This document shows positions 1 through 64,000 of a stretch of DNA of 64,000 nt, piece by piece (within the stretch, counting starts at the first letter, position 1; every line of letters starts with the position of its first letter). The translations under genes were made by a program, and so were the position numbers. Location of the stretch: assembly GCA_043819795.1 (NCBI GenBank), contig JBDREN010000049.1, positions 2,379 through 66,378 on the forward strand. The letters run 5' to 3'. The notes under the pieces were generated by a model. It was not told where the DNA came from, ran no database searches, and was given only the letters and a program-made list of their open reading frames with translations. The DNA is from Elusimicrobiota bacterium (GTDB taxonomy: Bacteria > Elusimicrobiota > Elusimicrobia > UBA1565).

Positions 1-720
1 CTGCGTTTCGAGGATAAGACCGTATTCGAGCGCGGGCCGGGCTACGCGGTCATGAGGATCGTCCATTACGTCATCATCGTCGCTTCGTCGATGGTGGCGC
101 TGCAGACGATCGGGTTCAGGCTCACCAGCGTGGCCGTCGTCGGTGGCTTCCTGGGGGTAGGCTTGGGTTTCGGCCTGAAGAACGTCACGGAAAATTTCAT
201 ATCCGGCATCATCCTGCTGCTGGAGCAGCCCATCCGCGTCGGCGACAAGGTGAGCGTCCAGGACCTCATCGGGACGGTCAAGAGGATCGGCATCCGCTCC
301 ACGGTCATCGACACCTTCGACAACATCACGCTGATCCTGCCGAACTCGGTCCTGGTCCAGGAGCAGGTCATCAACTGGTCGCACAGCGACCCGAAAATAC
401 GCATCCATGTGCCCTTCGGCGTCGCCTACGGCAGCGACATCCCCCGCCTGCGCGCCGCGGCGATCAAGACGGCCCTGGATGCGCCCCGGGTGCTCAAGAG
501 CCCGTCGCCGGAGCTGCGCTTCCTCGGGTTCGGCGATTCCTCCCTCGACTTCGACCTGCTCGTCTGGATCGACGAGCCCCTAAACCAGTTCGTGGTCAAG
601 AGCGACATCTACTACGCGCTGGAGAGGGCTTTGCGCGAAAGCGGGATCGAGATCCCGTTCCCCCAGCGCGACGTGCACATCAAGACCGCGCGCGGCCTTC
701 AAGGAGCGAAGATCGGCTGA
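1..720 (+). CDS. Mechanosensitive ion channel (MscS family), 5' end upstream of window
   Basis: Frame 1 is open from nt 1 to TGA 718-720. Product shows the MscS pore-helix/beta-domain pattern GGFLGVGLGFGLKNVTENFISGIILLLEQPIRVGDKV..GTVKRIGIRSTVIDTFDN..ILPNS..INWS. Confidence 0.85.
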   Translation: MRFEDKTVFERGPGYAVMRIVHYVIIVASSMVALQTIGFRLTSVAVVGGFLGVGLGFGLKNVTENFISGIILLLEQPIRVGDKVSVQDLIGTVKRIGIRSTVIDTFDNITLILPNSVLVQEQVINWSHSDPKIRIHVPFGVAYGSDIPRLRAAAIKTALDAPRVLKSPSPELRFLGFGDSSLDFDLLVWIDEPLNQFVVKSDIYYALERALRESGIEIPFPQRDVHIKTARGLQGAKIG

Positions 721-806
721 GGTGTGCGCTTCTCAAAATCCACGAGCTGTCCCGGGAGTTTGCTAGACTATTTTGAAGGCCAGGCCGGGCGGTTCAGGGG
801 GGGGAC

Positions 807-2240
807 ATGAGAGTCGCAGAGAAGACGAAGTCCGCGCAGGAGGTCTGGGCCAAAGGGTACGGCGTCATCAAGCACGCGCCCGAGACCCAGAGGCGCGTGC
901 GCGCCATGGCCAAGCACTTCAAGGCCACGGGAGACGGGACGCCTCTCTTCGAGATTCTGGCGGCGGCCGACCGGCTCGCGAGCGCGGCCATGTGGCTCAC
1001 GGTGCACGACACCTACGCCAGGAACGTGTACTTGGACGGGCGCAAGCTCGGCCGCGAGGACTTCAAGAAGAGCCCCGAGGGGCACACCGGAGGCTCCCTC
1101 AACATCTGCCCGGCCTACGCGGGCTATCTCGCCGCGAACGCGATCACCGGCCATACCCGGGGCTGGCTCATGGAGCAGGGGCACACGGTCTCGGCGATCG
1201 ACTCCGTGAACCTGCTCGTCGGCAACCTGACGCCGGCCCATGCGGAGCGTTACGACCTGACCAACGAGGGCCTGAGCCGTTTCGTGCGGGACTTCTACTC
1301 CTACCGGCTCAACGACAAGGGCGAGCAGGATTCCCCGCGGGGCAGCCACGTGAACGCCCACACGGCGGGGGGCATCGCCGAAGGCGGGTATCTCGGCTTC
1401 GCCGGCCTGCAGTACGCGCACCTGCCCCTGGCGGGCGAGAGGCTGGTGGCGTTCCTGAGCGACGGCGCCTTCGAGGAGCAGCGCGGCCCGGACTGGGCCC
1501 CGCGATGGTGGCGGCACGCGGACTGCGGCTTGGTCGCGCCCATCATGATCTGCAACGGCAGGCGCATCGACCAGCGCACCACCATGAGCATGTCCGGCGG
1601 CTCGGCCTGGTTCCGCAGGCATCTGGAGCTCAACAACTTCGATCCCATCGTGATCGACGGAAGGGACCCGGCGGCCTTCGCCTGGGCGATCTGGGAGACG
1701 GAGAGAAGGCTCGAGTCCGCTCCCCGGAAATATCCCGTGAGGCTTCCCTACGCGATCGCGGAGACCGTCAAGGGATACGGCTTCCCCGGGCAGGGGACGA
1801 ACGCGGCCCACGGCCTGCCTATAGGCGGCAAGGCGGACGACGAGATGATCCGCGTATTCAATGACGGCGCCGGGAAGCTGCACGTGCCCGCGCAAGAGCT
1901 CAAGGAGGCGGCGGCGAGGTTCCAGCGGCACAAGGACCGGCCCAAGGAGCGGGACCACGCCATGGCGGCGCGGGACGTGAAACTCAAGAGGACGGTCGAG
2001 CCCCCCTGGCTGCGAGTGGACGAGAAGCACATTCCCATGACGATGATCGACTACATGTTCGTCGAGACCTGCCTGGCGAACAAGCACCTCCGGCCCCGCG
2101 TGGGCAACCCGGACGAGCTCCGCTCCAACCGGATGGAGCGCACCTTGGATATCCTCAAGCACCGGGTGACGCTTCCGGAGCGGGGAATGGCGGAGGCGCT
2201 CGACGGGAAGCTGTCTCCGCACGAGGTGATCCTCCGATGA
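807..2240 (+). CDS. Phosphoketolase-like protein, short form (N-terminal TPP-binding part only; divergent motifs, possibly a truncated gene)
   Basis: 477-aa ORF with XFP N-terminal-like blocks (PEGHTGGSLN, SHVNAHTAGGIAEGGYLGF, FLSDGAFEE, VGNPDELRSNRM). It ends where the middle domain of ~800-aa phosphoketolases would start. Its stop overlaps the next start (ATGA 2237-2240). Confidence 0.7.
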   Translation: MRVAEKTKSAQEVWAKGYGVIKHAPETQRRVRAMAKHFKATGDGTPLFEILAAADRLASAAMWLTVHDTYARNVYLDGRKLGREDFKKSPEGHTGGSLNICPAYAGYLAANAITGHTRGWLMEQGHTVSAIDSVNLLVGNLTPAHAERYDLTNEGLSRFVRDFYSYRLNDKGEQDSPRGSHVNAHTAGGIAEGGYLGFAGLQYAHLPLAGERLVAFLSDGAFEEQRGPDWAPRWWRHADCGLVAPIMICNGRRIDQRTTMSMSGGSAWFRRHLELNNFDPIVIDGRDPAAFAWAIWETERRLESAPRKYPVRLPYAIAETVKGYGFPGQGTNAAHGLPIGGKADDEMIRVFNDGAGKLHVPAQELKEAAARFQRHKDRPKERDHAMAARDVKLKRTVEPPWLRVDEKHIPMTMIDYMFVETCLANKHLRPRVGNPDELRSNRMERTLDILKHRVTLPERGMAEALDGKLSPHEVILR

Positions 2241-2815
2241 GCGGCCCGGCATCCGTCGCGAGAAGACTGCTCTTTGTGGGGCTGTTGGCCGCGGTCCTGG
2301 GGCCGCTCGCCGGCTCCGCCCGCGCCGCGGTCTCCCGGGGCATGCACGTGGGCGGCTTCGCCAACGGGGCGAACTGGGGCGTGGGACGCCTCGGCCGCAT
2401 AACGGACACGGGGATCAACTTCGCGCTGCTCTACAGGTATCACATCACCGGAGCGCTCTCCGCGGGAATGGAGGTGCGCCGCATCGACTACGGGGCCACC
2501 GCGGCCTCGGGCACCGAGTCCGACGTGGAGCTGGATTCCTACGCTCTGATCGGCAGGTGGGATGTCCTGCCCAAGTCCGATCTCCGGCCGCATCTGGTCT
2601 GCGGCGTGTCCAGCAACAGGTTCAAGCGGAAGGTCGTCCTCGGCCGCTCCACCTCCGAGTCGTCCTCGTATAAGCCCGGCGGAAGCGTCGCGATCGGCCT
2701 GGACAGGGACTTCGGGAAGGGCTGGACCGTGGGCGGGCAGTTCCGCTACCTGCACGTGGGCTCGGACATCAACGCCCTCGGGCTCCGCCTGGTGATCTCC
2801 TTCAGGTTCGCGTAG
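2237..2815 (+). CDS. Outer-membrane beta-barrel protein (small OmpA/OmpW-like type)
   Basis: Signal peptide RRLLFVGLLAAVLGPLAGSARA, alternating amphipathic strands, aromatic C-terminus LVISFRFA. Confidence 0.65.
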   Translation: MSGPASVARRLLFVGLLAAVLGPLAGSARAAVSRGMHVGGFANGANWGVGRLGRITDTGINFALLYRYHITGALSAGMEVRRIDYGATAASGTESDVELDSYALIGRWDVLPKSDLRPHLVCGVSSNRFKRKVVLGRSTSESSSYKPGGSVAIGLDRDFGKGWTVGGQFRYLHVGSDINALGLRLVISFRFA

Positions 2816-2877
2816 AGAACCGGCCCACTCGCACGCCGTCCGACCGCGCCGACTGGGGAGAATCCGTCAAAACGCCG

Positions 2878-3351
2878 CTAATCCTGGCCGTGGAGGGAAG
2901 ACGACTTGTCGTCGTGCACGCCGCGGCGTAGCGTCTGAAAGAGCCGCTCGAAGTGATGGACGCTGACAAGGACCGTGACCGAAACAAGCGCCATCGCCAG
3001 GGCCAGGCCGAATTCCCGGAACCCGATGGCGCAGCCGATGGCGGCCAGGAGCCACACCACCGCCGCCGAGGTGATCCCCGTGACGAGACCTTGCCTGTGC
3101 ATCATGAGTCCGGCGCCCAGGAACCCGACGCCGGTGGCCACCTGGCCCAGCACCCGTGTCGGGTCCCCCTGACCCATATGGCGCATGCCTATGTCAATGT
3201 AGGTGAGGGTGCCGAGGCAGATGAGGATGCTGGTCCGGATGCCGATCGGCTTGCCGCGCAGCTGCCTCTCGATGCCGATGATCACGCCGCAGGCTATGGC
3301 GGCCAGGATCTGAAGCCAGAAGATGCGATCCGCGAGAACATGTGCGCCCAT
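2878..3351 (-). CDS. MgtC/SapB family membrane protein
   Basis: Internal ATG at 3351 gives MGAHVLADRIFWLQILAAIACGVIIGIERQLRGKPIGIRTSILICLG.., the typical MgtC N-terminal domain. The longer 231-aa ORF only adds an Arg/Gly-rich extension. Confidence 0.8.
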   Translation of the reverse strand: MGAHVLADRIFWLQILAAIACGVIIGIERQLRGKPIGIRTSILICLGTLTYIDIGMRHMGQGDPTRVLGQVATGVGFLGAGLMMHRQGLVTGITSAAVVWLLAAIGCAIGFREFGLALAMALVSVTVLVSVHHFERLFQTLRRGVHDDKSSSLHGQD

Positions 3352-3555
3352 CCCGGGAGTATAACTTACCCATGAACGGCCTGCAAATCGCCGAATCGCC
3401 CCACGCTCCCTTCCTCTCCCCTCACGGAGAGAATTTCGTGCACATCCGCGGCGTTTCGCCGGGCGCGCGCATCTCAGTCCGGGCCAGCTCTCCATCCCGG
3501 CAGCGTAAAAACGGGACGCCGGTGGGGAGAATATGGTTAAATTGATGCCGCTCTC

Positions 3556-5052
3556 ATGCCCGCCGATCCTCAAACGTGGGAATCCCGGAGCCCGTTGCGG
3601 AACTTTCTATTGGAAAGCGTCACGGGGCAGGTCCTGATTTCCCTGACAAGCGGGACCTTCGTGACCGCCTTCGCCGTCAAGCTCGGAGCGTCCAACGCGC
3701 AGGTCGGGATCCTGGCATCCATCGCCGCCCTGTCCCAGCTCGTGCAAATCCCCTCGATCTATCTGATCAACCGCTTGCGGGATCGCAAGATCATCGCCAT
3801 GGCCGGCTTCCTTCTCTCCAAGCTTTCCTGGCTGTTGATCGTCCTGCCCATCTTGTGGGGGGCCCGGTCCGTCCCCATGGGGCGTCTGACCGTCGCCGTG
3901 GCCTTGAGCTCCACCTTCGCGGCGGCGGCGCTCTGCAGCTGGAATTCCTGGCTTCGCGACGTGATCGGGCGCAGCCGCATGGGCGCGTTCTTCGCCAAGC
4001 GGCTGGCCTACAGCAAGGCCGTGGGCATCATCACCGGCCTGTCGGCCGGATTCTTCGTGACGGCTTGGGGGAGCTACTCCCGGGAGACGGTGCTCGCCAG
4101 CTATGCCATCCTCTTCTTGGGCGGCATCCTGTTCGGACTGATGAGCGTGTATTTCGTCTGGACCTCCCCCGAGCCGCCTCAAATCCCGATCGACGTCGGA
4201 TTCCTTTCCTCGATCCTGGAGCCGTTCCGCGACAGGAATTACCGGATGCTCATCATCTTCCTCGCGATGTGGAGCTTTTCGGTCAACCTGGCCGCCCCGT
4301 TCTTCACTGTGTACATGCTCAGGCGGCTGCACTTCACCGTGGCCTTCGTGATGTCCATGTCCGTCTTGAGCAACGTCATGAACCTCATATTCTTCCGGTT
4401 CTGGGGCGCTTTCGCCGACCAGTTCTCCAACAAAGGCGTCCTCGCCGTTTGCGCGCCGCTTTGCATCGTCAGCACCTTGTCTTGGGCTTTCACGACCTTG
4501 CCCGAGCCGCACTTCCTGACCTTGCCGATGGTGATCGCGATACATATAGTGGTGGGCGCGGCCACCGCCGGTGTCATACTGGCGTCGAGCAATATCGGCA
4601 TGAAATTGTCCCCGAAGGGGAAGTCGGCGTCGTTTCTGGCCGCGAGCTCCATCGTAAGCTCCTTGGCGGCCGGCATCGCCCCGGTCATCGGAGGGATGTC
4701 GGCGGACTACTTCGCCAGCCGGGAGCTGTCCCTCCTGCTGACATGGAAGAGTCCGGCGTTGGACCTCGGCTTGCGGGCGATCAGCTTCAGGCACTGGGAC
4801 TTCTTCTTCGCCATCGCGTTCGCGCTCGGACTCTATGCATTGCGGCGCTTGTCCTTGGTCCGGGAGGAGGGGGAGGTGCAGCAGAGGGTCGCCCTCCGGG
4901 AATTCCTCCGGCGCCTGCGCGCGAGAATGCTGGCGTTGACCACGGTCCGCGGGATGCGGCAGTTCATCCTCATGCCCGTGGAATTCCTCCGGGACTTCAC
5001 CGAGGAGGACGATATCCTGCCGCACGCGGAGTCCCGGGAAATCCCACGATGA
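3556..5052 (+). CDS. MFS transporter
   Basis: 498 aa with about 12 hydrophobic segments and an MFS-type basic loop (INRLRDRKIIAMAG). The alternative frame 3576..5075 is Arg/Pro-rich and was rejected. Confidence 0.8.
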   Translation: MPADPQTWESRSPLRNFLLESVTGQVLISLTSGTFVTAFAVKLGASNAQVGILASIAALSQLVQIPSIYLINRLRDRKIIAMAGFLLSKLSWLLIVLPILWGARSVPMGRLTVAVALSSTFAAAALCSWNSWLRDVIGRSRMGAFFAKRLAYSKAVGIITGLSAGFFVTAWGSYSRETVLASYAILFLGGILFGLMSVYFVWTSPEPPQIPIDVGFLSSILEPFRDRNYRMLIIFLAMWSFSVNLAAPFFTVYMLRRLHFTVAFVMSMSVLSNVMNLIFFRFWGAFADQFSNKGVLAVCAPLCIVSTLSWAFTTLPEPHFLTLPMVIAIHIVVGAATAGVILASSNIGMKLSPKGKSASFLAASSIVSSLAAGIAPVIGGMSADYFASRELSLLLTWKSPALDLGLRAISFRHWDFFFAIAFALGLYALRRLSLVREEGEVQQRVALREFLRRLRARMLALTTVRGMRQFILMPVEFLRDFTEEDDILPHAESREIPR

Positions 5053-5071
5053 ACGAAGAGGCGGTATCCTT

Positions 5072-7951
5072 ATGAAGCACACTGCTTGGCTGTCGATCGG
5101 CGCGATGATCCTGTTCGCGGGAGCCGGGTCCGCGGCCCCGTTTCGCCCCCTCGAGCCCAAGGAGGCCGCCGCGCTGATATCGAAGATCCAGGCCAATCCG
5201 CGCGGGCCGTACGAGCGCGTGATGTGGCACTGCCGGGACGGCTCGGTGCTGCCTCCCGCGCCCTATGCCTGCTCCGAGCGCGGCGGCGGCCGGCAATACG
5301 GCGTCCCGAACGCGGACGCGGGGAAGCTGGCTGCGGCCGGGATATACGTCGGCACGGTCTTGGCGTCATTGTCGCCCGAGGATCTGACCGCCGACGGCTA
5401 TTACCGCGCGCGGGCCATTATCGTGGAGAAATTCCTCGAGATCGCGCTGGACGGGTGGGCCTTGCGTTCGGCGAAGTCGTATCGGGGCTTCAGGCAGGCC
5501 GAAGACGAGGAGAAAGCGGCCGAAACCCTTCTGGCGGTATTGGCCCGCGAGGACGGCTGGGCCCTGCGCCATCGCTACCTCGCCGTCCGGCTCGCGCGGT
5601 CCATGCCGGGCGGAGCGGACGCGAGCCTGGCCGATGAGATCCGCGCCCTCGCCGCCAAGATAGCGGACAAGGACCCCGCGTTCCAGGGCATGCGCTCCAA
5701 GATCCACTCCATCATGGAGCCCGGAGACGCCAGCGCGGTGCTGAGCTATTCGGAAACGGCGCCGGCGGCCGCGCCGGCGGCGAGGGAGCTGGCGGAGAAA
5801 ATCCGGGCCTATTACGACCCGCGCCAGTTGCGCGACCGCCTCCGGAGGATCAGACGCTTCTTGCCGGACCGGGGGATCGCAGGCCTGATCGACGAGTTGG
5901 TTTCCGCGGAAGCCGATGTCTTCGAGCGGATACGGATCGTCGAGGAATTGCTGACCCTGGCGGACCGAGCGCTCGGCCAGGCCGCGTCCCGCACCGACGG
6001 GACCCGGCTCCACCTGATCCAACTCATGAGCGCCTTGGAGGATGTCCTGGCCTCGACGACCGCGCAGCTAAGAGGCGCGAGCATGTTCAGGCTTCAGGCG
6101 GTGGAGACCGCGCAGAGGCTGTCGCGGTGCGCCCGGGCGCTCGGGCTTCTCTCGCCGCGCGAGCTGGAGGCCGCCCGGCCGGTCATAGGGCGCATGCGGA
6201 CCGGAGGGGGAGCGGATTACGTCGCCGGGCATCGCCAGCTGATTCGGACCGCCGAATGGGCTCGTGCCCTGGTGCTGTCGGAGCTGGGCATCCCCATCGG
6301 CCGGTACGTCCTGGCCGAAGGCCGGGCGGCGCAGGTCGTGGACGAGCTGCTTCGCAGCGGGGTGATGCTGCCGCTGGCGGCGATCATCGACCGCATCGGC
6401 GCCGACCTGTACTCCCTGCGGGGAGGGAACCATCGCGTCTACGGCGTGAAGGGGGCCGCCGTGCGGGGCGAGAACCCGGGCCTGGCGATCGGGCCGCTTC
6501 GCGTCCGAGAGCATTCCCAATCGCCCAAAGGACTCAAGCGCAACGAGGTGGCGCTCCTATATGAGCTCCCTTCGGAGCTGCCTCCGGTCGCGGGGATCAT
6601 CACCGTGGGCGCGTCCGGCAGCCTATCGCATGTCGCCCTGCTGGTGCGGAATCTGGGGATTCCCTTGGTTTCCGTGGACGGGCGGACCGCCGACGCGATC
6701 AAGGCCTGGGAAGGGCGGGAGGTGGCCGTGGGCGTGAGCGCGGGCGGCCGCGTGGTCTTGGGAGAGCTTATCGCGTTCGGGGAGGAAGACCGGCGGCTGT
6801 TGGGGCGATCGTCGGCCAAGGACCAGCCTTTCCTGAGGATCCCGCGCGAGTCGCTCAACCTCCGCTTCGCGGAGGCCCTCGCGCTGGGCGAGGTGTCGGA
6901 AAAGGATTCCGGGGCGAGGGTCGGGCCCAAGGCCGCGGAGCTGGCCAGGCTCAAGCGTCTGTTCCCGGATCGCGTGAGCGACGCGGCGGTGCTGCCCTTC
7001 GGGCTGTTCGTCGAGCATGTCGACCGGCCGGGGCCGGACGGGGCTCCGTCCCCCCTGGCGAGGCTGCGGTGGGCCTATGCCCAGGCGGCCACAAAAGGCG
7101 CCGAGGAGCGGGAGCGGTTCATGCTGGAAGAGCTCGCCAGGTTCCGCAAGCGGATACTGGAGCTCCCCTTTGCGGATGGGTTCGAGCGGAAGATCGACGA
7201 GGCGCTCGCGCGCGTCGGCCGGCCGGGCGCATTCGGGGTCTTCGTCCGCAGCGACACCAACGTGGAGGACCTCAAGGAGTTCACCGGCGCCGGCCTGAAC
7301 CTGACGGTACCCAACGTCGTAGCGCGCGATTCGGTCTTCTCCGCGATCCGTTCGGTCTGGGCGTCCCCCTATTCCGAACGCTCCTACGCCTGGCGGCAGC
7401 GCATACTCCTCGATCCGGAGCATGTCTATCCGTCGGTCATTCTCCACAAGACCGTTCCCTCCGAAATATCGGGGGTCCTGGTCACGATGGACATGGAGAC
7501 GGGGGATCCGGGCCAGGTCACGGTGAGCGCGAGCGAGGGCGTGGCCGCGGTGGTGGACAGCGGCCTTCCGGAGACGATCGTCGTGCCCAGACAGGGAGGC
7601 GCCCCTCGGTGGCTCTCCTCGTCCCGGACCGCGACCAGGAAGGCGGTCCCCCCGTTGCCGAAAGAGGGGCTCGAGGTGCTCCCCGCCTCCGGCGGCGAGC
7701 CTCTGCTGGGACCGGCAAGGATCAAGGACATCCTCCATGTCGTTTCGCGTCTGGAGACGATCGAACGGGCCGACCCGGCCGTCCCCTGGGATGTGGAGTT
7801 CGGGTTCCTGGGGGATCGGATGTTCCTCATGCAGCTGCGGCCGCTCAAGGTGTCCCGCTCGGCCGTCCGCCAGCCCTATCTGCGGAAGCTCGATCGGGAG
7901 GTCTCGTCGAGGATCGGCGAGGTCGACATGAGCCGGCCGTTGGCAAGGTGA
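5072..7951 (+). CDS. Exported PEP-utilising / PPDK_N (ATP-grasp dikinase-like) protein with permuted domain order
   Basis: N-terminal signal-like MKHTAWLSIGAMILFAGAGSAAP. Swivel phosphohistidine signature GASGSLSHVALLVRNLGIPLV (His codon 6629-6631). Downstream PPDK_N-like blocks VGPKAAELARL, FVRSDTNVEDLKEFTGAGLNLTVPNV, VWASPYSERSYAWR, SGVLVTMD, PWDVEFGF..LMQLRPL. Confidence 0.8.
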   Translation: MKHTAWLSIGAMILFAGAGSAAPFRPLEPKEAAALISKIQANPRGPYERVMWHCRDGSVLPPAPYACSERGGGRQYGVPNADAGKLAAAGIYVGTVLASLSPEDLTADGYYRARAIIVEKFLEIALDGWALRSAKSYRGFRQAEDEEKAAETLLAVLAREDGWALRHRYLAVRLARSMPGGADASLADEIRALAAKIADKDPAFQGMRSKIHSIMEPGDASAVLSYSETAPAAAPAARELAEKIRAYYDPRQLRDRLRRIRRFLPDRGIAGLIDELVSAEADVFERIRIVEELLTLADRALGQAASRTDGTRLHLIQLMSALEDVLASTTAQLRGASMFRLQAVETAQRLSRCARALGLLSPRELEAARPVIGRMRTGGGADYVAGHRQLIRTAEWARALVLSELGIPIGRYVLAEGRAAQVVDELLRSGVMLPLAAIIDRIGADLYSLRGGNHRVYGVKGAAVRGENPGLAIGPLRVREHSQSPKGLKRNEVALLYELPSELPPVAGIITVGASGSLSHVALLVRNLGIPLVSVDGRTADAIKAWEGREVAVGVSAGGRVVLGELIAFGEEDRRLLGRSSAKDQPFLRIPRESLNLRFAEALALGEVSEKDSGARVGPKAAELARLKRLFPDRVSDAAVLPFGLFVEHVDRPGPDGAPSPLARLRWAYAQAATKGAEERERFMLEELARFRKRILELPFADGFERKIDEALARVGRPGAFGVFVRSDTNVEDLKEFTGAGLNLTVPNVVARDSVFSAIRSVWASPYSERSYAWRQRILLDPEHVYPSVILHKTVPSEISGVLVTMDMETGDPGQVTVSASEGVAAVVDSGLPETIVVPRQGGAPRWLSSSRTATRKAVPPLPKEGLEVLPASGGEPLLGPARIKDILHVVSRLETIERADPAVPWDVEFGFLGDRMFLMQLRPLKVSRSAVRQPYLRKLDREVSSRIGEVDMSRPLAR

Positions 7952-7958
7952 ACGGGCG

Positions 7959-9269
7959 ATGAGAGCAAGGGCGCCGAGACTTTTGACGCGGCTGGGGCTG
8001 GCTCTGGGCATGGCCTGCCTACGGCAGGGCGCGGCGGCGTACCCGACGGATTCCGGGGAGCGGACCGGCATCCGCCGGTTGTCCTGGCAGGCGCAGGTCG
8101 ACCGGGGCGAGACGCGGGGAGTCAAGAACCCGCCTGGAGGGCGCTGGGGGGAGGATCGGATACGCCTGCGGCTGCTGAGCTCGGGCGCGCGATTCCGGCT
8201 GTCCGAGGACAGCCCCAAGGACCCGGTCCTTCAGAAGGGCCTGACGGACATACTCAAACGCGGGGGTTGGGAGTCGTACGGGGCGGCGATCGTGGACATC
8301 TCCGACCCGGAAGCCCCGAGATACGCGGCCGTCAACGAGCTCAAGCGCCAGATACCGGGCAGCACGGCCAAGGTGCTGGCGGCCGCGGGCATGCTGGAGG
8401 CGCTGCGGTCCCTTTATCCCGACGACATAGCCGCCCGGGAGAGGGCTTTGCGGACGATTCGGGTTCCGGCGGACTCCTGGGCCATGCCCAACTCTCATGA
8501 TGTCCCGATCCTGACGGCCGAGGGGATGTCGATGCGCCCCATCCGCCCCGGCGACGTCTTCTCACTGTGGGAGTGGCTGGACCACGCACTCTCCCCGAGC
8601 TCCAACGCCGCGGGGACCATGGTGTGGCGCGAGGCGGCGCTGCTGCGCTTGTTGGGGCGGGAATATCCCCCGGCGGCTTGGGACGGAAAGCTCTTCGCAC
8701 GGTGGAGCAGGCAGGATTTCACCAAGGCCGCGTTCGATGCGGTCGACGCTCCGCAGGCCGGGGCCGGGCTCGATACGGACCTGTTGCGGATACGTACATT
8801 CTTCACGGCGGGCGCTTCCCGCCACATCCTTTCGTCGAGCAGCGTCGGGACTCCCTTGGGCCTGGCGCAATGGCTGCTCAGCATGGAGCAGGGCAGGATC
8901 GTGGACCCTTGGTCCAGCCTCGAGCTCAAGCGCCTCCTCTACGTCACGCGCAGGCGCATCCGGTCCGCCGCGGCCCCGGAGCTGGCGGAATGCGCCGTAT
9001 ACTTCAAGAGCGGAAGTCTCTACAAGTGCAGACCCGAGGAGGGCTTCGTCTGCAAGAAGTATATGGGCAACGATCAGAACCTGCTCAACTCGCTGGCCTT
9101 GGTCGAAGTCCCGTCCGCGGAGCCCGATGAGGGCGGTCGACACCGCATTTCAGGGGCGTATATCGTGGCCGTGACGTCGAACGTGCTCAAGCGGAACTCG
9201 GCCGACGATCACGCGCGCCTCGCGGGCGCCATCCATCGCTTGCTGACGGGCCGGCAAAAAAAGAAATGA
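7959..9269 (+). CDS. Exported serine hydrolase, class-A beta-lactamase/PBP-like fold
   Basis: Signal-like N-terminus. SxxK (PGSTAKVLAAAGMLEAL), SxN (SPSSNAAG) and KxG (YFKSGSLY) motifs in the expected order. Confidence 0.7.
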   Translation: MRARAPRLLTRLGLALGMACLRQGAAAYPTDSGERTGIRRLSWQAQVDRGETRGVKNPPGGRWGEDRIRLRLLSSGARFRLSEDSPKDPVLQKGLTDILKRGGWESYGAAIVDISDPEAPRYAAVNELKRQIPGSTAKVLAAAGMLEALRSLYPDDIAARERALRTIRVPADSWAMPNSHDVPILTAEGMSMRPIRPGDVFSLWEWLDHALSPSSNAAGTMVWREAALLRLLGREYPPAAWDGKLFARWSRQDFTKAAFDAVDAPQAGAGLDTDLLRIRTFFTAGASRHILSSSSVGTPLGLAQWLLSMEQGRIVDPWSSLELKRLLYVTRRRIRSAAAPELAECAVYFKSGSLYKCRPEEGFVCKKYMGNDQNLLNSLALVEVPSAEPDEGGRHRISGAYIVAVTSNVLKRNSADDHARLAGAIHRLLTGRQKKK

Positions 9270-10267
9270 CCAAAAATGGCGCCGTGCTCGCCGTGTCCGC
9301 CTTTCTGCTGAGCGTCTTCCCGCATGCCTCGCCGGCGGGAGAGGAAGCCCCGCCGCCCGTCGAGCTGGACTCCAACGGCAATCCCATCGGAGAGGCGGCC
9401 CTCAACTGCAGGGCGAACTATCCTCTTTTGCGCAAGAACGCGGACCTCATGGCCGCGCTCGCGGCGGCGCTGGAGAAGGCCGGATACAGCGAGGCGATAC
9501 GGAAAAGGAAGATGGCGGTTTCCATCGTCGATCTGACGGCCAAGAACCGCGTCTATTACGCGGGCATCAACGGCAACCACATGATGTACGCCGCCAGCCT
9601 CCCGAAGATAGCCGCGCTTCTGGCGTACGTCGAGGCGGTCAAGGACGGCCGGCTGCCCTGGAATGACGATGTCCGGAGGCGGCTCTCGCGCATGATCAAC
9701 GCATCGAGCAACAAGGACGCCACGTGGGCCATCGAGCAGGTGGGCCTCGATTACATCGAAAAGGTCCTGCGCAAGCAGGGCCGGTGTTTCTACGGCGACC
9801 GGTATGGAGGGCAATGGCTGGGCAAGCCGTACCGGAAGGAAAGCAAGGCGAAGAGGGACCCTTTGCGGGGATTGTCTCACGGCGCCACGACCCGCCAGAC
9901 CGCGAGATGGTTCGTTCTGCTGGACAAGGGTTTGCTCGCGGATCCGGTGGGGAGCAGGCGGATGATGGGGGTGATGAGTCCCCCGCAAAAGCGCCACAAA
10001 TTCGTCAAAGGGCTGAAGCCTCTCGGGGACGTCCGTATTCTGGCCAGAAAAAGCGGGACTTGGCGGACCTACCACTCCGACAGCATCCTGGTGGAGCATG
10101 AGAGCGGCGTCCGCTATGTGGCCGTCGGGATGCTGGACCACCCAAGGGGCGGGAGAATCCTCGTCGATCTGATAAGGATCGTCGACCGGCTGATGGTGGG
10201 AGGGAAACACCGCGTTCCTCGGGCGGAGCCCGGCGGGGGCGCCGGATCGCCCGAGATCCCGCGGTGA
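9266..10267 (+). CDS. Exported class-A beta-lactamase-like serine hydrolase (paralogue of preceding gene)
   Basis: ATGA overlap with the upstream gene (9266-9269). Signal peptide AVLAVSAFLLSVFPHASPA. SxxK (AASLPKIAALL), SxN (NASSNKDAT), KxG (ARKSGTW). Confidence 0.75.
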   Translation: MTKNGAVLAVSAFLLSVFPHASPAGEEAPPPVELDSNGNPIGEAALNCRANYPLLRKNADLMAALAAALEKAGYSEAIRKRKMAVSIVDLTAKNRVYYAGINGNHMMYAASLPKIAALLAYVEAVKDGRLPWNDDVRRRLSRMINASSNKDATWAIEQVGLDYIEKVLRKQGRCFYGDRYGGQWLGKPYRKESKAKRDPLRGLSHGATTRQTARWFVLLDKGLLADPVGSRRMMGVMSPPQKRHKFVKGLKPLGDVRILARKSGTWRTYHSDSILVEHESGVRYVAVGMLDHPRGGRILVDLIRIVDRLMVGGKHRVPRAEPGGGAGSPEIPR

Positions 10268-10334
10268 GGGTCCGTCCCCGTCCGGACCGGTAGCTTTTCA
10301 GCTCGACCGGCGACGATCCTTCATCGGAGCTCGG

Positions 10335-10622
10335 TCAGTCGGTCCATTCCCGCGACCGAAGGGCCCGGACCTCGTCCTCGAGCTCGGACACCCGGTCTCT
10401 GAGGGTCAGCATCAAGTGGGCTATCCCGACGTCGACGCCGAGGGCGCGGCAGACGCGCTCTATGCGCCGCAGGCGCGGGAGGGCCCGCCGGTCCAGCTCG
10501 ACCCCCTCATCGGTCTCGCGGACCTCGATGACGGACTCTTCGATGGACCGCTGCAGGAAATCCGGCTCGATGAGCAGCGTCTCCGAAAGTCTGAGGATCT
10601 GCGACCGCCTAACCCGCCGCAT
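10335..10622 (-). CDS. cbpM: Chaperone-modulator CbpM-like (MerR-type HTH-like small protein)
   Basis: 95 aa, directly downstream of and overlapping (14 nt) the CbpA-like J-protein gene. C-terminal pattern LPRLRRIERVCRALGVDVGIAHLMLTLRDRVSELEDEV is typical of CbpM. Confidence 0.65.
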   Translation of the reverse strand: MRRVRRSQILRLSETLLIEPDFLQRSIEESVIEVRETDEGVELDRRALPRLRRIERVCRALGVDVGIAHLMLTLRDRVSELEDEVRALRSREWTD

Positions 10623-11595
10623 TCTGGTGCTCCTTCTTCAGCTCCCCCATCAGAGCCTCCGCCTTGTGCGACAGCTCGGACGGGATGTCGACCTCGATGC
10701 GGGCGTAGAGGTCACCGCGGCCCCGCCGCCCGCCGCCGAGTCCCTTGCCCGGGATGCGAAGCCGCGTACCGGCTCTGGTCCCTTTGGGAACGCGGATGCG
10801 CACCCGGCCGAGAGGAGTGGGGACCAGGACCTCCGCTCCGAGCGCGGCGTCCCACGGCATCACCCGGACGGCGGTCTCGATGTCGGAGCCGCTCACCTTG
10901 AACCTCGGATCGGGCTTGAGCCGGACGGTCAAATAAAGATCGCCCGGAGGCTGGCCGTCCCCCGACTTGTTGCCCTGGCCTTTGAGCCTGATCCTGCTGC
11001 CGTCGCGCAGGTCGGAAGGAAGGCGCGAGCGTATCTCCCGAGCGCTTCGCGTCTCTCCCGCGCCCCCGCAGGCCGGGCAGAACGCCTTCCCGGCGTGCCC
11101 CGCGCCCAGGCATTTCGGGCACACTCCCGTGACGGACATTGAAAAAGAGCGCTCTCCTCCCCGGACAGCCTCTTCCAGGGAAAGCTCGATGACCGCCTCG
11201 ATGTCCAGCGAGGCGGGCGGCGCGCTCCATCGCCCCCCAGCGTGGCCGCCGCCGAAGAAGCTTCGGAAGAAGTCGCTGAATATCTCGTCTCCCGAAGCGC
11301 CCGTCTCGAACCTGAAGGAGTCCCGGGCTCTCTCCTGGGCCGGCGGCGGGCGGAAGGCCTGCCCGTCCTTCCAGTGCTCGCCGAGCTGATCGTACTTCGC
11401 CCGGTTCTCGGCGCTGCCCAGGACCTCGTACGCCTCGTTGATCACCTGGAACGCCTTGGTGTGCTCGGCCTTGTCCTTGTCGGGATGAAGGTCGGGATGA
11501 TGCTCCCGGGCAAGACGCCGGTAAGCCTGCTTGATCTCGTCGGAGCTCGCGCCGCGCGGCACGCCCAGGATCTTGTAGTAGTCCTTGTATTTCAC
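10609..11595 (-). CDS. cbpA: DnaJ-class co-chaperone (CbpA-like J-domain protein with a half zinc-finger)
   Basis: J-domain KDYYKILGVPRGASSDEIKQAYRRLAREHHPDLHPD. Two CxxCxGxG repeats (CPKCLGAG, CPACGGAG) and C-terminal DnaJ_C-like beta domains. Start is uncertain: GTG 11595 gives M-KYKDYY, with alternatives TTG 11616 and GTG 11625. Confidence 0.8.
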   Translation of the reverse strand: MKYKDYYKILGVPRGASSDEIKQAYRRLAREHHPDLHPDKDKAEHTKAFQVINEAYEVLGSAENRAKYDQLGEHWKDGQAFRPPPAQERARDSFRFETGASGDEIFSDFFRSFFGGGHAGGRWSAPPASLDIEAVIELSLEEAVRGGERSFSMSVTGVCPKCLGAGHAGKAFCPACGGAGETRSAREIRSRLPSDLRDGSRIRLKGQGNKSGDGQPPGDLYLTVRLKPDPRFKVSGSDIETAVRVMPWDAALGAEVLVPTPLGRVRIRVPKGTRAGTRLRIPGKGLGGGRRGRGDLYARIEVDIPSELSHKAEALMGELKKEHQNAAG

Positions 11596-11743
11596 CAGTA
11601 CCTGCGATGGTATCAAAACCTGCACGACTCCGCCACCAGAAGGACATGCTCCTGGGCGCGGCTCTCCAAGCGAAATGCTAGAGTATCCGCGTCCCCGCGG
11701 ATACCCGCGTCGGATCGGATCGAAAAGTCTTAAGGAGGCGGCG

Positions 11744-12586
11744 ATGGAAATAACCTTCTGGGGATGTCGCGGATCGATCGCGTCTCCGGGGCAGGACACT
11801 CTTCGCTATGGGGGCAACAGCACCTGCCTGGAGATCCGTCCCCGCGAGGGCGGGGTCATCATCCTGGATGCGGGTTCCGGGATGCGTCATCTCGGCAAGA
11901 AGTTGGCGAAGGACGCGGGGATCAACGAGCTCTATCTGTTGCTGACGCACTCGCATTGGGACCATCTGTCGGGCTTCCCGTTCTTCGCGCCCGCCTACAT
12001 GGAGCGGTTCAAGATCAACGTCTATGGGGGGCCCAAGGCTCGGGAATCCCTTAAGCGCTATCTATCGCACCAGATGAGCGCGCCGTACTTCCCCATCGAA
12101 TTCCGCCACTTGAAGGCGACGTTCAACTTCGGCGACGAGTGCCCCCGCATGGAGGAAATAGGCCTCGTGGAGTTCAGCGCGATCCCTCTCAACCATCCCA
12201 ACGGCGGTTATGGATTCAAGCTTTCGAAGCTCGGCAAGAGCCTCGTCTTTCTCACGGACAACGAGCTCGATGGCCGGCATCCCGGCGGGCTCGGATGGAA
12301 GGACTACCTGGACTTCTGCCGCGGGACCGATTTGCTGATCCACGACGCCCAATACACGGACCAGGAGTACGAGAAGACCAGGGGGTGGGGCCACTCCTCA
12401 TATTCCAGCGCCACGCGCTTCGCCATCGAGTCCGGGGCGAGGAGATTCTGCATTTTCCATCACGATCCCGACAGGACCGACGACGACCTTGACCGCCAGG
12501 TGGAATACTGCGCTCGCCTAATACGGGAGGCAGGCGCATCCGTAGAGTGTTTCGCCGCCAGGGAGGGGATGTCGATCCGTCTCTAG
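11744..12586 (+). CDS. MBL-fold metallo-hydrolase
   Basis: ATG 11744 preceded by AAGGAGG (11732-11738). THSHWDHLSGFPFF (HxHxDH) motif with upstream ILDAGSG. Confidence 0.8.
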   Translation: MEITFWGCRGSIASPGQDTLRYGGNSTCLEIRPREGGVIILDAGSGMRHLGKKLAKDAGINELYLLLTHSHWDHLSGFPFFAPAYMERFKINVYGGPKARESLKRYLSHQMSAPYFPIEFRHLKATFNFGDECPRMEEIGLVEFSAIPLNHPNGGYGFKLSKLGKSLVFLTDNELDGRHPGGLGWKDYLDFCRGTDLLIHDAQYTDQEYEKTRGWGHSSYSSATRFAIESGARRFCIFHHDPDRTDDDLDRQVEYCARLIREAGASVECFAAREGMSIRL

Positions 12587-12709
12587 GACGGATCTTCCGC
12601 CTCGGCGTCGCCGCGCTCGGGCTCCGCCCGGCGGTCGGCTCGCGCCCTTCGTGGCCGAGAGCGGGCGGAAAGGCTTCCCATGCGGCGACGGCCCGGCCAG
12701 GAAGCCCGC

Positions 12710-13045
12710 CTACCTGGACCCGGGCCTCTCCGTCACTTCCCGGTCTTCGGGAAAATTCGAGTTGAAGGAATACGACTTGACCGTCCCATCCGCGCTGAAT
12801 CGGACGTAGAGATCCCGGGTGTCGCGGGCTCCGAGCAGCCGCAGTCTATAGTGGACCCAAGTCGCCGTGGCGTCCCCGTCATCGAGGCCTCTGCGGTATG
12901 GTCCGCCGAGCTCGCGCAGGAGATCCTGCTCCGTGGTCTTCCCCGTCCGGATCTCCGGGACGCGGGAAACATCGAAGGGCCGCCCGATGGTCACGCATCC
13001 GACGGACATGAATGGAATCGCCAGCAATATCAAGAGCGCGCGCAT
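12710..13045 (-). CDS. Lipoprotein with SmpA/OmlA (BamE-like) domain
   Basis: Internal ATG 13045 with GGGAGG 4 nt upstream. Lipobox MRALLILLAIPFMSVGC, then RTGKTTEQDLLRELGGP..VRFSADGTVKSYSF typical of BamE-like proteins. Confidence 0.6.
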   Translation of the reverse strand: MRALLILLAIPFMSVGCVTIGRPFDVSRVPEIRTGKTTEQDLLRELGGPYRRGLDDGDATATWVHYRLRLLGARDTRDLYVRFSADGTVKSYSFNSNFPEDREVTERPGSR

Positions 13046-13441
13046 ACCGCCTCCCGGTCGGCTTCCCGCCGTTGTGCAGAGCCTCCCGCAGCTATCCCCG
13101 TCTGCGCCAAGATGGTACACTTTTGCGCAAGGCTCTTCCAGCTCACCGACGACGGCGCCATCGACGGCGGGAAGAGCGACGGCGTTCTCGCGGCGGAGAT
13201 CCCGATAGCGCCGGGGAGCCGGCGACGCGGGGCAAGCCTTGCGGCGCCGGGTTGACCCGCCGCAGGGGCGCGCGGCCGGCCGGAGAGACTCCATTAAAAG
13301 AAGCGGCCGGAACCGGCGGATTGTGCGCTATGCTGCGGCCCGCGGCGCCCCCCGGCCTATCGACGCGCGGGAGCGGCGCGGGCTAATAGGAGACGTGACT
13401 CCCGTGGATAGGCGACGCGGCGCCCTTCCGCCCAAAGGCGA

Positions 13442-15985
13442 ATGACTTTCCGGCGCGTCGGGCGATTGCTTCTCGTCGCTCTCGGCCTTGCCATGCTCTT
13501 GACCGCGGGAGGCATCGCCCTCCGCCTTCGCGATATGGCCGCCGAGCTCCGCCCCCGGCTGGAGAAAGCCGCATCCAAGCATCTGCGCAGGGAATTGACC
13601 ATCGGGGCCCTGGAGTGGCGCGCGTTTCCAGGGCCCGCCTTGATCGGCAGGAACGTCCTGCTGTTCGAGAAGGACGGCTCCCTTCTGGCGTCGAGCCCCG
13701 AGGTCGTCCTGGAGGCGGCCGTTGGGGAACTGTTGGGCGGGATGGTCGAGATCGAACAGATGACGATCTCTCGGCTGCAGACGCATCTGCTCCGCCGTTC
13801 GGACGGTCTCTGTCCGGTGGCCGAGATGGTGGGGGAGATCGCGCAGGGAGATGCGCCTTCCGGGGCCGACTCCGCGCTCTTCGGGGTCGGGTTCGGGATC
13901 CGCCGGATCGAGCTCACAACGGCGGACATACGCGCTTGGAAGGAAGACGCGCCGCTCGCGCGCACCAGGCTTCTGGCCGACGGCTTCGTCGTGCTCGGCG
14001 GATCGATGCCGTTCCGGCTGGCCGGTCGTTTGGAGCGGGCCGAATCGGGCGGCGACTTGGAGCTGGCGGGGACGTTCGTCCCCGGCCTGGCCGTCCACGC
14101 GAGATCGGAGGGGATGCCGCTGGACGCGCTCCGTGAGATCGCTCCCTCCATCGAGGGATGGACGGGAATGGCCGCGGGCGAGGCCGGCTTGCGGGACGAC
14201 GGCGCGGGGCTTCGCTGGGATGCGGCCGGCACCGTCAAGGGCCTTCGTCCGCCGGGGGAGGCCTCCCTCCCGGAGCTGACCGGCTCCTACGCGCTGTCGT
14301 CCCGTTCGACGTCCACGCTCGTGCTGGCCGCTTCGCATCCTGCGATCCGCGGATCGGCGCGGATGACGTGGGGGGACCCGGCTCGTCCGGGAGTGCGTGT
14401 GGATGTCGACGCGGACCACGTCGACGTCGGGGCGATCCGGGAGATGCTGCTTCGGCCGGCGGGCGAGGCCGGCGTCCCGAGCGACGCGTCGTTCAGGCCC
14501 CCTCCATGGAGACTGTCCGCGCGGATCGGCGGTCTCAGATGGGGCGAGGAGGTCTTGAGACATGCCGTCTTCGAGGGGGCGGGCGCTTCCGACGGCTCGC
14601 TGAAGGCGGGGCCGATCAGCGCCGAGGGATTCGGAGGGCGGTTGCGGGCGGAGATATCGGTCCAGCCGTCCTCCGGACCGGCCGCGGGCTGGAGCGCGCG
14701 CCATGCGCGGCTGGAATGGAGAGCGCGGGACATGCGGCTCGAGCGGGTCCTCCGCGCGCGCGGGTGGCCGCTGAGGGCTTCAGGCACGGTCTCCGGAAGG
14801 GGACGATGGGAGGGGCCGCTGGGGGGACTGCCCGATCTCCATGGCTCGGGACGGGCCGAGCTGATTCTGCGAGAGATCTTTTCCGCGGATATAAGCAGCA
14901 CCACCCCCTTGCTGCCTGAGGTGCGGGGCAAGATCGCGTGGGAGCCGCGGGAGCCCTGGAGCATCGAGCTGAATGCGGGCGACGACTGGTCGGTCCGGGC
15001 CCATGCGCACCCGCCCCCCCTGCGTCGTCTCTCGGCCGAGATCGAGGGGAAGACGCTGGACTTCGAACGCCTCTCCGGATGGACCGCGCTTGTGCGCGAG
15101 GCCGAGGCGCCGGACCCCGGCCGCCCCGCCGATGACGGGTGGGCCATAGACGCTCAGGTGAAGTTCCAGCAGGCCCGATTTCGCGAGGTCCAGCTCGAGG
15201 AGCTGGCCTTGGTGCTGGAGAAGAGGCCGGAGGGACCTGTCCGCATCTCGGGCTTGCGCGCCCGGGGTATGGGAGGCGTTCTGGAGGCCGATCTGGAGCT
15301 ATCCCTCCCCGCGCGGGGAGACCCGCCTGGGCCCGCGTTCTACGGCATCCGATGGAGCACCGATGGAATGGACGTGGAGAGACTCCTGCGCTCTTTCGGC
15401 GCGAAATACATGATATCGGGCGTCGGACGGACCAGCGGCCGCCTGAGAGGGCCCTTGGATCGGCTGAAATGGGGGCATGCAACGGGGACTATCGACATCG
15501 AGGTCGGGGATGGGAACGTCTGGCAGGCTCCCGCCCTCGTCAAAGCCCTATCGACGCTGAGCGTCACATCGGCCTTGCGCAGAATAGGACGAAAGGCCGA
15601 TGTCGGCTTCCCTTTCCGCACTGGGCGGGCTCAGATCGAGCTGGGCGGCGGCAAAGCGGTCATCCGCGCTCCTGCGCACCTTGAGAACCCCAGCCTCAAG
15701 ATCGCCTTCATCGGAACCTACGACCTGGCTGAAGAGACGATAGACGGACGCTTTGTGATCTATTTCCTCACGGTCGTGGACGAGGTCCTGCGCGTAGTCC
15801 CCGGCGTACGCAGACTGCTGTTCAACAAGCGCATGGGGCTGGTGCCCATCTGGGTCGAGGTGAAGGGTCCCCGCCAGGACCCGAAAGTCACGATCCTCCC
15901 GGCAAGGTCGATCTCCGATGCTCTCTGGCAGCCGGTGAGCAGCGTCTTCCACCTCCCGCTGGACCTCATCAAGAAAGCCGAATAG
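13442..15985 (+). CDS. AsmA family protein (outer-membrane/lipid-transport associated)
   Basis: 847 aa with an N-terminal signal-anchor RLLLVALGLAMLLTAGGIAL, a long repetitive beta-rich body, and a C-terminal AsmA-type block (IDGRFVIYFLTVVDEVL..VKGPRQDPKVTILP). Confidence 0.7.
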   Translation: MTFRRVGRLLLVALGLAMLLTAGGIALRLRDMAAELRPRLEKAASKHLRRELTIGALEWRAFPGPALIGRNVLLFEKDGSLLASSPEVVLEAAVGELLGGMVEIEQMTISRLQTHLLRRSDGLCPVAEMVGEIAQGDAPSGADSALFGVGFGIRRIELTTADIRAWKEDAPLARTRLLADGFVVLGGSMPFRLAGRLERAESGGDLELAGTFVPGLAVHARSEGMPLDALREIAPSIEGWTGMAAGEAGLRDDGAGLRWDAAGTVKGLRPPGEASLPELTGSYALSSRSTSTLVLAASHPAIRGSARMTWGDPARPGVRVDVDADHVDVGAIREMLLRPAGEAGVPSDASFRPPPWRLSARIGGLRWGEEVLRHAVFEGAGASDGSLKAGPISAEGFGGRLRAEISVQPSSGPAAGWSARHARLEWRARDMRLERVLRARGWPLRASGTVSGRGRWEGPLGGLPDLHGSGRAELILREIFSADISSTTPLLPEVRGKIAWEPREPWSIELNAGDDWSVRAHAHPPPLRRLSAEIEGKTLDFERLSGWTALVREAEAPDPGRPADDGWAIDAQVKFQQARFREVQLEELALVLEKRPEGPVRISGLRARGMGGVLEADLELSLPARGDPPGPAFYGIRWSTDGMDVERLLRSFGAKYMISGVGRTSGRLRGPLDRLKWGHATGTIDIEVGDGNVWQAPALVKALSTLSVTSALRRIGRKADVGFPFRTGRAQIELGGGKAVIRAPAHLENPSLKIAFIGTYDLAEETIDGRFVIYFLTVVDEVLRVVPGVRRLLFNKRMGLVPIWVEVKGPRQDPKVTILPARSISDALWQPVSSVFHLPLDLIKKAE

Positions 15986-16280
15986 AATCGGATCGCCGGG
16001 GATCGTGTCGCCTGCGCGCTCCCCGCGGTCCGCGCCGCCGCGCAGTGGTCAAGACAGGACCCGTTCCCGGCTCGTTGGAATTCCCGCTGCGCGGCAGACC
16101 CATGGGATTTCCGGGCGCGTCAATCGCCCCGGAACCGCCAATGGAAAGCGCGGCACCGCGGGACGATGAGACAGGTGCGGCTTGATACGATGACGCAGGA
16201 GATGCCGGCTCCCGCGCTTCGCAAGGGGTTTTTCAGCACCCTGCTGGCGGGCCGGAGAATTCGGGCGCCGGCCGTGCGGC

Positions 16281-17759
16281 TCAGAGATAGGGGGAGAGCA
16301 GCCGGACGGCGGCGTCCCTGAGCCTCGCGGCGCGATTGCGCAGCATAAGATCCGCGAGTTTGAGCTCCCTCGCGGAGCGGCGTTTGCGGGCCGCGATCCG
16401 CTCCAGCGCGGCGGCCAGGCCCGGGCTGTAGCATTCCAGGTTGAATTCGAAGTTCAGAGCCAGGCTCCTGGGGTCCCAGTTCCCCGATCCGAGAAGGGCC
16501 CAGGACGAATCAACGAGCATCAGCTTGCTGTGGTCGAACGGAGGCGGCGAAAGCCATATCCTGCACCCGCGGGCGAGCAGCTCCGGCAGCAGGGGGTAGG
16601 AGGCCCACTGGACCAGCCGCAGGTTGGAGCGCTCCGGCAGGAGGATGTCCACGCGTACGCCGGCCATGGCCGCCACGCACAGCGCCGTGACCAGCGCCTC
16701 GTCCGGGAGGAAATAGGGCGTCACGACGATCACCGAGCGCCCGGCGCACTCGATCGCGCCCAAGAGCGTCCAGCGCAGCTTGTCGAAATCCTCGTCGGGG
16801 CCGTCGGCGATGCCGCGGGCGAGGACTCCCCCGGCCTCGGCGAGCGGCGGGAACCAGGCCTCTTCCGAAAGACGCTCGCCCGTGCAGAAGAACCAGTCCT
16901 CCGCGAAGACCTCCTGCAGGTCGGCCACCACCGGCCCCTCGACCCGGAAGTGCAGGTCTCGGATCCGCGGGGGCTCCGCGTCCCGCCCTTGGTAGGACTG
17001 GCCGATGTTCAGGCCGCCCGTGAAGCCGGTCCGTCCGTCGGCGACCAGGATCTTCCTGTGGCTGCGCAGGTTCACGTAGGGCATGCCCCACGGGATCATC
17101 GTGGGCATGAAATGCGCGACCCGCACGCCGGCGCGGCGGAGCGAGGACGTGATGGGAGGGACCGAGTAGCGCGCGCCCACGTCGTCTATCAGGACGCGGA
17201 CCTGGACCCCGCGCCGCACGGCGCGGCCGAGGGCCTCCCGGAACGTCGCCCCGACCGCGTCGTTGGAGAAGATATAGGAAGCCAGCGATACGGACCGTTC
17301 GGCCTCGTCGACGGCGCGCAACATCGCCGGGTAGGCCTGCGAGCCGTCTTGAAGCGGGAGTATCCGGTTTCCCGCGAGCAGCGGCCTTCGCGTCACATTG
17401 TCCATCACCCTCGCCAACGGAAGAAGGTGGCGCCGATCGGGCCCCAGGACGGCTCGCAGCGCTTCCGTCCCGGCGGCCTCGCGGCGGCGCGCGAACCGGA
17501 GCTTGCTCGCCCCCTTGCGCAGGCGCACGGCCTTCCTGCGGATCCGGTTGATGCCGAGCAGCATATAGACGCCGGCTCCGATCACCGGGGCGAGCCAGAT
17601 GAGGCCGATCCATCCCGTCGCCGCCCTGGAGTCCCGTTTGTTGACGAGGACGTGGACGGACGCCGCCACGGTGATCGCGAGGGTGAGGGCCCCGGCGATG
17701 TGGGGCTGAAACTGCCGGATCGTCTCGAGAATCGTCGCCGCGATGAGACCTGAGTTCAT
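16281..17759 (-). CDS. cls: Cardiolipin synthase (PLD superfamily)
   Basis: Two N-terminal TM helices and two HKD motifs (HRKILVADGRTGFTGGLNIG and HSKLMLVDSSWALLGSGNWDPRS). Confidence 0.9.
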   Translation of the reverse strand: MNSGLIAATILETIRQFQPHIAGALTLAITVAASVHVLVNKRDSRAATGWIGLIWLAPVIGAGVYMLLGINRIRRKAVRLRKGASKLRFARRREAAGTEALRAVLGPDRRHLLPLARVMDNVTRRPLLAGNRILPLQDGSQAYPAMLRAVDEAERSVSLASYIFSNDAVGATFREALGRAVRRGVQVRVLIDDVGARYSVPPITSSLRRAGVRVAHFMPTMIPWGMPYVNLRSHRKILVADGRTGFTGGLNIGQSYQGRDAEPPRIRDLHFRVEGPVVADLQEVFAEDWFFCTGERLSEEAWFPPLAEAGGVLARGIADGPDEDFDKLRWTLLGAIECAGRSVIVVTPYFLPDEALVTALCVAAMAGVRVDILLPERSNLRLVQWASYPLLPELLARGCRIWLSPPPFDHSKLMLVDSSWALLGSGNWDPRSLALNFEFNLECYSPGLAAALERIAARKRRSARELKLADLMLRNRAARLRDAAVRLLSPYL

Positions 17760-17888
17760 CCGGATGGCGAAGGCTGCGGGCTCATGGTCTTCTCCAGGAA
17801 AAGTATATCTCTTTTCATCGAGGCGGCCGCACGCATGGCCGGGCCCGGGAACTTCCGCCCGGCGGCCGCGTAGTGAAGGACGGGGAGG

Positions 17889-18827
17889 GTGGCAGCCAGT
17901 CCATCGTCATCGATGAGCCTTTCTTTGGGCCGCATCACGGCCGGCCTTCGCGTCCGCGATCGCTCTCACGACGCGCTGCGCCGGCGCGTGCTCCGGCTTT
18001 CATCCCCGTTCAGTATCCGGCGTCAGTTGCGCCGCCTGGCCCAAGCGCGCGCGGATCCCGGCAAGACCGTCCGGTTCGCGGTCCTGGGAGACTGCGAGCC
18101 GGGGCGGTTCCGGGTCACGCGGGCCCTGTTCGGCTCGCCGGGGGCCTTTCAGCGGCTGATGGCCGCGATCGCCGAGAGGGAGCCGGAGTTCCTCCTACAG
18201 CTCGGCGACATGGTCAGCCGGGGCACCCTGCGCAACTATGAGCGCCTTTTCGAGACCCTCGCGGAGCTCGATCCGGCCTTCCCGTTCCTCCCCGTGCCCG
18301 GGAACCACGAACGGAGGTCTCCGCATCTGCGGTCGGATTCGCGGCTGTTCCGCGCCTGCTTCGGGAAGAGCAACTACGCGTTCGACCACGGTCCGGCGCG
18401 CTTCGTGGCGGTCGATACCAGCGACCGGCGGCTGACGCGATTGCAGCTGTCCTGGCTGGACCGCGTTCTGCGCACCCCCCTTCGAAAGCTCGTCTTCACC
18501 CACTTCCCGCCGCGTCCCCTGAGGGAATGGACTTCCGTGCTCCGCGTCCCGATGGCGGCCGGCTTCCGCAAGGGGGCGGAGGCGTTCGTCAGGCTCGCGT
18601 CCGCTCATCGGGTGGACCGGGTGTACGTCGGCCACATCCACGCGCTGGCCTCGACGCGCCACGGGGGCGTGGGATACGTCCTCTCCGGCGCCGGGGGTTC
18701 CCCGCTCTATCCCTGGCCGGTGGGCGAGAGAAGGCATCACTTTCTGATCGTACGAGCCGGTCCGCGCGGGATCCGGGAGGAGGTCCGCTACCTCGACGGA
18801 AGCTCGAAGCCGCTGGTCCCGTCCTGA
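17889..18827 (+). CDS. Metallophosphoesterase (calcineurin-like)
   Basis: VRFAVLGDCEPG, LQLGDMVSRG, VPGNHE and VGHIHAL motifs. Start is uncertain (GTG 17889 or ATG 17913). Confidence 0.75.
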   Translation: MAASPSSSMSLSLGRITAGLRVRDRSHDALRRRVLRLSSPFSIRRQLRRLAQARADPGKTVRFAVLGDCEPGRFRVTRALFGSPGAFQRLMAAIAEREPEFLLQLGDMVSRGTLRNYERLFETLAELDPAFPFLPVPGNHERRSPHLRSDSRLFRACFGKSNYAFDHGPARFVAVDTSDRRLTRLQLSWLDRVLRTPLRKLVFTHFPPRPLREWTSVLRVPMAAGFRKGAEAFVRLASAHRVDRVYVGHIHALASTRHGGVGYVLSGAGGSPLYPWPVGERRHHFLIVRAGPRGIREEVRYLDGSSKPLVPS

Positions 18828-18830
18828 GCG

Positions 18831-19823
18831 TCACTTCCATCTGGCGCGCCAGCCCCGGGCGTCTATATGGACGAAGGGCGGGTGGCCGGGGTTTCTACGG
18901 TAGCGCGCCAGGCCGCCCGTCAGGCGGCTCAAGACCGGCTTCCCGAACAGCTCGTCGACCAGGCGGTGAAGGACGTCCGCGTCCCTCCAGTCGGACCTGC
19001 CGTCTCCGTTGAGATCGTCCATGTCGCCGTCTTTCGGCGACTGGTCGACGAAGATGTCCGCGCCCCCGCCCCAGAGATGCCTGCTGTGCTTGACCCGGCC
19101 GATCGCGCGGTTGTGGTGGGGGGTGCGGTAGCCGCTCATGATGTGGAAGGTGTCGGCCCGGTGCCCCTTTTTGTTGAGGGCTTCGAGCAGGAGCTCGAGC
19201 TTGAGCAATAGACGCTCCCGCAGCACGAGGTACTTGGGGAAACCGGACTTCTGCTTGCAGAGGAACTGTCCGAGCGAGAAGTGCGGCGAGACGGGGCGCG
19301 CCATGTTCTCGGCGGTCACCTCCACGAAGCCCGCGGGGGGCTTGTAGATGGGAAGGCCCCGGAAAGGCTTGGCCGGATACTCCCCGATGCGGTATCCGTT
19401 CAGGACTCCTTTGCTGACGCGTGAGTAAGGGACCATCACGAAGGCGTTCAGGAGGATGTCGTCCCCGGACTTCACGCGCGACACGCGGAGCGCGAAGGAG
19501 CCGTGCGTCGATGGGGCCTTCCAGACCCACTTCCGCGGCTCTTTGCGGACCACGTCCCCGGCCTCCGCCCACAGCGTGAACTCCTGCGCGTCCTCCCCGT
19601 CCAGCGCCTCGACGTCCAGACTCTCTCCCGGCAGCACGAATACCGCGAAGACCCGGTATGGGACCGGCTCGCCTTTGACCCTGACCACGAACCCGGCCCG
19701 GCCCGGATCGAAGGGGGGATCGGAGCCGGCCGAGATCGGCGCAGGACGAGACAGGGATGCGAGGACGCATACGACAGGCAGAAGCGGAAGCAGCCGCGAG
19801 CTTCGGCCGAGGCGGATGCTCAT
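18831..19823 (-). CDS. Peptidase M15A / DUF882 (MepK/YcbK-like cell-wall peptidase), exported
   Basis: Signal peptide. C-terminal M15-type block HIMSGYRTPHHNRAIGRVKHSRHLWGGGADIF...FVHIDARG. The 4-nt overlap (19820-19823) with the upstream L,D-transpeptidase gene indicates one operon. Confidence 0.8.
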   Translation of the reverse strand: MSIRLGRSSRLLPLLPVVCVLASLSRPAPISAGSDPPFDPGRAGFVVRVKGEPVPYRVFAVFVLPGESLDVEALDGEDAQEFTLWAEAGDVVRKEPRKWVWKAPSTHGSFALRVSRVKSGDDILLNAFVMVPYSRVSKGVLNGYRIGEYPAKPFRGLPIYKPPAGFVEVTAENMARPVSPHFSLGQFLCKQKSGFPKYLVLRERLLLKLELLLEALNKKGHRADTFHIMSGYRTPHHNRAIGRVKHSRHLWGGGADIFVDQSPKDGDMDDLNGDGRSDWRDADVLHRLVDELFGKPVLSRLTGGLARYRRNPGHPPFVHIDARGWRARWK

Positions 19824-21556
19824 GGCTCAGGCGGCGTCGAGAGTAGAGCCAGCGCGACGGCTTCGTCCCGTTCGTAGACGTCGCGCCGGAAGTGGACCGC
19901 GCCATCGCCTTCGGCCCACGCGGTCCAGTAGAGGAGATGGACCGGTATGGGCCGTGGAAGCCGCACCGTCCGCTCCTCGCCGGCCTCGATGGCGGCAAGG
20001 ATGCTCTCGCGGCTCCACGCGGGATCGTCCTCGAGCGCCCGCACGGCGAGCTCCAGGGGTCTCTCCACGCGGATGCAGCCCGAGCTGAACGTGCGCGTCC
20101 CTTCGGCGAACAGGCGTCTATCCGGCGTGTCGTGCAGGTAGACGCTGAACTCGTTCGGGAGCATGAATTTGATGCGGCCGAGGGCGTTGAGCGGGCCGGG
20201 CTCCTGCACGAGGCGGTACGGGAAGTCCTCCTCATTGAGGGAGGCCCAGCCGACGGAGTCCGGGTCCACCTCCACCGTCTCGCCCCCGCGGCTTTCATAG
20301 ACCCGCATCCGTTGGCGCTTCAGATAGCGAGGATCCCTTTGGATCTCCGGGAGCTTGTCCGCCACCGCGATGCTGCGCGGGACGTTCCATGAGGGGTTGA
20401 GCACCAGGTACGTCATCCTGTCGCTGAACATGGGAGTGCGCCGGTAGGCGCGGCCGATGATGACGCTCATCCTCAGCGCCTCACGGCCGTCTTCCTGCAT
20501 GCGCAGGCTGAAATCCGGGACATTGACCAGGATGTGCCGGTCCCCGAAGTCCTGCGGCATCCATCGCCACCGCTCCATGTTCACGACGATCTGCTGCGCC
20601 CGGCGCGCCGGGGATACGTTGATCTCCGCGATCGTCCGGGCGCCCGCCACCCCGTCCGCGTCGAGCCCGTGGCGCGCTTGGAAGCGGCGGACCGCCCGTT
20701 CCAGCTCTTCGTCATACAGTTCCGGCGCGGCCGTGCCGGTCCGCTCGATGTCGCCCAAGACCGCCAGCCTGCGGCGCAGCAGAGCGACCGCCGCCCGGCG
20801 GGCGCCGGGGCGCAGGACGGGCGCGGAGGGGATGGCCGTCCACTTGGTCCGCGAGCCCAGACTCCGGTAATGCGCCAGAGCCTCGCGCAGCTTCCAGTAT
20901 CCCGGATCCCTCGGCAGAAGGCCTCTAAGGGCGGCGGAGACCTCCCCCGACGCGAGCGCGTCCTCGAGCACCCTCTCGACGTCGCCTTCCCGCCCGTGGA
21001 CATGCCACTCGGCGTCCAGGGACTGCGGGTTCAGCCGGCCGGACAGGAGGTGCGACGCGTAGACCAGAAAGGCGTCCGTCATGAGGATGTCCGCTTCGGC
21101 CGCCATGTCCCGTGCCCGAGGGGATGCCGGGAGATTTTCGGGCGGCAAAGCCTCGATGGCGCTCAGGTGGTAGTCCTCGGGACGCAGCCCTTCCCGATCC
21201 GCATCGCGCAGGGCCGCGAGCAGCCGGCGTCCGCCCGCATTGAGGCCTCCCTCGGCGACCCACGCCGGCAGGAAGCCTCGCCGCTCATAGAAGGCGGGCA
21301 GGGCAAGCCTGGCGTGCACGCGCTCGTGCCGGGAGGATATCCTCGCGGGCAGGCCCGCGGTCTCGATACGGCGCCTTATCCCCTCGGCGACGCGCTGCTC
21401 CCGATCCGCCTGGGCGGCGGCCGGGACGCGGATCGCGCAGAGCGCGCCGAGGCACAGGCCGGCGAGGATGGCGCGGCGGCGCCCCATCTTCGAGGAGATC
21501 CCGGGGCAGGGAAGACGCCGCCGCCCGTCGGCGGGGTCACTGCGCGCGGCGGGCAT
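19820..21556 (-). CDS. L,D-transpeptidase, YcbB/LdtD-like (PG-binding + YkuD domains)
   Basis: PG_binding_1-like LERAVRRFQARHGLDADGVAGARTIAEINV. YkuD catalytic block VYLHDTPDRRLFAEGTRTFSSGCIRVERP. An alternative start at 21487 gives the signal peptide MGRRRAILAGLCLGALCAIRVPAAAQA. Confidence 0.85.
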   Translation of the reverse strand: MPAARSDPADGRRRLPCPGISSKMGRRRAILAGLCLGALCAIRVPAAAQADREQRVAEGIRRRIETAGLPARISSRHERVHARLALPAFYERRGFLPAWVAEGGLNAGGRRLLAALRDADREGLRPEDYHLSAIEALPPENLPASPRARDMAAEADILMTDAFLVYASHLLSGRLNPQSLDAEWHVHGREGDVERVLEDALASGEVSAALRGLLPRDPGYWKLREALAHYRSLGSRTKWTAIPSAPVLRPGARRAAVALLRRRLAVLGDIERTGTAAPELYDEELERAVRRFQARHGLDADGVAGARTIAEINVSPARRAQQIVVNMERWRWMPQDFGDRHILVNVPDFSLRMQEDGREALRMSVIIGRAYRRTPMFSDRMTYLVLNPSWNVPRSIAVADKLPEIQRDPRYLKRQRMRVYESRGGETVEVDPDSVGWASLNEEDFPYRLVQEPGPLNALGRIKFMLPNEFSVYLHDTPDRRLFAEGTRTFSSGCIRVERPLELAVRALEDDPAWSRESILAAIEAGEERTVRLPRPIPVHLLYWTAWAEGDGAVHFRRDVYERDEAVALALLSTPPEP

Positions 21557-21593
21557 GGCTCCTTTTGGGCCTCCGGATCACGCCGCCGGCGGC

Positions 21594-21977
21594 TCAGGAG
21601 GCGGATCGGGGCTTGAGCAAAAACTCGATCCGTGTCGTCAGATCGGCCGGGGAGAACGGCTTGGTGATCCAGGAGTCGCACCCGGCTGAGAGCCCTTTGA
21701 TGTATTCCTCGTCGTCGTGGAGCGCGGTCAAAAACAGGATGGGGATGTCCCGGCTCGACGCCCTGGCCCGGAGCTGCCGGCAGACGGATATGCCGTCCGG
21801 CCCCGGCATCATGACGTCGAGGATGATGAGGTCGGGCTCGAAATCCGAGACCGCCTCGTCGATGTCGTCCGCCATGTCGAGCGTGCTGACATCGTAGCGT
21901 CTTCCCAGGCATTCCTGGAGCATCGCGCGGACGCCGGGGTCGTCGTCCACGGCAAGTATTCTCTGTTTTGTCGCCAC
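21594..21977 (-). CDS. Single-domain response regulator (receiver only)
   Basis: GTG start with GAGGAGG 10 nt upstream. ILAVDDDP...DLIILDVMMPGPDG...ITKPF receiver motifs and no output domain. Confidence 0.85.
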   Translation of the reverse strand: MATKQRILAVDDDPGVRAMLQECLGRRYDVSTLDMADDIDEAVSDFEPDLIILDVMMPGPDGISVCRQLRARASSRDIPILFLTALHDDEEYIKGLSAGCDSWITKPFSPADLTTRIEFLLKPRSAS

Positions 21978-22144
21978 CGGGTGAGGACCTCCTCTCTGGA
22001 TATGTATACTACGGGGAGCTCAGAAGAAAGTTCCCGAAGGCGGGGCCCGAAAGCGACCAGGAGAGGGGCCCGTCGGGAAAGCGATGCCGGGAGGGGCCCA
22101 TGCCGGATAGGCGCTCCGCCCGTCTTGGAGAGGGAGATTAAGAC

Positions 22145-22687
22145 ATGGAAGCCGTAAACGCTTTGTTCGCCGGGCCGTGGGGACCCCTCATCATCTTCGC
22201 GCTCCGCATCTGCGACGTGTCGATCGCGACCATCCGGATGCTATTGATGATGCGGAGCGCGAAAATGATCGTGCCGATCCTCGCGTTCTTCGAGATCCTC
22301 ATCTGGATATTCGCGATAGGCAGCGCCATCAAGAACCTCAACAGCCCCTGGCATATCCTGGGCTACGCCGGAGGCTTCGCCACAGGGACCGTCGTGGGGA
22401 TGTGGATCGAGGAGAAGCTCGCCTACGGCTATGCCACGGCCCGCTTCATCTCGAAGAAATCCGGAGCCGAGCTGGGCGCGATCCTCAGGGAGAGGGGGTT
22501 CGGCGTCACCGAGCTCTCGGGCCGGGGCCGCGAGGGCGAGGTGGCCGTCTTCGTCAGCGTTGTCCGGCGCAAAGAGCTTGAGGACCTCGTAGCGGCGGCT
22601 CAGCAGGCGGACCCGGACATCTTCGTGACGGTCGAGGAAACGCGGTCGATCGCCCGGGGATGGCTGTTTCCCAGGAGACGGAAGTAA
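22145..22687 (+). CDS. UPF0316/DUF2179 family membrane protein
   Basis: Three N-terminal TM helices (LIIFALRICDVSIATIRMLLMMR..) followed by a soluble DUF2179-like domain (GFGVTELSGRGREGEVAVFVSVVRRKE). Confidence 0.7.
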   Translation: MEAVNALFAGPWGPLIIFALRICDVSIATIRMLLMMRSAKMIVPILAFFEILIWIFAIGSAIKNLNSPWHILGYAGGFATGTVVGMWIEEKLAYGYATARFISKKSGAELGAILRERGFGVTELSGRGREGEVAVFVSVVRRKELEDLVAAAQQADPDIFVTVEETRSIARGWLFPRRRK

Positions 22688-22893
22688 CGCGTGAAGGCGG
22701 TGAGGAAAGGGCGAATGCCTCTCAGGCTCGGGAACTATCTTGCCGGCGCTCCGTAATGTAAGGGACGACATATGAGGGCCGTTGCCGTGGCGAGAACAGC
22801 GGGGATACTGTCCGCGGGGGAGCGCTCCGATATGGGTGCGGCTCTCCCGCTGAGCCTCGCCGGGCGCTACGGGCGCGGCTGGTCCGGGACAAG

Positions 22894-24000
22894 ATGACGG
22901 ACCCCGGCCAGCCGGCGCAGGGCGACCCCGCCGCCTTCAACCCCCTCGACGGGGCCGAGGGGGATCCTTCCGTCTTCTGGGAGGAGGTCGCCGGACTCCG
23001 GAGAGTGGCCGCGGATCGCGCCGAGCCGCTGGAGCGCCGCCTCGAAGCCTTCGAGGACATTATGGAGTCCGAGGTCGGGGACACGTCGTTCTTGCGCGCC
23101 CGCAAGCTGGAGAGCGAGTTCTCCCTGCGCCAGATCTACCTCAAGTTCGAGGGGGGCAACCCCACCGGCACGCAGAAGGACCGCATCGCTTTCTCCCAGG
23201 TGCTCGACGCCATGCGCCGGGGCTTCGACGCCATCACCCTCGCCACCTGCGGGAACTACGGCGTCGCGGCCGCCCTCGCCGCCTCCATGTGCCGGCTGCG
23301 CTGCATCGTGTACGTCCCGGAGACCTACCGCCCGAGCCGGCTGGGCGAGATCCAGGATCTCGGCGCGGAGGTCGTGCGCGCCGGCGGGGACTACGAGGCG
23401 GCGGTGGCCCTTTCCAGCGAGCGCGCCGCCAAGGAGGAGCTCTACGACGCCAATCCAGGAGGCCAGAACACCCTGCTCCAGCTGCGGGCCTACGGGGAGA
23501 TCTCCTATGAGATCTACGACGAGCTGCGCGACGCTCCCGCCGCCGTGGCCGTGCCCGTGTCCAACGGCACCACCCTCGCCGGGATCTACAAGGGCTTCCT
23601 GAGCCTTTACCGCCGGGGCAAGACCTCCCGGATGCCCAGGCTCGTGGCCGGCTCGGCTTTCAACAAGAATCCCATCGTCCTGGCCTTCCGGAGGGGCAGG
23701 CCCGTCTGCGAGGACCTTCCTCCCCATGTGGTCCGGGAGTCCCGGGTCAACGAGCCGCTGATCAACTGGCATTCCAGCGACGGCGACCACGCGCTGGAAG
23801 CCCTCAGGAAGAGCCATGGCTGGGCGCACAACGCCACGGACCGGATGATGACCGACTTCTGCCGCCTGCTCCGCGAGAAGGAGGGCTACCACGTGCTGCC
23901 CGCCTCCACCGCGGGCCTCATCGCCCTGCTGGAGAGGAACAAAAGCGAGCGGCTCCCGAGCGACCGCTACGTGGCCGTCCTGACGGGTAAGAAGGCATGA
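22894..24000 (+). CDS. PLP-dependent enzyme, threonine-synthase-like (fold type II, PALP)
   Basis: LKFEGGNPTGTQKDRIAF (PLP-lysine motif), ATCGNYG, and the VSNGTTLAG glycine-rich phosphate loop. Confidence 0.75.
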   Translation: MTDPGQPAQGDPAAFNPLDGAEGDPSVFWEEVAGLRRVAADRAEPLERRLEAFEDIMESEVGDTSFLRARKLESEFSLRQIYLKFEGGNPTGTQKDRIAFSQVLDAMRRGFDAITLATCGNYGVAAALAASMCRLRCIVYVPETYRPSRLGEIQDLGAEVVRAGGDYEAAVALSSERAAKEELYDANPGGQNTLLQLRAYGEISYEIYDELRDAPAAVAVPVSNGTTLAGIYKGFLSLYRRGKTSRMPRLVAGSAFNKNPIVLAFRRGRPVCEDLPPHVVRESRVNEPLINWHSSDGDHALEALRKSHGWAHNATDRMMTDFCRLLREKEGYHVLPASTAGLIALLERNKSERLPSDRYVAVLTGKKA

Positions 24001-25091
24001 CCGGGTTTCCCGAGGGCCGCGCGGTCGTCTACTGCCAGGGAGCCTTCGCCACCCCCAACGGGAAGACGGCGCACGGGCTGGTCCGCTTCACGCGGCGCTA
24101 CGAGGTCCTCTCCGTCGTGGACGGTTCCTGCGCGGGGCGGGACGCCGGCGTGGTGCTGGACGGCAGGCATCGGGGCATCCCCGTCCTGGCGACCCTGGAG
24201 GAGGCCCTGAAGCACGGCAAAGACGCCGGCCGGCCGGCCACCCACCTGGTGGTCGGGCTCGCGCCCGACGGAGGCCGCCTGCCCCCTTCCGCCAAAGATG
24301 ACATGGCGGCGGCCATCCGGGCCGGGCTGCACGTGGACAGCGGGCTGCACGACTTCCTGAGCGAGGACCCGCTGCTGAGCCGGCTGGCCGCGGAGCGGGG
24401 GGTGCGGATCCGCGACGTGCGCAAGCCCCCGTCGCGCAACGAGCTGAGCTCCTTCAGCGGCCGCATCCGCCAAGTCCGCGCCCCGCGGCTCGCGGTGCTC
24501 GGCACGGACTCGGCGCTCGGCAAACGCACGACAGCCGTGCTCCTGACGGAGGCCCTCCGGGGGCTCGGCTGCAACGCGGAGTTCATCGGGACGGGGCAGA
24601 CGTCGTGGCTGCAGGGGGCGCGCCACTGCATCGTGCTGGATTCCATCATCAACGATTTCGTCGCGGGGGAGATCGAGCGCGTCGTCTGCCTCGCGGACGA
24701 GCGCGAGAACCCCGACGTGATCGTCATCGAGGGCCAGGGCAGCCTGCTCAACCCCGCCTATCCGGGGGGCTTCGAGATACTGGCCGCCGCGCGTCCGGAG
24801 CTGATCGTCCTGCAGCACGCCCCGGCCAGGACGCACTACGACGGCTTCCCGGACTGTCCGATGGACCCGCTCGACCGGCAGATCCAGGCGGTCGAGCTCA
24901 TCGGCAGGAGGCCGCCGGCGGCGATCACGCTCAACCACGAGGGATTGGACGAAGGCCGGATCCCGGCCGTCTGCGAGGATATCTCCCGGAGGACCGGCCT
25001 CCCCGTGTTCGACGTCCTGCTCCAGGGCGCGCAGCCGCTCGCCCGGAGGATCCTCTCCGAAGCCAAGTCGCTATGCCGGCCGTCCGCATGA
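23997..25091 (+). CDS. DUF1611 domain protein (DgcN-like)
   Basis: ATGA overlap with the upstream gene. N-terminal AVVYCQGAFATPNGKTAHGLVR, P-loop-like VLGTDSALGKRTTAVLL, IVIEGQGSLLNPAYPG. Confidence 0.75.
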   Translation: MTGFPEGRAVVYCQGAFATPNGKTAHGLVRFTRRYEVLSVVDGSCAGRDAGVVLDGRHRGIPVLATLEEALKHGKDAGRPATHLVVGLAPDGGRLPPSAKDDMAAAIRAGLHVDSGLHDFLSEDPLLSRLAAERGVRIRDVRKPPSRNELSSFSGRIRQVRAPRLAVLGTDSALGKRTTAVLLTEALRGLGCNAEFIGTGQTSWLQGARHCIVLDSIINDFVAGEIERVVCLADERENPDVIVIEGQGSLLNPAYPGGFEILAAARPELIVLQHAPARTHYDGFPDCPMDPLDRQIQAVELIGRRPPAAITLNHEGLDEGRIPAVCEDISRRTGLPVFDVLLQGAQPLARRILSEAKSLCRPSA

Positions 25092-25110
25092 CGGGGCAGG
25101 AGGTTTTAAG

Positions 25111-27492
25111 ATGACTTCTAGGGACGCGGCCGGCGACGCCCCTAAGCCGCGCCGCAGGGCCGGCGCCGAGCCTTCGAGCCATCTCGCCGCCCTGCTCTGT
25201 CTCGACGAGCTCCGGGTGGGCCCCCCCAGGCTCGAGCCCCGGAGACTGACGGTGCCCTATGCCGCGACCCGCGACGGCCGCGCCGAGAGCCTGGAGCTCG
25301 TCTACAAGTACGACGAGGACGTCTTCGACCCCGAGGACGAAGGCCACCGCAACCTGGCTTCCATGATCGGCGCCCAGGTGGCGCTGAACTACGGCCTGTT
25401 CTGCCGGGGCATCCGCTTCGACGGGACCTACTCGGAGGCGGACCGCCGGTTCATCGTGGAGATGGCCGAGAACACGGCGCGGGAGATCCTGGTAAAGAAG
25501 CTGCTCCAGCCGAACCCGTTCCTCGTGCCGGACTTCGCCCCGCTGCGGCCGGGGAAGCTCGATACGTACTCCCAGGCCCGAATCCGGTTCTCCTCCCCCG
25601 TGACGGGGGACCGTCAGGTGCCCTGGCAATCCTGGGAGACGAGCCACGAGCGGCTCGCGGTGCTCTCCAGCGGCGGCAAGGACAGCCTCCTGAGCTTCGG
25701 CCTGCTCCAGGAGCTCGGCCGGGAGACGCATCCCATCTTCATCAACGAGTCCGGCCGGCACTGGTTCACCGCGTTCAACGCCTTCAAGCGGTTCAAGGAG
25801 GATGTGCCCCTCACGGCCAAGGTCTGGACCAACGCGGACCAGATGTTCTCCTGGATGCTGCGGCGGCTGCCGTTCATCCGCCGGGACTTCTCCGAGGTGC
25901 GCTCCGACGACTACCCGATCCGTCTGTGGACGGTGGCCGTATTCCTGTTCGGCGCCCTTCCGCTCTTGCGCCGGCGCGGCATCGGCCGCCTCGTCATCGG
26001 CGACGAGTACGACACGACGCGCCGCAGGCGGCATCTCGGCATCCGGCACTACGACGGCCTTTTCGACCAGAGCCGCTACTTCGACAATTATGTGTCGCGC
26101 TACTTCCTGGGCAAGGGCTGGGCCGTGAGCCAGTTCTCCCTGCTGCGCCCCTTGTCCGAGCTTCTGGTCCAGAAGACGCTGGTCGAGCGCTATCCCGATC
26201 TCCAGAGGCTGCAGGTCTCCTGCCACGCCGCCCACATGCGGGAGGGGGCGGCGCGGCCCTGCGGCGGCTGCGAGAAGTGCCGCCGCGTGGTCGGGATGCT
26301 CCTGGCCGCGGACGCGGACCCCTCGCGCTGCGGCTACACCCCGGCGCAGGTCGAAAGCTGTCTCTCCCAGATGGGCAGCAAGGGCGTGCATCAGGAGGAA
26401 GCCTGCTGGCGGCACGTGCTGTTCCTGCTGCGATCCAAGGGGCTCCTCCGCCGGGAAGGGCCCCTGATCGCGCGGGCGGAGGAGAAGCCCGAGGCGCTCA
26501 GCCTGCGCTTCGACGGCGAACGCGCGCCCCTGGACGCCGTCCCCGTGGACCTGCGCCGCCCCCTCTACCGCATCCTCCTGGGCCACGCCGCGGGCGCGAT
26601 GAGGCGGGTGGAGCGGCGCTGGGCGCCCTTCGACCTGCTGGCCGACCGCGGTCTCGCGAAGACCTACCCCTTCGAGTTCGAGACCAAGCGTCAGCCGGGG
26701 GAAGGCGCTCCCCGCAGCTATCTTTACGGCGAGCTGACCTGGCCCGAGATGACGGAGAGGCTGCGGAAGGTCGACCTCGCCCTCCTCCCCGTGGGCGCGA
26801 TCGAGCAGCACGGGCCGCACCTGCCGCTCGACACCGACGCATTCGACGCCGCCTACCTGGCGAGCCGGGTCGCCGAGGCGTGCGGCAAGCCCCAGCCCCT
26901 GGTCCTTCCGGGCATCCCATACGGCGTCTCGTATCACCACGACGAATTCAAGGGCACCGTGAGCATCCGGAACGGCACGCTCTCCGGCCTCGTCTACGAC
27001 GTCGGCATGAGCCTGGCCCGCAACGGCATCCGGAAGCTCGTCATCATCAACGGCCACGGCGGGAACAGCCCGGCGCTCAACTACGCCGCGCAGATGATCA
27101 ACCGCGACGCCCGCATCTTCGTCTGCGTCGATACCGGCGAGACCAGCGACGTGGACATCAACGAGCTGATCGAGACGCCCAACGACGTGCACGCCGGCGA
27201 GATCGAGACCAGCACGGCCCTGGCGGTCCGGCCGGAGCTGGTCCGGATGCGCCTGGCCAAGCGCTCCGTCCCGAGGTTCTCCAGCCGCTATCTCGACTTC
27301 AGCTCGAAGCGCAGCATCTCCTGGCACGCCCACACCAAAAGGATCTCCGAGAGCGGCGTGATGGGCGACCCCACGCGCGCGAGCCGGGAGAAGGGCCGGC
27401 GTATCTGGGAGATCATGGTCGCCCACCTGGTCAACCTGGTGGAGGAGCTGAAATCCTTGAGCCTCGAAGAGATATGCCAGCGCCGCTACTGA
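25111..27492 (+). CDS. Fusion protein: PP-loop ATP pyrophosphatase-like domain + creatininase-family amidohydrolase domain
   Basis: SGGKDS PP-loop at 25669-25686 (LAVLSSGGKDSLLSFG) and a CGGCEKC motif in the N-terminal half. The C-terminal ~250 aa carry creatininase blocks LPVGAIEQHGPHLPLDTD, INGHGGN, HAGEIETS. Confidence 0.75.
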   Translation: MTSRDAAGDAPKPRRRAGAEPSSHLAALLCLDELRVGPPRLEPRRLTVPYAATRDGRAESLELVYKYDEDVFDPEDEGHRNLASMIGAQVALNYGLFCRGIRFDGTYSEADRRFIVEMAENTAREILVKKLLQPNPFLVPDFAPLRPGKLDTYSQARIRFSSPVTGDRQVPWQSWETSHERLAVLSSGGKDSLLSFGLLQELGRETHPIFINESGRHWFTAFNAFKRFKEDVPLTAKVWTNADQMFSWMLRRLPFIRRDFSEVRSDDYPIRLWTVAVFLFGALPLLRRRGIGRLVIGDEYDTTRRRRHLGIRHYDGLFDQSRYFDNYVSRYFLGKGWAVSQFSLLRPLSELLVQKTLVERYPDLQRLQVSCHAAHMREGAARPCGGCEKCRRVVGMLLAADADPSRCGYTPAQVESCLSQMGSKGVHQEEACWRHVLFLLRSKGLLRREGPLIARAEEKPEALSLRFDGERAPLDAVPVDLRRPLYRILLGHAAGAMRRVERRWAPFDLLADRGLAKTYPFEFETKRQPGEGAPRSYLYGELTWPEMTERLRKVDLALLPVGAIEQHGPHLPLDTDAFDAAYLASRVAEACGKPQPLVLPGIPYGVSYHHDEFKGTVSIRNGTLSGLVYDVGMSLARNGIRKLVIINGHGGNSPALNYAAQMINRDARIFVCVDTGETSDVDINELIETPNDVHAGEIETSTALAVRPELVRMRLAKRSVPRFSSRYLDFSSKRSISWHAHTKRISESGVMGDPTRASREKGRRIWEIMVAHLVNLVEELKSLSLEEICQRRY

Positions 27493-27508
27493 GCCGGCCG
27501 GGGCCGCG

Positions 27509-28579
27509 ATGAGGATCGCCCGCTGCGAGGCCTGGCTCGTGGAGATGCCCCTGTCCGAGCCCTACGAGATCGCCTATGAGAAGGTCGACAAGGCTCGAAA
27601 CGTGTTCCTGCGCGTCGAGACCACCCGGGGGACCTCGGGCTTCGGCTGCGCGGCGCCGGACCCGAACATCACCGGCGAGACCGTCGAGCAGGCGCTGGCC
27701 GCTCTGCGGGACGCGGCCCCGCCCGTCCTGAAAGGGCTCGATCCCCTGCGCCCGGTCATGGTCATGGAGCGGTTCAAGGTGTCTCTTCAGGCCTTCCCCT
27801 CCGCTCGCGCTGCGATCGACATGGCGCTCCACGACATCTTGGGAAAGGAAGCGGGGCTCCCCCTGTGGAAGCTCCTGGGCGGGTTCCGTTCATCCTTCCG
27901 GACCACCGTCACGCTGGGGATCATGGGCGTCCGCGAGTCCGTCGATAGGTCCCTGGAGATGGCGGCCCGCGGCTTCAAGGCGCTGAAGATCAAGGGGGGG
28001 CTGGACGCGGAGCAGGACGTCGAGCGGCTGGTCCGTATCCGGGAAGCGGTGGGGCCCAGGATCGAGCTGCGATTCGACGCCAACCAGGGCTATACGGCCG
28101 AGCAGACGGCGCGGTTCCTCCGCCGGACGCGCCCGGTCAAGCTGGAGCTCATCGAGCAGCCCACGCCGAGCAAGGACCTCGACCAGCTGGAGCGCGCGAC
28201 CCGGATGGCCTCGATCCCCGTGATGGCCGACGAGAGCCTCATCAACCTCCGGGACGCCTTCCGCCTCGTCCGCAGGGGCATCGCGGACATGGTGAACATC
28301 AAGCTGATGAAGTGCGGCGGCATCACGGAGGCTCTCAACATCAACTCGGTGGCCAAGGCCGGGGGCTACGAGGCGATGGTCGGCTGCATGGACGAGTCGG
28401 CCCTTGCGATCGCGGCCGGCCTGGCTTTCGCCCTGTGCCGGCCGAACGTCGCCTATGCGGACCTGGACGGACACCTGGGCCTGGCGGGCGATCCGTTCGA
28501 GGGGTCGGTCGTGCTGAAGGAAGGAGTGCTCTATCCCACCGGGGCTCCGGGCCTGGGCTGCAAGGCGCCGCGGTCATGA
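27509..28579 (+). CDS. Enolase-superfamily dipeptide epimerase / N-acyl-amino-acid racemase-like enzyme
   Basis: MR/MLE-type pattern: ALKIKGG, RFDANQGYT, ELIEQP, MADESL, NIKLMKCGGI, GCMDES (catalytic Lys pair and Asp/Glu/Asp metal ligands). Confidence 0.85.
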   Translation: MRIARCEAWLVEMPLSEPYEIAYEKVDKARNVFLRVETTRGTSGFGCAAPDPNITGETVEQALAALRDAAPPVLKGLDPLRPVMVMERFKVSLQAFPSARAAIDMALHDILGKEAGLPLWKLLGGFRSSFRTTVTLGIMGVRESVDRSLEMAARGFKALKIKGGLDAEQDVERLVRIREAVGPRIELRFDANQGYTAEQTARFLRRTRPVKLELIEQPTPSKDLDQLERATRMASIPVMADESLINLRDAFRLVRRGIADMVNIKLMKCGGITEALNINSVAKAGGYEAMVGCMDESALAIAAGLAFALCRPNVAYADLDGHLGLAGDPFEGSVVLKEGVLYPTGAPGLGCKAPRS

Positions 28580-28616
28580 AGAAACACGACACCTCCTCCT
28601 GCCCGCGCCGCGCGGC

Positions 28617-28814
28617 CTAATCCTTTCGATCCAGATCCTCTTCGGCCACGTCCTTCTCCTGCGCCCCCTCGTCCTCCTCGGCGGCATATTCGTCCGCCGT
28701 CTGCTCCTCCTCCTGCGGCGTGTCGTCGTACGCTTCCTCCGCCGGGCCGCGCGCGCAGCCCCAGGAGGCGGACATCAAGACCCACATCGCGAACAACACT
28801 CCAAGCTTCCTCAT
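28617..28814 (-). CDS. Small exported protein / possible lipoprotein with highly acidic C-terminal tail
   Basis: ATG 28814 preceded by GGAGGAGGAG. MRKLGVLFAMWVLMSASWGC then a Glu/Asp-rich tail (EEAYDDTPQEEEQTADEYAAEEDEGAQEKDVAEEDLD). Confidence 0.5.
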   Translation of the reverse strand: MRKLGVLFAMWVLMSASWGCARGPAEEAYDDTPQEEEQTADEYAAEEDEGAQEKDVAEEDLDRKD

Positions 28815-28833
28815 CCTCGATTCTCCTCCTCCT

Positions 28834-29202
28834 TCAGAGGGGGGCTCTGGCGCCGTGCTTGCGGCGCGGCGCGGGCCGGCCGCCCTTCTTGTTTCTCGCC
28901 GGCCCGGCATCCGAGACGGTCCCGACGCGGAAATACCTCGACTTAGTCCTGCATGATCGGCCGTCTCCGCCTCCGGCCATCCGGGCCGCCAGCTTGTGCC
29001 TTCCGGGCCGCCCCGCCATCCAGTCGAACCACCAGTAGCCCACGGAAGGCCGGCAGTCCTGCCACGGCCCGTCATCGATAGATACCTCCACCGGCTTCCC
29101 GCCGGGGGAGTCGATGCGGACGGTGTAGTCGCCCGGGGCCACCATCTCGTTGAACCTCGGATAATCCACGCGGATCGTCCCGCGCGCCGCTACCTCTTCC
29201 AT
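28834..29202 (-). CDS. Hypothetical protein, beta-sandwich-like core with basic C-terminal tail
   Basis: ATG 29202 sits 6 nt after GAGGAGG. Non-GC-artefact composition (GDYTVRIDSPGGKPVEVSIDDGPWQDCRPSVGYWWFDW). Lys/Arg-rich tail NKKGGRPAPRRKHGARAPL. Confidence 0.5.
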   Translation of the reverse strand: MEEVAARGTIRVDYPRFNEMVAPGDYTVRIDSPGGKPVEVSIDDGPWQDCRPSVGYWWFDWMAGRPGRHKLAARMAGGGDGRSCRTKSRYFRVGTVSDAGPARNKKGGRPAPRRKHGARAPL

Positions 29203-29286
29203 CGGCATCCTCCTCGCCTCCTTATGCGGCCTTGCGCGACGGCTTCCGCCGTCCCTGAAATCACGTCGCGGTCCGGCTCCCCTGAT

Positions 29287-29979
29287 TCACAGCGTCCTCT
29301 CCGGAGGTCCCTCTTTGCCCTCCTCTTGGGGCGGAGGCTCTCGGTCCTGGCCGCCGCGCGGCTGGCGTTTCTTGACGGGGACGGGCGGACGGTCCCGCGG
29401 GCGGTCATCGGGAGCCGGTTGCGCGGAAGACGGCGCCGCGGGCTTTAAGGGGATCCTTTGGTGGTCCGCCCCGTAGCCGAATCGTTCCTCGCCGTCCACG
29501 CTGAAGAGCGCCTTGTCGGCCACGCGCCATGCCCCGTCCGTCCGGGCCAACGTGAAGTCCACCACCGCGCGGACGGGACGGTCGTCCAGCTCCAGGTCGC
29601 TGGGCTCCATGAACTCCGCGCGGAGGATGTACTTGTCCGCGCTTACCCGGCGCATCCCCGCGGGATCGATCCTCTTGAACTCCAGGAAGTACGTCTGATC
29701 GAAGGCGCCATCGTCGACGGGGAATAGTCCGCTGCCCTCGTCGACGGCATTCCGGATATGGGCGAGAAGTTCTTTGCGCAGGCTTCGCCGCAATTCCGAG
29801 TCCTCCGCGTTCGGCATCGGCGCGGGCTCTTTGACCGGGCTCCGTCCGGCGCCGCCGTCCGGCGCGGGCGCCGGACTCCGGGCGTCACCGTCGCGGGCTC
29901 GGGCATCGCCGCCGGGGAGCGCCTGCTGCCCCGCCACGGCGGCCGCGAGCACGGCGATCACGACGAGGCGATTCTTCAT
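29287..29979 (-). CDS. Secreted hypothetical protein
   Basis: MKNRLVVIAVLAAAVAG signal peptide (ATG 29979), a central globular region (FLEFKRIDPAGMRRVSADKYILRAEF..VVDFTLARTDGAWRV) and Pro-rich termini. Confidence 0.5.
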   Translation of the reverse strand: MKNRLVVIAVLAAAVAGQQALPGGDARARDGDARSPAPAPDGGAGRSPVKEPAPMPNAEDSELRRSLRKELLAHIRNAVDEGSGLFPVDDGAFDQTYFLEFKRIDPAGMRRVSADKYILRAEFMEPSDLELDDRPVRAVVDFTLARTDGAWRVADKALFSVDGEERFGYGADHQRIPLKPAAPSSAQPAPDDRPRDRPPVPVKKRQPRGGQDREPPPQEEGKEGPPERTL

Positions 29980-30046
29980 TGCGCGCCGCTGTTTCCCGAT
30001 GTGCATATTTACACTACGCGGTTGACGGCGGGAAGTTCCGGAGCGG

Positions 30047-30083
30047 CCTGCCGGTCAGCCTGCCGGTCAGGCCTGCCGGTCAG
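30047..30083. repeat. Three tandem copies of the 12-mer CCTGCCGGTCAG
   Basis: Copies at 30047-30058, 30059-30070 and 30072-30083 (one extra G at 30071), read directly. Intergenic, just upstream of a sigma-70-like promoter. Confidence 0.8.
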
Positions 30084-30099
30084 GGCGCAGGGCACAGGG

Positions 30100-30128
30100 T
30101 TGCCAAGCCGCTCCCGCAAGGTTAGAAT
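30100..30128 (+). promoter_or_regulatory. Putative sigma-70 promoter for the DUF502 gene
   Basis: TTGCCA (30100-30105), 17-nt spacer, TAGAAT (30123-30128), 68 nt upstream of ATG 30196. Confidence 0.45.
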
Positions 30129-30195
30129 CCGGGGGACGGCGAACGGGGTCTATGGCGAGCCCTGAGCCCGCGCCTTCCGGCGCAGGAGGAATACG

Positions 30196-30825
30196 ATGTT
30201 CATGAAGTTCAAGAAAGCCCTCTATAAAAATTTCATGGCCGGACTGCTGGTGGTCGTGCCGATCGGCGCGACCTGGATGATCCTGCGGTTCGTGGCGCGC
30301 AGGCTGGACGCCGTGCTGCCCCTGCCCGTCCCGGGCCTGGGCGTGGTGGTCGTCCTGGTCGTGATCGTGCTCGTCGGCGCGCTCGGCAGGCTGTTCGCCG
30401 TGCGCAGGGCGATCGACCTTGGCAACCGCTTCCTGGCCAGCGTGCCGCTGGTCAATAAGATATACGAGCCCTTGCGGCAGATCCTGCACTTTCTGCTGGC
30501 CAAGAAGCCCCATGCCTTCGGGCAGCCGGCCCTCATCGAGTTCCCGCGCAGGGGCATGCGCAGCCTGTGCTTCGTGACCGGGGCCGCTTCCGGGTCCGTC
30601 CGGGAAGCCATGGGCGAGGACTCCGTGCACGTGTTCTGTCCGACCTCGCCCAATCCCACCTCGGGCTTTCTCCTCGTCGTCCCCCGTAGGGACGTGGTCC
30701 TTCTGAGGATGGGCGTGGAGGAGGCGCTGCGCCTGATCCTCTCCGGGGGCATGGTCGGCGCCCAAGCCGCGCAGCCCAGGGCTCAAGCCGCAGGCGAGGA
30801 GCGCTCGCACGAGAAGCCCGATTGA
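30196..30825 (+). CDS. DUF502 domain membrane protein
   Basis: Two N-terminal TM helices (GLLVVVPIGATWMILRFV..) and the conserved C-terminal block TSPNPTSGFLLVVPR. Confidence 0.75.
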   Translation: MFMKFKKALYKNFMAGLLVVVPIGATWMILRFVARRLDAVLPLPVPGLGVVVVLVVIVLVGALGRLFAVRRAIDLGNRFLASVPLVNKIYEPLRQILHFLLAKKPHAFGQPALIEFPRRGMRSLCFVTGAASGSVREAMGEDSVHVFCPTSPNPTSGFLLVVPRRDVVLLRMGVEEALRLILSGGMVGAQAAQPRAQAAGEERSHEKPD

Positions 30826-30941
30826 CGGGCCCGTGGTTGGGCCGGCTCGTCCGTTGTCCGCCCGTCGGGAACTTCTTCACCGAGGCTCCGTAGTGCAGGC
30901 AGGACGCCTTCGGAGCGGGATGATTATCAGGGAGGATCCAT

Positions 30942-32255
30942 ATGCCCACGCGCACGTTGGCCGTTGCCGCCGTCCGGCAGCTGATCGAAGCCGATCCTAG
31001 ACGGGCCGCGTTCTTCCTAGAGGGCCTCGACATCAATGATGCGGGAGCCATGCTGGCCGCCTTGCCGCCGTCCTCCGCGCGCCGCCTCTTCAAGCACCTC
31101 CAGCCCGCCTTCGCGGGCAGGATGCTGAGCGCCTTGCGGCCGGACAGTGTCGCCGCGGTCCTGGAGAGTGTCGAGCCCGAAGCCGCGGTCGATGCCTTCC
31201 GCTCCATGGAGAACGGGGTCCGTCAGACGGTGCTGGGCGCTCTTTCCGAGCAGAGGAAGATCGCGCTTCAGGAGCTGTTGGCCTATCCGGAAGGGAGCGC
31301 GGGCAGGCTCATGAGCACCGACGTCGTGTCCTTCATCCAGGGGACCAAGGTGCGCGAAGTCATCCAGAGGCTGCGCGCGGCCGTCAGGAAGGGCTCGTCG
31401 CCGACGTACGCCTACGTCGTCGATGAGGACCGGAAGCTCAAGGGGGTCCTGGTGATGCGGGACCTGCTCTTCGCGGATTCGGGCGCGCCGATCGAGAGCG
31501 TGATGAGCCCGGGGGTCAAGGCCGTATCCGGCTTCACGGACCGCGAGGATTTGGTCCAGCTGGCCAAGGAGAGACGCTACCTCTCGGTGCCGGTGGTGGA
31601 CGCGGACGGACGGATCCTCGGCTCGGTGCGCATGGCCGAGCTCCTGGAGTCCAGCCAGGAGGAGGCCGGCGAGGACATCCAGCTCATGTTCGGCGGGAGC
31701 GCGGACGAGAGGCCGTTCTCTCCGGTCTCGTTCAAGCTGGCGCGAAGGCTGCCGTGGCTCCATGTGAACCTCGTTACGGCCTTCATGGCCGGGGCGGTGG
31801 TGGCCCTCTTCGAGGGACTGATCAGCCAGCTGGCCGTGCTCGCGGTGTTCCTGCCGATCATCGCGGGGCAGGGGGGCAACGCCGGGACCCAGACGCTGTC
31901 CGTGGTCCTGCGCGGCCTCATCATGCGGGAGATCCGGCCCCGGGACGCTTGGCGCGCGATCGTCAGGGAGTCGGGGGTGGGCGCGATCACCGGCCTGGTC
32001 ACGGGCGTGGTGACCGCAGGCGTGGCGTGGCTGTGGAAGGGGAACCTGTTTCTGGGGCTCGTCGTGGGGCTCGCCATGATCGTGAACCTGGTCGCGGCGG
32101 GGGCCGCGGGCGCGGTCATACCGCTGGCCATGAAGAGGCTCGGCTTCGACCCGGCCCAATCCTCGGGCATCATCCTTACCACGGTGACGGACGTCGTCGG
32201 TTTCTTCGCCTTCCTGGGCTTCGCGTTCCTGTTCCGGAGCCGGCTCATCGGATGA
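30942..32255 (+). CDS. mgtE: Magnesium transporter MgtE
   Basis: N-domain, tandem CBS region (PVVDADGRILGSVRMAELL) and TM domain with IAGQGGNAGTQTLSVVLRGL. Confidence 0.9.
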   Translation: MPTRTLAVAAVRQLIEADPRRAAFFLEGLDINDAGAMLAALPPSSARRLFKHLQPAFAGRMLSALRPDSVAAVLESVEPEAAVDAFRSMENGVRQTVLGALSEQRKIALQELLAYPEGSAGRLMSTDVVSFIQGTKVREVIQRLRAAVRKGSSPTYAYVVDEDRKLKGVLVMRDLLFADSGAPIESVMSPGVKAVSGFTDREDLVQLAKERRYLSVPVVDADGRILGSVRMAELLESSQEEAGEDIQLMFGGSADERPFSPVSFKLARRLPWLHVNLVTAFMAGAVVALFEGLISQLAVLAVFLPIIAGQGGNAGTQTLSVVLRGLIMREIRPRDAWRAIVRESGVGAITGLVTGVVTAGVAWLWKGNLFLGLVVGLAMIVNLVAAGAAGAVIPLAMKRLGFDPAQSSGIILTTVTDVVGFFAFLGFAFLFRSRLIG

Positions 32256-32268
32256 GCGCGCGCCGCGA

Positions 32269-35200
32269 TCACCGGAAGGCGAAGTTGAGCAGGATGTCGA
32301 TGACGTACGTGCCGTCGCTCGAGTCGCGGCCCTCCAGGCTCCAGCGGGGCGAGAGCGTGTAACGCGCCTCGACGCGCCTCTGCCCCGCGGGTCCCAGCGT
32401 CTGGCCGTAGGTCACGAAGAGCCGCTTCGTGAGATACTTCCCGGCGGTCACGTCCGCTTCCCGCGCCCCCCTGGCACGCACCTGGAAGGTGTCGATCTTG
32501 GCCTTGCGGATGACGTGCCGATGGAGGCTCCGGGAGACGTACTCGGTGAACAGCCGGGCCGCTTCCTCCCGCTTCTTCTTGGAGTCGCTCTCCGATCCCA
32601 GATCGTAGACGGGCTTTCCCAGGGTGAGCATGGAGATGATGTCGCGCTGCTCCATGGGGGGCTCCGAGCTCAGAGACACGACGGGCCGGCTGGCCGTGCC
32701 GCTCAGGTCAAGGAAGACCTTGGCCCGCGTGCCCTGGTCCACGTAGACGGCTCGGACGTCGATGGTGGGATCCGGGGGAGCCGCGCCCGAGAACTCGGCG
32801 CGCCCTTCCCGGATATCGAACGGCCGGCCGTAGATGACGTAGCGGCCCTGCAGGGTCCGCACCGCGCCCAGGATCCGGGCGGGCTCGCTTTGCTCTTTCT
32901 TCACGAGGAGCTCGCCTTTGGTCTCTATGTCGCTCGCGCCCTGCCGGAACCAGGCGTTCCTGTCGAAGCGCACGCGCAGGTCGAGCTGCAGCGGGGACAT
33001 CTCCGCCCGCGCGGAAGCCTTCAACTCCCGGGCCCCGCGCGCGGGGGCGCGCGGGGAGGCCGGAGCCTCGGGCTTCTTGGGGGGCGGCATGAATTCGGCC
33101 TCGGAGAGCGCGATCGTCCCTCCCACCCGGAGGGCTTTCCAGGCTCCTTTCAGGCCGACGTCGAGGTCCGCCTCTCCCGAGAGGCCGGCCTCGGAGCGGA
33201 AAGGAAGGTTCCGCGCCGAGACGAGTAGATCAGGCCCGTCCAGCCCGGCCTCGCCGGACAGCGTCAGGGTCCCGCGCGGCTCCTCTATCTTCCGTTCGAA
33301 TATCCCGGAGAGCCTTCGGGCGACGCGCCGCAGCAGGCCGGCCAGCGGCGGCTCCTGTCCCAGAGGGACCGCCGATCCCCGCAACGACAGGGCCGGTCGT
33401 CCTTCTCCAACGGCGCTTAGGGTCACGCCGGTCAGCGTTATCCCGGCCGCGGGGATGCGGACGGCTTCCGCGCGCAGAGCCGCCTCGCCGTCGCAGAACG
33501 GCGCGCCGGCGCGCCGGCCGACGCGCATCCGCCCCGAGAGCCGGCTTGACTCCGGAACGATCGCGTCGGACCAAGCGGCCAGGGGAGCGGGATCGAACCC
33601 GTCCGCTTCCAGGTCCACGAGGAAGTCGGGGGTCTCGCCCCCGCCGAAAGCCAGCGGCGCCGTGCCGCGGAGGGTCAGCGTTCCCCCTCCGGATTCCCAG
33701 AGCAGAGTCTCGACGCGCAGGGTCTTCCCGTCGGAGGAGAGCCTGCCAGAAATGTCGCCCAGCGGCCGTCTCCGCCAATGCCCGTCTCGGAGCCGGAAGG
33801 CCGCCTTCCCCGACGGCGCGGACAGCGCGCCTTTCAGCTCGATCGCGGCGTCCACCTCTCCGTCCAATGGGACCGTGCGGACGCCTATGTGCCGCAGAAA
33901 GGCGGGGTCGAAGCCGGACGCGGTCATCCGGAGGCGCTCGAAGATGGTCCCCCTCGCGGCCGCGTCGACCGCGAGCCGCGCCTTCCCATCCGAGACCGCG
34001 AGGCTCGAGACCGACCAGGCGCCGGACCCGATCTCGGTCTTGAACGGCGTCGAGCTGCGGTATACCCGCCCCGCGTATGCTTGAAGCTCTTTCCAACGCA
34101 CGGTCCAGACGCCGCCGGCGAGCGCGCCGCTCCCTCTCGCCGCCAAAGTACCGCCGGAGACCGCCGCCTCCCAATCGGTCGTGTGCGAGGAGGTCGAGCC
34201 TGAGAGGGATACCCGCGCCTCATCCAGGGAGACCGCCCCGGCGCGCAGTCCCGCCGCGACCACCCGCACGTCCATGACGGCCGGCCGCAAGCCGCGGCCC
34301 GCGGCGGTGAATGCCGCGCTGGAGAGGCGGATGGTTTCGTGGTCCAGGCCTTCCATCCGGCCTTCGGCCCGCCATCGCAAGGCCGGCCACGTTCCGGAGA
34401 CCGATCCCGCGGCCCGCATCCCCGCCGCCCAGGTCCCGGCCAGGCGTCGGATCGCGGCCGCGTCCGCCTCCAGCGTCCAGGTCGCCCGAACGACGCCGGA
34501 CTCGAAGGAGCCTAGGGAGGAGGCGGAGGCTCCCGCCGTGGAGAGCTCCACGCGCCAGTCCGTTCTTCCCTCCGCCGTATGTCCCTTCGCCTGGAGGCGG
34601 AGGCCTCCCTCCTCTTGCAGATCGAACAGGCCCGCGGATATTCCTCCCGGACCGGGACCGCCGCCCTTTGCCTGGAGGTCGCCGGAGACGGGCGCGATCC
34701 GGAAAGGCAGGGCGATCATCAAGTCGGCCGGGTCCAGCCGGGCCAGGTTCCCCTGGAAATGCCAGGCGTTCTCCTTGTCCGAGCGGGCGGCGACAGAGAG
34801 CGACGGTTTCCGTCGCTTCTTGATCTCGGCGTTGGCCTTCCAGCCTTCCGCATCGCGGGTCCACCGGAAGGACCCCTCGATGTCGCGGTCCCAGCGCAGG
34901 GTCGTGTTCACGGAGAGAGGGGCAAAACCGACCGTGCCTGTGGCATTCATCTCCCGCCCCGCCATGCGCCACGTGGCTGATTCGAGGTGAACGCGCTCTT
35001 CGTCCACGCGCAGGCGGGCGTCCAGACGTTCGATCCGGCCGGGCAGGATCGCGGAAGGGGGCTCCCATATGATGGCCCCCTCCTGGATGCTGGCTCGGAG
35101 GAGGGATATGATCCAGGCCGGCTTCTTGCGCGCGGAAGAATCCGGCAGGGATGTTTCCCCGGGCGGTTTGAGCCGCAGGGTCGGCCGGGTCAGCGCCAGC

Positions 35201-35493
35201 GATGTCACGATCACGCGCTTGCGCAACAAAGACTTCGCGTCTACCTTCATGGCCAAGCGGGGAACCGCGAGGACGCCTGCGGGCCAGCTCAGCTCGACGT
35301 CGTGGAGCACGAGGCCTTCGGCGGGGCTTCCCGATACGCCGCCGACTTCCACGCGCACGCCCGTCCGGGCCTCGAGCCAGGAGGCCGCTTTTTCGACGAA
35401 CGGTCCCGGAATCCTGAGCGCCGCGGTCGCCGGCCCGGCGACGGCCGCCATCGCCGCCGCGAGGAGCGCAAAGTGAAGGGGCTTGCGGCCCAT
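32269..35493 (-). CDS. tamB: Translocation and assembly module subunit TamB-like (DUF490)
   Basis: ATG 35493 shares its A with the tamA stop (TGATG). Signal-anchor MGRKPLHFALLAAAMAAVAGPATA and C-terminal DUF490-type block LFVTYGQTLGPAGQRRVEARYTLSPRWSLEGRDSSDGTYVIDILLNFAF. The upstream part of the 1314-aa ORF overlaps tamA and is not coding. Confidence 0.8.
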   Translation of the reverse strand: MGRKPLHFALLAAAMAAVAGPATAALRIPGPFVEKAASWLEARTGVRVEVGGVSGSPAEGLVLHDVELSWPAGVLAVPRLAMKVDAKSLLRKRVIVTSLALTRPTLRLKPPGETSLPDSSARKKPAWIISLLRASIQEGAIIWEPPSAILPGRIERLDARLRVDEERVHLESATWRMAGREMNATGTVGFAPLSVNTTLRWDRDIEGSFRWTRDAEGWKANAEIKKRRKPSLSVAARSDKENAWHFQGNLARLDPADLMIALPFRIAPVSGDLQAKGGGPGPGGISAGLFDLQEEGGLRLQAKGHTAEGRTDWRVELSTAGASASSLGSFESGVVRATWTLEADAAAIRRLAGTWAAGMRAAGSVSGTWPALRWRAEGRMEGLDHETIRLSSAAFTAAGRGLRPAVMDVRVVAAGLRAGAVSLDEARVSLSGSTSSHTTDWEAAVSGGTLAARGSGALAGGVWTVRWKELQAYAGRVYRSSTPFKTEIGSGAWSVSSLAVSDGKARLAVDAAARGTIFERLRMTASGFDPAFLRHIGVRTVPLDGEVDAAIELKGALSAPSGKAAFRLRDGHWRRRPLGDISGRLSSDGKTLRVETLLWESGGGTLTLRGTAPLAFGGGETPDFLVDLEADGFDPAPLAAWSDAIVPESSRLSGRMRVGRRAGAPFCDGEAALRAEAVRIPAAGITLTGVTLSAVGEGRPALSLRGSAVPLGQEPPLAGLLRRVARRLSGIFERKIEEPRGTLTLSGEAGLDGPDLLVSARNLPFRSEAGLSGEADLDVGLKGAWKALRVGGTIALSEAEFMPPPKKPEAPASPRAPARGARELKASARAEMSPLQLDLRVRFDRNAWFRQGASDIETKGELLVKKEQSEPARILGAVRTLQGRYVIYGRPFDIREGRAEFSGAAPPDPTIDVRAVYVDQGTRAKVFLDLSGTASRPVVSLSSEPPMEQRDIISMLTLGKPVYDLGSESDSKKKREEAARLFTEYVSRSLHRHVIRKAKIDTFQVRARGAREADVTAGKYLTKRLFVTYGQTLGPAGQRRVEARYTLSPRWSLEGRDSSDGTYVIDILLNFAFR

Positions 35494-37022
35494 CAGAAGG
35501 CCTCCCCCAGGCTGAAGTGGACGCGCCAGTCCGAGCCGTCGGCGGGCTGCCGGCTGAGCTTGTAGCCCGCGTCCAGCCGCAGCGGGCCGACCGGCGTCCT
35601 CAGGCGCAGCCCGAAGCCCGTCCCGTAGCGCCACTGGCCCGGGACCGCGAGGTCCTCGTGCGCGGCTACTTGGCCGCCGTCCACGAACACCGCCCCCCAG
35701 AACCGCCATGCGAGGGGGAAGCGCAGCTCCGCGTTGGCGCCCGTCATCACGTTCCCGCCCAGGGGCGCGCCCAGGCTGTCCACGGGCCCCACGCCGCGCT
35801 CGCGGTAGCCGCGGACCGTGTTCGCGCCCCCCATGAAGAAGCGCTCGTAGACCGGGACCTCCGACGCGCGTCCGAACTGACGTACGACTCCGGCGCGAGC
35901 CGAGAAGGCGGCGGTGAGCCTCTTCCATGGCGTCCAGTAACGGGACGCTTCCAGGCTCGCCCGGTTGAGGTGGACGTCGCCGCCCAGCACGCCGCCGGAG
36001 CGCTCGATGCGTCCCTGCAGGAGAGCCCCCTTGGTCGGGAAGAAGGGATCGTCGGTCGTGTCCCGGTTGGCGAGCAGGGCGACGGAGCTGGCCAGGTCGT
36101 GACGCCGCGCGGACGCGGCGGTTTCCGGGTTCAGGTTGAAGAGCGCCGAGCGCTGGAGCTTGTACAGGAAGGTCCCCCGGAGCCGGTAAGGCAGCGCCCG
36201 GCCCAGGCTGCACTGCCCCCCGGCCCTTTCGATGTCGTAGCCGCGGCGGTCTTCCCTGCGCCAGGAGGCCTGAAGGCGGTTCTCGATATCGGTTCCGAGG
36301 AGGTGGCGGTTGACGAACTCGCCGCGGTACTCCAGCCAGATGCGGGAGTAGAGGGCGCCGAACTCGGTCCGGTAGGCGCGTCCCAGGAAGTTGCCGTGCG
36401 TGAGCCGGGCCGAGAAGCGCTCCTGCTCTTCGGACCCGTAACCGACGCCGGTGTTGACCGACTTCATCGGCTTCTCTTGAAGCCCGATGAGGACCTCCGC
36501 CGTTTTCGCCGCCGTCGTGGAGGCGCGGATGCTCAGGTCCTCGAAGAAGCCGAGGCCGTAGAGACGGCTCTGGGCCGTGAAGAGGAGCGGCCTCTCGTAC
36601 GGGTCGCCCGGGCGGTAGGGCAGTTCCCTGCGGACATGCTTCTCCTTGACGGCGCTGAGCCCTTCGATGCGTGTCTCCCCGAAGCGGTAGAGGGGGCCTT
36701 CCGTCGACCGGAGCGTCAGCTCGAACGCTCCCTCCCGCCGGACCACCCGGCTCTCCACCGAGGCCTCCAGGTATCCGCTGTTCTGCAGAAGAGAGAGGAG
36801 GCTCTCGGTCGCGAAGTCCACCTTGGCGGGTTCGTAGGGATCGCCCGCGTGGACCGCGACCGCCGCGTCCACTCTGGACCGCGGGAGCGAAGGCGCGCCT
36901 TCGATCAGGACCGACGAGAAGGTGGTGGTGGATGCGGGAGCGGCGTCGGCGCCGGCCCAGGAAGGACTCCGTGCCGAGAGAGCGCCGATGACGGCCGCGG
37001 CTAGGAAGAGAGAGCGCGTCAT
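35493..37022 (-). CDS. tamA: Omp85-family outer-membrane protein, TamA-like
   Basis: ATG 37022 gives the signal peptide MTRSLFLAAAVIGALSARSPSWA. POTRA-like repeats, an Omp85 barrel and the C-terminal WRVHFSLGEAF. Confidence 0.8.
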   Translation of the reverse strand: MTRSLFLAAAVIGALSARSPSWAGADAAPASTTTFSSVLIEGAPSLPRSRVDAAVAVHAGDPYEPAKVDFATESLLSLLQNSGYLEASVESRVVRREGAFELTLRSTEGPLYRFGETRIEGLSAVKEKHVRRELPYRPGDPYERPLLFTAQSRLYGLGFFEDLSIRASTTAAKTAEVLIGLQEKPMKSVNTGVGYGSEEQERFSARLTHGNFLGRAYRTEFGALYSRIWLEYRGEFVNRHLLGTDIENRLQASWRREDRRGYDIERAGGQCSLGRALPYRLRGTFLYKLQRSALFNLNPETAASARRHDLASSVALLANRDTTDDPFFPTKGALLQGRIERSGGVLGGDVHLNRASLEASRYWTPWKRLTAAFSARAGVVRQFGRASEVPVYERFFMGGANTVRGYRERGVGPVDSLGAPLGGNVMTGANAELRFPLAWRFWGAVFVDGGQVAAHEDLAVPGQWRYGTGFGLRLRTPVGPLRLDAGYKLSRQPADGSDWRVHFSLGEAF

Positions 37023-37075
37023 GAAGGGCAACCCTTTGGATCCTCCGCTCGGGCCGTGGGCCGAGATCGCGCGCT

Positions 37076-38254
37076 TCAGGACCTTTCGGCCCCGGCGCCG
37101 AATGCGTGCATCTTGTCCACGACCGCGGGGATCTCCTCCGCCGACACGTTTCCCAGGGCTAACCGGACGCAGCGCTCTTGTCCGGGACCGAAGAAGGTCC
37201 CCGGCAGCATGATGATGTTCTCTTTCCGGAGGAAGCCGCGGCAGATCTCGTCGGCCGAGGCGCACATGTCGGACTCCAGGTAGACGAAGAAGGCGCCGGC
37301 GGCGCGCAGGCGGAAGCGCGATGGCCGGCTCGCGAAAGCGTCTTGGAAGGCCTTCAGCCGGGCGCGCATCATCTCGATCTTCCCCTCGAGCCAGGCCCTG
37401 GAGGCGCGCAAGCCCCCGAGCGCCGCGGCCTGGCCTATGCTCGGGGCGCAGATGACGTTGGTGTCGTGGACCTTCATGAACTCGCGGAGGAACCGCGTGG
37501 AGGCCGCTACGAAGCCCACGCGCAAGCCCGTCAGGCTGAAGGTCTTGGAGTAGGAATGGACGGCGACCGCGTGCTCCTCGAAGCCCTCGATGTTCAGTAC
37601 CGAGGCGGGCCGAGGATAGGCGTCGTGGAAGTAGTTGTAGACCTCGTCGGAGATGAGGACGACCCCGCGCTCGCGGCACAGCGCGAAGAGGGCGTCGACC
37701 TCCTCCTGAGCGCTGGACCTCCCGGTGGGGTTGCAGGGATTGACCAGGACGACGGCCCGGGTTCTGGGGCCCAGGGCCCTCTCGATCTCAGCCAAGGGCA
37801 GGGGGAAGCCGGCCGCGGGGTCCCGCACGATCTCCACCGGCTTGAGGCCGCGGATGACCGCCGCCATGTAGTAGTTGAAATAGTAAGGCGCCAGGAATAC
37901 GATCTCGTCGCCCGCCTCGGCCAGGGTGTTCAGGACGGAGAAGAACGCGTTATTGGCTCCGGCCGTGAGGCAGATGCTCTCCGCCGCGGGGGGGCGGGCG
38001 TAGAGCCTTCCTAGCTCCTGGGCGATGGCCTCTCTGAGCTCTCGCGTGCCCTCGTCCGCGGTGTAGTGCGAGTAGTCGTCCGTGTTCAGGAACCTCTTGA
38101 GAGCGAGGCGGATCTCTTCGGGAGGGGGGTAGTCGGGTACGGCCTGGCTCAGGTCGTAGACCTTCTTGGCCGGGTCCGTCGTCTTCTCGGCCAGGTCCTT
38201 GAAGTCGCAGATGGGAGGATAGTATAGGTCTCGGATGGCTTTGGGCAGGTCCAT
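37076..38254 (-). CDS. Pyridoxal-phosphate-dependent aminotransferase (class I/II)
   Basis: ATG 38254 (MDLPKAIRDLYYP..). VLVNPCNPTG and SYSKTFSLTGLRVGF (PLP lysine). Confidence 0.85.
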   Translation of the reverse strand: MDLPKAIRDLYYPPICDFKDLAEKTTDPAKKVYDLSQAVPDYPPPEEIRLALKRFLNTDDYSHYTADEGTRELREAIAQELGRLYARPPAAESICLTAGANNAFFSVLNTLAEAGDEIVFLAPYYFNYYMAAVIRGLKPVEIVRDPAAGFPLPLAEIERALGPRTRAVVLVNPCNPTGRSSAQEEVDALFALCRERGVVLISDEVYNYFHDAYPRPASVLNIEGFEEHAVAVHSYSKTFSLTGLRVGFVAASTRFLREFMKVHDTNVICAPSIGQAAALGGLRASRAWLEGKIEMMRARLKAFQDAFASRPSRFRLRAAGAFFVYLESDMCASADEICRGFLRKENIIMLPGTFFGPGQERCVRLALGNVSAEEIPAVVDKMHAFGAGAERS

Positions 38255-38351
38255 AGCTGATGGCCAGTATATTAAAAAAACGCGGCCATAGCTCAGCTTC
38301 TCGTCGCACGGTTTTGTATTATGCTGGACCGACGCATCGCAGTCCGGAGGC

Positions 38352-39686
38352 GTGCCCATGACCGCAGCGATCAGCCGTTTTTTCGAGCTCGAGGAGCGGA
38401 ACACGAACGTCCGCACGGAGCTGGCCGCGGGGCTGACCACGTTCATGACCATGGCCTATATCATCTTCGTCCAGCCCCAGGTCTTGGGAGCGGCCGGGAT
38501 GGACAAGGGGGCGGTCCTGGTGGCCACGTGCCTCTCCAGCGCCTTGGCGTGCTTTCTGATGGGCATCCTGGCCAACTATCCCATCGCCCAGGCCCCGCTG
38601 ATGGGCGAGAACTTCTTCTTCGCCTACACGGTGATCCTGGGTATGGGGATACCCTGGGAGAAGGCCCTGGGGCTGGTATTCCTGTCGGGCGTGCTTTTCT
38701 TGGCCCTGACGCTGACCCAGGTGCGCGAGATGATCGTGAACTCCGTGCCGGAGGGGCTCAAGTACGGGATCGCGGTGGGGATAGGCTTCTTCGTCACGCT
38801 GATCGGCTTGAAAGAGGCCGGAGTGGTGGTGTTCACCGAGGCCGCCCCGAAGCTGGGGCCCGTCACGAGCCTTCCCGTGGCCCTCTCCTTGGCGGGCTTC
38901 ACGCTGATGGCCGTCTTGACGGCCCGGCGGGTGAAGGGCGCCGTGCTCATCGGGATCCTGGCCACTGGAGTCGCGGCCTGGGCCTGCGGCCTGGTCGTCT
39001 ACGAGGGGCTCGTCAGCGCGCCTCCCTCGCTGTCCCCGACGTTCCTGAAGTTCGATCTCGCGGGGCTGTGGCGCTGGGAGTACCTCTCCCTGATCATCGT
39101 ATTCCTCTACATGACCCTCTTCGATACCGTGGGCACCCTCCTCGGCGTGAGCATTCAGGCGGACCTCCTCAAGGACGGCAAGCTCCCCCGGGCCTCCCGG
39201 GCGCTCATGGCGGACGCCGTGGCCACCACCGTGGGCGCGTGTCTGGGGACCTCCACGGTCTCGAGCTACATCGAGAGCAGCACGGGGGTAAGGGTGGGAG
39301 GCAGGACGGGGCTCACCGCCGTGACGGTCGGAGGCTTGTTCCTGGCGGCGCTCTTCGCGTTCCCGCTGGTGCGCATGATCAGCGGGGGCGTTGAGATCGC
39401 GGGCGGCCACATGATCCATCCCATCACGGCCCCGGCGTTGATCCTCGTCGGAGCCTTCATGGTGGAGGGCCTGCGGCGCATCGACTGGAAGGACTTCACC
39501 GAGTCCATGCCCGCCTTCCTGACGATCGTATGCATCCCCTTCACGTTCAGCATCGCCGAGGGCATCGCGATCGGGTTCATCTCCTATCCGATCCTCAAGG
39601 CCGCCGCCGGCCGGCCGCGGGACGCCAGCCCCCTGGTCTGGGTCATGGCGACGTTGTTCGTGCTGCGCTACGTCTTTCTTGATTAG
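38352..39686 (+). CDS. NCS2 family purine (adenine/guanine/hypoxanthine) permease, AzgA/PurP-like
   Basis: RFFELEERNTNVRTELAAGLTTFMTMAYIIFVQPQVL, YIESSTGVRVGGRTGLTA, and about 12-13 TM segments. Confidence 0.85.
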   Translation: MPMTAAISRFFELEERNTNVRTELAAGLTTFMTMAYIIFVQPQVLGAAGMDKGAVLVATCLSSALACFLMGILANYPIAQAPLMGENFFFAYTVILGMGIPWEKALGLVFLSGVLFLALTLTQVREMIVNSVPEGLKYGIAVGIGFFVTLIGLKEAGVVVFTEAAPKLGPVTSLPVALSLAGFTLMAVLTARRVKGAVLIGILATGVAAWACGLVVYEGLVSAPPSLSPTFLKFDLAGLWRWEYLSLIIVFLYMTLFDTVGTLLGVSIQADLLKDGKLPRASRALMADAVATTVGACLGTSTVSSYIESSTGVRVGGRTGLTAVTVGGLFLAALFAFPLVRMISGGVEIAGGHMIHPITAPALILVGAFMVEGLRRIDWKDFTESMPAFLTIVCIPFTFSIAEGIAIGFISYPILKAAAGRPRDASPLVWVMATLFVLRYVFLD

Positions 39687-40126
39687 GCGGGGCGGATGTA
39701 CTTCGCGGGGACTTCGCCGGTGAGCCAGGTCCCGCTCGCGTTGAAGAATCGGTAGCGGTCCTTGAACATCCCCCCGGAGTCCACCCTCAGCACCGCCGGT
39801 GTGCCGCGCCTGCGTCCGACACTGCGGGCGGTCTTCGTATCCGGTGAGAGATGCACGTACTGCCTGCGCATGGGCTTGATGCCGTGCGCCAGGATCGAGG
39901 CCACGCTGGACTGCGCGGTTCCATGGAAGAGCGTCGAAGGAGGGCGCGCGGGCTCGTATTGGAGGTCCACCGGCGCCGAGTGGCCGTAGTTGGCCCTGAT
40001 ATGCCTGCCGTCCATCGACAGGGAGAGCCTAGGCTTATCCCCGTCGACGACCACTCCCTCGACGTCCCGCCCGGTGAGAGGGAAATCGTGGCGCTTACAG
40101 GCATCGAGCAAGGCCTTGAGTTCCAC
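39683..40126 (-). CDS. kptA: RNA 2'-phosphotransferase KptA/Tpt1
   Basis: LFHGT..GIKPMRRQYVHLS..A..VG.RRG. Homology continues upstream of the GTG at 40126 (SKYLSRHLRHHPERLGLRLAPGGWV, to about 40225), where no ATG/GTG/TTG exists. See findings. Confidence 0.8.
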   Translation of the reverse strand: MELKALLDACKRHDFPLTGRDVEGVVVDGDKPRLSLSMDGRHIRANYGHSAPVDLQYEPARPPSTLFHGTAQSSVASILAHGIKPMRRQYVHLSPDTKTARSVGRRRGTPAVLRVDSGGMFKDRYRFFNASGTWLTGEVPAKYIRPA

Positions 40127-40461
40127 CCAGCCGCCCGGAGCCAGACGGAGCCCCAGGCGCTCCGGGTGATGCCTCAGGTGCCTGCTCAGGTACTTGCTTA
40201 TCTTGACGAGGCGTGAGCTGCGCAGAGACTACCTCTTCTTGTGTCCGCAGTCCGACCGGCCGGCCTCGCCGTCGCATTCGTTGTCCGAGCCGTCGCAGGC
40301 TTCGGCGGACGGCGCCACGGGAAATTGTACATTGTCCGGAGCGCGGGGCTCAAGGCCGCCGGGAGGGGCCGCCGGGAGGGGCGCTCAAGGTGGCGGGTGG
40401 TTTGCGGGCCCGGCATTTTCTGGTATAGTTTCAAGTATACACCCCGTTTCTGGAGGCGGAT

Positions 40462-41577
40462 ATGGCTGACATCAGGCTGATAAGACTCGCGAAGATACTT
40501 GTCGAATATTCGCTTGGGATCAAGAAGGGCGATTATCTGGCGATCCAGGGCGCGGTCGTGGCGCAGCCCCTCATGAAAGAGGTGACGCGCCTTGCCGCGC
40601 GCAAGGGCGCCATGGTCGACGTCTACACCAATCTGCCCGAGATCAAGAGGGTCTTCCTGGAGAACGCCGGTCCCGACCAGCTGAAGCGGACGCCGCTTCT
40701 GATGAAGACGTTCCTCGGGGACTACGACAAGAACCTGACGCTCTTCGGCGAGACGAACACCCGGGAGCTCAACAGCCTCCCGCCCCAGAAGCTGAAGGCG
40801 TCCATGCAGGGGGTCAAGAAGATCCGCGAGAAGTTCTTCAAGCGGATGGGGGAGAACAAGGTCAGCTGGTGCGGCAGCATATTCCCCACCAACCCGCTCG
40901 CCCAGGAGGCGGGGATGGCGCTCGAGGAGTACGAGGATTTCGTCTATGGCGCGTGCTTCTGCGATAAGCCGGATCCCGTGGCCCTCTGGAAGAAGATGTC
41001 CCGGAAGCAGGAGAAGGTGGCGGCTTTCCTCAACAGGGCCAAAGAGATCCATATCATGGCCCCGGGCACCGATCTCAGGGCGAGCGTCAAAGGGCGCAGG
41101 TGGGTGAACTGCGACGGCAAAGTAAACCTGCCCGACGGAGAGGTCTTCACCGGCCCGGTCGAGACGAGCATCAACGGGCATATCCGGTTCTCTTTCCCGG
41201 GGATCTATATGTCCAAAGAGGTCGACGACATCTACCTGGAGTTCAAGGACGGCAAGGTGGTCAAGGCCCGGGCCGCGAAGGGAGAGGGACTGCTGCACCA
41301 GCTTCTGAAGACCGACGCGGGCGCGCCGTTCGTGGGCGAGCTGGCCGTCGGGACGAACCACGGGATCCAGACCTTCACGCGCAACATGCTCTTCGACGAA
41401 AAGATCGGGGGCACGGTCCACCTCGCCATCGGCGCCGGGTTCCCCGAGACCGGCTCGAAGAACAGGTCCTCGCTCCACTGGGACATGCTCTGCGACATGC
41501 GCAAGGGCGGGAGGCTCTCCGTCGACGGCAAGCTCGCCTACAAGAACGGCAAGTTCGTCGACAATCGTTTGAACTGA
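40462..41577 (+). CDS. Aminopeptidase, M29 family (aminopeptidase T/PepS-like)
   Basis: LAKILVEYSLGIKKGD.., GTDLRASVKGRRWVNCDGKVNLPDGEVFTGP, ELAVGTN, GGTVHLAIGAGF, HWDM. Confidence 0.85.
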   Translation: MADIRLIRLAKILVEYSLGIKKGDYLAIQGAVVAQPLMKEVTRLAARKGAMVDVYTNLPEIKRVFLENAGPDQLKRTPLLMKTFLGDYDKNLTLFGETNTRELNSLPPQKLKASMQGVKKIREKFFKRMGENKVSWCGSIFPTNPLAQEAGMALEEYEDFVYGACFCDKPDPVALWKKMSRKQEKVAAFLNRAKEIHIMAPGTDLRASVKGRRWVNCDGKVNLPDGEVFTGPVETSINGHIRFSFPGIYMSKEVDDIYLEFKDGKVVKARAAKGEGLLHQLLKTDAGAPFVGELAVGTNHGIQTFTRNMLFDEKIGGTVHLAIGAGFPETGSKNRSSLHWDMLCDMRKGGRLSVDGKLAYKNGKFVDNRLN

Positions 41578-41705
41578 GGCGCGGAGGAATACCGCCGTCC
41601 GCCGTCCGTTCGTCGGCGGGGCGCTCTGCTCGGCATCTCCACCTTCCGGAAATCCCGGCGGCGTTCTCGCGACTTTAATGCCAAAATAGAACGTCATCCG
41701 CACGG

Positions 41706-44700
41706 TTGGCGGCGGCGCTTGATGACAAGCGGGGACGTAACTTCTTACACTACATCAAGGACATGAGAGCGGGAAGAGCGGGCAGCGAAAAGGCCAGGCT
41801 CGCGGCCGCGGCCGAGTCGGGGCTGCTCGATACGCCGCCGGAGGAGCGTTTCGACCGCATCACGCGGATCGCCCGGCGGCATTTCGGGACCTCGGTGGCC
41901 TACATCTCCCTGGTGGACGCCGACCGCGAGTGGTTCAAGTCCCGGCAGGGACTGCGCCTGCGGTCCGTCCCGCGGGAAGTCTCGTTCGGCGCGCGGGTCG
42001 TCCGGAAGAGCGGGGTATTCTCTCTCGTGGACGCCCGCAAGGACCCGAAGTTCTCCGAGCATCCCCTGGTGGCCGGAGGGCCGCGCGTCCGGTTCGTGGC
42101 GGCATGCCCGCTTTCCACATCGGACGGAAGCCGGGTCGGCGCTCTGGCGATCGCGGACCGGAAGCCCAGACGGCTGGGGAAAGGGGATCTCGGCGCGCTG
42201 CGCGACCTGGCCCGGATCGCCGAGGCGGAGCTGCGCGCTTCCGGGGCTCATGATCCGGCCGCCGGGACGCTCCGGCGGGTCCGGGACCTGCAGGACTTCG
42301 TGGACAACGTGCCCGAGCTCATCCAAAGCGTCGCTCCCGACGGGAGTTTCCGGTACGTGAACCGGGCCTGGCGCCGGGCCCTGGGCTACGACGAGGATGA
42401 TGTCGCGCGGCTCAACCTCTTCGACATCATCGCCCCGGAGAGTTTCGCGCATTGCCAGGACGTCTTTAAAAGGGTGATGTCCGGGGAGTACGTCCAAGAC
42501 ATGGAGGCGGTGTTCCTCGCCAAGGGCGGGGGCAAGGTATTCCTTTCCGGGAGCGCGAACTGCCACATGGAAAGCGGCAAGCCCACGCACACCCGGGCCA
42601 TTTTCAGAGACGTCACGGAGCAGAAGCGCGCGGAGGCCGAGTTGCGGAAGCGGACGTATGAGCTCGGCGAACGGGTCAAGGAGCTGAACTGCCTCTACGG
42701 GATCTCGGCTCTGTCCGAGAGGGCGGATATCTCGTTGGAGGAGTTCCTCCAGGAGACCGCGGAGCTCATCCTCCGTTCGTGGCAGTATCCGGAGGTCACC
42801 TGCGCGCGCATCACTTTGGAGGGCCGGGAGTTCAGGACGAGGAACTTCCGCGAGAGTCCCTGGAAACAAACCGCGGACCTCCAGGCGCGCGGCGCGCGGT
42901 TCGGCTCCGTCGAGGTGTATTACCTCGAGAAACGGCCGCGGCGCTACGAAGGCCCCTTTCTCAAGGAGGAGCGGAGGCTGCTCAACGCTATCGCGGAGCG
43001 GTTGGGGAAGATCGCGCAGCGCCGGCGAGTGGAGGACGCTCTCAGGAAGGGCGAGGCCGGTTACAGGACGCTCGTGGACAACCTGCCGCAGAAGGTTTTC
43101 CTGAAGGACGAAAATTCCGTCTACCTGTCCTGCAATGAGAGGTACGCGCGCGACCTGAAGATCCGTCCCGAGGAGATCCTGGGAAGGACGGACTACGAGT
43201 TCTTCCCCCGGGAGCTCGCCGAGAAATACAGGACCGACGACAAGAGGATCATGGAGTCGGGCAGGATCGAGGATCTGGAGGAGGAGTACATAGAGGACGG
43301 CCGGCGGGCGATCATCCAGACCGTAAAGACGCCGATCAAGGACGACTCGGGCGTCGTCGTCGGGGTGCTGGGCATCTTCTGGGACATCACGGAGCGCAAG
43401 CGGGCGGAGCAGAAGCTGCGCCAGCTGTCGCTCGCCGTCGAGCACAGCCCGAACATCGTGATGATCACCGATCCCGAGGGCAAGATCGAATACGTCAATC
43501 CGGCGTTCTCCTCGGTGGCCGGATACGCGCCCGAGGACGTGCTCGGGCGGGGCGCGGGGGAGCTGGGCGAGCAGTCCGCCGAGGAGCAGGGGCGGATGTG
43601 GGCCGCCATCAGGTCCGGCACGGTATGGCGGGGAGAGTTCCCGAACAAGACCAAGTCCGGCGGGTCCTACTGGGAGCTGGCCTCGATCGCTCCGATCAAG
43701 GACGAGGACGGGAATATCACTCATTTCGTCAAGGTCGCGCAGGACATCACCGAGCGCAAGCGCATGGAGGCCGAGCTGGCCAAGGCCCGGGACCAGGCCC
43801 TGGCGGCGGCCAAGGCCAAGGCCCAGTTCCTGGCCAAGATGAGCCACGAGCTTCGCACGCCCCTCAACGCCATCATCGGCATGAGCGACCTGCTCTTGGA
43901 TACCCCGCTCAAGCACCAGCAGCGGGAATACGCGTCCACGGTCCACGATTCCGGCGAGGTGCTGCTGTCCTTGATCAACGACGTCCTGGACTTCTCCAAG
44001 CTCGAGGTCGGGAAGCTCCAGCTGGAAAGCGTCGAGTTCGACCTTCGCTTGCTCTTAGAGGAGGCGGCCCAGCTCTGCTCGTTCCAGGCCCACGCGAAGG
44101 GGCTGGAGGTGCTGCTCGCCATGCCCGACGACGTGCCGAGCGCCCTGCGCGGGGATTCGGGCCGGCTGCGCCAGATCCTGATGAATTTCCTGGGCAACGC
44201 CGTGAAGTTCACGGAGAAGGGCCAGGTGGTCCTGCTCGCGTCCAAGGAAGAGGAGGACGAGCGGCGCGCGATGCTGCGGCTGGCGGTGGCGGATACGGGC
44301 CTCGGGATCGAGCCCGAGACGCAGGCCCGCCTGTTCGAGGCCTTCACCCAGGCGGACGCCTCGACCACCAGGAGGTTCGGCGGGACGGGTCTCGGGCTGG
44401 CCATCTCGCGGCAGATCATCGAGCGGATGGGAGGAGAGTTCGGGGTCGAGAGTTCTCCGGGCATCGGCTCGACCTTCTGGTGCCGGGTTCCTTTCGAGAA
44501 GGCGCCGGGCGAGGGCTCCGCCGAGGCCGCGCGCAAGCCGGATTTCTCGGGCGCGCGGGTGCTCGTGGTCGACGACAACGCGGCCAACCGCGAGATCATG
44601 CGCGAGCGGCTCTCGGGCTGGGGGATGCGGCCGGATGTGGCCGCGGGAGCCCCCGAGGCGCTGGACAGGCTGCGGCGGGAGGCGGCGGGACCGGACCCGC

Positions 44701-45680
44701 ACCGTCTCCTGCTCACGGACATGCGGATGCCGGAGACGGACGGCGCGGACCTGGCGCGGGAGGTGCGCCGGGACCCGGCCTTGGCGGACGTTCCGATCGT
44801 GGTGATGACCTCGCTGGGGCAGTCGCTTCCCGCGGACCAGGCGCGCGAGGCCGGGATCGTGGGCTGGCTCTACAAGCCGGTCCGGTCGGCGGAGCTTCTC
44901 GCCTGTCTCGCCTTGGTCCTGGGCAAGGGCGGGCGGGAGCCCGCGGGGCCGGCGCCCGCACCTCCTCGATGGCGCGCGCGACGCAGACAGCGTCTTCGCG
45001 TGCTTCTCGTCGAGGATAACCCCGTGAACCGGAAAGTAGCCCTGATCCAGCTCGACAGGCTGGGGTACCAGGCCGACGCGGCGGCCAACGGCCTGGAGGC
45101 GCTCCGCGCGTTCGAGAAGGGCTCCTATGACCTGGTGCTCATGGACTGCGAGATGCCGGAGATGGACGGCTATCAGGCGACCGCGGAGATCCGCCGCCGC
45201 GAGGGGGCCCAGGATCGCGTCCCCATCATCGCCATGACGGCGCACGCGCTGAAAGGGGACCGCGAGAAGTGTCTGGCGGCCGGGATGGACGACTACGTCT
45301 CCAAGCCGGTCCGGTTCAAGGACCTGTCGGCGGCGCTGGCGCGCTGGGAGGATCCGCTGGACCGTTCCGTCGTGGACGATCTGCGCGAGGTCGCCGGCGA
45401 TGTGAGCGAGGTGGCCGGCGTCTTCCTGGAGGACGCCCCGAAGCGGATCGCGGCGATGCGCGGAGCCGTCTCGGCGGGCGATTCCCATAAGCTCGCTTTC
45501 GAGAGCCACCAGCTCAAGGGCGCGAGCGGCAGCATTGGCGCGAGGCGTCTGCGCCGGCTCTGCGCCCGGATCGAGGCGATCGCCAAGTCGGGCGCCGTCT
45601 CCGAGGTCGAGGGGCTCCTCAGCGGGCTGGAGGACGAGTTCCAGGAGGTTCAGGCGGGGCTCGAGAGGAATACTAGATAG
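41706..45680 (+). CDS. Soluble hybrid sensor histidine kinase (GAF, PAS repeats, HisKA, HATPase_c, 2x REC, HPt)
   Basis: No TM segment. GAF-like N-terminus and PAS repeats (FRDVTEQKRAE, FWDITERKRAE, VAQDITERKRME boundaries). H-box MSHELRTPLNAIIGMSDLL, G-boxes DTGLGI / GGTGLGLAI, receivers VLVVDDN..LLLTDMRMPETDG and VLLVEDNPVN..LVLMDCEMPEMDG, HPt ESHQLKGASGSIGA. TTG start at 41706 (alternative ATG 41763). Confidence 0.9.
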   Translation: MAAALDDKRGRNFLHYIKDMRAGRAGSEKARLAAAAESGLLDTPPEERFDRITRIARRHFGTSVAYISLVDADREWFKSRQGLRLRSVPREVSFGARVVRKSGVFSLVDARKDPKFSEHPLVAGGPRVRFVAACPLSTSDGSRVGALAIADRKPRRLGKGDLGALRDLARIAEAELRASGAHDPAAGTLRRVRDLQDFVDNVPELIQSVAPDGSFRYVNRAWRRALGYDEDDVARLNLFDIIAPESFAHCQDVFKRVMSGEYVQDMEAVFLAKGGGKVFLSGSANCHMESGKPTHTRAIFRDVTEQKRAEAELRKRTYELGERVKELNCLYGISALSERADISLEEFLQETAELILRSWQYPEVTCARITLEGREFRTRNFRESPWKQTADLQARGARFGSVEVYYLEKRPRRYEGPFLKEERRLLNAIAERLGKIAQRRRVEDALRKGEAGYRTLVDNLPQKVFLKDENSVYLSCNERYARDLKIRPEEILGRTDYEFFPRELAEKYRTDDKRIMESGRIEDLEEEYIEDGRRAIIQTVKTPIKDDSGVVVGVLGIFWDITERKRAEQKLRQLSLAVEHSPNIVMITDPEGKIEYVNPAFSSVAGYAPEDVLGRGAGELGEQSAEEQGRMWAAIRSGTVWRGEFPNKTKSGGSYWELASIAPIKDEDGNITHFVKVAQDITERKRMEAELAKARDQALAAAKAKAQFLAKMSHELRTPLNAIIGMSDLLLDTPLKHQQREYASTVHDSGEVLLSLINDVLDFSKLEVGKLQLESVEFDLRLLLEEAAQLCSFQAHAKGLEVLLAMPDDVPSALRGDSGRLRQILMNFLGNAVKFTEKGQVVLLASKEEEDERRAMLRLAVADTGLGIEPETQARLFEAFTQADASTTRRFGGTGLGLAISRQIIERMGGEFGVESSPGIGSTFWCRVPFEKAPGEGSAEAARKPDFSGARVLVVDDNAANREIMRERLSGWGMRPDVAAGAPEALDRLRREAAGPDPHRLLLTDMRMPETDGADLAREVRRDPALADVPIVVMTSLGQSLPADQAREAGIVGWLYKPVRSAELLACLALVLGKGGREPAGPAPAPPRWRARRRQRLRVLLVEDNPVNRKVALIQLDRLGYQADAAANGLEALRAFEKGSYDLVLMDCEMPEMDGYQATAEIRRREGAQDRVPIIAMTAHALKGDREKCLAAGMDDYVSKPVRFKDLSAALARWEDPLDRSVVDDLREVAGDVSEVAGVFLEDAPKRIAAMRGAVSAGDSHKLAFESHQLKGASGSIGARRLRRLCARIEAIAKSGAVSEVEGLLSGLEDEFQEVQAGLERNTR

Positions 45681-45712
45681 TATAAGGCGCAGTTTCCGGA
45701 GGAGGCCGCCAT

Positions 45713-47005
45713 ATGACATCCGAAACCCGTGGGTACGCGATCGTCTTGAGCGCGCTCCTGCTTCTGGCCGGGGGAGCCGGGGCCGGTCATGCGGCGCCGG
45801 ACAAGCTGGGGAAGGTCAACGTCCTGGGCGTCTGGAAAGGCGAGGAGCTGCGCAGCTTCCGGGCCGTGGTGAAGCCGTGGGAAAAGGAGACGGGCGGCAA
45901 GATGCGTTTCGAGGGCAGCCGGGACCTGTCGGCCGTCTTGACGGCTCGGGCGGCGAAGGGCGACGCGCCCGACGTCGCCATCCTGCCCAATCCCGGCCTC
46001 ATGGTCCAGCTGGCGAAGACGAAGAAGCTCGTCCCCCTCGACGGGATGCTGGATATGACGCATTTCGAGGCGGAGTACGCGCGGACCTGGATCGAGCTGG
46101 GATCGGTGGAGGGCAGCCTCTACGGCGTCTTCTACAAGGCCGCCAACAAGAGCACGCTTTGGTACAGCCCCCAGCAGTTCTCCGACCACCAGTGGCCGAT
46201 CCCGCGGACCTGGAAGAGCCTCCTGGCGGTGTCGGAAAGGATCCACGAGGAGGGCAAGACCCCCTGGGCCCTGGGCCTGGAAAGCGGGGATGCGAGCGGC
46301 TGGCCGGCCACCGACTGGATCGGCGAGATCCTGCTCAAGGAGTACGGCCCGGAGAAATACGACGCGTGGGTCGCGCATGAGATCCCCTGGACCGACGAAG
46401 CCGTGCGCTCGGCGTGGGAGAATTTCGGGCGGATCGCGCACGGCGAGGGATACGTGGCGGGAGGCGCTTCCGGGATATTGACCACCGGCTTCCGGGAAGC
46501 GGCGTACCGGGTCTTCCGGAAGCCACCGAAGGCGTATCTCTACTTCCTCGGGAGCTTTACCAAGAAATTCATCACCGAGCGGTTCTCCGGCCTGATGCCG
46601 GCGAAGGACTATTCCTTCATCCCGTTCCCGGCCTTGAACCCCGCATACAGCGGGGCCGTGACCGGCGGGGCGGACGTGGTCGTCGTGTTCAAGGACAACG
46701 CGACCACGCGCTCGTTCATCAACTATCTCGCCTCGGCCGAGGCTCAGGAGATCTGGGTCGAGCGCGGGGGCTTCACGGCCGTCAACCGGAAGGTCAGGCT
46801 CCACAGCTATCCCGACTGGGTCTCCGCGCGGATCGCCTTGCAGCTGTCGAACGCCAAGGTCTTCCGCTTCGACGCCGACGACCAGATGCCGGCCGAGGTC
46901 CAGAAGGCCTTCTGGAAGGGAGCGCTCGACTACGTCCGTGATCAGGCGAGCCTGGACCGCGTCCTCGAAGACATCGAAGCCGTCGCCCGGAAGGCCTACC
47001 GGTAG
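45713..47005 (+). CDS. ABC transporter extracellular solute-binding protein (family 1, sugar-type), orphan
   Basis: Signal peptide YAIVLSALLLLAGGAGAGHA and family-1 SBP pattern (VNVLGVWKGEE..DVAILPNPGLM..YKAANKSTLWY). No permease or ATPase genes follow. Confidence 0.85.
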   Translation: MTSETRGYAIVLSALLLLAGGAGAGHAAPDKLGKVNVLGVWKGEELRSFRAVVKPWEKETGGKMRFEGSRDLSAVLTARAAKGDAPDVAILPNPGLMVQLAKTKKLVPLDGMLDMTHFEAEYARTWIELGSVEGSLYGVFYKAANKSTLWYSPQQFSDHQWPIPRTWKSLLAVSERIHEEGKTPWALGLESGDASGWPATDWIGEILLKEYGPEKYDAWVAHEIPWTDEAVRSAWENFGRIAHGEGYVAGGASGILTTGFREAAYRVFRKPPKAYLYFLGSFTKKFITERFSGLMPAKDYSFIPFPALNPAYSGAVTGGADVVVVFKDNATTRSFINYLASAEAQEIWVERGGFTAVNRKVRLHSYPDWVSARIALQLSNAKVFRFDADDQMPAEVQKAFWKGALDYVRDQASLDRVLEDIEAVARKAYR

Positions 47006-47177
47006 CGTTGAAGCGGCCCGCTCGTAATGGGAAGGCCGTTCCCAAGCGAATCCGCGAGAGAGTGAGCGTCCTGGCCGGGTCGCCGCGTCTGTGTCTCCCC
47101 GGAAGGAACGAATGAATGCGTAGGCCGCGGGGCGAGCTTGCGGCGCTGGAAAGAATCCGCCGGTGTTGAACGCCGGT

Positions 47178-47220
47178 CCGCACGGCTGGGGATAGATCGG
47201 GAAAGTCCCCAGCCGTGCGG
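47178..47220. other. Perfect 15-bp stem hairpin (CCGCACGGCTGGGGA / TCCCCAGCCGTGCGG, 13-nt loop)
   Basis: Arms at 47178-47192 and 47206-47220 are exact reverse complements, followed by TGCTTTG. Possible weak terminator of the SBP transcript or a structured RNA element. Confidence 0.6.
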
Positions 47221-47470
47221 TGCTTTGAGGCCTGCCCGAGTATCCTAGCCCGAATTCCCCGTCTGGATCGCTGGATTCGACGCAAGATGCCGGGACTTTT
47301 CTGTGCGAAATGTCTCGACCGCACGGTTTCCTGACAGGGAGTGGAAGCGGCATTTCCTCGTGGTGACGCTTGGTCATGCCGCAGCGGGTACGCTCTCCAA
47401 ATTCCGCGTTGAACTGGCCTCGGCCTCTTGCATCTCGGTCCCACGCGCCCAACTGGGGAATCCGGGCCAG

Positions 47471-47771
47471 GTGTAGTGAACCATAAATCCCTTGACATTC
47501 GGGCGATCGATTTCGGCCTCCGGCTAGGCGCGGGGAGCGCGCATGCCCGCAGGTATGTAAGCGACGAGCAACGACGCCGGAAGCCAAAAGCGCCCGCCCC
47601 CTCCTCCTTGACGCGGACAGCGGCGAAATTCTATGGAAAGGGGAGGCCCGATCCCGGCCGATTCCCACGTTGCTCCTCGGTTGCATAGCTTAAGCCATGC
47701 GCCCTCATCGCGCCTCGAAATCGACTCGGGCTCGGGCCTCCAAATGACAAGGGATTTATGATTCACTACAC
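47471..47771. mobile_element. MITE-like non-autonomous element (~300 bp) bounded by 29-bp terminal inverted repeats
   Basis: GTGTAGTGAACCATAAATCCCTTGACATT (47471-47499) versus the reverse complement of 47743-47771 (GTGTAGTGAATCATAAATCCCTTGTCATT) matches at 27/29. Imperfect complementarity continues inward (CGATCGATTTCGG / CGAAATCGACTCG). No ORF inside. Confidence 0.45.
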
Positions 47772-47941
47772 TAGCGATGGCCACTTACTGATTCGGATGG
47801 GGCAAATCCTTTCTATAGCGCAGTATTGTTAAATATGAAACATGTGGCGCTGCTAAACGTTGCAAAAGAGAAACTAGAAGCAGTTTGGAGGCATTCTGAA
47901 CTGGTCAAAAAGAACGAAAAAAACGCAACTATTGGTGGCTA

Positions 47942-47970
47942 TTGCAAAATGGAACGATATCTGCTATAAT
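47942..47970 (+). promoter_or_regulatory. Promoter of the PAS/AAA+ regulator gene (sigma-70 TTGCAA-17-TATAAT, overlapping a sigma-54-like GG-N10-GC element)
   Basis: TTGCAA 47942-47947, 17-nt spacer, TATAAT 47965-47970 with TG at 47962-47963. Also TGGAACGATATCTGCT (47950-47965). RBS GGGAG lies 7 nt before ATG 48011. Confidence 0.5.
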
Positions 47971-48010
47971 AGAACCATAGCATACGTTTCCAGCCGCCGG
48001 GAGTTGATAT

Positions 48011-49369
48011 ATGCAGTTTGAAGGCCAAGGTCGTTTTTTCGAGACCATCCTCCGTTGTGTCGCTGACGGCGTGTTCACGGTGGACCGCGACTGGCGTATC
48101 ACCTCCTTCAATAAGGCGGCCGAGCGCATCACGGGCATGAGCGCCCGGCAGGCCATGGGCAAGAGATGCTCCGAAGTCTTTCACGCGGACCTCTGCGGTG
48201 ACGGCTGCGCCATCAGGCGGGCTCTCGAGACCAAACGCGAGGTCATCGAGCAGCCGGCCAATATCCGCGACCAGCGCGGCAGGGCGATCCCGATAAGCAT
48301 CAGCGCGGCCGTGCTTCGGGGGGAGGACGGGACCGTCCTCGGCGGGGTCGAGACGTTCCGCGACCTGTCGGCCATCGAGCAGCTCAGGCGCGAGATCCGG
48401 AGCCAGTACACCTTCGAGGAGATCGTCGGCAAGAGCGAGGCTTTCCAGAAGGTGTTCTCCATCCTGCCGGACGTCGCCGCCAGCGAGAGCACGGTCCTCA
48501 TCGAAGGCCCGAGCGGCTCCGGCAAACAGCTCCTGGCGCGGACCATACACAACCTGAGCCCCCGCCGGGATCGGCCTTACGTCGTGGCGAACTGCGGGAT
48601 GATGCCGTCCGGCCGCTGCGCGTCCGAGCTTTTCGGCCACGTGCGAGGCGCCTTCAAGGACGCCAAGGGGGACCGGCTCGGCCGCATCGCGCAGGCCGAA
48701 GGGGGGACCATCTTCCTGGACGAGATCGGCGACCTGTCGATGGAGAGCCAGGTCAGGCTCCTCAAGGTCCTTCGGGACGGAGAATACGAGCCGCTGGGCG
48801 GCGTCAGTCCCCGGCGCGCCGATGTGCGCGTGGTCGCTGCCACGAGCAAGAGCCTGCCGGATCTGGTCGGGCGGGGGCTTTTCCGCGACGATCTCTACTT
48901 CCGCCTGGCGGTGGTGCGGCTGAGCATACCGCCCCTGTCCGAGCGGCGCGAGGACATCCCCTGCCTGGTCGAGCACTTCGTCCAGCGCTTCAACGCCAAG
49001 CGCGGCAAGAGCATCCAGGGGGTGACGCCCGCGGCCATGGAGCTTCTCATGCGCCATGGTTTTCCCGGGAACGTGCGCGAGCTGGAGAACCTGATCGAAT
49101 GCGGCTTCGCTCTATGCCACGGCGGATGGATGGACGTCGGCCATCTGCCCGAGGATCTGAGGCCGTCGCGGCGGCCGGGCGCCGCCGGGCGCCGCCTCGA
49201 GGGCGCGTCCCTGCTCCGGCACATCGAGGCGGACGCGGTCCGCGCCTCCTTGGGGCGGAACGCGGGCCATCTCGGCCGCACGGCCGAGGAGCTGGGCATC
49301 AGCCGGACCACGTTGTGGCGCAAGATGAACAAGTACGCCATCGAAGCGGACGAGTTCCGGGCCGGTTGA
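48011..49369 (+). CDS. PAS-domain AAA+ enhancer-binding-protein-type transcriptional regulator (NtrC family, no receiver domain; GAFTGA replaced by GAFKDA)
   Basis: N-terminal PAS (ILRCVADGVFTVDRDWRITSFNKAAERITG), Walker A GPSGSGKQ, ELFGHVRGAFKDA, GGTIFLDEIGDL, RVVAAT, FRDDLYFRL, GNVRELEN, C-terminal Fis-type HTH GISRTTLWRKMNKY. Confidence 0.9.
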   Translation: MQFEGQGRFFETILRCVADGVFTVDRDWRITSFNKAAERITGMSARQAMGKRCSEVFHADLCGDGCAIRRALETKREVIEQPANIRDQRGRAIPISISAAVLRGEDGTVLGGVETFRDLSAIEQLRREIRSQYTFEEIVGKSEAFQKVFSILPDVAASESTVLIEGPSGSGKQLLARTIHNLSPRRDRPYVVANCGMMPSGRCASELFGHVRGAFKDAKGDRLGRIAQAEGGTIFLDEIGDLSMESQVRLLKVLRDGEYEPLGGVSPRRADVRVVAATSKSLPDLVGRGLFRDDLYFRLAVVRLSIPPLSERREDIPCLVEHFVQRFNAKRGKSIQGVTPAAMELLMRHGFPGNVRELENLIECGFALCHGGWMDVGHLPEDLRPSRRPGAAGRRLEGASLLRHIEADAVRASLGRNAGHLGRTAEELGISRTTLWRKMNKYAIEADEFRAG

Positions 49370-49388
49370 CCCGGGGGGAGAGAACGCG

Positions 49389-50762
49389 GTGAGCACCCAA
49401 AGGAAATACAGCTACTTCGTCGAGCCCAAGGCGCTCGAGGTCGCGGAGCGTCCGCGAAAATTCCTCATGGCATTCGCGGCCGTGCTGAAGAACGCCAGCT
49501 ACGGGCTGGCGCTCGATACGTACGCGCGCCTGAGCACCAAATGCGGGCGTTGCGTGGCCTCCTGTCAGCTCTATCAGACCACGCGCGAGGAGCGGGACAT
49601 CCCCTGCCATCGCTCCGAGCTCCTGCTGCGGGTGTACCGGCGGTACTTCACGCATTCGGGCCGCCTCAAGGCCAAGATATTCAGCGGTTTCGAGTTGACG
49701 GACGCCTACTTGGACGAGATGGGCGAGGCCTACTACCGCTGCACCGCCTGCCGGCGGTGCAAGGCCACCTGCCCCATGGGCATCGACCACGCCCTGGTCA
49801 CTCATCTGGCCCGGTGGCTGCTCTCGGAGATCGACGTCATCCCCAAGGCGCTGTTGGTGGCGACGCGCGAGCAGCTCGAGGGCGTCGGCAATACCTCGGC
49901 CATCCCGGTCCCCGCGCTCAAGGACACCTGCGAGTTTCTGGAGGAGGAGCTCAAGGAGATCACCGGCGTGGACATCAAGTTCCCCATGGATGTCGAGGGC
50001 GCCGAGTACGTCTTCTTCCCGGCGGTCTCGGACTATCTGCTCGAGGCGGACACCCTCATGGGCAACGCGGCCGTCATGCACGTCACCGGCGGGTCGTGGA
50101 CCATCGGCACGGGCAACTACGACGGCATCAACTACGGCCTGTTCTACAGCGATCGCATGATGGAGCGGATCGTCAACAACGTCGTCAAGGAGGTCCGCCG
50201 CCTCAAGGGGAGGAAGGTCCTCGTCGGCGAATGCGGCCACGCCACTCGCAGCGCCTGGTACGTGCCGGCCTTCGGCGGCCCGGACGCGCCGCCGGTGGTC
50301 AATTGCTTGCAGTACGCCCACCGGATGCTCGAGGCCGGGAAGCTCCCCCTGAAGAAAGAGCTTATCAAGGAGCGGGTCACCTATCACGATCCGTGCAATA
50401 TCGCCAGGAGCGGGCGGATCACCGAGGAGCCTCGGGAGCTCCTTAAGGCTATCTGCGGGGACTTCGTGGAGATGACGCCGAACCGCGCGGAGAACTACTG
50501 CTGCGGCGGAGGCGGCGGCACGGTCTCCATCGACGAGATCCGGGCTTTCCGCACGGGTCTCATGGGAAAGCGCAAGGCGGATCAGATCCGCGCGACCGGC
50601 GCCAAATACGTCGTGTCGCCCTGCGCCAACTGCAAGAAACAGCTCCGCGAGGTCTGCGAGGACAACGGCCTCAACGAGGTCGAGGTCGTGGGCCTGCACG
50701 ACCTGCTGCTGAAGGCGATCGACTTCGGGGTCCCCGAGAAGAAAGGAGAGGACGATGGGTGA
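49389..50762 (+). CDS. HdrD/DsrK/HmcF-like iron-sulfur protein (2x 4Fe-4S + CCG domain), cytoplasmic
   Basis: CGRCVASCQLY and CTACRRCKATCPMGIDH ferredoxin motifs. CCG-domain signatures YHDPCNIARS and NYCCGGGGG. Confidence 0.85.
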   Translation: MSTQRKYSYFVEPKALEVAERPRKFLMAFAAVLKNASYGLALDTYARLSTKCGRCVASCQLYQTTREERDIPCHRSELLLRVYRRYFTHSGRLKAKIFSGFELTDAYLDEMGEAYYRCTACRRCKATCPMGIDHALVTHLARWLLSEIDVIPKALLVATREQLEGVGNTSAIPVPALKDTCEFLEEELKEITGVDIKFPMDVEGAEYVFFPAVSDYLLEADTLMGNAAVMHVTGGSWTIGTGNYDGINYGLFYSDRMMERIVNNVVKEVRRLKGRKVLVGECGHATRSAWYVPAFGGPDAPPVVNCLQYAHRMLEAGKLPLKKELIKERVTYHDPCNIARSGRITEEPRELLKAICGDFVEMTPNRAENYCCGGGGGTVSIDEIRAFRTGLMGKRKADQIRATGAKYVVSPCANCKKQLREVCEDNGLNEVEVVGLHDLLLKAIDFGVPEKKGEDDG

Positions 50763-51465
50763 GCTAGAGATCTGGACCGAGTGGGCGCGCGGGCCGCTGT
50801 TCAGGGCCGCGCTGGCGTTCATGATCCTGGGCCTTCTGCGTCACGCGGCGTTGACCATATGGGAGCTGGCGGGGATCATGTACCGCGCCGGCGACAAGGC
50901 CTTCCCGTGGAGGCGGGCATTCTCCGCCACGCTAAAATGGCTTTTCCCGGTGGGGCAGATCAAGAACCGTGTCCTCTACAGCCTGACCACGCTCGGCTTC
51001 CATGCCGCCGTCATCATCGTTCCCGTTTTTCTCGCGGGCCACGTCGCGCTCTGGGAGCGGGGCACGGGCCTGTGCTGGCCGACCATCCCCAACGGCGTGG
51101 CGGACGTGCTGACGATCATGGCCGTGCTCGCGGCGGCCTTGCTCGTGGCGGAGCGCGCGGCCGCGCGGGACTCCCGGGCGCTGAGCCGCTTCCAGGACTA
51201 CGCCTTGCCCCTGCTCGTGGCCGCGCCCTTCGCGACCGGCTTCCTGGTCATGCATCCGGCTTTAAACCCGTTCGGCCATGAAGCGACGATTCTGGTCCAC
51301 GTGTTGAGCGCGGATATTCTGTTCATCCTCATCCCGCTGACCAAGCTGAGCCACATGATCCTGCTCCCGGGCACGCAGATCATCTCCGAGCTGTCCTGGC
51401 ATTTCCCGCCGGACGCCGGCAGGAAAGTGGGCGTCGATCTCGGGAAGGAGAAGCAACCCATATGA
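50755..51465 (+). CDS. NarI/DsrM/HmcE-like membrane cytochrome b subunit
   Basis: 8-nt overlap with the upstream gene. About 5 TM helices with conserved His (LLRHAAL, GFHAAVIIVP, GHVALWE, HVLSADILF, KLSHMILLP). Confidence 0.7.
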   Translation: MGELEIWTEWARGPLFRAALAFMILGLLRHAALTIWELAGIMYRAGDKAFPWRRAFSATLKWLFPVGQIKNRVLYSLTTLGFHAAVIIVPVFLAGHVALWERGTGLCWPTIPNGVADVLTIMAVLAAALLVAERAAARDSRALSRFQDYALPLLVAAPFATGFLVMHPALNPFGHEATILVHVLSADILFILIPLTKLSHMILLPGTQIISELSWHFPPDAGRKVGVDLGKEKQPI

Positions 51466-52595
51466 AGAAGCCCGTCGCCATCCTTACGGACACGACGCTC
51501 TGCACCGGCTGCGAGGAATGCGTCGCGGCGTGCAAGAAGGAGAACGGCCTGGGCGAGGATCGCCGGTGGCGCTGGCAAAGCTCCGTGAGCGAGCTTTCCG
51601 CGTCGCGCTTCACCGCAATCATCCGTCGGCCCGGCAACCGCTACGTCCGCCAGCAGTGCCGGCACTGCGTGGACCCGGCGTGCGTGAGCGCCTGCATCGT
51701 GGGCGCGCTGCGGAAGACGGAAGAAGGCGCGGTGGTCTACGACCAGGATAAGTGCATCGGCTGCCGTTACTGCATGCTGGCCTGCCCCTACGGGATCCCG
51801 CGCTACGATTGGGAGAAGCCGATCCCGTACATCAGGAAGTGCACGCTCTGCTATGACAGGCTTGAGGAGGGAAAGGCCCCCGCCTGCGTGGAGGCCTGCC
51901 CCGAGAAGGCGACGATATTCGGCTCCCGCTCCGATATGCTGGCCGAGGCCCATCGGCGCCTGAAACGGCATCCCGGGAAGTACGTCCAGAAGGTCTACGG
52001 GGAACGCGAGGTGGGGGGGACGTCGGTCCTCTACATCTCGGACATACCCCTTGATTTCCTCGGCTGGCAGACCGATCCCGGCGAGCGGCCGCTGCCGGAC
52101 CTCACGTGGGCCGCCCAAAGGAAGATCCCGGCCGCGGCTCTGGGGGTGTTCGGGCTCATGGGCGGCACCTACTGGGTCATCGGCCGGAGGATGCAGGCCG
52201 CGGCGCGGGCGGGCCTGAAAGACGCGCCCCGGGAAGGGGACGCCCCGTCCGTGGGGCACGGGCATCCGGAGCAGGGAGGGGCCCTCTCCGGCCTGAAGAC
52301 GGCCCTGTGGATGCCTCTCGGCGTGGTGGCGGCCGTGACCATCGTGCGTTTCGCGCGGAATCTGGACGCGGCCGCGAGCCTCGGGGACGGAGCCCTCTGG
52401 ACCCTGTGGCTCGCCCTCGGCGTGGCGGGAGGCACCGGTCTCGGGGCGGGGATCCATTGGCTCGCCGCCCGCCGCAAGAAGGCGCCGGAGGAGGACGCGG
52501 AGCCCGAGGAAGGAACTCCCACCCCGCCCGTCCAGGCGTCGAAGACTTCCGTTCCCAAGCAGATCGCGGGCGACGGCGGCCCGAAGGAGCGATAG
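51462..52595 (+). CDS. Four-cluster 4Fe-4S ferredoxin subunit (HybA/HmcB/DsrO/NrfC-like) with C-terminal TM helices and no signal peptide
   Basis: ATGA overlap. CTGCEECVAAC, CRHCVDPACVSAC, CIGCRYCMLACP, CTLCYDR..CVEACP. The first Cys is residue 14 (MKKPVAILTDTTLC). Three hydrophobic segments lie after residue ~215. Confidence 0.85.
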   Translation: MKKPVAILTDTTLCTGCEECVAACKKENGLGEDRRWRWQSSVSELSASRFTAIIRRPGNRYVRQQCRHCVDPACVSACIVGALRKTEEGAVVYDQDKCIGCRYCMLACPYGIPRYDWEKPIPYIRKCTLCYDRLEEGKAPACVEACPEKATIFGSRSDMLAEAHRRLKRHPGKYVQKVYGEREVGGTSVLYISDIPLDFLGWQTDPGERPLPDLTWAAQRKIPAAALGVFGLMGGTYWVIGRRMQAAARAGLKDAPREGDAPSVGHGHPEQGGALSGLKTALWMPLGVVAAVTIVRFARNLDAAASLGDGALWTLWLALGVAGGTGLGAGIHWLAARRKKAPEEDAEPEEGTPTPPVQASKTSVPKQIAGDGGPKER

Positions 52596-52599
52596 GGCG

Positions 52600-54561
52600 A
52601 TGATGCCTCTGAGAAGAATCAAGAGCCTGCTCTGGTTCGTCCTGGGCGCGGGCATGGTGACCATCGCCGCGCGGCTGCTCACCGGGCTCGGCGCGGTCAC
52701 CAACCTGTCCCACAACGTTTCCTGGGGCCTGTGGAACGCGGTCAAGATCAGCATCGTGCCCCTCTCGGCCGGAGGGTTCGTTTTGGCTGCGATCGTCTAC
52801 GTCTTCCATATGGAGAGGTTCCGTCCCGTGCTCCGTTTGGCCATCCTTACGGGGTTTTTGGGCTACTCGACCTTCGCCACGATGCTCATGTTCGATATCG
52901 GGGTGCCCTACCGGATATGGCATCCCATGGTCTACTGGCAGCACCATTCCGTGCTCTTCGAAGTGGCGTGGTGCGTGATGCTGTATCTGACCGTGCTGGC
53001 CCTCGAGTTCTTGCCCAACGTGCTGGAGCATCCTCTGCTGAAGCACCCCCTGCTCCAGAAGGGATACAAGCTCCTGAAGAGCGCGACCGTACCCCTGGTG
53101 ACCGCGGGGATCGTGCTGTCCACGCTGCACCAGTCGTCGTTGGGCTCGCTGTTTTTGATCGTCCCCCACCGTCTCGATCCCTTATGGTACAGCCCGCTGA
53201 TACACGCGCTCTTCCTGGTCTCCGCCGTCGGGATGGGGCTTCTGGTGATCGCCGTGGAGGCGGTCCTGATCGAGCGTCTCTACGGCGTCAAGGCGCCGCT
53301 GGACGTCCTCGCCCCTTTGGCCCGCGCGGGCGCGGTGGTGATGGCCCTCTTCTTGGCCGTCAGGCTGGCCGACCAGGTCGCTCGCGGGGTGCTCCCGGGT
53401 GCTCTGAGCACATCTCCGATGGCGGCGGCATTCGTCCTTGAGACTCTGATCGCCTCGATCGTGCCGCTGCTGCTTCTGCGCAGGAGCGTCCGCGAGAGCC
53501 GCGGGGGCCTGTTCGCCTGCTCTCTTTCCGCGGTGCTGGGAGTCGTCTGGTACAGGTCGAACGTCGCCTTGCTGGCCATCGACTGGGGCGAGGCGGCCTA
53601 TTTCCCGGCGTGGACCGAGTTCGCCCTGTGCTTCGGCATACTGGCCGGGTCGGGCTTGGTGTTCTTCTTGCTGCTGGAGAACCTGGACATTTATTACGGG
53701 CCGGCCGCATCCGGCCGTGACCGCGAGCCGCAGGTGCCGGGGTTGGCGTTCGAGGCTTGGCTGGCGGACGCGAGGATCACCGCGGCCAGGCGCTATTCCC
53801 TGTTCATCGTGGCGGGCGCGGCGGCGGCCGTCTTGTTTCTCCCCGAGGGCACGGTGTTCGGAGCCAGGCCCGCGGACACGCCGGCGGCGCAGGCCCGGCG
53901 GGTCCGGGGCTTGTCGGTCCGGACCGGCGGCGGACGCGTCAGCACGCTGCGCCTCGGCGAGAGGCCGGTCCCCGCTAAGGGCCGAGTGAAGCGCCTGCCG
54001 CTTTACCTGATTGACGGCGACCGCGATGAGGACGCGGTCCTCTTCGATCACGCGGGCCATGTCAAGCGGGCGGGCGGCGAGAAGCGCTGCGGGGTGTGCC
54101 ATCACCTGAACATGCCGCTCGACGAGAACACCTCCTGCCATGAATGTCATCGCGACATGTACGAGCCCGCCTCCGTGTTCAGCCACGCATCGCATGTGCG
54201 CGAACTCGGGGGGAACGCGGGCTGCGTCAAGTGCCATGAGGATCCTCTCGTGGTGAAGGACCGCCGGACGGCCGTCGCTTGCGGGGAATGCCACTCCGAT
54301 TCGGCGGCAAAGGGCTCCTTCGTCGAGGCGCCGGGGCCGAGGTGGGGGGCCGCGCCGGGCTACGCGGACGCGATGCACGGCCTCTGCGAGAGTTGTCATA
54401 AGAAGAAGGCGAAAGAAGAGCCGGGCCGTTATCCCGCGGCGCTGGGGCGTTGCGCCGCCTGCCACGATACGGACCGCCCCATGGATATCCGTCGGATGGC
54501 GCCGCGAAGTGATAGAATGCGGGCCATGCGCGCCGAGGAACGCGGGCTCTCGGGCGGCTGA
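52600..54561 (+). CDS. NrfD/DsrP/HmcC-like quinone-interacting membrane subunit fused to a C-terminal hexahaem cytochrome c domain
   Basis: NrfD hallmark GLGAVTNLSHNVSWGLWNAVKISIV plus multiple TM helices, then an extra TM (RRYSLFIVAGAAAAVLFL). Six CxxCH motifs lie between 54088 and 54465 (CGVCH, CHECH, CVKCH, CGECH, CESCH, CAACH). Confidence 0.85.
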   Translation: MMPLRRIKSLLWFVLGAGMVTIAARLLTGLGAVTNLSHNVSWGLWNAVKISIVPLSAGGFVLAAIVYVFHMERFRPVLRLAILTGFLGYSTFATMLMFDIGVPYRIWHPMVYWQHHSVLFEVAWCVMLYLTVLALEFLPNVLEHPLLKHPLLQKGYKLLKSATVPLVTAGIVLSTLHQSSLGSLFLIVPHRLDPLWYSPLIHALFLVSAVGMGLLVIAVEAVLIERLYGVKAPLDVLAPLARAGAVVMALFLAVRLADQVARGVLPGALSTSPMAAAFVLETLIASIVPLLLLRRSVRESRGGLFACSLSAVLGVVWYRSNVALLAIDWGEAAYFPAWTEFALCFGILAGSGLVFFLLLENLDIYYGPAASGRDREPQVPGLAFEAWLADARITAARRYSLFIVAGAAAAVLFLPEGTVFGARPADTPAAQARRVRGLSVRTGGGRVSTLRLGERPVPAKGRVKRLPLYLIDGDRDEDAVLFDHAGHVKRAGGEKRCGVCHHLNMPLDENTSCHECHRDMYEPASVFSHASHVRELGGNAGCVKCHEDPLVVKDRRTAVACGECHSDSAAKGSFVEAPGPRWGAAPGYADAMHGLCESCHKKKAKEEPGRYPAALGRCAACHDTDRPMDIRRMAPRSDRMRAMRAEERGLSGG

Positions 54562-54565
54562 AACC

Positions 54566-55681
54566 ATGGCCCCCAAAGAGATAGAAAGCTGGCTTCGATC
54601 GAGCCTCTTTAACGAGGTCCCGGTGAGCATCTGCGTGATCGACCGGGGTTTCCGGATCATCGAGGCGAACCGGAGGTTCAGGGAGGAATACGGCCCCTGG
54701 AAGGACCGGGCGTGCCACGAGGTCTGCAAGGGTCTGGAGGAGCCCTGCGAGCGTTGCGGCGCGGTCAAGACCTTCTCGGACGGGCGCGTGCGCAACCGGG
54801 AGGAGACGGGAGCGGGCGGGAAGCACTACCTGGTGCACATGGTCCCCATCACCACCGACGGCGGGGATATCTCCTACGTCATCGAGACGTTCACGGATAT
54901 CACGCAGGTGAAGCAGCTGGAGGGCGAGAAGCGCGAAGCCGAGCGTCTGGCCGCCGTCGGCGAGACCGTGGCCGGCATCGCCCACGGCATGAAGAACGTG
55001 CTTACCGGGCTCGAAGGCGGCGTCTATGCCGTCAATACGGGCATCCAGCATGGCGACGACGAGAGGATCACCGAAGGCTGGGCCATGCTCGAGGAGAATA
55101 TCGCGCGCATCTCGGAGTTTGTCAAGGAGTTCCTGGCTTTCTCCAAGGGGCGCATCGCGCGGGTGGCCTTCGTGGACCCCAACGCCCCGGCGCGGGCGGT
55201 CTTTGAGCTCTTCCGGGAGAAGGCCGCGCAGGCGGGCATCGAGCTGAAGGCGGACCTGCAAGAGGGGATTCCTCCCGCGCCCCTGGACGAGCAGGGGATC
55301 CACGCCTGCCTGGCCAACCTCGTATCGAACGCCCTGGACGCCTGCTCCATGGGCGAGCAGCGGCGCGCGTGCGTGGTGACGATTCGCTCCCGGGAGCGCA
55401 GCGGGACGCTAGTGTACGAGGTTGCGGACAACGGCCGCGGGATGGACTACGAGATCAGTAGGAAAGTGTTTTCGAGGTTCTTCAGCACGAAGGGCTCGGA
55501 CCGGGGCACGGGTCTGGGGCTGCTCACCACTAAGAAGACCATCCACCAGCACGGCGGCCGGGTCTCGTTCAGCTCCGAGGAGAGCAGGGGCTCGGTGTTC
55601 CGCATCGAGCTTCCCCGGGAAAGACTGCCCAAGCCGGGCGGGAAGCCCGCCCAACGACAGGCCGCGGAAGGAGACGCCTGA
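54566..55681 (+). CDS. Cytoplasmic PAS sensor histidine kinase
   Basis: ATG 54566 (MAPKEIESWL..). PAS with a four-Cys cluster, H-box LAAVGETVAGIAHGMKNVL, N/G boxes LVSNALDA, DNGRGM, GTGLGL. Confidence 0.85.
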   Translation: MAPKEIESWLRSSLFNEVPVSICVIDRGFRIIEANRRFREEYGPWKDRACHEVCKGLEEPCERCGAVKTFSDGRVRNREETGAGGKHYLVHMVPITTDGGDISYVIETFTDITQVKQLEGEKREAERLAAVGETVAGIAHGMKNVLTGLEGGVYAVNTGIQHGDDERITEGWAMLEENIARISEFVKEFLAFSKGRIARVAFVDPNAPARAVFELFREKAAQAGIELKADLQEGIPPAPLDEQGIHACLANLVSNALDACSMGEQRRACVVTIRSRERSGTLVYEVADNGRGMDYEISRKVFSRFFSTKGSDRGTGLGLLTTKKTIHQHGGRVSFSSEESRGSVFRIELPRERLPKPGGKPAQRQAAEGDA

Positions 55682-56229
55682 TGGACAAAGAGAACGCCAA
55701 AGGACGCGCCGAGGATAAGACCGTACTCGTGGTCGATGACGAGCCGAACGTGCGCCGCCACCTGGCCCACATCCTAGAGGACGCCGGCTTCAAGGTCCTT
55801 ACGGCCTCCGATGGGGATGAGGCCCTGAAGACCATCCGGGAGCGGCGCCCGGACATCATCTCGCTCGACCTGGTCATGCCGCGCAAGAGCGGGCGCCGGC
55901 TGCTCTACGAGCTGAAGAAGGATAAGGAGCTCTCCCGCATCCCGGTGGTCATCGTCACCGCGCACGCCCAGGACGAGCTGGGCCAGAGCGACATGGAAGC
56001 CATCAGGGAGAGCATGATCATATCGGGCCCGGGCTTCTATCTGGAGAAGCCGGTTAGGCCCATGGACTACGTGCGCTGCATCCAGGAAGCCCTGGGCATC
56101 GAAGTGGCGGATCAAGCCGCGGACAAAGTCAGCCTCAAGGACGAGCTGAAGCGGCAGATGCAGGGGGCGGAGCCGCACGCGCTGCGCCGCGCCCTCGAGG
56201 CGTTGAGAAAGAAAGGCCCGCCGCGCTAG
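55681..56229 (+). CDS. Response regulator, receiver domain with short C-terminal extension (no recognised output domain)
   Basis: TGATG overlap with the kinase gene. VLVVDDEPNVR..DIISLDLVMPRKSG..VVIVTAH..LEKP. Confidence 0.85.
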   Translation: MDKENAKGRAEDKTVLVVDDEPNVRRHLAHILEDAGFKVLTASDGDEALKTIRERRPDIISLDLVMPRKSGRRLLYELKKDKELSRIPVVIVTAHAQDELGQSDMEAIRESMIISGPGFYLEKPVRPMDYVRCIQEALGIEVADQAADKVSLKDELKRQMQGAEPHALRRALEALRKKGPPR

Positions 56230-56248
56230 AGGGCCGAGGAGACCTGCG

Positions 56249-56602
56249 ATGGCGAAGAAGATCCTGATCGTCGAAGACGAGCCGCACGTCGTGAAGTATC
56301 TCGAGATGTTCCTCCACGACGCGGGCTTCCAGACGGTATCCGCGAGCGACGGTCAGACGGGTCTGGAGCTGGCCAAGCGCGAGAAGCCGGACCTGGTGAT
56401 CCTGGACCTTATGATGCCGAAGAAGACGGGGACGGACTTCTACCGGAAGCTCTCCAGGGACAAGGAGCTCGGCGATACCCCCGTCATCGTGGTCAGCGGT
56501 CTGGCCGGCCGAGATCTCGTCGTCAGGAAGCCTGCGGCGGTGTTCGACAAGCCCCCGGACCGCGAGGGGCTCATCGCCGCCATCAAGAAAGCCCTCCCGT
56601 AG
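56249..56602 (+). CDS. Single-domain response regulator (receiver only)
   Basis: KILIVEDEPHV..DLVILDLMMPKKTG..VIVVSG..FDKP. Confidence 0.85.
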   Translation: MAKKILIVEDEPHVVKYLEMFLHDAGFQTVSASDGQTGLELAKREKPDLVILDLMMPKKTGTDFYRKLSRDKELGDTPVIVVSGLAGRDLVVRKPAAVFDKPPDREGLIAAIKKALP

Positions 56603-56651
56603 AGCCCCGGCTTCTGGAGCTTGCCCGGAGCAGGTATCCGGGCGACCGCCC

Positions 56652-56676
56652 CGGCAGGAACGTTGCGTGCTATAAT
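56652..56676 (+). promoter_or_regulatory. Promoter of the hydrogenase operon: sigma-54-like -24/-12 (GG-N10-GC) overlapping an extended -10 TGCTATAAT
   Basis: CGGCAGGAACGTTGCG (56652-56667) and AGGAACGTTGCGTGCT (56656-56671) both fit GG-N10-GC. TGCTATAAT at 56668-56676. 33 nt upstream of ATG 56709. Confidence 0.45.
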
Positions 56677-56708
56677 CCTGTGAGAACGCGGCGCCGGGGG
56701 GAAGTCCG

Positions 56709-57752
56709 ATGCTGTACAAGGTGATCACGAAGGCCGAGTTTCGGAAGTTCGTCGACGGCCTGATCCAGGACAACCAGACTATAGGCCCCAAGCGGGTCGC
56801 CACGGACGCGAAAGGCAAGCCCGTCTACCAGTTTGTCGAGGTCCGCTCCTTCGACGAGTTGGACCTCGACTACACGATCACCTACTCCTCGGTGAAGAAT
56901 TTCTTCCACCCCTTCCGCGAGGAGCTGTCTCGTTTCAAGCTGAAAGATGACGATTGGGAGCAGGAGATCGAATACCGCGTCAATCCGAGGGTCATCATCG
57001 GCGTGCGGCCGTGCGACATCAACGCCTTGGCGATCCTGGACAAGGTGTTCTTGAGCGGGAGATTCCCCTCGCCGTACTACATCGCCCGGCGCCGGAACAC
57101 CTTCCTGATCGGAATGGACCATCTGCCCCTGGATGACTGCTTCTGCGAGTCCCTGAACCGGCACGCCCCGCGCGAGGGGTTCAACCTCTACTGCTCGGAC
57201 ATCGGGGACAGATACTATCTCTCGATCCTTTCCTCAAAGGCCTTCAGCTTCCTCAAGAACGTGAGGACGAGCGAGCCCTCCAAGGCGGACAACAAAAGAT
57301 ACATCGAGAGAAGAAAGCTCATCAAACGGAGCTTCAAGACCAAGGTGGAGGTCTCGGGCCTGCCGAGCTTCCTGGACATCGAGTTCAAGTCCCCGATATG
57401 GGATAAATGGGGGGACAAGTGCCTGAACTGCGGGACATGCGCCATGGTCTGCCCCACGTGCTACTGCTACGGGGTGGAGCAGTCCGTGGACGTGGACCTG
57501 AAGACCGCCCGCAAGGAGCGCATGCTGTACTCCTGCAACGTCGTGGATTTCGCGGAGGTGGCCGGAGGGCACAACTTCAGGCCGAAGAAGGCGGACAGGC
57601 TGAAGTACCGGTTCTATCACCATTACAGGGGTTTCGAGGAGAACGCCGACGAGCAGATCTGCGTTGGCTGCAACCGGTGCGGCAGGGCCTGCCTGGCGGG
57701 GATCAACCCGAAGGACGTGATCAACGACTTGAGGCTGGAGACCGGAGAATGA
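56709..57752 (+). CDS. [NiFe] hydrogenase group 3b-type beta subunit (AsrA/HydB-like Fe-S protein)
   Basis: [37 protein letters not shown]. First gene of the beta-gamma-delta-alpha order known from sulfhydrogenases. Confidence 0.8.
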
Positions 57753-58663
57753 AGGCGGGATTCAAAATACCCAGGCAGGACATCAATCTCGAGCCGTTCA
57801 TGACGGCGCCTCCCCAGTTCAACCGCAAGACCATCGTCATGCGCACGGACAAGGTCTACAAGTGCGAGCTCATCAACATCGTCGAGCTGACCTCCATGGA
57901 GAAGCTCTTCCATCTCAAGATCATCGACCCCCGCGAGAGGAAGCTGTTCTCCTTCCGGCCGGGACAGTTCGTGATGGTCCAGGTGCCCGGCTCCGGGGAG
58001 GTCCCGGTCTCCATATCGAGCTCGAGCAACAACCGGGAGTTCCTGGAGCTGTGCGTCCGCAGGGCGGGGCGCACCACCGGCATGCTGCACCGGGCCCGGA
58101 TCGGCGCGAAGGTGGGGATCCGCGGGCCCTTCGGCTCGTCTTTCCCCATGGAGGAGATGGCTGGCCACAACGTCCTGCTGATCGCCGGAGGGCTCGGCCT
58201 GGCCCCCCTGCGCGCCCCCATCTGCTGGGTCAACGAGCGCCGGGACCAGTACGGCGACGTCCACATCCTCTACGGCGCCAAAGAGCCTTCCCAGATGCTC
58301 TTCACGTACGAATTCAAGGAATGGGAACGGGTGAACCACATCAATCTGCTGACCATCGTCGAGAAGGCGGACAAGGCCTGGAAGGGCGGGACGGGCCTCA
58401 TCACCGAGCTCTTCAGGGATTTCTCCATCAAGCCGCTCGACACCTACGCGATCGTGTGCGGGCCGCCCGTCATGTTCAAGTTCGTGTGCGGGCATCTGGA
58501 CTCCATCGGGGTTCCCATGAACCGCATGTTCGTCTCCCTGGAGCGGCGGATGCACTGCGGCATGGGCAAGTGCTGCCGGTGCATGGTGGGCTCGACGTTC
58601 ACCTGCGTGGAAGGCCCCGTGTTCGACTACTGGAGCGTCATGAATTTGAAGGAGGCGATTTGA
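57749..58663 (+). CDS. [NiFe] hydrogenase group 3b-type gamma subunit (FAD/NAD(P)-binding, 2Fe-2S; AsrB/HydG-like)
   Basis: ATGA overlap (57749-57752). [36 protein letters not shown]-terminal [10 protein letters not shown] cluster. Confidence 0.85.
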
Positions 58664-59415
58664 GATACCTCGGCATCGAGCTCAAGAAGCCCAGGATCGC
58701 CGTCTTCGACTTCACCTGCTGCGAGGGCTGCGAGCTGCAGCTGGCGAACAAGGAGGAGACCCTGGTCGATTTCCTCTCCCTTGTCGAGGTCGTGAACTTC
58801 CGGGAGGTGTCCTCGGACAAGAGCGAGGACTACGAGATCGCCTTCGTGGAGGGGGCGGTCTCGAGGGAGGATGAGGTCGCTCGCCTGAAGAAGATCAGGG
58901 TGAACGCGAAGGTCCTCGTGGCTTTCGGCGCCTGCGCCTGCTTCGGCGGCGTGAACCAGATCAAGAACAAGTTCCCGCTCAAGTCGGTCGTCCGAGAGGT
59001 GTACGGCAGGCACCGCGTGGCCACGTCCAAGGTGCGGAAGATCAGCGAAGTGGTCAAAGTGGATCTCGAGATCCCGGGCTGTCCGGTCTCCAAGAAAGAG
59101 GTGGAAAGGATCGTCGTCGCTCTGGTCACGGGCGCGGGCATCAGCCTGCCGAAGTACCCCGTCTGCCTCGAGTGCAAGGCGAAGTGCAACGTCTGCGTCC
59201 TGGACCTCGGGCAGATCTGCCTGGGTCCGATCACGCGCGCGGGCTGCGATTCGCCCTGCCCATCCGGGGGGACCGCGTGCCTGGGCTGCAGGGGGCCGGC
59301 GCCCGAGGCCAATTACGAGTCGTTCCTGCGGATATTGAAAGACCGGGGCTTCAAGGCCCCGGAGATCAAGGAGAGGCTCGAGTTCTACGGCGCCTTCAAC
59401 GGGGTCATGAGATGA
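58660..59415 (+). CDS. [NiFe] hydrogenase small (delta) subunit, group 3 type
   Basis: TTG 58660 overlaps the gamma stop, with GAAGGAGG upstream. [28 protein letters not shown], and distal cluster cysteines [12 protein letters not shown]. Confidence 0.85.
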
Positions 59416-60686
59416 AGCGCGCCAGGGAGATCACCGTACGCCATGTGACCCGGGTCGAGGGCCACGGCGACATCCATATCAAGGTGAAAGACGGCCGGCT
59501 CGTGGATGCGCGGTGGGCCGTGGTGGAGACCCCGCGTTTCTTCGAGGCCATGCTCAAGGGCATGTCCCATGATCTGGCGCCCATACTGACGGCCAGGATC
59601 TGCGGCATCTGCTCCATAGGCCACTGCCTGGCGAGCCTGAGGGCGGTGGAGAGGGCCATGGACGTCAAGGTCCCGGAGACCGCGCGGCTGTTGCGCCTGC
59701 TCGCCAAGCACGGCGAGACCCTTCAGAGCCACGCGCTCCACGTGTTCTTCCTGTCCGCGCCCGATCTCTTCAAGGTGGGGAGCGTCATCCCCCTGATCAA
59801 GTCCCATCCCGAGGTCGTCGGCATCGCGGCCAGGCTCAAGAAGCTGGGAAACGACGCTTGCGACCTGATCGCGGGGCGGACCACGCACCCGGTGAGCCTG
59901 GTGGTGGGCGGGCTCAGCAGGCTGCCCACGGACAAGCAGATCGAGGAGCTGAGGGGCGCGTTCCTTGCGAGGCTGCCGGACATGCGCGCGGCCGTCGACC
60001 TCTTCAAGACGCTTCCCATGCCGGACTTCCAGCGGGAGACGGAGTTCGTGTCATTGAAGGGCCAGGGGGACTATCCCTGGATCGGGGGGGATCTCGTGTC
60101 GTCCGACGGCGTCCGCAGGCCGGAGGACGGCTACCTGGCCATGACGAACGAATACAAAGTGGAGTTCAGCACCTCGAAGTTCGCCAAGCTGAGTAGGGAG
60201 TCCTTCGCGGTCGGCGCCCTGGCGAGGTTCAACAACAATCACAAGCATCTGCGGCCGGAGGCGAAGGGAGCCGCCAAGGCGCTGGGCTTGAGTCCCCTGA
60301 GCCACAACCCTTTCATGAACAACGTGGCCCAGCTCGTGGAATGCTATCACGTGATGCTGGAGTCCATCGAGTTGCTGGACGGGCTTCTGGGCCGCCGGGG
60401 AAAGACCGCGTCCCGTCCTTATAAAGTGAAGGCCGGCCGGGGCGTCGCCGCCGTGGAGGTGCCCCGGGGCATCCTCTACCACGAATACGAGCTCGACAAG
60501 AAGGGCAAGGTCGTCAGGGCGAACTGCGTCATCCCCACCACGCAGAACCACGCCAACATCCACCACGATCTCCGGGCGCTCGCCGCGCGGCTGGTGCGGG
60601 AAGGCAAAAGCGACGGGGAGATCACTTTGCTGAGCGAGATGCTGGTCCGGTCCTACGACCCCTGCATCTCCTGCTCCGTCCACTAG
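59412..60686 (+). CDS. [NiFe] hydrogenase large (alpha) subunit, group 3b type, ending at the C-terminal His
   Basis: ATGA overlap. VTRVEGHG, L1 motif [11 protein letters not shown]-terminal DPCISCSVH followed directly by TAG (60684-60686). Confidence 0.9.
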
Positions 60687-61591
60687 AGCAGATCTTTCGC
60701 CTCGGGGAAGCTCGTCTGGGTGCCGGACGAGCGCACGCTGAGGGCGGCCACGCGGTTGGCCCGCCGTACCGCTTCGGGCAGCGCCGTGCCGGAGGCCAGG
60801 AAGAAGGCCAGGCTGCCCACGAACGCGTCCCCGGCTCCGGTCGTGTCGACGGCCTTCACGGGCTCGACGGGCACGTGCTCGGCGCCGCCGCCGGCGACTA
60901 GCAGGCTGCCCCGCTCTCCCAGGGTCAGGATCACCGTCCCCGCTCCGCGCTCCACGAGGACGCGCGCCGCGGCCTCGGCCTCCTTTGGGGTCCCCACCGG
61001 CATGCCGGTCAGGAGCTCGGTCTCGCTCTCGTTGGGGCAGAAGACGTCGCTCAGCCGGTAGAGCTCCTCCGGCAGGTCCGGACGGGCCGGCGCCGGATTG
61101 AAGATGGTCCTTACTCCTTCCTGGCGGGCGATGCGCAGGGCGGCCAAGGAGACCTCCAGGGGGATCTCCAGCTGGCAGACCAGTATCCGGGCGGCGGCGA
61201 TCGACCGGCGCCCGGCCTCGATCTCACCCTCGGTCAGCAGATCGTTGGCTCCGGTCACGATGATGATGGAGTTGCGCCCTTCCGGGTCCACGGCGATCGG
61301 GGCCACTCCCGAGAACGCCCGGTCGGTGAGATGCACATGCCGGGTGTCCACTCCCAGGGACTCGAAGTTCTTCAAGGTGTCCTTGCCGAAGACGTCGTCT
61401 CCCAGCTTGGCCACCATGGCGACGTCGCCTCCCAGTTTGGCGGCCATGACCGCCTGGTTGGCGCCCTTGCCCCCGAATCCCATGTGGAAGCGGGTCCCAT
61501 GCAGAGTCTCGCCCACGCGGGGCAGCCTCGGCACGTAACTGATCAGATCGAGATTGCATGCCCCCACGACGCAGATCTTCGGTCTATCCAT
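60683..61591 (-). CDS. rbsK: Ribokinase
   Basis: GGKGANQAV, NESE, DTTGAGDAFVGSL. GGAGGA lies 6 nt before ATG 61591. Confidence 0.9.
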   Translation of the reverse strand: MDRPKICVVGACNLDLISYVPRLPRVGETLHGTRFHMGFGGKGANQAVMAAKLGGDVAMVAKLGDDVFGKDTLKNFESLGVDTRHVHLTDRAFSGVAPIAVDPEGRNSIIIVTGANDLLTEGEIEAGRRSIAAARILVCQLEIPLEVSLAALRIARQEGVRTIFNPAPARPDLPEELYRLSDVFCPNESETELLTGMPVGTPKEAEAAARVLVERGAGTVILTLGERGSLLVAGGGAEHVPVEPVKAVDTTGAGDAFVGSLAFFLASGTALPEAVRRANRVAALSVRSSGTQTSFPEAKDLL

Positions 61592-61637
61592 GTGGCTTCC
61601 TCCTGAGCGTGCGGCCGGCCAGCTCGTAGATGGTATG

Positions 61638-61681
61638 AAAAAAAGCGGGCGGCGGACCCGGGCCCGAGTCCCGCCGGAAGC
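61638..61681 (-). terminator. Terminator-like GC hairpin + U7 in the 5' leader of rbsK (minus strand)
   Basis: Minus-strand RNA reads CUUCCGGCGGGACUCGGGCCCGGGUCCGCCGCCCGC-UUUUUUU. The A7 run on the plus strand is 61638-61644. It lies 47 nt upstream of the rbsK start codon. Confidence 0.4.
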
Positions 61682-61706
61682 ATCCTACATGTGTTCGGTC
61701 AGGTTA

Positions 61707-61735
61707 TTGATTTGGGAGTACAGTTAAGCTATACT
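61707..61735 (+). promoter_or_regulatory. Putative sigma-70 promoter of the MerR-family gene
   Basis: TTGATT (61707-61712), 17-nt spacer, TATACT (61730-61735) in an AT-rich island. The palindrome CTATATAG overlaps the -10 region. Confidence 0.4.
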
Positions 61736-61756
61736 ATATAGAGTAGCTTTGTAATA

Positions 61757-62272
61757 ATGGTAGACCCTGCAAAGGCTTTTACCGAACCTGTGATTGCGAT
61801 CGGGACGCTGGCTGAGAAGAGCGGCCTTTCCGTATCCGCGATCCGGAAGTACGAGGCGGAGGGCCTGCTCATTCCCTTTCGGACGCCTTCCGGCCATCGC
61901 CTGTTTTCTCACGAGGACATGGACCGGGTGAAGATCATCCGCCACATGATCCAGGAGCTGGGCCTGAACATCGAGGGCATCAGGAGGCTGCAGGCGCTGC
62001 TTCCGTGCTGGGAGCTGGTCCGGTGCTCGGAGGATAAGCGAAGCGAGTGCCCGGCCTACAAAGACAACTCCAAGCCGTGCTGGATGGTCCGGGGAGGGGA
62101 CTGCAGCGCGCGCGGGAACGAATGCCGCAGCTGCGCGGTGTACCGGTTCGGCTCGCAGTGCACCGAGGACATCAAGCGCGTGGTGCACAACCGGGCGGCT
62201 CCGGAGGAGCTGAGCGAGGAAGTGCGGAAGGCTTTGAACAGGCTGGAACAACCTGAGAAGGGGGATAGATGA
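61757..62272 (+). CDS. MerR family transcriptional regulator with C-terminal cysteine-rich (2x PCW) domain
   Basis: MerR HTH IGTLAEKSGLSVSAIRKYEAEGLL..RTPSGHRLFS, then LLPCWELVRCSEDKRSECPAYKDNSKPCWMVRGGDCSARGNECRSCAVYRFGSQC. Confidence 0.85.
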   Translation: MVDPAKAFTEPVIAIGTLAEKSGLSVSAIRKYEAEGLLIPFRTPSGHRLFSHEDMDRVKIIRHMIQELGLNIEGIRRLQALLPCWELVRCSEDKRSECPAYKDNSKPCWMVRGGDCSARGNECRSCAVYRFGSQCTEDIKRVVHNRAAPEELSEEVRKALNRLEQPEKGDR

Positions 62273-63156
62273 TAGTCATACTCACCTATGTCGCGTTGAT
62301 CGTGTTCGGGGCGGGATTCCTTTATAGAGGCTTAAGCATCGCGATGATGCCGGTGCATCTGCGATGGGAGCTCGCGCCCGTGCCGCACGAAAAAGGAAGA
62401 GCCCATTACGGGGGGTCTTACCTGGAGGAGTTCGAGTGGTGGACCAAGCCCAGGGAGAAGTCGCTTGTGGGCGAAGCCTTCTACATGTTCCAGGAGATCG
62501 TCTTCCTCAAGGGAGTCTGGGAGCACAACCGCTCTTTGTGGGTGTTCTCCTTCCCGTTCCATTTCGGTTTGTACCTGCTCGTCGGCATGGGGGGGTGCCT
62601 CATCCTGGCGTCTTTCGGCGTCCCATTCTTCGGCCCGGCGGCTTTGGCCCTCGGAGGAGCGGGCTACGTGCTGGGCAGCGTCGGGACCTTGGGGCTCCTT
62701 GCCAGGCGCGCCTTCGACCCCAAGCTCAAGCCCTTCACCAGCATGGCGTCGTATTTCAACCTCCTGTTCCTGGCGGCGGTGTTCGTGACCGGCTGCGTCG
62801 CGTTGTTCTCGGGGGGCTTTCTGGCGGACATGACCTCCTACCTCAAGGCCGTCGCCTTCGCCGAGGCGGGGCCGGCGCTGGGCGCCGCGATCTCGACGCA
62901 CATCGCCGTGGGGATGCTCTTCCTCGTCTACCTGCCGTTCACCTACATGATGCATTTCGTGGCCAAGTACTTCACCTACCACGAAGTGCGGTGGAACGGC
63001 GAGCCCATGTCGGGCAATGACGCCATGCAGGAAGAGGTCAAGAAGCTGCTCGGGCAGACCGTGACGTGGTCCGCTCCACACATCGGCGCCGACGGCAAGA
63101 AGAACTGGGTCGATATCGCCACCGCGGGGACAGCCAAGGAGAAAAAAGATGCCTAA
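62269..63156 (+). CDS. DsrM/HmeC/NarI-like membrane cytochrome b subunit
   Basis: ATGA overlap with the MerR gene. MPVHLRWELAPVPHEKG, FQEIVFLKGVWEHNRSLWVFSFPFHFGLYLL, YMMHFVAKYFTYH. Confidence 0.75.
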   Translation: MIVILTYVALIVFGAGFLYRGLSIAMMPVHLRWELAPVPHEKGRAHYGGSYLEEFEWWTKPREKSLVGEAFYMFQEIVFLKGVWEHNRSLWVFSFPFHFGLYLLVGMGGCLILASFGVPFFGPAALALGGAGYVLGSVGTLGLLARRAFDPKLKPFTSMASYFNLLFLAAVFVTGCVALFSGGFLADMTSYLKAVAFAEAGPALGAAISTHIAVGMLFLVYLPFTYMMHFVAKYFTYHEVRWNGEPMSGNDAMQEEVKKLLGQTVTWSAPHIGADGKKNWVDIATAGTAKEKKDA

Positions 63157-64000
63157 GCCCCTGAGAGTCGAGGATTTCGGGAAGAACGAAGGGCAGCAGC
63201 TGACCAGCGTCGACATGAGCGACCTGGTCCCCCTGCCGCCCCCTTACGACAAGATCGAGGAGCAGCCGGTATGGAAGGAGATCAAGCCGGAGGCGAAGGA
63301 GAAGATGGCCTGCAACCTCGACGGGGTGGTCGCCTGCAGCCTGCCCAAGCCCAAGGACGCCGCCGAGGAGCAGGAGATCGTCGACAAGTTCGTCTCGGGC
63401 CTTAGGAAAATCCTGACGAAAGAGAACAATTGGACCTTCCTCCAGCCGCTTATGCTGTCTTTGGAGTACTGCGCCAAGTGCCAGACCTGCAACGACGCCT
63501 GCCCGGTCTACGAATTCAGCGGCAAGAACGACCTCTACCGGCCCACTTACCGTTCCGAGGTGTGGCGGCGCCTGGTCAACAAGTACGTCAAGTCCGGCCC
63601 CAAGTGGCTGGCGAAGTTCAAGCACGGGGATATCGACCTTAACTGGACGACGGTCTCGAGGCTCTACGAGCTTGCCTACCGCTGCACCTTGTGCCGCCGC
63701 TGCGCGCAGGCCTGCCCCATGGGAGTCGACAACGGGCTCATCACCCACGAGCTGCGCAAGATCTTCAGCCAGGAGCTGGGCTGGGCCCCGAAGGAGCTCC
63801 ATGAGAAGGGCACCGTGCTGCAGCTCGATGTCGGCTCCTCGACGGGCATGAGCCCCCTGGTGGTCAAGGACAACATCGAGTTCGTGGACGAGGACTTCTC
63901 CGAGGAGTCCGGCCTGGACGCCAAGACTCCGTGGGACAAGGAGGGCGCGGAGGTCCTGCTCATCCATAACGCGGGCGAGATCATGACCTGGCCGGAGAAC
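63149..64000 (+). CDS. DsrK/HdrD/HmeD-like iron-sulfur protein, 3' end beyond window
   Basis: Not in the ORF track because no stop is reached. I translated it by hand: ATG 63149 after AAGGAG, open to nt 64000. EYCAKCQTCNDACPVY and YRCTLCRRCAQACPMGVDN. Confidence 0.8.
   Translation, partial: MPKPLRVEDFGKNEGQQLTSVDMSDLVPLPPPYDKIEEQPVWKEIKPEAKEKMACNLDGVVACSLPKPKDAAEEQEIVDKFVSGLRKILTKENNWTFLQPLMLSLEYCAKCQTCNDACPVYEFSGKNDLYRPTYRSEVWRRLVNKYVKSGPKWLAKFKHGDIDLNWTTVSRLYELAYRCTLCRRCAQACPMGVDNGLITHELRKIFSQELGWAPKELHEKGTVLQLDVGSSTGMSPLVVKDNIEFVDEDFSEESGLDAKTPWDKEGAEVLLIHNAGEIMTWPEN

Follow-up and report, generated by a model that had tools for sequence, protein, structure and literature searches.

A palindromic element in an intergenic gap

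The window, the whole 64-kb stretch of DNA analysed here, is ordinary chromosomal DNA of about 67% G+C and holds a 301-bp palindromic element at 47471-47771. The element occupies a 1,005-bp gap, the longest non-coding stretch of the window, between a solute-binding-protein gene (45713-47005, plus strand) and a PAS/sigma-54 activator gene (48011-49369, plus strand) that heads a Fer4/CCG-NrfD-cytochrome c cluster. The product of the activator gene is 100% identical to a database protein (P0001), which ties the window to an NCBI MAG labelled Elusimicrobiota. Other large gaps in the window were considered as hidden insertion sequences and turned out to hold genes instead (encoding Omp85, an aminotransferase, a metallo-beta-lactamase-fold protein and hydrogenase/oxidoreductase subunits), and no transposase, recombinase or reverse-transcriptase domain was found among the ~52 window ORFs. 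About 170 nt past the solute-binding-protein gene lies a near-perfect hairpin (47174-47222; a core of 15 perfect base pairs and 19 pairs when folded, at -36.7 kcal/mol) followed only by GCTTTG, which is probably the terminator of that gene, although it was not among the calls of the terminator scan. On the other side, G+C content reaches its lowest in the window (41-47%) over positions 47772-48010, and a good sigma-70-like site with an extended TG (TTGCAA-17-TATAAT, 47942-47970) sits 40 nt before the activator ATG, placing the element upstream of the activator's promoter-like site.

A preliminary description of this locus had proposed a MITE-like element bounded by 29-bp inverted repeats that match at 27 of 29 positions. 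We recovered these arms at 47471-47499 and 47743-47771 with exactly this match; a comparable inverted repeat appeared in none of 100 shuffled versions of the window that preserved dinucleotides. A repeat finder widened the arms to 32 nt (47471-47502 and 47740-47771; 29 of 32 positions, 91% complementarity), separated by an inter-arm interval of 237 nt. The left terminal inverted repeat, GTGTAGTGAACCATAAATCCCTTGACATTCGG on the plus strand, and the right one, GTGTAGTGAATCATAAATCCCTTGTCATTTGG as read on the minus strand, both match a terminal profile of 13 family ends (E=3.9e-10 and E=1.4e-11, respectively), and the termini have 38% G+C against 67% for the genome. Complementarity also continues further inward, as had been suggested: when the element is aligned with its own reverse complement, the alignment spans positions 1-300 (nhmmer E=1.6e-21).

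Both strands of the element fold stably relative to shuffles, the plus strand at -148 kcal/mol (z=-5.8) and the minus strand at -173 kcal/mol (z=-8.5). Within the terminal repeats, the consensus fold of four copies and its pair counts delimit an internal hairpin arm of ~100 nt (47501-47599) with the tip pattern GCATxxC...GxxATGC; a central spacer (47600-47641) that is unpaired, weakly conserved and 14 nt shorter in copies from the genome REEB4 described below; and a second hairpin arm of ~100 nt (47642-47741), to which the first is an inverted homolog and whose stem base the repeat finder also called (I8). Coding capacity is limited to two mirrored 86-aa ORFs lying over the element (47428-47688, plus strand; 47524-47784, minus strand), both of which contain the string VVNHKSL, as noted when they were first taken to be artefactual. 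A protein search covering the minus-strand ORF only found no homolog among 5.8 billion proteins and gave nothing as a route to more copies; we therefore treated this ORF as an artefact, and the plus-strand ORF is its mirror image. Annotating the element thus explains two spurious ORFs together with the longest non-coding gap of the window.

The window copy shows no visible target-site duplication, in agreement with the preliminary description. Its left flank reads CAG (47468-47470, plus strand) where other copies show CTA, the duplication having decayed or never been made; its right flank reads TAG (47772-47774, plus strand), which with the last base of the element forms CTAG, as at 8 of 13 aligned family ends. 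CTAG is about 9-fold rarer in the window than base composition predicts (21 seen, 197 expected). No second copy of terminus or core was found within the 64-kb window.

Related copies and their probable insertion at CTAG

We scanned 185,579 species-representative genomes (one per species) for an exact 20-mer from the repeat, TAGTGAAYCATAAATCCCTT, and obtained matches on three contigs of one MAG, Elusimicrobia bacterium REEB4 (68-69% G+C). At least three copies are present in this genome: L004 6054-6341, L002 6845-7093 (the same locus as L015 10846-11093) and a copy on L001 that is incomplete, cut at the locus edge. They align end to end with the window element at 70-76% identity and with one another at 96% identity; the L004 copy has perfect arms (35 nt at 100%), and the L002 copy carries a 39-nt deletion that takes away the tip of one hairpin. 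A match on a 28% G+C Clostridium contig (L003 2764-2783) was treated as a probable chance hit, having no similarity outside the 20-mer, with about two chance matches expected from the length of the pattern. The search for further copies that the preliminary description had proposed returned full-length relatives in another genome, and the case named there as speaking against mobile DNA, a lone copy with no related IS and with compensatory changes conserved in its stem, is not what was found. Four short contigs that encode an identical NadC protein (L016-L019; from runs SRR32006850, SRR32006840 and SRR32006849 and a second MAG, GCA_028870695.1) all stop after 59-66 nt of the element, just where the copies begin to diverge. 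Such breaks in independent short-read assemblies are the expected mark of a repeat that an assembler fails to resolve; the family fragments assemblies of G+C-rich Elusimicrobia MAGs.

One REEB4 copy (L002/L015) sits between nadC and birA, with junctions that read GGT CCC TAG/TGTAGTG... and ...CACTACAC TAG/TG CTG, where slashes mark the boundaries. Each boundary CTAG is overlapped, one by the nadC stop codon and the other by the GTG start of birA. Both the nadC stop and the birA start are regenerated by the flanking CTAGs (L015 10843-11099, equivalent to L002 6842-7096), and in the reconstructed empty site, GGTCCCTAGTGCTG, the stop (TAG) and the start (GTG) would overlap as TAGTG. Empty sites had been suggested as a check, and for this copy they were found in two relatives, only 77% (L020) and 74% (L021) identical in NadC, where the element is absent and a single CTAG lies at the nadC stop (TCC TAG ccg and GGC TAG agc). 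At L004, the copy directly adjoins the TAG that ends a 552-aa ORF. In REEB4, two of three flanked insertions fall exactly on the TAG stop codon of a gene that is left intact, making the family a clean example of CTAG insertion on stop codons without gene damage.

Well-preserved copies (L002, L004 and L011, the last from the metagenome scan below) are flanked by CTA/.../TAG, and CTA precedes 8 of 13 aligned family ends, with a sharp outer boundary. Because CTAG is palindromic, duplications of TA and of all 4 bp fit these flanks alike, and CTAG may be either target or part of the element. Judged from the junctions, TA may have been duplicated within a CTAG target, so that the element would read GTGTAG...CTACAC in IS630-like fashion; a 4-bp CTAG duplication, with an IS5-like element reading TGTAG...CTACA and bearing TG...CA ends, would fit equally well. 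Degraded copies favour neither reading. Duplications of 5 or 6 bp (Tn7-like, or IS481-like at NCTAGN) were rejected, as the L004 and L002 flanks are unmatched past CTAG.

Conserved termini and a double-hairpin core

The ends of the element carry the family terminal motif GTAGTGA(A/G)TCATAAATCCCTTT. Searching metagenomes for GTAGTGARYCATAAATCCCTT gave nine contigs, with G+C contents of 42-53%. The matches at L005 5130-5158 and L010 912-940 are probably due to chance, with the match lying inside a 1167-aa ORF. At L006, L007, L008, L009/L013, L011 and L012, the terminus has a sharp outer boundary, usually cta/GTGTAGTGAGTCATAAATCCCTTT, and is followed by hairpin-rich interiors that are unrelated. 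A second end, diverged but recognisable, is present in L006, L007, L011 and L012 as GTAGTGAATC-TAACACTTC-TTTAC, with the variant GGAGTGAGTC-CAACGTTTC-TTTAC in L006, and the terminal repeats are imperfect in every element on these low-G+C contigs for which both ends were seen. Element length is about 160-225 nt for L006, L011 (398-621, flanked by cta/.../tag) and L012, and at most ~130 nt for L009/L013, whose far end is not fixed; the L008 element is cut by the contig end. In these elements from low-G+C hosts, the interiors consist of hairpin modules that are rich in G+C, among them GTCATTCCGGGCTTGACCCGGAATCC and GTTCGTCCTGAGG.... L008 also carries a group II intron on its minus strand (182-252 and 259-1611; Rfam RF00029 domain V/VI and an ORF with RVT_1 and GIIM), with the RF00029 match stopping ~90 nt upstream of the element's terminus.

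The same termini over unrelated interiors, in hosts spanning a wide range of G+C, are what we would expect of a transposase binding site. The terminus may resemble the Himar1 repeat (ATAA.TCCC). A literature search for the terminal sequence gave only an unrelated paper on radish; as far as we have checked, the repeat family is undescribed, while its kind (MITE) is well known. Each terminus includes a weak outward promoter-like site (in the window at 47744-47772, ATGACA-17-TACACT), the -35-like hexamer of which is absent as a conserved feature in the low-G+C copies, and an outward-facing AAGGGAtttATG resembling a start codon preceded by a ribosome-binding site. The outward ATG of the L001 terminus (121-1412) is in frame with a ~430-aa ORF begun in the flank.

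The consensus fold of four copies consists of a 31-bp outer stem, two ~100-nt hairpins and an unpaired centre. Across the two inner hairpins, pairing covers 95.8% of cells, compared with 29-40% in slid controls, and compensatory double changes occur in 20 of 69 pairs against one-sided variation in 5; none of 500 shuffles reached the observed covariation, which was measured on four sequences from three lineages only. Pairing in the inner hairpins is thus maintained. The two strands fold almost alike in the consensus (-142.8 versus -144.8 kcal/mol), and the preferred strand differs from copy to copy when copies are folded singly. An apparent strand bias from G-T versus A-C mismatches (15:3 on one strand) was discarded, as folding the other strand made it vanish. 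Relative to neighbouring genes, the window copy is antisense and the REEB4 copies are sense. Equal folding of both strands and variable orientation point to a symmetric constraint at the DNA level, or to hairpin-templated copying, rather than to a strand-specific RNA.

A sibling element at L004 2634-2902 keeps the whole ~215-nt core, at 68-72% identity to the core of the window element, between outer 25-nt ends (AGGACCTGCGTCACGATAATATGG...) that are unrelated to the family termini; another 25-nt inverted repeat, TCAGCTAAGAAGCGCTGAGGTGGGT, surrounds it (L004 2579-2963). The sibling lies directly after a gene's end. Motifs of the core are, for example, AAGCGACGAGCAACGA and the hairpin-tip pattern. 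Compensatory changes and a core with swapped termini are not predicted by a simple MITE that arose as a deletion derivative. The conserved unit might accordingly be the ~215-nt double-hairpin core and not the termini, carried between terminal repeats of at least two unrelated kinds, either as a module of single-stranded DNA that folds on its own into a Y shape needed for its propagation or as a functional RNA or DNA structure repeatedly captured by transposon ends. We regard this proposal as doubtful; if it were true, the 24-nt terminus would be a portable mobilisation tag used across phyla, with a cognate transposase yet unseen.

The compensatory changes also bear on the alternative raised in the preliminary description, a long-stem structured RNA, which we considered as an ncRNA gene or cis-acting RNA element with a functional outer stem and functional inner hairpins, copied by gene duplication. 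The stability of the fold on either strand, the covariation of the inner hairpins and the retention of the core under different termini in L004 2634-2902 all suit such an RNA. It is nevertheless unlikely. No family in Rfam 15 matched the window region or the related elements at gathering score, and no relevant one did at E<10; strand preference is inconsistent, with near-equal consensus energies, a wobble excess that flips with the strand folded and copies that differ; orientation to neighbouring genes varies; and insertion at stop-codon CTAGs, together with the empty site, speaks for mobility of DNA. The small sample behind the covariation weakens the case further.

Maintained pairing would also follow if the element had to fold in order to move. 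In this form, the element would be REPIN-like, an inverted pair of REP-type units with 5' GTAG heads, moved as single-stranded hairpins by a RAYT or IS200-type tyrosine transposase and not by a DDE enzyme. GTAG does occupy positions 3-6 of the terminus, where conservation begins at all loci, and hairpin-dominated, DNA-symmetric elements suit a single-strand mechanism. A REP unit joins GTAG to a short hairpin beside it, and such systems have many copies and a RAYT gene. Here, however, the 29-nt terminus does not fold on itself, and ~30 nt separate GTAG from the first hairpin, which departs from the layout of REPs; the apparent copy number is low (three contigs in the REEB4 MAG by exact 20-mer); no Y1 transposase domain occurs among the window ORFs; and CTAG flanks with preserved stop codons are better suited to a staggered-cut duplication. 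We find this origin quite improbable.

A further explanation would make the element a regulatory palindrome of the neighbouring PAS/sigma-54 activator, serving for instance as its binding site or as an operator. It was considered because, at L013 and L009, the motif lies just after an activator 47% identical to that of the window, in the same operon type, with the order activator, Nitro_FeMo-Co gene, Fer4/CCG genes. Yet the closest ortholog locus fetched (L014, 71% identity) is without the motif, the intergenic region of L013 exceeds that of L014 by about the length of the element, the element of L013 includes neither the sigma-54 promoter nor the likely upstream sites, and unrelated genes adjoin the REEB4 copies (nadC and birA; a histidine-kinase-like ORF with the 552-aa ORF). 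On these grounds the activator link was rejected as very improbable. Sigma-54 promoter-like sites precede the Nitro_FeMo-Co gene in both loci (TGGCATTGTTATTGCT at L013 2059-2074 and TGGCTTGCGATTTGCC at L014 ~7503-7518), with TGAAAC-containing repeats upstream of them; the window operon is without the small Nitro_FeMo-Co gene, and its activator is followed directly by a Fer4/CCG gene. Finally, a chance or local palindrome without family or function, such as a replication-slippage foldback, would fit the single copy in the 64-kb window but is scarcely credible given the shuffle result, the full-length homologs in another genome and the recurrence of the terminus in unrelated contigs.

Probable mobility and likeness to known systems

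We conclude, with a probability of roughly 0.7, that the window element is a decayed copy of a non-autonomous, foldback-type DNA transposon (MITE) moved in trans. Its 301-bp size, lack of coding capacity and terminal inverted repeats all suit a MITE, and it is part of a dispersed repeat family, with copies scattered in REEB4, termini conserved over unrelated interiors, insertion at CTAG that leaves genes intact and an orthologous site that is occupied in REEB4 and empty in relatives. The call of a MITE-like element in the preliminary description, tentative at the time, has gained support from these copies, the empty site and the shared termini. On this reading, a pair of ~32-bp terminal inverted repeats surrounds two hairpin units of ~100 nt each, inverted relative to one another, and a short spacer, with no gene. 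In the mechanism we propose, a transposase encoded elsewhere would bind the terminal motif, excise the element by cut-and-paste and insert it at the rare tetranucleotide CTAG, duplicating TA in the style of IS630/Tc1-mariner or the entire CTAG in the style of IS5. Since its arms mismatch at three positions and its flanks lack an intact duplication, the window copy is probably no longer mobile and most likely an immobile relic. One may speculate about a regulatory effect, whether as a hairpin terminator or insulator or through the outward promoter-like site at 47744-47772.

The parent insertion sequence with a transposase that the preliminary description had proposed to look for did not emerge: no autonomous partner with these termini was found in genome, metagenome or viral exact-pattern scans (the viral contigs giving no matches at all), by blastn of the window and REEB4 elements against the plasmids of PLSDB (short chance matches only) or among the window ORFs, and since the partner scans demanded an exact 20-21-nt match, a partner with slightly different ends would escape them. 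Two features set the family apart from a routine MITE: a terminus kept across hosts of 42% to 69% G+C with no partner transposase found, and a hairpin core with compensatory changes that also occurs under different termini.

IS630-family elements duplicate TA (PMC2170065), and IS630 prefers TA in 5'-CTAG-3' (Tenzen & Ohtsubo 1991, as given in PMC2170065); RUP of Streptococcus pneumoniae is an IS630-linked MITE proposed to be mobilised by IS630-Spn1 (PMC2229807). Like RUP and other IS630/Tc1-mariner MITEs, the present element is small and non-coding and has terminal inverted repeats and TA junctions, with CTAG in the well-preserved copies, and like those of RUP its transcripts would form long stem-loops. 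It differs from RUP in length (250-300 bp versus about 107 bp) and in its G+C-rich interior, and from IS630 MITEs in that neither an IS630-type transposase nor an IS with matching termini was found. MITEPsy1, an IS5-derived element of Pseudomonas syringae, targets CTAG or YTAA, duplicating 4 nt on insertion (PMC3189936), and would share the CTAG...CTAG flanks if the element proper is TGTAG...CTACA. By contrast, the termini of MITEPsy1 (GGAAGGTCTGAAAAAGCC) and ISPsy2 (PMC3189936) bear no resemblance to the present terminus (GTGTAGTGAATCATAAATCCC), and MITEPsy1, at 100 nt, is without an internal hairpin pair.

The Correia/NEMIS elements of Neisseria have terminal inverted repeats of about 24-26 bp with terminal TA, lie in intergenic sites and have no known transposase (PMC2229807, PMC10969869, PMC2649163). 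The present element shares with them the terminal inverted repeats, TA termini, intergenic position, predicted long hairpin transcripts and outward promoter-like ends, but it has no sequence similarity to Correia elements and resides in another host phylum; Correia elements are also shorter, at 107-155 bp, and number more than 100 copies, compared with about three detected here in one scanned genome. With REPINs, the element has in common inverted unit pairs, a GTAG-containing head, hairpins and an intergenic location. Unlike REPINs, it has a terminus that is no hairpin, a low copy number and no RAYT gene seen; it is about three times longer, and its flanks resemble those of a staggered-cut duplication.

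Follow-up and report, generated by a model that had tools for sequence, protein, structure and literature searches.

Genes of enhancer-binding proteins, for example pspF, are autoregulated from sigma-70 promoters that are overlapped by the binding sites of their own products. For TyrR, strong and weak boxes overlap the promoters, and VpsR is a sigma-54-independent relative of the enhancer-binding proteins. TyrR and DhaR (E. coli), HupR/NtrC (Rhodobacter capsulatus) and VpsR (Vibrio cholerae) resemble the regulator described below in that an AAA+ domain is combined with a Fis-type helix-turn-helix (HTH), the GAFTGA motif is defective and the promoters are of the sigma-70 type; HupR also controls a hydrogenase operon. 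TyrR, DhaR and the R. capsulatus HupR have been described as sigma-70-dependent homologues with defective GAFTGA motifs, and changes at the F or T of this motif mostly abolish activation (Francke et al., PMC3162934). A second precedent comes from glmY and glmZ, where a series of promoters runs from sigma-54-only through overlapping to sigma-70-only (PMC3045617).

We analysed a stretch of 64,000 nucleotides (the window), which has a GC content of 66.7% and comes from a MAG whose assignment to the Elusimicrobiota is the depositor's label. An earlier note, made from the sequence of the window, had described two similar 20-mers upstream of a regulator gene and a hydrogenase operon; both were found on the forward strand at the coordinates it gave. 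Site 1 (GGAACGATATCTGCTATAAT, 47951-47970, + strand) consists of GGAACG, the spacer ATATC and TGCTATAAT. It forms the end of a non-coding, AT-richer stretch of 1 kb upstream of the regulator gene, which gave no match to a known RNA, and lies 40 nt before the ATG of that gene (48011..49369, + strand). The encoded protein (MFH1723720.1) is composed of a PAS domain, an AAA+ domain (Sigma54_activat, sigma-54 interaction domain) and a Fis-type HTH. The rest of the cassette (49389..56602, + strand) begins 19 nt past the regulator gene without a promoter gap of its own and codes for a CCG/HdrD-like protein, a 236-aa protein of unknown function, Fer4_11, a fusion of NrfD and cytochrome c, a PAS histidine kinase and two receiver proteins, in this order. 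Site 2 (56656-56676, + strand) consists of AGGAACG, TTGCG and TGCTATAAT, its 20-mer being GGAACGTTGCGTGCTATAAT (56657-56676, + strand). It is located in the 106-nt gap between the end of the cassette and hydB, 32 nt before the hydB ATG (56709), and is followed by an operon for a four-subunit [NiFe] hydrogenase of the hydBGDA type (56709..60686, + strand; hydB 56709-57752, hydG 57749-58663, hydD ~58660-59415, hydA 59412-60686). Recent horizontal transfer of the hydrogenase, as suggested by a lower GC content, was not supported: the GC3 values of hydB (0.89) and hydA (0.90) equal that of the rest of the window.

The earlier note had given the identity of the two 20-mers as 15 of 20 positions with the same spacing. 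The spacing is indeed the same, and the number of identical positions is 16, namely all 15 specified positions and one T in the 5-nt spacer. When up to two mismatches were allowed, GGAACG-N5-TGCTATAAT matched only these two sites on both strands of the window, compared with 0.02 matches expected from shuffled sequences (two matches were obtained in 0 of 100 shuffles). TATAAT occurs twice in the 128 kb of both strands, once in each site. GGAACG is present in 53 copies in the same 128 kb, and the probability of finding it at the fixed offset by chance is P ~4e-4. The flanks of the two sites are not similar, with 863 of 1000 shuffles scoring equally well upstream and 71 of 1000 downstream. Since the flanks are unrelated, the likeness of the sites is one of the motif and not of a recent duplication, and site 2 was ruled out as a recent duplicate of site 1. 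An ECF-type promoter (GGAAC as the -35 element, 16-17 nt, -10 element) was also considered and rejected: the would-be -10 elements, GAACC and CTGTG, have nothing in common, and the distance from GGAAC to TATAAT is only 9 nt. The view that the shared motif is a non-random promoter element common to both operons is supported.

At both sites, TGCTATAAT is a perfect extended -10 box (TGnTATAAT-like). Among the 12 matches to TGnTAnnnT in the window, four are positioned as promoters (761, 40421, 47962 and 56668). The two additional boxes, TGCTAGACT at 761 (37 nt before the ATG at 807) and TGGTATAGT at 40421 (32 nt before the ATG at 40462), belong to unrelated genes. Extended -10 boxes of this type are the ordinary promoter type of the organism, and only GGAACG is special to the two sites. 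Three of the four promoter-positioned boxes read TGCTA, which already explains the GC of the sigma-54 -12 element that had been proposed. Site 1 is the top-scoring sigma-70-like site between 45 and 64 kb. For extended -10 promoters a -35 hexamer is optional. The TTGCAA claimed as the -35 element of site 1 is present (47942-47947, 17 nt before TATAAT) and matches a -35 hexamer in four of six positions; at site 2 the -35 region reads GCCCCG, has no match and offers no -35 hexamer. Both -10 boxes are well placed for sigma-70 before their start codons (40 and 32 nt). With the only TATAATs of the window in these two sites and the same architecture before unrelated genes, the extended -10 reading is strong.

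The earlier note had read each site also as a sigma-54 -24/-12 element. GG and GC are separated by exactly 10 nt in either site (GG 47951-52 and GC 47963-64; GG 56657-58 and GC 56669-70), with two mismatches to TGGCACG-N4-TTGCW at site 1 and three at site 2. Sites with at most two mismatches to this consensus are found seven times in the window, where 6.3 are expected, which is chance level. On a family sigma-54 matrix built from 17 promoters of cassette orthologues, site 1 reaches 8.6 bits (rank 20) and site 2 -1.5 bits (rank 878), while the 17 training promoters score 13.1-20.6 bits on the same matrix. The top match to the matrix (48028, - strand, 15.4 bits) lies over the regulator start codon and was treated as chance, because the second-best match (14.6 bits) is also inside a coding region. 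No rpoN gene is present in the 64-kb window. Elusimicrobium minutum is without sigma-54 and its activators (PMC3162934), and RpoN was missing from both Elusimicrobia genomes available to a survey in 2011 (PMC3372290); no literature on rpoN in Elusimicrobia was found beyond the 2011 surveys. GG-N10-GC, the adjoining regulator of the enhancer-binding type and a box upstream could be taken to mean that both sites are sigma-54-only promoters in which TATAAT is merely an AT-rich melting region. We consider this very improbable: the sigma-54 scores are poor, the regulator carries GAFKDA instead of GAFTGA, and the sole two perfect TATAATs in 128 kb, each TG-extended, are located at exactly these sites.

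GAFKDA replaces the GAFT(D/G)A of the homologues and is unique among ~200 of them, comprising the 83 regulator-type (AAA+/HTH) sequences of the fetched loci and the window, and the best 120 protein matches. Position 4 of the motif is T in the other 82 regulator-type sequences (S in one) and T in 118 of the 119 sequences with a recognisable motif among the best 120 matches. In an alignment with ZraR, K216 stands opposite the T of GAFTGA; the threonine contacting sigma-54 is lost in the neighbouring regulator. The supplement of Francke et al. (PMC3162934) lists no GAFK variants, and the window encodes no GAFTGA-type regulator besides the GAFKDA protein. Of the columns with a conservation of 95% or more in 98 orthologues, the regulator departs from the family at 20, where the median of the other sequences is 1 and the next highest value 11. 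The deviating columns are concentrated in the L1/L2 loops (11 of 33) compared with PAS (2 of 60) and HTH (0 of 14; Fisher p = 1.4e-5), and the ATPase core is still conserved. PAS and HTH are thus retained under constraint, which matches the class of sigma-54-independent homologues. In the tree, the protein is found on a long branch, beside the regulators of loci L012 and L014.

Orthologues of the regulator number in the hundreds (Gemmatimonadota, Latescibacterota, Planctomycetota and others) at 63-73% identity, and none is closer. Because the nearest relatives are only 72-73% (regulator) and 79% (HydB) identical, close-range phylogenetic footprinting was not possible. About 30 orthologous loci were read, and their synteny is strict: the regulator is followed by a gap of 140-280 nt, a small Nitro_FeMo-Co-like gene and then the genes for CCG, a 233-aa protein, Fer4_11, NrfD-cytochrome, kinase, receiver and receiver. 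A hydrogenase linked to the cassette is absent from all of these ~30 loci. In all orthologues the gap contains a canonical -24/-12 promoter (e.g. TTGGCTTGCGATTTGCC), which precedes the conserved small-gene start by 43-54 nt. As every gap combines boxes with such a promoter, the family is a genuine sigma-54 system with the enhancer box TGRAACR. The window is without both the gap and the small gene, its CCG protein starting where those of the orthologues start, and tblastn gave no match that would place the small gene elsewhere in the window. The canonical sigma-54 promoter of the cassette and the enhancer gap are thus deleted in the window. In other phyla, the canonical promoters of the cassette (Y-TGG-YNY...TTGC, preceding the small gene by 43-54 nt) share the gene family context and GG-N10-GC with the two sites, but they score 13-21 bits, stand after 2-5 perfect boxes and have no -10 hexamer, whereas the sites of the window have 8.6 and -1.5 bits and a perfect TATAAT.

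The regulator box TGRAACR was defined independently of the window, from the gaps of 16 orthologous loci. Counts of 7-mers in these 16 gaps (3.3 kb) gave 20 TGAAACG, 17 TGAAACA and 6 TGGAACG; 37 copies of TGAAAC[A/G] are distributed over 13 regulator-operon gaps, with 2-5 copies in every gap. Between near-identical loci, TGGAAC takes the place of TGAAAC at homologous positions (in L012 relative to L023, and in L098 relative to L097), and a dimer form, GTTYCA-N3/4-TGRAAC, is found in L015, L017, L026, L097 and L100. The box of site 1, TGGAACG, is an exact recurrent variant of the family. The box of site 2, AGGAACG, is weaker, and an A at position 1 is rare (1 of 55). Boxes are also located within 150 nt before the regulator start codon in 10 of 23 orthologous loci, mostly between -36 and -73, and that of the window is at -61 relative to the ATG. 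Locus L094 has the same layout of a box and an extended -10 element (TGGAACGTTTCA-GG-TGCGATATT).

Upstream of site 1, TGAAACA at -115 and degenerate sites were found. A predicted distal regulator site, GTTAAA-TA-TGAAAC (47828..47841, + strand), includes a perfect copy of the box, TGAAACA (47836-47842), which precedes the GG of site 1 by 115 nt, and matches in position TGAAACAT and TGGAACAT upstream of the L023 and L012 promoters, respectively. A second, degenerate dimer site is predicted at 47859..47874 (GTTGCA-AAAG-AGAAAC, + strand), which is a direct-repeat partner of 47942-47954. The promoter-proximal site is a degenerate, dimer-like palindrome (ATTGCA-AAA-TGGAAC, 47941..47955, + strand), the left half of which is the -35 hexamer TTGCAA and the right half the GGAAC of the motif. 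Altogether, the 239 nt from 47772 to 48010 contain three dimer-like sites, compared with an expectation of 0.12 (P ~0.001). A weak inverted near-box with one mismatch, CGTTTCC (GGAAACG on the - strand; 47985..47991), brackets together with TGGAACG the -10 box and the predicted transcription start of site 1 (~47976-47977 under either sigma factor). Site 2 (predicted start ~56682-56683) has a half-site only, with no accompanying left half-site; no dimer site is present upstream of it and one at +256. The latter, GTTTCA-AGC-TGAAAG (56932..56946, + strand), is a predicted dimer site inside hydB and the only match in the window with at most one mismatch to the regulator dimer site. Since 0.56 such matches are expected by chance anywhere in 64 kb, it is significant only through its location. 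It is created by a window-specific KLK at a position where all eleven homologues have a conserved x-F-x, so that it arose from a lineage-specific substitution of a conserved residue.

The array upstream of site 1 and the near-perfect dimer site in hydB make the shared regulon of regulator and hydrogenase genes, which the earlier note had suggested, plausible. The sigma-54 half of its proposal is not supported as stated: consensus matches are at chance level, the sites score 8.6 and -1.5 bits where 13-21 are found in the family, the regulator reads GAFKDA, TGC belongs to the usual extended -10 box and GGAACG is the recognition box of the regulator itself. On this reading, GG-N10-GC is a by-product, as TGGAACG resembles the -24 sequence TGGCACG and TGC is part of the extended -10 box. 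GG-N10-GC beside a gene annotated as a sigma-54-interacting regulator is insufficient to call a sigma-54 promoter. The practical lesson is that the regulator box TGGAACG can mimic a -24 element and that the GAFTGA status of the regulator needs checking.

GGAACG might instead be the operator of another factor that serves both operons, acting either downstream of the cassette kinase and receivers or in the form of the MerR-family protein encoded at 61757. The element is common to both sites at a fixed offset, a second half-site to which the neighbouring regulator could bind is missing at site 2, and the PAS kinase and the two receiver proteins of the cassette have no assigned output. However, no DNA-binding domain was detected in the receiver proteins, the exact 7-mer TGGAACG is on record as a variant of the box that the neighbouring regulator recognises, and no evidence points to any such factor, which makes this explanation rather improbable.

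The history of site 1 can partly be followed in related loci. In a sister clade (L016/L018, L017, L020 and L057), GG[A/C]ACGATTC[T/C]TGTAG is found just upstream of the regulator gene between unalignable flanks. This element has no -10 hexamer and reads best as a -24/-12 promoter with TGT as -12. Site 1 shares GGAACGAT with it and might, in view of this shared sequence, descend from a sigma-54 promoter. TGCTA-AAT and a spacing of 40 nt to the ATG are common to site 1 and its closest relatives, L012 (GGACTGATTGTTGCTAGAAT) and L023 (GTACCGATTGATGCTAAAAT); L023 has lost the GG (GT at the homologous position) and kept TGCTAAAAT. HydB homologues elsewhere are preceded either by promoters of the TTGACA-N17-TATATT type (PVC-group and other bacteria) or by canonical TGGCAC-N5-TTGCT promoters (Desulfobacterales).

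These data bear on a dual promoter of the glmY type, in which sigma-54 would use GG-N10-GC, sigma-70 would use TGCTATAAT, and the two polymerases would compete for a common start; activation would come from an enhancer-binding protein at the -115 box (site 1) or at the hydB site (site 2). As in glmY, the -24/-12 and -10 elements are superimposed, which would give both polymerases one common start nucleotide, and an enhancer-binding protein with predicted sites more than 100 bp upstream is encoded nearby. GG-N10-GC is exact at both sites, the starts predicted for the two sigma factors agree within 1 nt (47976/47977 and 56682/56683), and the identical positions correspond to the union of both consensus sequences, with the differences falling in the sigma-54 spacer. 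The enhancer-like box 115 nt upstream of site 1, the sigma-54-like element of the sister clade (GGAACGATTCTTGTAG), which is homologous in sequence, and the canonical promoters of the Desulfobacterales hydB homologues fit as well. The glmY/glmZ series (PMC3045617) would have its counterparts in the L016-type loci (sigma-54-only), the window and L012 (overlapping) and L023 (sigma-70-only). The comparison has its limits in that both activities were shown genetically for glmY, whereas here they are predicted from the sequence and the match to sigma-54 is weak, at site 2 in particular, and in that the GAFTGA motif of the window's regulator is defective. Besides GAFKDA, the deletion of the cassette's real sigma-54 promoter, the chance-level consensus matches with -1.5 bits at site 2, the close relative L023, which has GT for GG yet keeps TGCTAAAAT, and the missing rpoN in the two Elusimicrobia genomes surveyed in 2011 (PMC3162934, PMC3372290) all speak against it. 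Dual sigma input, as raised in the earlier note, is therefore the less likely reading: it has the glmY precedent, but its sigma-54 half is unsupported as stated, and we regard it as unlikely while giving it some weight.

Alternatively, both sites could be plain constitutive sigma-70 extended -10 promoters with a functionless GGAACG, which would be left over from a former sigma-54 promoter at site 1, whereas at site 2 it would have been copied or arisen by coincidence. The extended -10 box is the usual promoter type of the organism, L012 and L023 keep TGCTA[G/A]AAT while their upstream half drifts, and the deletion of the gap and the decay of L1 in the regulator fit a loss of regulation. On the other hand, GGAACG at the fixed offset has a chance probability of P ~4e-4, and the preservation of all six of its bases between fully diverged flanks and spacers argues for selection. 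In addition, PAS, HTH and ATPase core of the regulator are conserved and the predicted binding-site arrays are enriched. We consider constitutive promoters improbable.

The explanation that we favour, with a confidence just below an even chance, is that both sites are extended -10 sigma-70 promoters under the direct control of a regulator no longer coupled to sigma-54, and that both operons belong to one regulon. The sequence data show the shared motif, the type of promoter, the definition of the box, the changed regulator motif and the deletion, whereas the binding of the regulator at the boxes, the direction of regulation and the independence from sigma-54 are inferred. Each promoter carries one copy of the regulator box 5 nt ahead of the TG. 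The copy at site 1 is the right half of the palindrome, whose left half doubles as the -35 element, and this palindrome is the promoter-proximal member of the three-site array. The regulator has lost the canonical sigma-54 contact by the change from GAFTDA to GAFKDA and further changes in loop L1. With the sigma-54 promoter and enhancer gap of the cassette deleted, the genes for the regulator and the redox complex would run from site 1, and sigma-70 promoters would be the direct targets of the regulator. Given the position of the box between -35 and -10, an autoregulator or repressor would be the simplest mode of action, possibly with looping between the promoter box and the strong site inside hydB. 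The operon of the regulator and that of the hydrogenase would thereby be joined in one regulon. It counts against this favoured explanation that the two sites differ precisely in the spacer, on which sigma-54 places no constraint; the half-site and the rare A at site 2, the chance expectation for the hydB site, the sigma-54-like element of the sister clade, the conserved ATPase core and an Elusimicrobiota assignment taken from the depositor's label also count against it.

Sigma-70 regulation by such a protein would place the window with the TyrR/DhaR/HupR/VpsR class, although here it is predicted from sequence, namely from boxes overlapping two extended -10 promoters. There are further differences to this class. 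In the window a single T-to-K change together with L1 changes occurred within an orthodox sigma-54 family and not in an old dedicated lineage, and the input domain is a Cys-rich PAS domain and not a receiver or ACT domain. HupR/NtrC act from far upstream, whereas the box in the window lies between -35 and -10. As in autoregulation of the pspF type, the window and 10 of 23 orthologues have regulator boxes in the promoter zone of the regulator's own gene. In contrast to the pspF type, this promoter now serves the whole target operon of the window as well, and the layout of box and promoter is repeated ahead of a second operon.

The shared motif reads best not as a new kind of element but as a tidy case of regulatory rewiring. 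In a wider view, which we regard as possible but doubtful, a whole enhancer-dependent module is passing from sigma-54 to sigma-70 control in a lineage possibly devoid of sigma-54, and the neighbouring hydrogenase operon has been recruited. The -24/-12 promoter and the enhancer gap would have been lost, the target operon fused to the promoter of the regulator and the extended -10 box perfected; the loops for sigma-54 contact would have changed while sensing, ATP binding and DNA binding were kept. The hydrogenase operon would have gained the same layout of box and promoter and the intragenic binding site. If the main reading is true, the locus would represent a natural conversion of a sigma-54 circuit into a sigma-70 circuit in an uncultured lineage, with intermediates that are traceable in related metagenomic loci. 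It would also bring a Dsr/Hmc-like membrane redox complex into one regulon with a cytoplasmic [NiFe] hydrogenase, with sensing by a Cys-rich PAS domain.

The PAS-AAA+-HTH regulator opens a putative redox cassette (48011-56602), which we found with strict synteny in several phyla (loci L012-L029, L057, L094, L096, L097 and L100 of other genomes). The gene order is the regulator, a small Nitro_FeMo-Co-like protein, a CCG/HdrD-like protein, a 233-aa unknown protein, Fer4_11, an NrfD-multihaem cytochrome c fusion protein, a PAS kinase and two receiver proteins. The cassette of the window lacks the small Nitro_FeMo-Co-like gene and is the only such copy among the loci seen. The cassette resembles Dsr/Hmc-type membrane redox complexes.

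A palindrome, TGCTAT-N9-ATAGCA (47962-47982), covers the -10 box and the predicted transcription start site of site 1 (the motif in front of the regulator gene). Read on the minus strand, it gives TGCTATGGT, which resembles an extended -10 box in mirror image and is directed into the non-coding stretch. The matching motif in front of the hydrogenase operon, site 2, has no counterpart of this palindrome. The best match in the window to the sigma-54 matrix, which was built from promoters of the cassette in orthologous loci, is TTGGCCTTCAAACTGCATA (48010-48028, minus strand, 15.4 bits), and it overlaps the start codon of the regulator gene on the opposite strand. This match is probably due to chance, since a match of 14.6 bits falls within a coding region.

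Just 5′ of the regulator gene, one clade has conserved the 16-mer GG[A/C]ACGATTC[T/C]TGTAG (L016 at 9935, L017 at 5272, L020 at 1314 and L057 at 8503), although the surrounding DNA cannot be aligned. Judged by its sequence, the 16-mer reads as a -24/-12 promoter with TGT as the -12 element; no regulator boxes were found near it in these four loci.

Upstream of site 1, at a distance of 180 nt, lies a 301-bp element (47471-47771) bounded by 32-nt terminal inverted repeats that are 91% complementary (GTGTAGTGAACCATAAATCCCTTGACATTCGG and CCAAATGACAAGGGATTTATGATTCACTACAC). It contains an inner 48-nt inverted repeat (arms 47526-47573 and 47668-47715), occurs once in the window, has no Rfam match and looks like a MITE. 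A perfect 15-bp inverted repeat with a 13-nt loop (47178-47220; arms CCGCACGGCTGGGGA and TCCCCAGCCGTGCGG), followed by TGCTTTG, is located about 170 nt past the end of the solute-binding-protein gene (47005) and may be the terminator of that gene. At 40421-40433, the M29 peptidase gene has an extended -10 promoter (TGGTATAGT) that directly abuts GTTTCA, which matches one half of the regulator's box perfectly; a partner half-site is missing there, thus the half-box is possibly a chance occurrence.

Third-position GC (GC3) in the region 57749-59415 showed that the mechanical 517-aa ORF 57862-59415 wrongly combines two genes: hydG (57749-58663), which has its own frame and an ATGA overlap with hydB, and hydD (about 58660-59415), which lies in a different frame. 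hydA starts at 59412. Past the hydrogenase region, a MerR-family gene, a NarI-like (Nitrate_red_gam) gene and then a Fer4 gene follow (61757-64000). MerR-family and NarI-like (Nitrate_red_gam) genes also adjoin the regulator orthologue in L097 (1-1436); L098 (2-1299) carries a MerR gene and an uncharacterised gene that is truncated where the contig ends. These arrangements hint at a wider conserved neighbourhood.

The PAS domain of the regulator (region 48011-48420) contains four cysteines at regulator residues 16, 53, 62 and 66 in the motif LRCVADG...KRCSEVFHADxCxxGC. All four are invariant in the 15 aligned orthologues, which suggests that the sensor of this domain is a metal or iron-sulfur centre.

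Follow-up and report, generated by a model that had tools for sequence, protein, structure and literature searches.

Homologues of enhancer-binding proteins (EBPs) that act independently of sigma-54 usually belong to old, fixed families in which the loop has been deleted. NtrC of Rhodobacter capsulatus, and likewise that of Caulobacter, is a bEBP homologue that keeps its AAA+ domain, uses enhancer-like upstream sites and works with the sigma-70 holoenzyme, its L1 loop being unable to engage sigma-54 (as cited from Bowman & Kranz, 1998). The whole GAFTGA loop is deleted in these NtrC proteins, which are receiver-domain response regulators. A defective or absent GAFTGA also accompanies sigma-70 dependence in TyrR and DhaR of E. 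coli and in HupR of R. capsulatus (Francke et al., 2011), as well as in VpsR of V. cholerae, which comes from another source. The initial annotation had noted that EBPs with defective loops can act at sigma-70 promoters, and such proteins are indeed documented (Francke et al., 2011). A single change of the GAFTGA Thr/Ser at position 4 has itself been proposed as a mark of sigma-70 dependence, as observed in a Thr to Pro class and as Thr to Glu in Fusobacterium nucleatum and Jannaschia sp. CCS1, in organisms without sigma-54 (Francke et al., 2011). With regard to the residue itself, T86 of PspF touches Region I of sigma-54, and its T86pBpa variant exhibits 0% sigma-54 binding, 146% ATPase activity and no open complex (PMC3467059); NifA is inactivated by a Thr to Pro change in the loop (PMC4641369). 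Finally, DVU2106 of Desulfovibrio vulgaris is a PAS-type single-component EBP with a GAFTDA loop that is listed as a functional sigma-54 activator. A literature search on sigma-54 in Elusimicrobia gave no usable statement.

The stretch of DNA that we analyzed, a window of 64 kb, contains an EBP gene with the following features.

48011..49369, plus strand: gene for a PAS / AAA+ / Fis-HTH EBP (ORF of 452 aa; Pfam domains)
48035..48370, plus strand: PAS sensor domain with the family-invariant C16, C53, C62 and C66 (Pfam; 2 of 44 invariant positions deviate)
48602..48781, plus strand: residues 198-257, comprising the L1 loop, its two flanks and the helix toward L2 (lineage-specific divergence)
48647..48664, plus strand: L1-loop hexamer GAFKDA (Lys216 in place of the sigma-54-contacting Thr; Asp217 is family-typical)
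49214..49336, plus strand: Fis-type HTH DNA-binding domain (Pfam HTH_8; 0 of 11 invariant positions deviate)

The codons at 48647-48664 are GGC GCC TTC AAG GAC GCC, in frame with the EBP ORF, and code for G A F K D A; the local sequence around this hexamer is ELFGHVRGAFKDA. Pfam assigns PAS to residues 9-120, Sigma54_activat to residues 138-304 (E 4e-56) and HTH_8 to residues 402-442, together with an AAA_lid_14 domain. The top solved relatives of the AAA+ domain are ZraR, NifA, FleQ and NtrC1, and in ungapped HMMER alignments against the first three of these the Lys aligns exactly with the Thr of GAFTGA and the Asp with its second Gly. The ATPase motifs are kept, specifically Walker A (GPSGSGKQ), Walker B (FLDEIG), the R-finger region (FRDDLYFRL) and sensor II (GNVRELEN). 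Translation, motifs and alignment thus all bear out what had been read from the letters, a GAFKDA at the L1 loop of an otherwise canonical AAA+ core. The protein has the PF00158 AAA+ domain and all four motifs of a functional sigma-54-dependent bEBP; in the loop, such proteins have Phe at position 3 and Thr or Ser at position 4, where this one has Lys. Having lost the Thr and changed ten more invariant positions of the L1-L2 segment, it shares a defective GAFTGA with the sigma-54-independent EBP-like class. A protein search retrieved an identical sequence from an Elusimicrobiota MAG.

The orthologous group to which this regulator belongs, defined in the present analysis as the GAFTDA PAS(Cys4) EBP family, is tied to an Hmc-like operon. 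Its members combine a PAS domain with four invariant Cys, AAA+ and HTH_8 in about 450 aa at an identity of at least 53%. All of this is found in the EBP of the window, which is 65-73% identical to ~100 family members with the nearest relative at 73%. Note that a whole-protein scan of genome contigs was swamped by the generic IFLDEIGD pattern (matches at or below 52% identity are non-orthologous EBPs), and orthologous loci were instead found with a PAS-only alignment against metagenome contigs. The loop reads GAFTDA in 117 of 120 protein matches and in 80 of 80 further loci, down to 53% identity, giving ~200 orthologues. The Gly to Asp change, which the initial annotation had treated as a degeneration of the motif, is therefore nothing of the kind, as GAFTDA is the family norm, accompanies sigma-54 promoters in 43 of 49 orthologous gaps and is also present in DVU2106. 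Since ~200 orthologues carry GAFTDA and 43 of these 49 operon gaps hold a UAS array and a sigma-54 promoter, this family-wide variant is a working sigma-54 loop. The GAFTDA activator DVU2106 also shows Gly to Asp to be compatible with sigma-54, although DVU2106 keeps the Thr and controls different genes.

The Thr to Lys change is of a different order. All of the ~320 relatives have Thr or Ser at position 4, GAFKDA being seen in this EBP alone, and no second Lys at this position is present among 240 proteins. The loop Thr codon is ACC, ACG, ACT or ACA in 80 orthologues versus AAG here, and a search with the L1-L2 segment for fragments of closer relatives or further Lys variants found none. As an anomaly the Lys therefore stands, being the sole case among these relatives and lying at the residue that contacts Region I of sigma-54. 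What alignment against the relatives takes away is any generality, since the orthologues keep Thr, and this is effectively the outcome that the initial annotation had named as counting against its proposal. Judged from these alignments, the change is particular to the present genome and specific to a lineage that is represented by one sequence.

Coupling of the family to sigma-54 is evident from the gap between the regulator gene and the operon. A GG-N10-GC site lies 15-40 nt before the first operon gene in 43 of 49 distinct orthologous gaps (1 of 49 for the reverse complement; mean 0.8 and maximum 5 for shuffles), and the UAS half-site TGAAAC/GTTTCA occurs at fixed positions in 37 of the 49 gaps versus 4 expected. 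The corresponding region of the window is arranged as follows.

49370..49388, plus strand: junction of 19 nt between the EBP stop and the CCG-protein start (deletion scar; compared with ~60 orthologous loci)
49389..54561, plus strand: genes of an Hmc/Tmc-like membrane redox complex (profile matches; synteny kept in loci L001-L003, L084 and L086)
49389-50762, plus strand: HmcF/DsrK-like CCG protein
50755-51465, plus strand: HmcE/TmcC-like membrane subunit
51462-52595, plus strand: HmcB-like ferredoxin (Fer4_11 protein)
52600-54561, plus strand: HmcC/NrfD-like protein fused to a cytochrome c3 domain
54509..56602, plus strand: end of the cluster, with a PAS histidine kinase (54509-55681) and two receiver proteins (55681-56229 and 56249-56602), the same three genes as in orthologous loci

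The gene order is that of the family, with the CCG protein, membrane subunit, Fer4_11 protein, NrfD-cytochrome c3 fusion, PAS kinase and two receivers all in place. What departs from the family, besides the loop, is the UAS array, sigma-54 promoter and small first gene, in place of which there is the 19-nt gap. Specifically, in ~60 orthologous loci the start of a small Nitro_FeMo-Co-like gene lies between +159 and +489 and that of the CCG gene at or beyond +538, whereas in the window the CCG gene starts at +20 after the EBP stop, the sole such locus among the ~60, and the small gene is absent throughout the 64 kb. The EBP gene itself contains no plus-strand sigma-54-like sites or UAS half-sites, and rpoN was not found within the window. 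The comparison indicates that a deletion of ~520 bp took out precisely the UAS together with the sigma-54 promoter and the operon's first gene. As the closest relatives of this EBP are bona fide sigma-54-coupled proteins, the decoupling from sigma-54 is probably recent and lineage-specific.

The regulator has also diverged in a focused manner. Family-invariant positions are altered at 11 of 33 sites in the L1-L2 segment versus 6 of 130 elsewhere (Fisher p = 2.6e-5), the deviations in the PAS, lid and HTH domains being 2 of 44, 0 of 22 and 0 of 11, respectively. By comparison, 17 more distant orthologues alter only 0-3 of the 33 invariant L1-L2 positions. Identity of this segment to the family consensus is 0.60 in the EBP versus a median of 0.88 and a minimum of 0.83 in the others, and outside of L1-L2 it is as near to the consensus as ordinary members are. 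Conservative exchanges (K/R, E/D, L/M) make up about half of the L1-L2 changes; L202R, E204A, T216K and R257G are radical. Together, the deleted promoter module and the diverged L1-L2 surface make a stronger case for sigma-54 decoupling than the loop motif does alone.

Two places in the window had been singled out as candidate target promoters, one upstream of the regulator gene (site 1) and one upstream of a hydrogenase operon (site 2).

47836..47888, plus strand: enhancer-like half-sites in an AT-rich island, TGAAAC at 47836 and GAAAC-N8-GTTTG at 47871-47888 (by likeness to the family UAS half-site)
47942..47970, plus strand: site 1, a sigma-70-type promoter with -35 TTGCAA, a 17-nt spacer and the extended -10 TGCTATAAT (at 47962-47970), 40 nt upstream of the EBP ATG
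47950..47965, plus strand: weak sigma-54-like element TGGAACGATATCTGCT (GG-N10-GC; family PWM) that overlaps site 1 and holds a GGAACG box in common with site 2
56652..56676, plus strand: site 2, CGGCAGGAACGTTGCGTGCTATAAT, with the extended -10 TGCTATAAT at 56668-56676, 32 nt upstream of the ATG of the [NiFe]-hydrogenase operon
56709-60686, plus strand: [NiFe]-hydrogenase operon

The strong TGCTATAAT elements seen at both sites hold up as sigma-70-type extended -10 boxes, and that of site 1 is conserved in the closest relatives, L001 and L091, which carry TGCTAGAAT and TGCTAAAAT at the same 40-nt distance. The TATAAT hexamer occurs only twice in the whole window on either strand, both times within GGAACG-N5-TGCTATAAT at sites 1 and 2. 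The chance of ATAAT following TGCT is ~0.002 at site 1 and 1e-4 at site 2, which argues for selection on the -10 box. By its sequence only a sigma-70-type promoter, site 1 loses its standing as a separate target, as it is the regulator's own ancestral promoter. The hydrogenase promoter lacks support as an EBP target, in that no enhancer sites (TGAAAC/GTTTCA half-sites) were found upstream of site 2. The AT-rich island (47780-48010) has a GC content of 0.42 versus 0.67 for the window, and its enhancer-like half-sites are 60-115 bp upstream of site 1. Rfam gave no match in the 1-kb upstream region, and an exact TGGCAC-N5-TTGCW scan was uninformative (14 matches versus 16.9 expected). The GGAACG-N5-TGCTATAAT arrangement and GG-N10-GC spacing at both sites also raised the idea that TGCTATAAT is merely the -12 element of a sigma-54 promoter. 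We set this aside as the main reading, since the closest relatives keep the extended -10 and not the GG, TATAAT follows the -12 element in 0 of the 43 family promoters, and site 2 scores poorly with the family sigma-54 PWM (5.6 bits in one register and 4.0 bits in the other, rank 78 each). An ECF-type reading with GGAAC as the -35 was rejected, as by eye sites 1 and 2 have nothing in common 16-17 nt downstream.

The explanation that we favor, with about as much confidence as doubt, is that this is a lineage-specific, sigma-54-decoupled EBP whose operon is read from a sigma-70 promoter. The family consists of widespread one-component regulators that combine a PAS(Cys4) sensor with a GAFTDA-loop AAA+ domain and an HTH. 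Elsewhere in the family the regulator would bind a TGAAAC/GTTTCA array ~90-137 bp upstream of the sigma-54 promoter TGGCCCG-N4-TTGCC and so activate the adjoining operon for the Hmc-like membrane redox complex. In the present lineage, the ~520-bp deletion took the enhancer along with the sigma-54 promoter and the small gene at the head of the operon, which now lies 20 bp behind the regulator gene and would be expressed by read-through from the regulator's ancestral sigma-70-type promoter, TTGCAA-17-TGCTATAAT. As the regulator no longer had to remodel the sigma-54 holoenzyme, its contact surface would have been free to change, with T216K and the ten further invariant L1-L2 positions being altered and the sensor, ATPase motifs, lid and DNA-binding domain staying conserved. 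The EBP most likely persists as a regulator that binds DNA, responds to a signal and needs no sigma-54, and that acts on its own promoter and through it on the fused operon; we infer the loss of sigma-54 activation, the use of sigma-70 at site 1, and both the direction and the mechanism of the regulation that remains. The Lys variant may have residual sigma-54 activity. Against this explanation stand the fit of site 1 to a sigma-54 promoter with the UAS-like half-sites upstream of it, the intactness of all of the ATPase motifs, which exceeds the needs of a simple sigma-70 regulator, the conservative nature of about half of the L1-L2 changes, and the single sequence by which the lineage is represented.

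The first two of these points would be accounted for if the EBP were still a sigma-54-dependent activator, with TGGAACGATATCTGCT at site 1 a true -24/-12 promoter through which it exerts positive feedback on its own gene and the fused operon via the TGAAAC-like sites; Lys216 and the other L1-L2 changes would then be tolerated, or offset by changes in Region I of the host sigma-54. TGGAACGATATCTGCT (TGGAACG-N4-CTGCT) has all of the near-invariant family positions (G2, G3, T13, G14, C15) and scores 12.7 bits with the family PWM, rank 4 of ~128,000 positions, but ranks 1-3 are chance matches in coding sequence and site 2 reaches only 4-5.6 bits. Similarly, the UAS-like half-sites lie at a typical enhancer distance and 8 other lineages have a GGAACGAT box (GGAACGAT-N3-TG) ahead of their EBP gene, but L091 has no GG and keeps the extended -10, and the low chance of ATAAT after TGCT at both sites also speaks for that box. 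For DVUA0100, whose loop reads GVATGV, continued function is predicted; against this, the Thr is a direct sigma-54 contact whose replacement abolishes binding (PMC3467059), and the ~320 relatives tolerate Thr or Ser alone. Continued sigma-54 dependence would also give no reason why the altered loop goes together with a deletion of the family's sigma-54 module that is seen at this locus alone, and we regard it as unlikely. Still more doubtful is that the locus is a natural intermediate of a sigma-54 to sigma-70 switch, in which an undecayed EBP with a remodelled L1-L2 (T216K plus its neighbours) acts with ATP on the sigma-70 holoenzyme at composite GGAACG-N5-TGCTATAAT promoters of vestigial -24/-12 geometry, the operon having been placed under the EBP's own promoter by one deletion, and co-regulates the Hmc-like complex and the [NiFe] hydrogenase; we mention it as a speculative and improbable variant.

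The deleted sigma-54 module and the concentration of divergence on L1-L2, with its radical changes, would also be expected of an activation-dead relic with no regulatory role, in which decay is starting at a surface that has lost its purpose and the operon is constitutive from the sigma-70 promoter. A relic is difficult to reconcile with an intact ORF, with the near absence of deviations in the PAS, lid and HTH domains, and with the intact Walker A/B, R fingers and sensor II. Conservation outside of L1-L2 at the level of ordinary members argues that sensing, nucleotide binding and DNA binding are under purifying selection, and a relic is in our judgment quite unlikely. As for the Lys codon stemming from faulty sequencing or assembly, or from a variant rare in the population that chance fixed in the MAG consensus, with a true protein that reads GAFTDA, ACG to AAG is a single transversion and the sequence comes from a single MAG contig with no independent copy. 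One base error explains neither the ten further invariant-position changes in the same segment nor the 520-bp structural difference, however, and we consider it very improbable.

On the favored explanation, a sigma-54-decoupled EBP, this regulator would join TyrR, DhaR, HupR, the Rhodobacter and Caulobacter NtrC proteins and VpsR among the known sigma-54-independent EBPs. It differs from R. capsulatus NtrC in being a PAS one-component regulator with a point substitution, Thr to Lys, and in that its sigma-70 dependence is presumed from sequence. TyrR and DhaR resemble it in having PAS-type sensor domains and no receiver, with NCBIfam similarity to both below threshold; it is not orthologous to TyrR, DhaR, HupR or VpsR, the NCBIfam scores being far below cut-offs. 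Compared with the position-4-substituted homologues, the residue is Lys and the deletion of an orthologous sigma-54 promoter module is demonstrable. Sister lineages still show the full ancestral circuit of enhancer array, -24/-12 promoter and GAFTDA loop, and the present lineage shows the derived state, with the module deleted, the operon fused to a sigma-70 promoter, the contact surface diverging and the rest conserved. If confirmed, this would provide a dated, minimal example of an enhancer-dependent circuit converted to a sigma-70 circuit, as well as a natural Thr to Lys variant with which to probe the role of the L1 loop once sigma-54 is not needed. As a by-product, the comparison defines a conserved, apparently uncharacterised sigma-54 regulon, a Cys-rich PAS EBP with an Hmc-like complex, that extends across several phyla.

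The enhancer-binding protein (EBP) is encoded by a 452-aa ORF in which GGC GCC TTC AAG GAC GCC (48647-48664) reads in frame as GAFKDA, and it is 100% identical to a protein annotated from an Elusimicrobiota MAG. A domain search of the 452-aa protein returned PAS at residues 9-120, a sigma-54-interaction AAA+ domain at 138-304 (E 4e-56), an AAA lid, and an HTH of the Fis type at 402-442, but no receiver domain. Ungapped alignments to the solved ZraR, NifA and FleQ place the Lys at the Thr of GAFTGA and the Asp at its second Gly, confirming the claim of the initial annotation that GAFKDA stands in place of GAFTGA; its description of the AAA+ core as otherwise canonical also holds, with Walker A/B, the R-finger region and sensor II all intact. 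Features of the region are as follows.

41706-45680: hybrid sensor kinase upstream of the EBP gene, 1324 aa (GAF, three PAS, HisKA/HATPase, two receivers, Hpt)
45713-47005: solute-binding protein upstream of the EBP gene
47836 and 47871-47888: UAS-like (enhancer-like) half-sites, TGAAAC and GAAAC-N8-GTTTG respectively, in an AT-rich island 5' of site 1
47942-47970, + strand: site 1, a promoter-like element upstream of the EBP gene (TTGCAA, 17-nt spacer, TGCTATAAT)
48011-49369, + strand: EBP ORF, 452 aa, with GAFKDA in the local sequence ELFGHVRGAFKDA
56709-60686: cytoplasmic [NiFe]-hydrogenase operon (Fer4_22 subunit, Oxidored_q6 small subunit, NiFeSe_Hases large subunit)
62269-63964: NarI-like membrane protein and a paralogue, 32% identical, of the HmcF/DsrK-like CCG protein of the Hmc-like operon next to the EBP gene

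The two substitutions differ in their history. In the best 120 homologues (Gemmatimonadota, Latescibacterota, Planctomycetota and others, at 49-72% identity) the loop is GAFTDA in 117 cases and GAFTGA in one, with GAFKDA found in the window protein only. A further 80 orthologous loci were pulled from metagenomes with a PAS-only alignment (A1), and all 80 loci with a readable loop (six fetched earlier included) have GAFTDA, down to 53% identity. The codon at the loop Thr is ACC, ACG, ACT or ACA in 80 orthologues versus AAG in the window. The L1-L2 segment as sole query returned no closer relative and no second Lys, only Thr or, in three cases, Ser. As DVU2106 is a functional sigma-54 activator with a GAFTDA loop (Kazakov et al. 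2015, PMC4641369), these alignments indicate that Gly->Asp is the family norm, so counting it as a lesion was wrong, and that Thr->Lys is a singleton, which bears out the significance originally attached to it. The equivalent Thr of PspF, T86, contacts sigma-54 Region I, and its replacement abolishes sigma-54 binding and open complex formation with ATPase activity kept (PMC3467059). Similarly, Thr->Pro inactivates NifA (PMC4641369).

Orthologous loci share a common order, starting with the EBP gene, a 160-490 bp gap, a small Nitro_FeMo-Co-like gene and the CCG protein, continuing with an HmcE/TmcC-like membrane subunit, an HmcB-like ferredoxin and an NrfD-like/cytochrome c3 fusion, and ending with a PAS histidine kinase and two receiver proteins. 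A GG-N10-GC element (consensus TGGCCCG-N4-TTGCC) lies 15-40 nt 5' of the small gene in 43 of 49 distinct gaps, versus 1/49 in the reverse complement and a mean of 0.8 (maximum 5) in shuffles. TGAAAC/GTTTCA half-sites occur in 37/49 gaps against 4 expected, as arrays at a fixed position, -90 to -137 from the -24 element. Judged by sequence, the orthologous gaps are a textbook enhancer plus sigma-54 promoter. Note that this conserved regulon (L001-L003, L084-L166) of Cys-rich PAS EBP, enhancer array, sigma-54 promoter, small Nitro_FeMo-Co-like protein, Hmc-like complex, PAS kinase and two receivers spans Gemmatimonadota, Latescibacterota, Planctomycetota and others, and is apparently uncharacterised so far. 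Four PAS cysteines (C16, C53, C62, C66; window 48056-48208; RCVADG ... CSEVFHAD-C-xxx-C) are invariant in the EBP family, which hints at a redox sensor based on Fe-S, a metal or thiols.

In the window the CCG gene starts 20 nt past the EBP stop; its start in ~60 other loci is at +538 or beyond, and that of the small gene at +159 to +489. The small gene has no tblastn match anywhere in the 64-kb window, and within the EBP gene there is no plus-strand sigma-54-like site or UAS half-site. Since the CCG protein N-terminus and EBP C-terminus are both intact, the missing gap and small gene point to a clean ~520 bp deletion of precisely the UAS, sigma-54 promoter and first gene.

The window EBP departs at 17 of 163 family-invariant positions (other 98 sequences: median 0, maximum 5), and 11 of the 17 deviations fall within residues 198-257, comprising the L1 loop, its flanks and the helix before L2. 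Specifically, 11/33 invariant positions are changed there versus 6/130 elsewhere (Fisher p = 2.6e-5), with none in the lid or HTH and 2/44 in PAS. L1-L2 identity to the family consensus is 0.60 (others: median 0.88, minimum 0.83), and every other segment is near the ordinary range. An outgroup artefact is ruled out by 17 orthologues farther than the window protein (53-62% identity), which have 0-3/33 L1-L2 changes and 4-14/130 elsewhere. Together with the deletion, this focused divergence indicates that the predicted sigma-54-contacting surface is the one surface changed, in the one genome without the sigma-54 promoter.

The window has just two copies of TATAAT; each is intergenic, faces the downstream genes at 37-40 nt from a start codon, and is embedded in a composite GGAACG-N5-TGCTATAAT. 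Counterparts of the site 1 -10 box are found in the closest relatives (TGCTAGAAT in L001, TGCTAAAAT in L091) at the same 40 nt from the EBP start codon, and the candidate -24 GG is replaced in L091 (AGTACC). This conservation indicates that site 1 is the ancestral promoter of the EBP gene itself, of the sigma-70 type and with an extended -10 box, and the earlier sigma-70-like reading of the TGCTATAAT boxes was right. L001 has this promoter and also a distinct sigma-54 promoter serving the operon. Site 1 also matches GG-N10-GC (TGGAACGATATCTGCT), scoring 12.7 bits (training median 16.2) with a sigma-54 PWM built from the 43 orthologous promoters and ranking 4 of ~128,000 positions; ranks 1-3 are chance matches in coding sequence. 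Given the -12 TGCT, a well-placed GG is only mildly improbable, whereas ATAAT following it has a base-composition chance of ~0.002 at site 1 and ~1e-4 at site 2, the similar element 5' of the cytoplasmic [NiFe]-hydrogenase operon. These odds indicate that the -10 box is the selected feature. None of the orthologous sigma-54 promoters found (43 of 49 gaps) has TATAAT after the -12 GC. The top PWM match in the window (CTTGGCCTTCAAACTGCATA, 48010-48029, minus strand, 14.6 bits) overlaps the EBP start codon, faces away from the gene into the 1-kb upstream intergenic region and may be chance.

As a sigma-54 promoter site 2 scores just 5.6 and 4.0 bits, and no TGAAAC/GTTTCA half-site lies upstream of it. 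The GGAACG box common to both sites resembles the enhancer half-site GAAACG; the L002 enhancer includes GAAACGTTGCG...CGTTCC, and eight other lineages have GGAACGAT boxes 5' of the EBP gene. The GGAACG box may be an operator for the EBP. UAS-like half-sites also adjoin the EBP's own promoter in many orthologues, which suggests that autoregulation is a family trait. Separately, a 16-nt box GGAACGATTCTTGTAG (L109: ...TTGTAA) with GG-N10-GT geometry occurs 39-128 nt 5' of the EBP start in seven distinct lineages (L103, L104, L105, L107, L109, L111, L116), conservation ending right after it; the box may act as an operator, or as an atypical -24/-12-like promoter driving the EBP gene.

The window EBP clearly belongs to the GAFTDA/Hmc-associated family as an orthologue but has neither the family loop nor the promoter module, and it lacks the loop that defines a functional sigma-54 EBP. 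The best explanation, to which we give about even credence, is a lineage-specific, sigma-54-decoupled regulator. The deletion would have put the operon under the EBP's sigma-70 promoter, after which the sigma-54-contact surface would have drifted or adapted, with constraint staying on the sensor, nucleotide-binding and DNA-binding parts. Because those parts stayed constrained, the EBP is probably still a regulator of its own promoter and, through it, of the operon; the same constraint argues against a functionless relic, which we regard as quite unlikely. A still-functional sigma-54 activator working at site 1 would accord with the 12.7-bit GG-N10-GC fit there, but the replacement of GG in L091 speaks against it and we hold it to be unlikely. 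A sequencing or assembly artefact is very improbable.

Several EBP homologues whose loops are defective act at sigma-70 promoters (TyrR, DhaR, HupR, VpsR, and the NtrC proteins of R. capsulatus and Caulobacter). Proteins substituted at position 4 form a recognised class, whose Thr->Glu cases come from organisms without sigma-54. The window EBP shows the sequence-level features of this sigma-54-independent class, but is orthologous to none of its named members. Read in this way the locus, as represented by a single MAG sequence, would be a natural case, resolved in good detail, of rewiring from sigma-54 to sigma-70.

A ~300-nt element (47471-47771) that occurs once in the window lies immediately 5' of the promoter island. 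Its ends are inverted repeats of 27-32 nt (GTGTAGTGAACCATAAATCCCTTGACA; the arms mismatch at 2 positions), and further inverted repeats are nested inside. On either strand its folding is much stronger than that of shuffled sequences (z = -6.6, -8.5); Rfam gives no match, and the element could be either a MITE-like insertion or a structured RNA. Past the two receiver genes the genes differ in the orthologous loci examined; in the window the hydrogenase operon is directly 3' of the cluster, behind the second GGAACG-N5-TGCTATAAT promoter, and the 62269-63964 pair resembles a Nitrate_red_gam + CCG pair near the orthologue of P0022.
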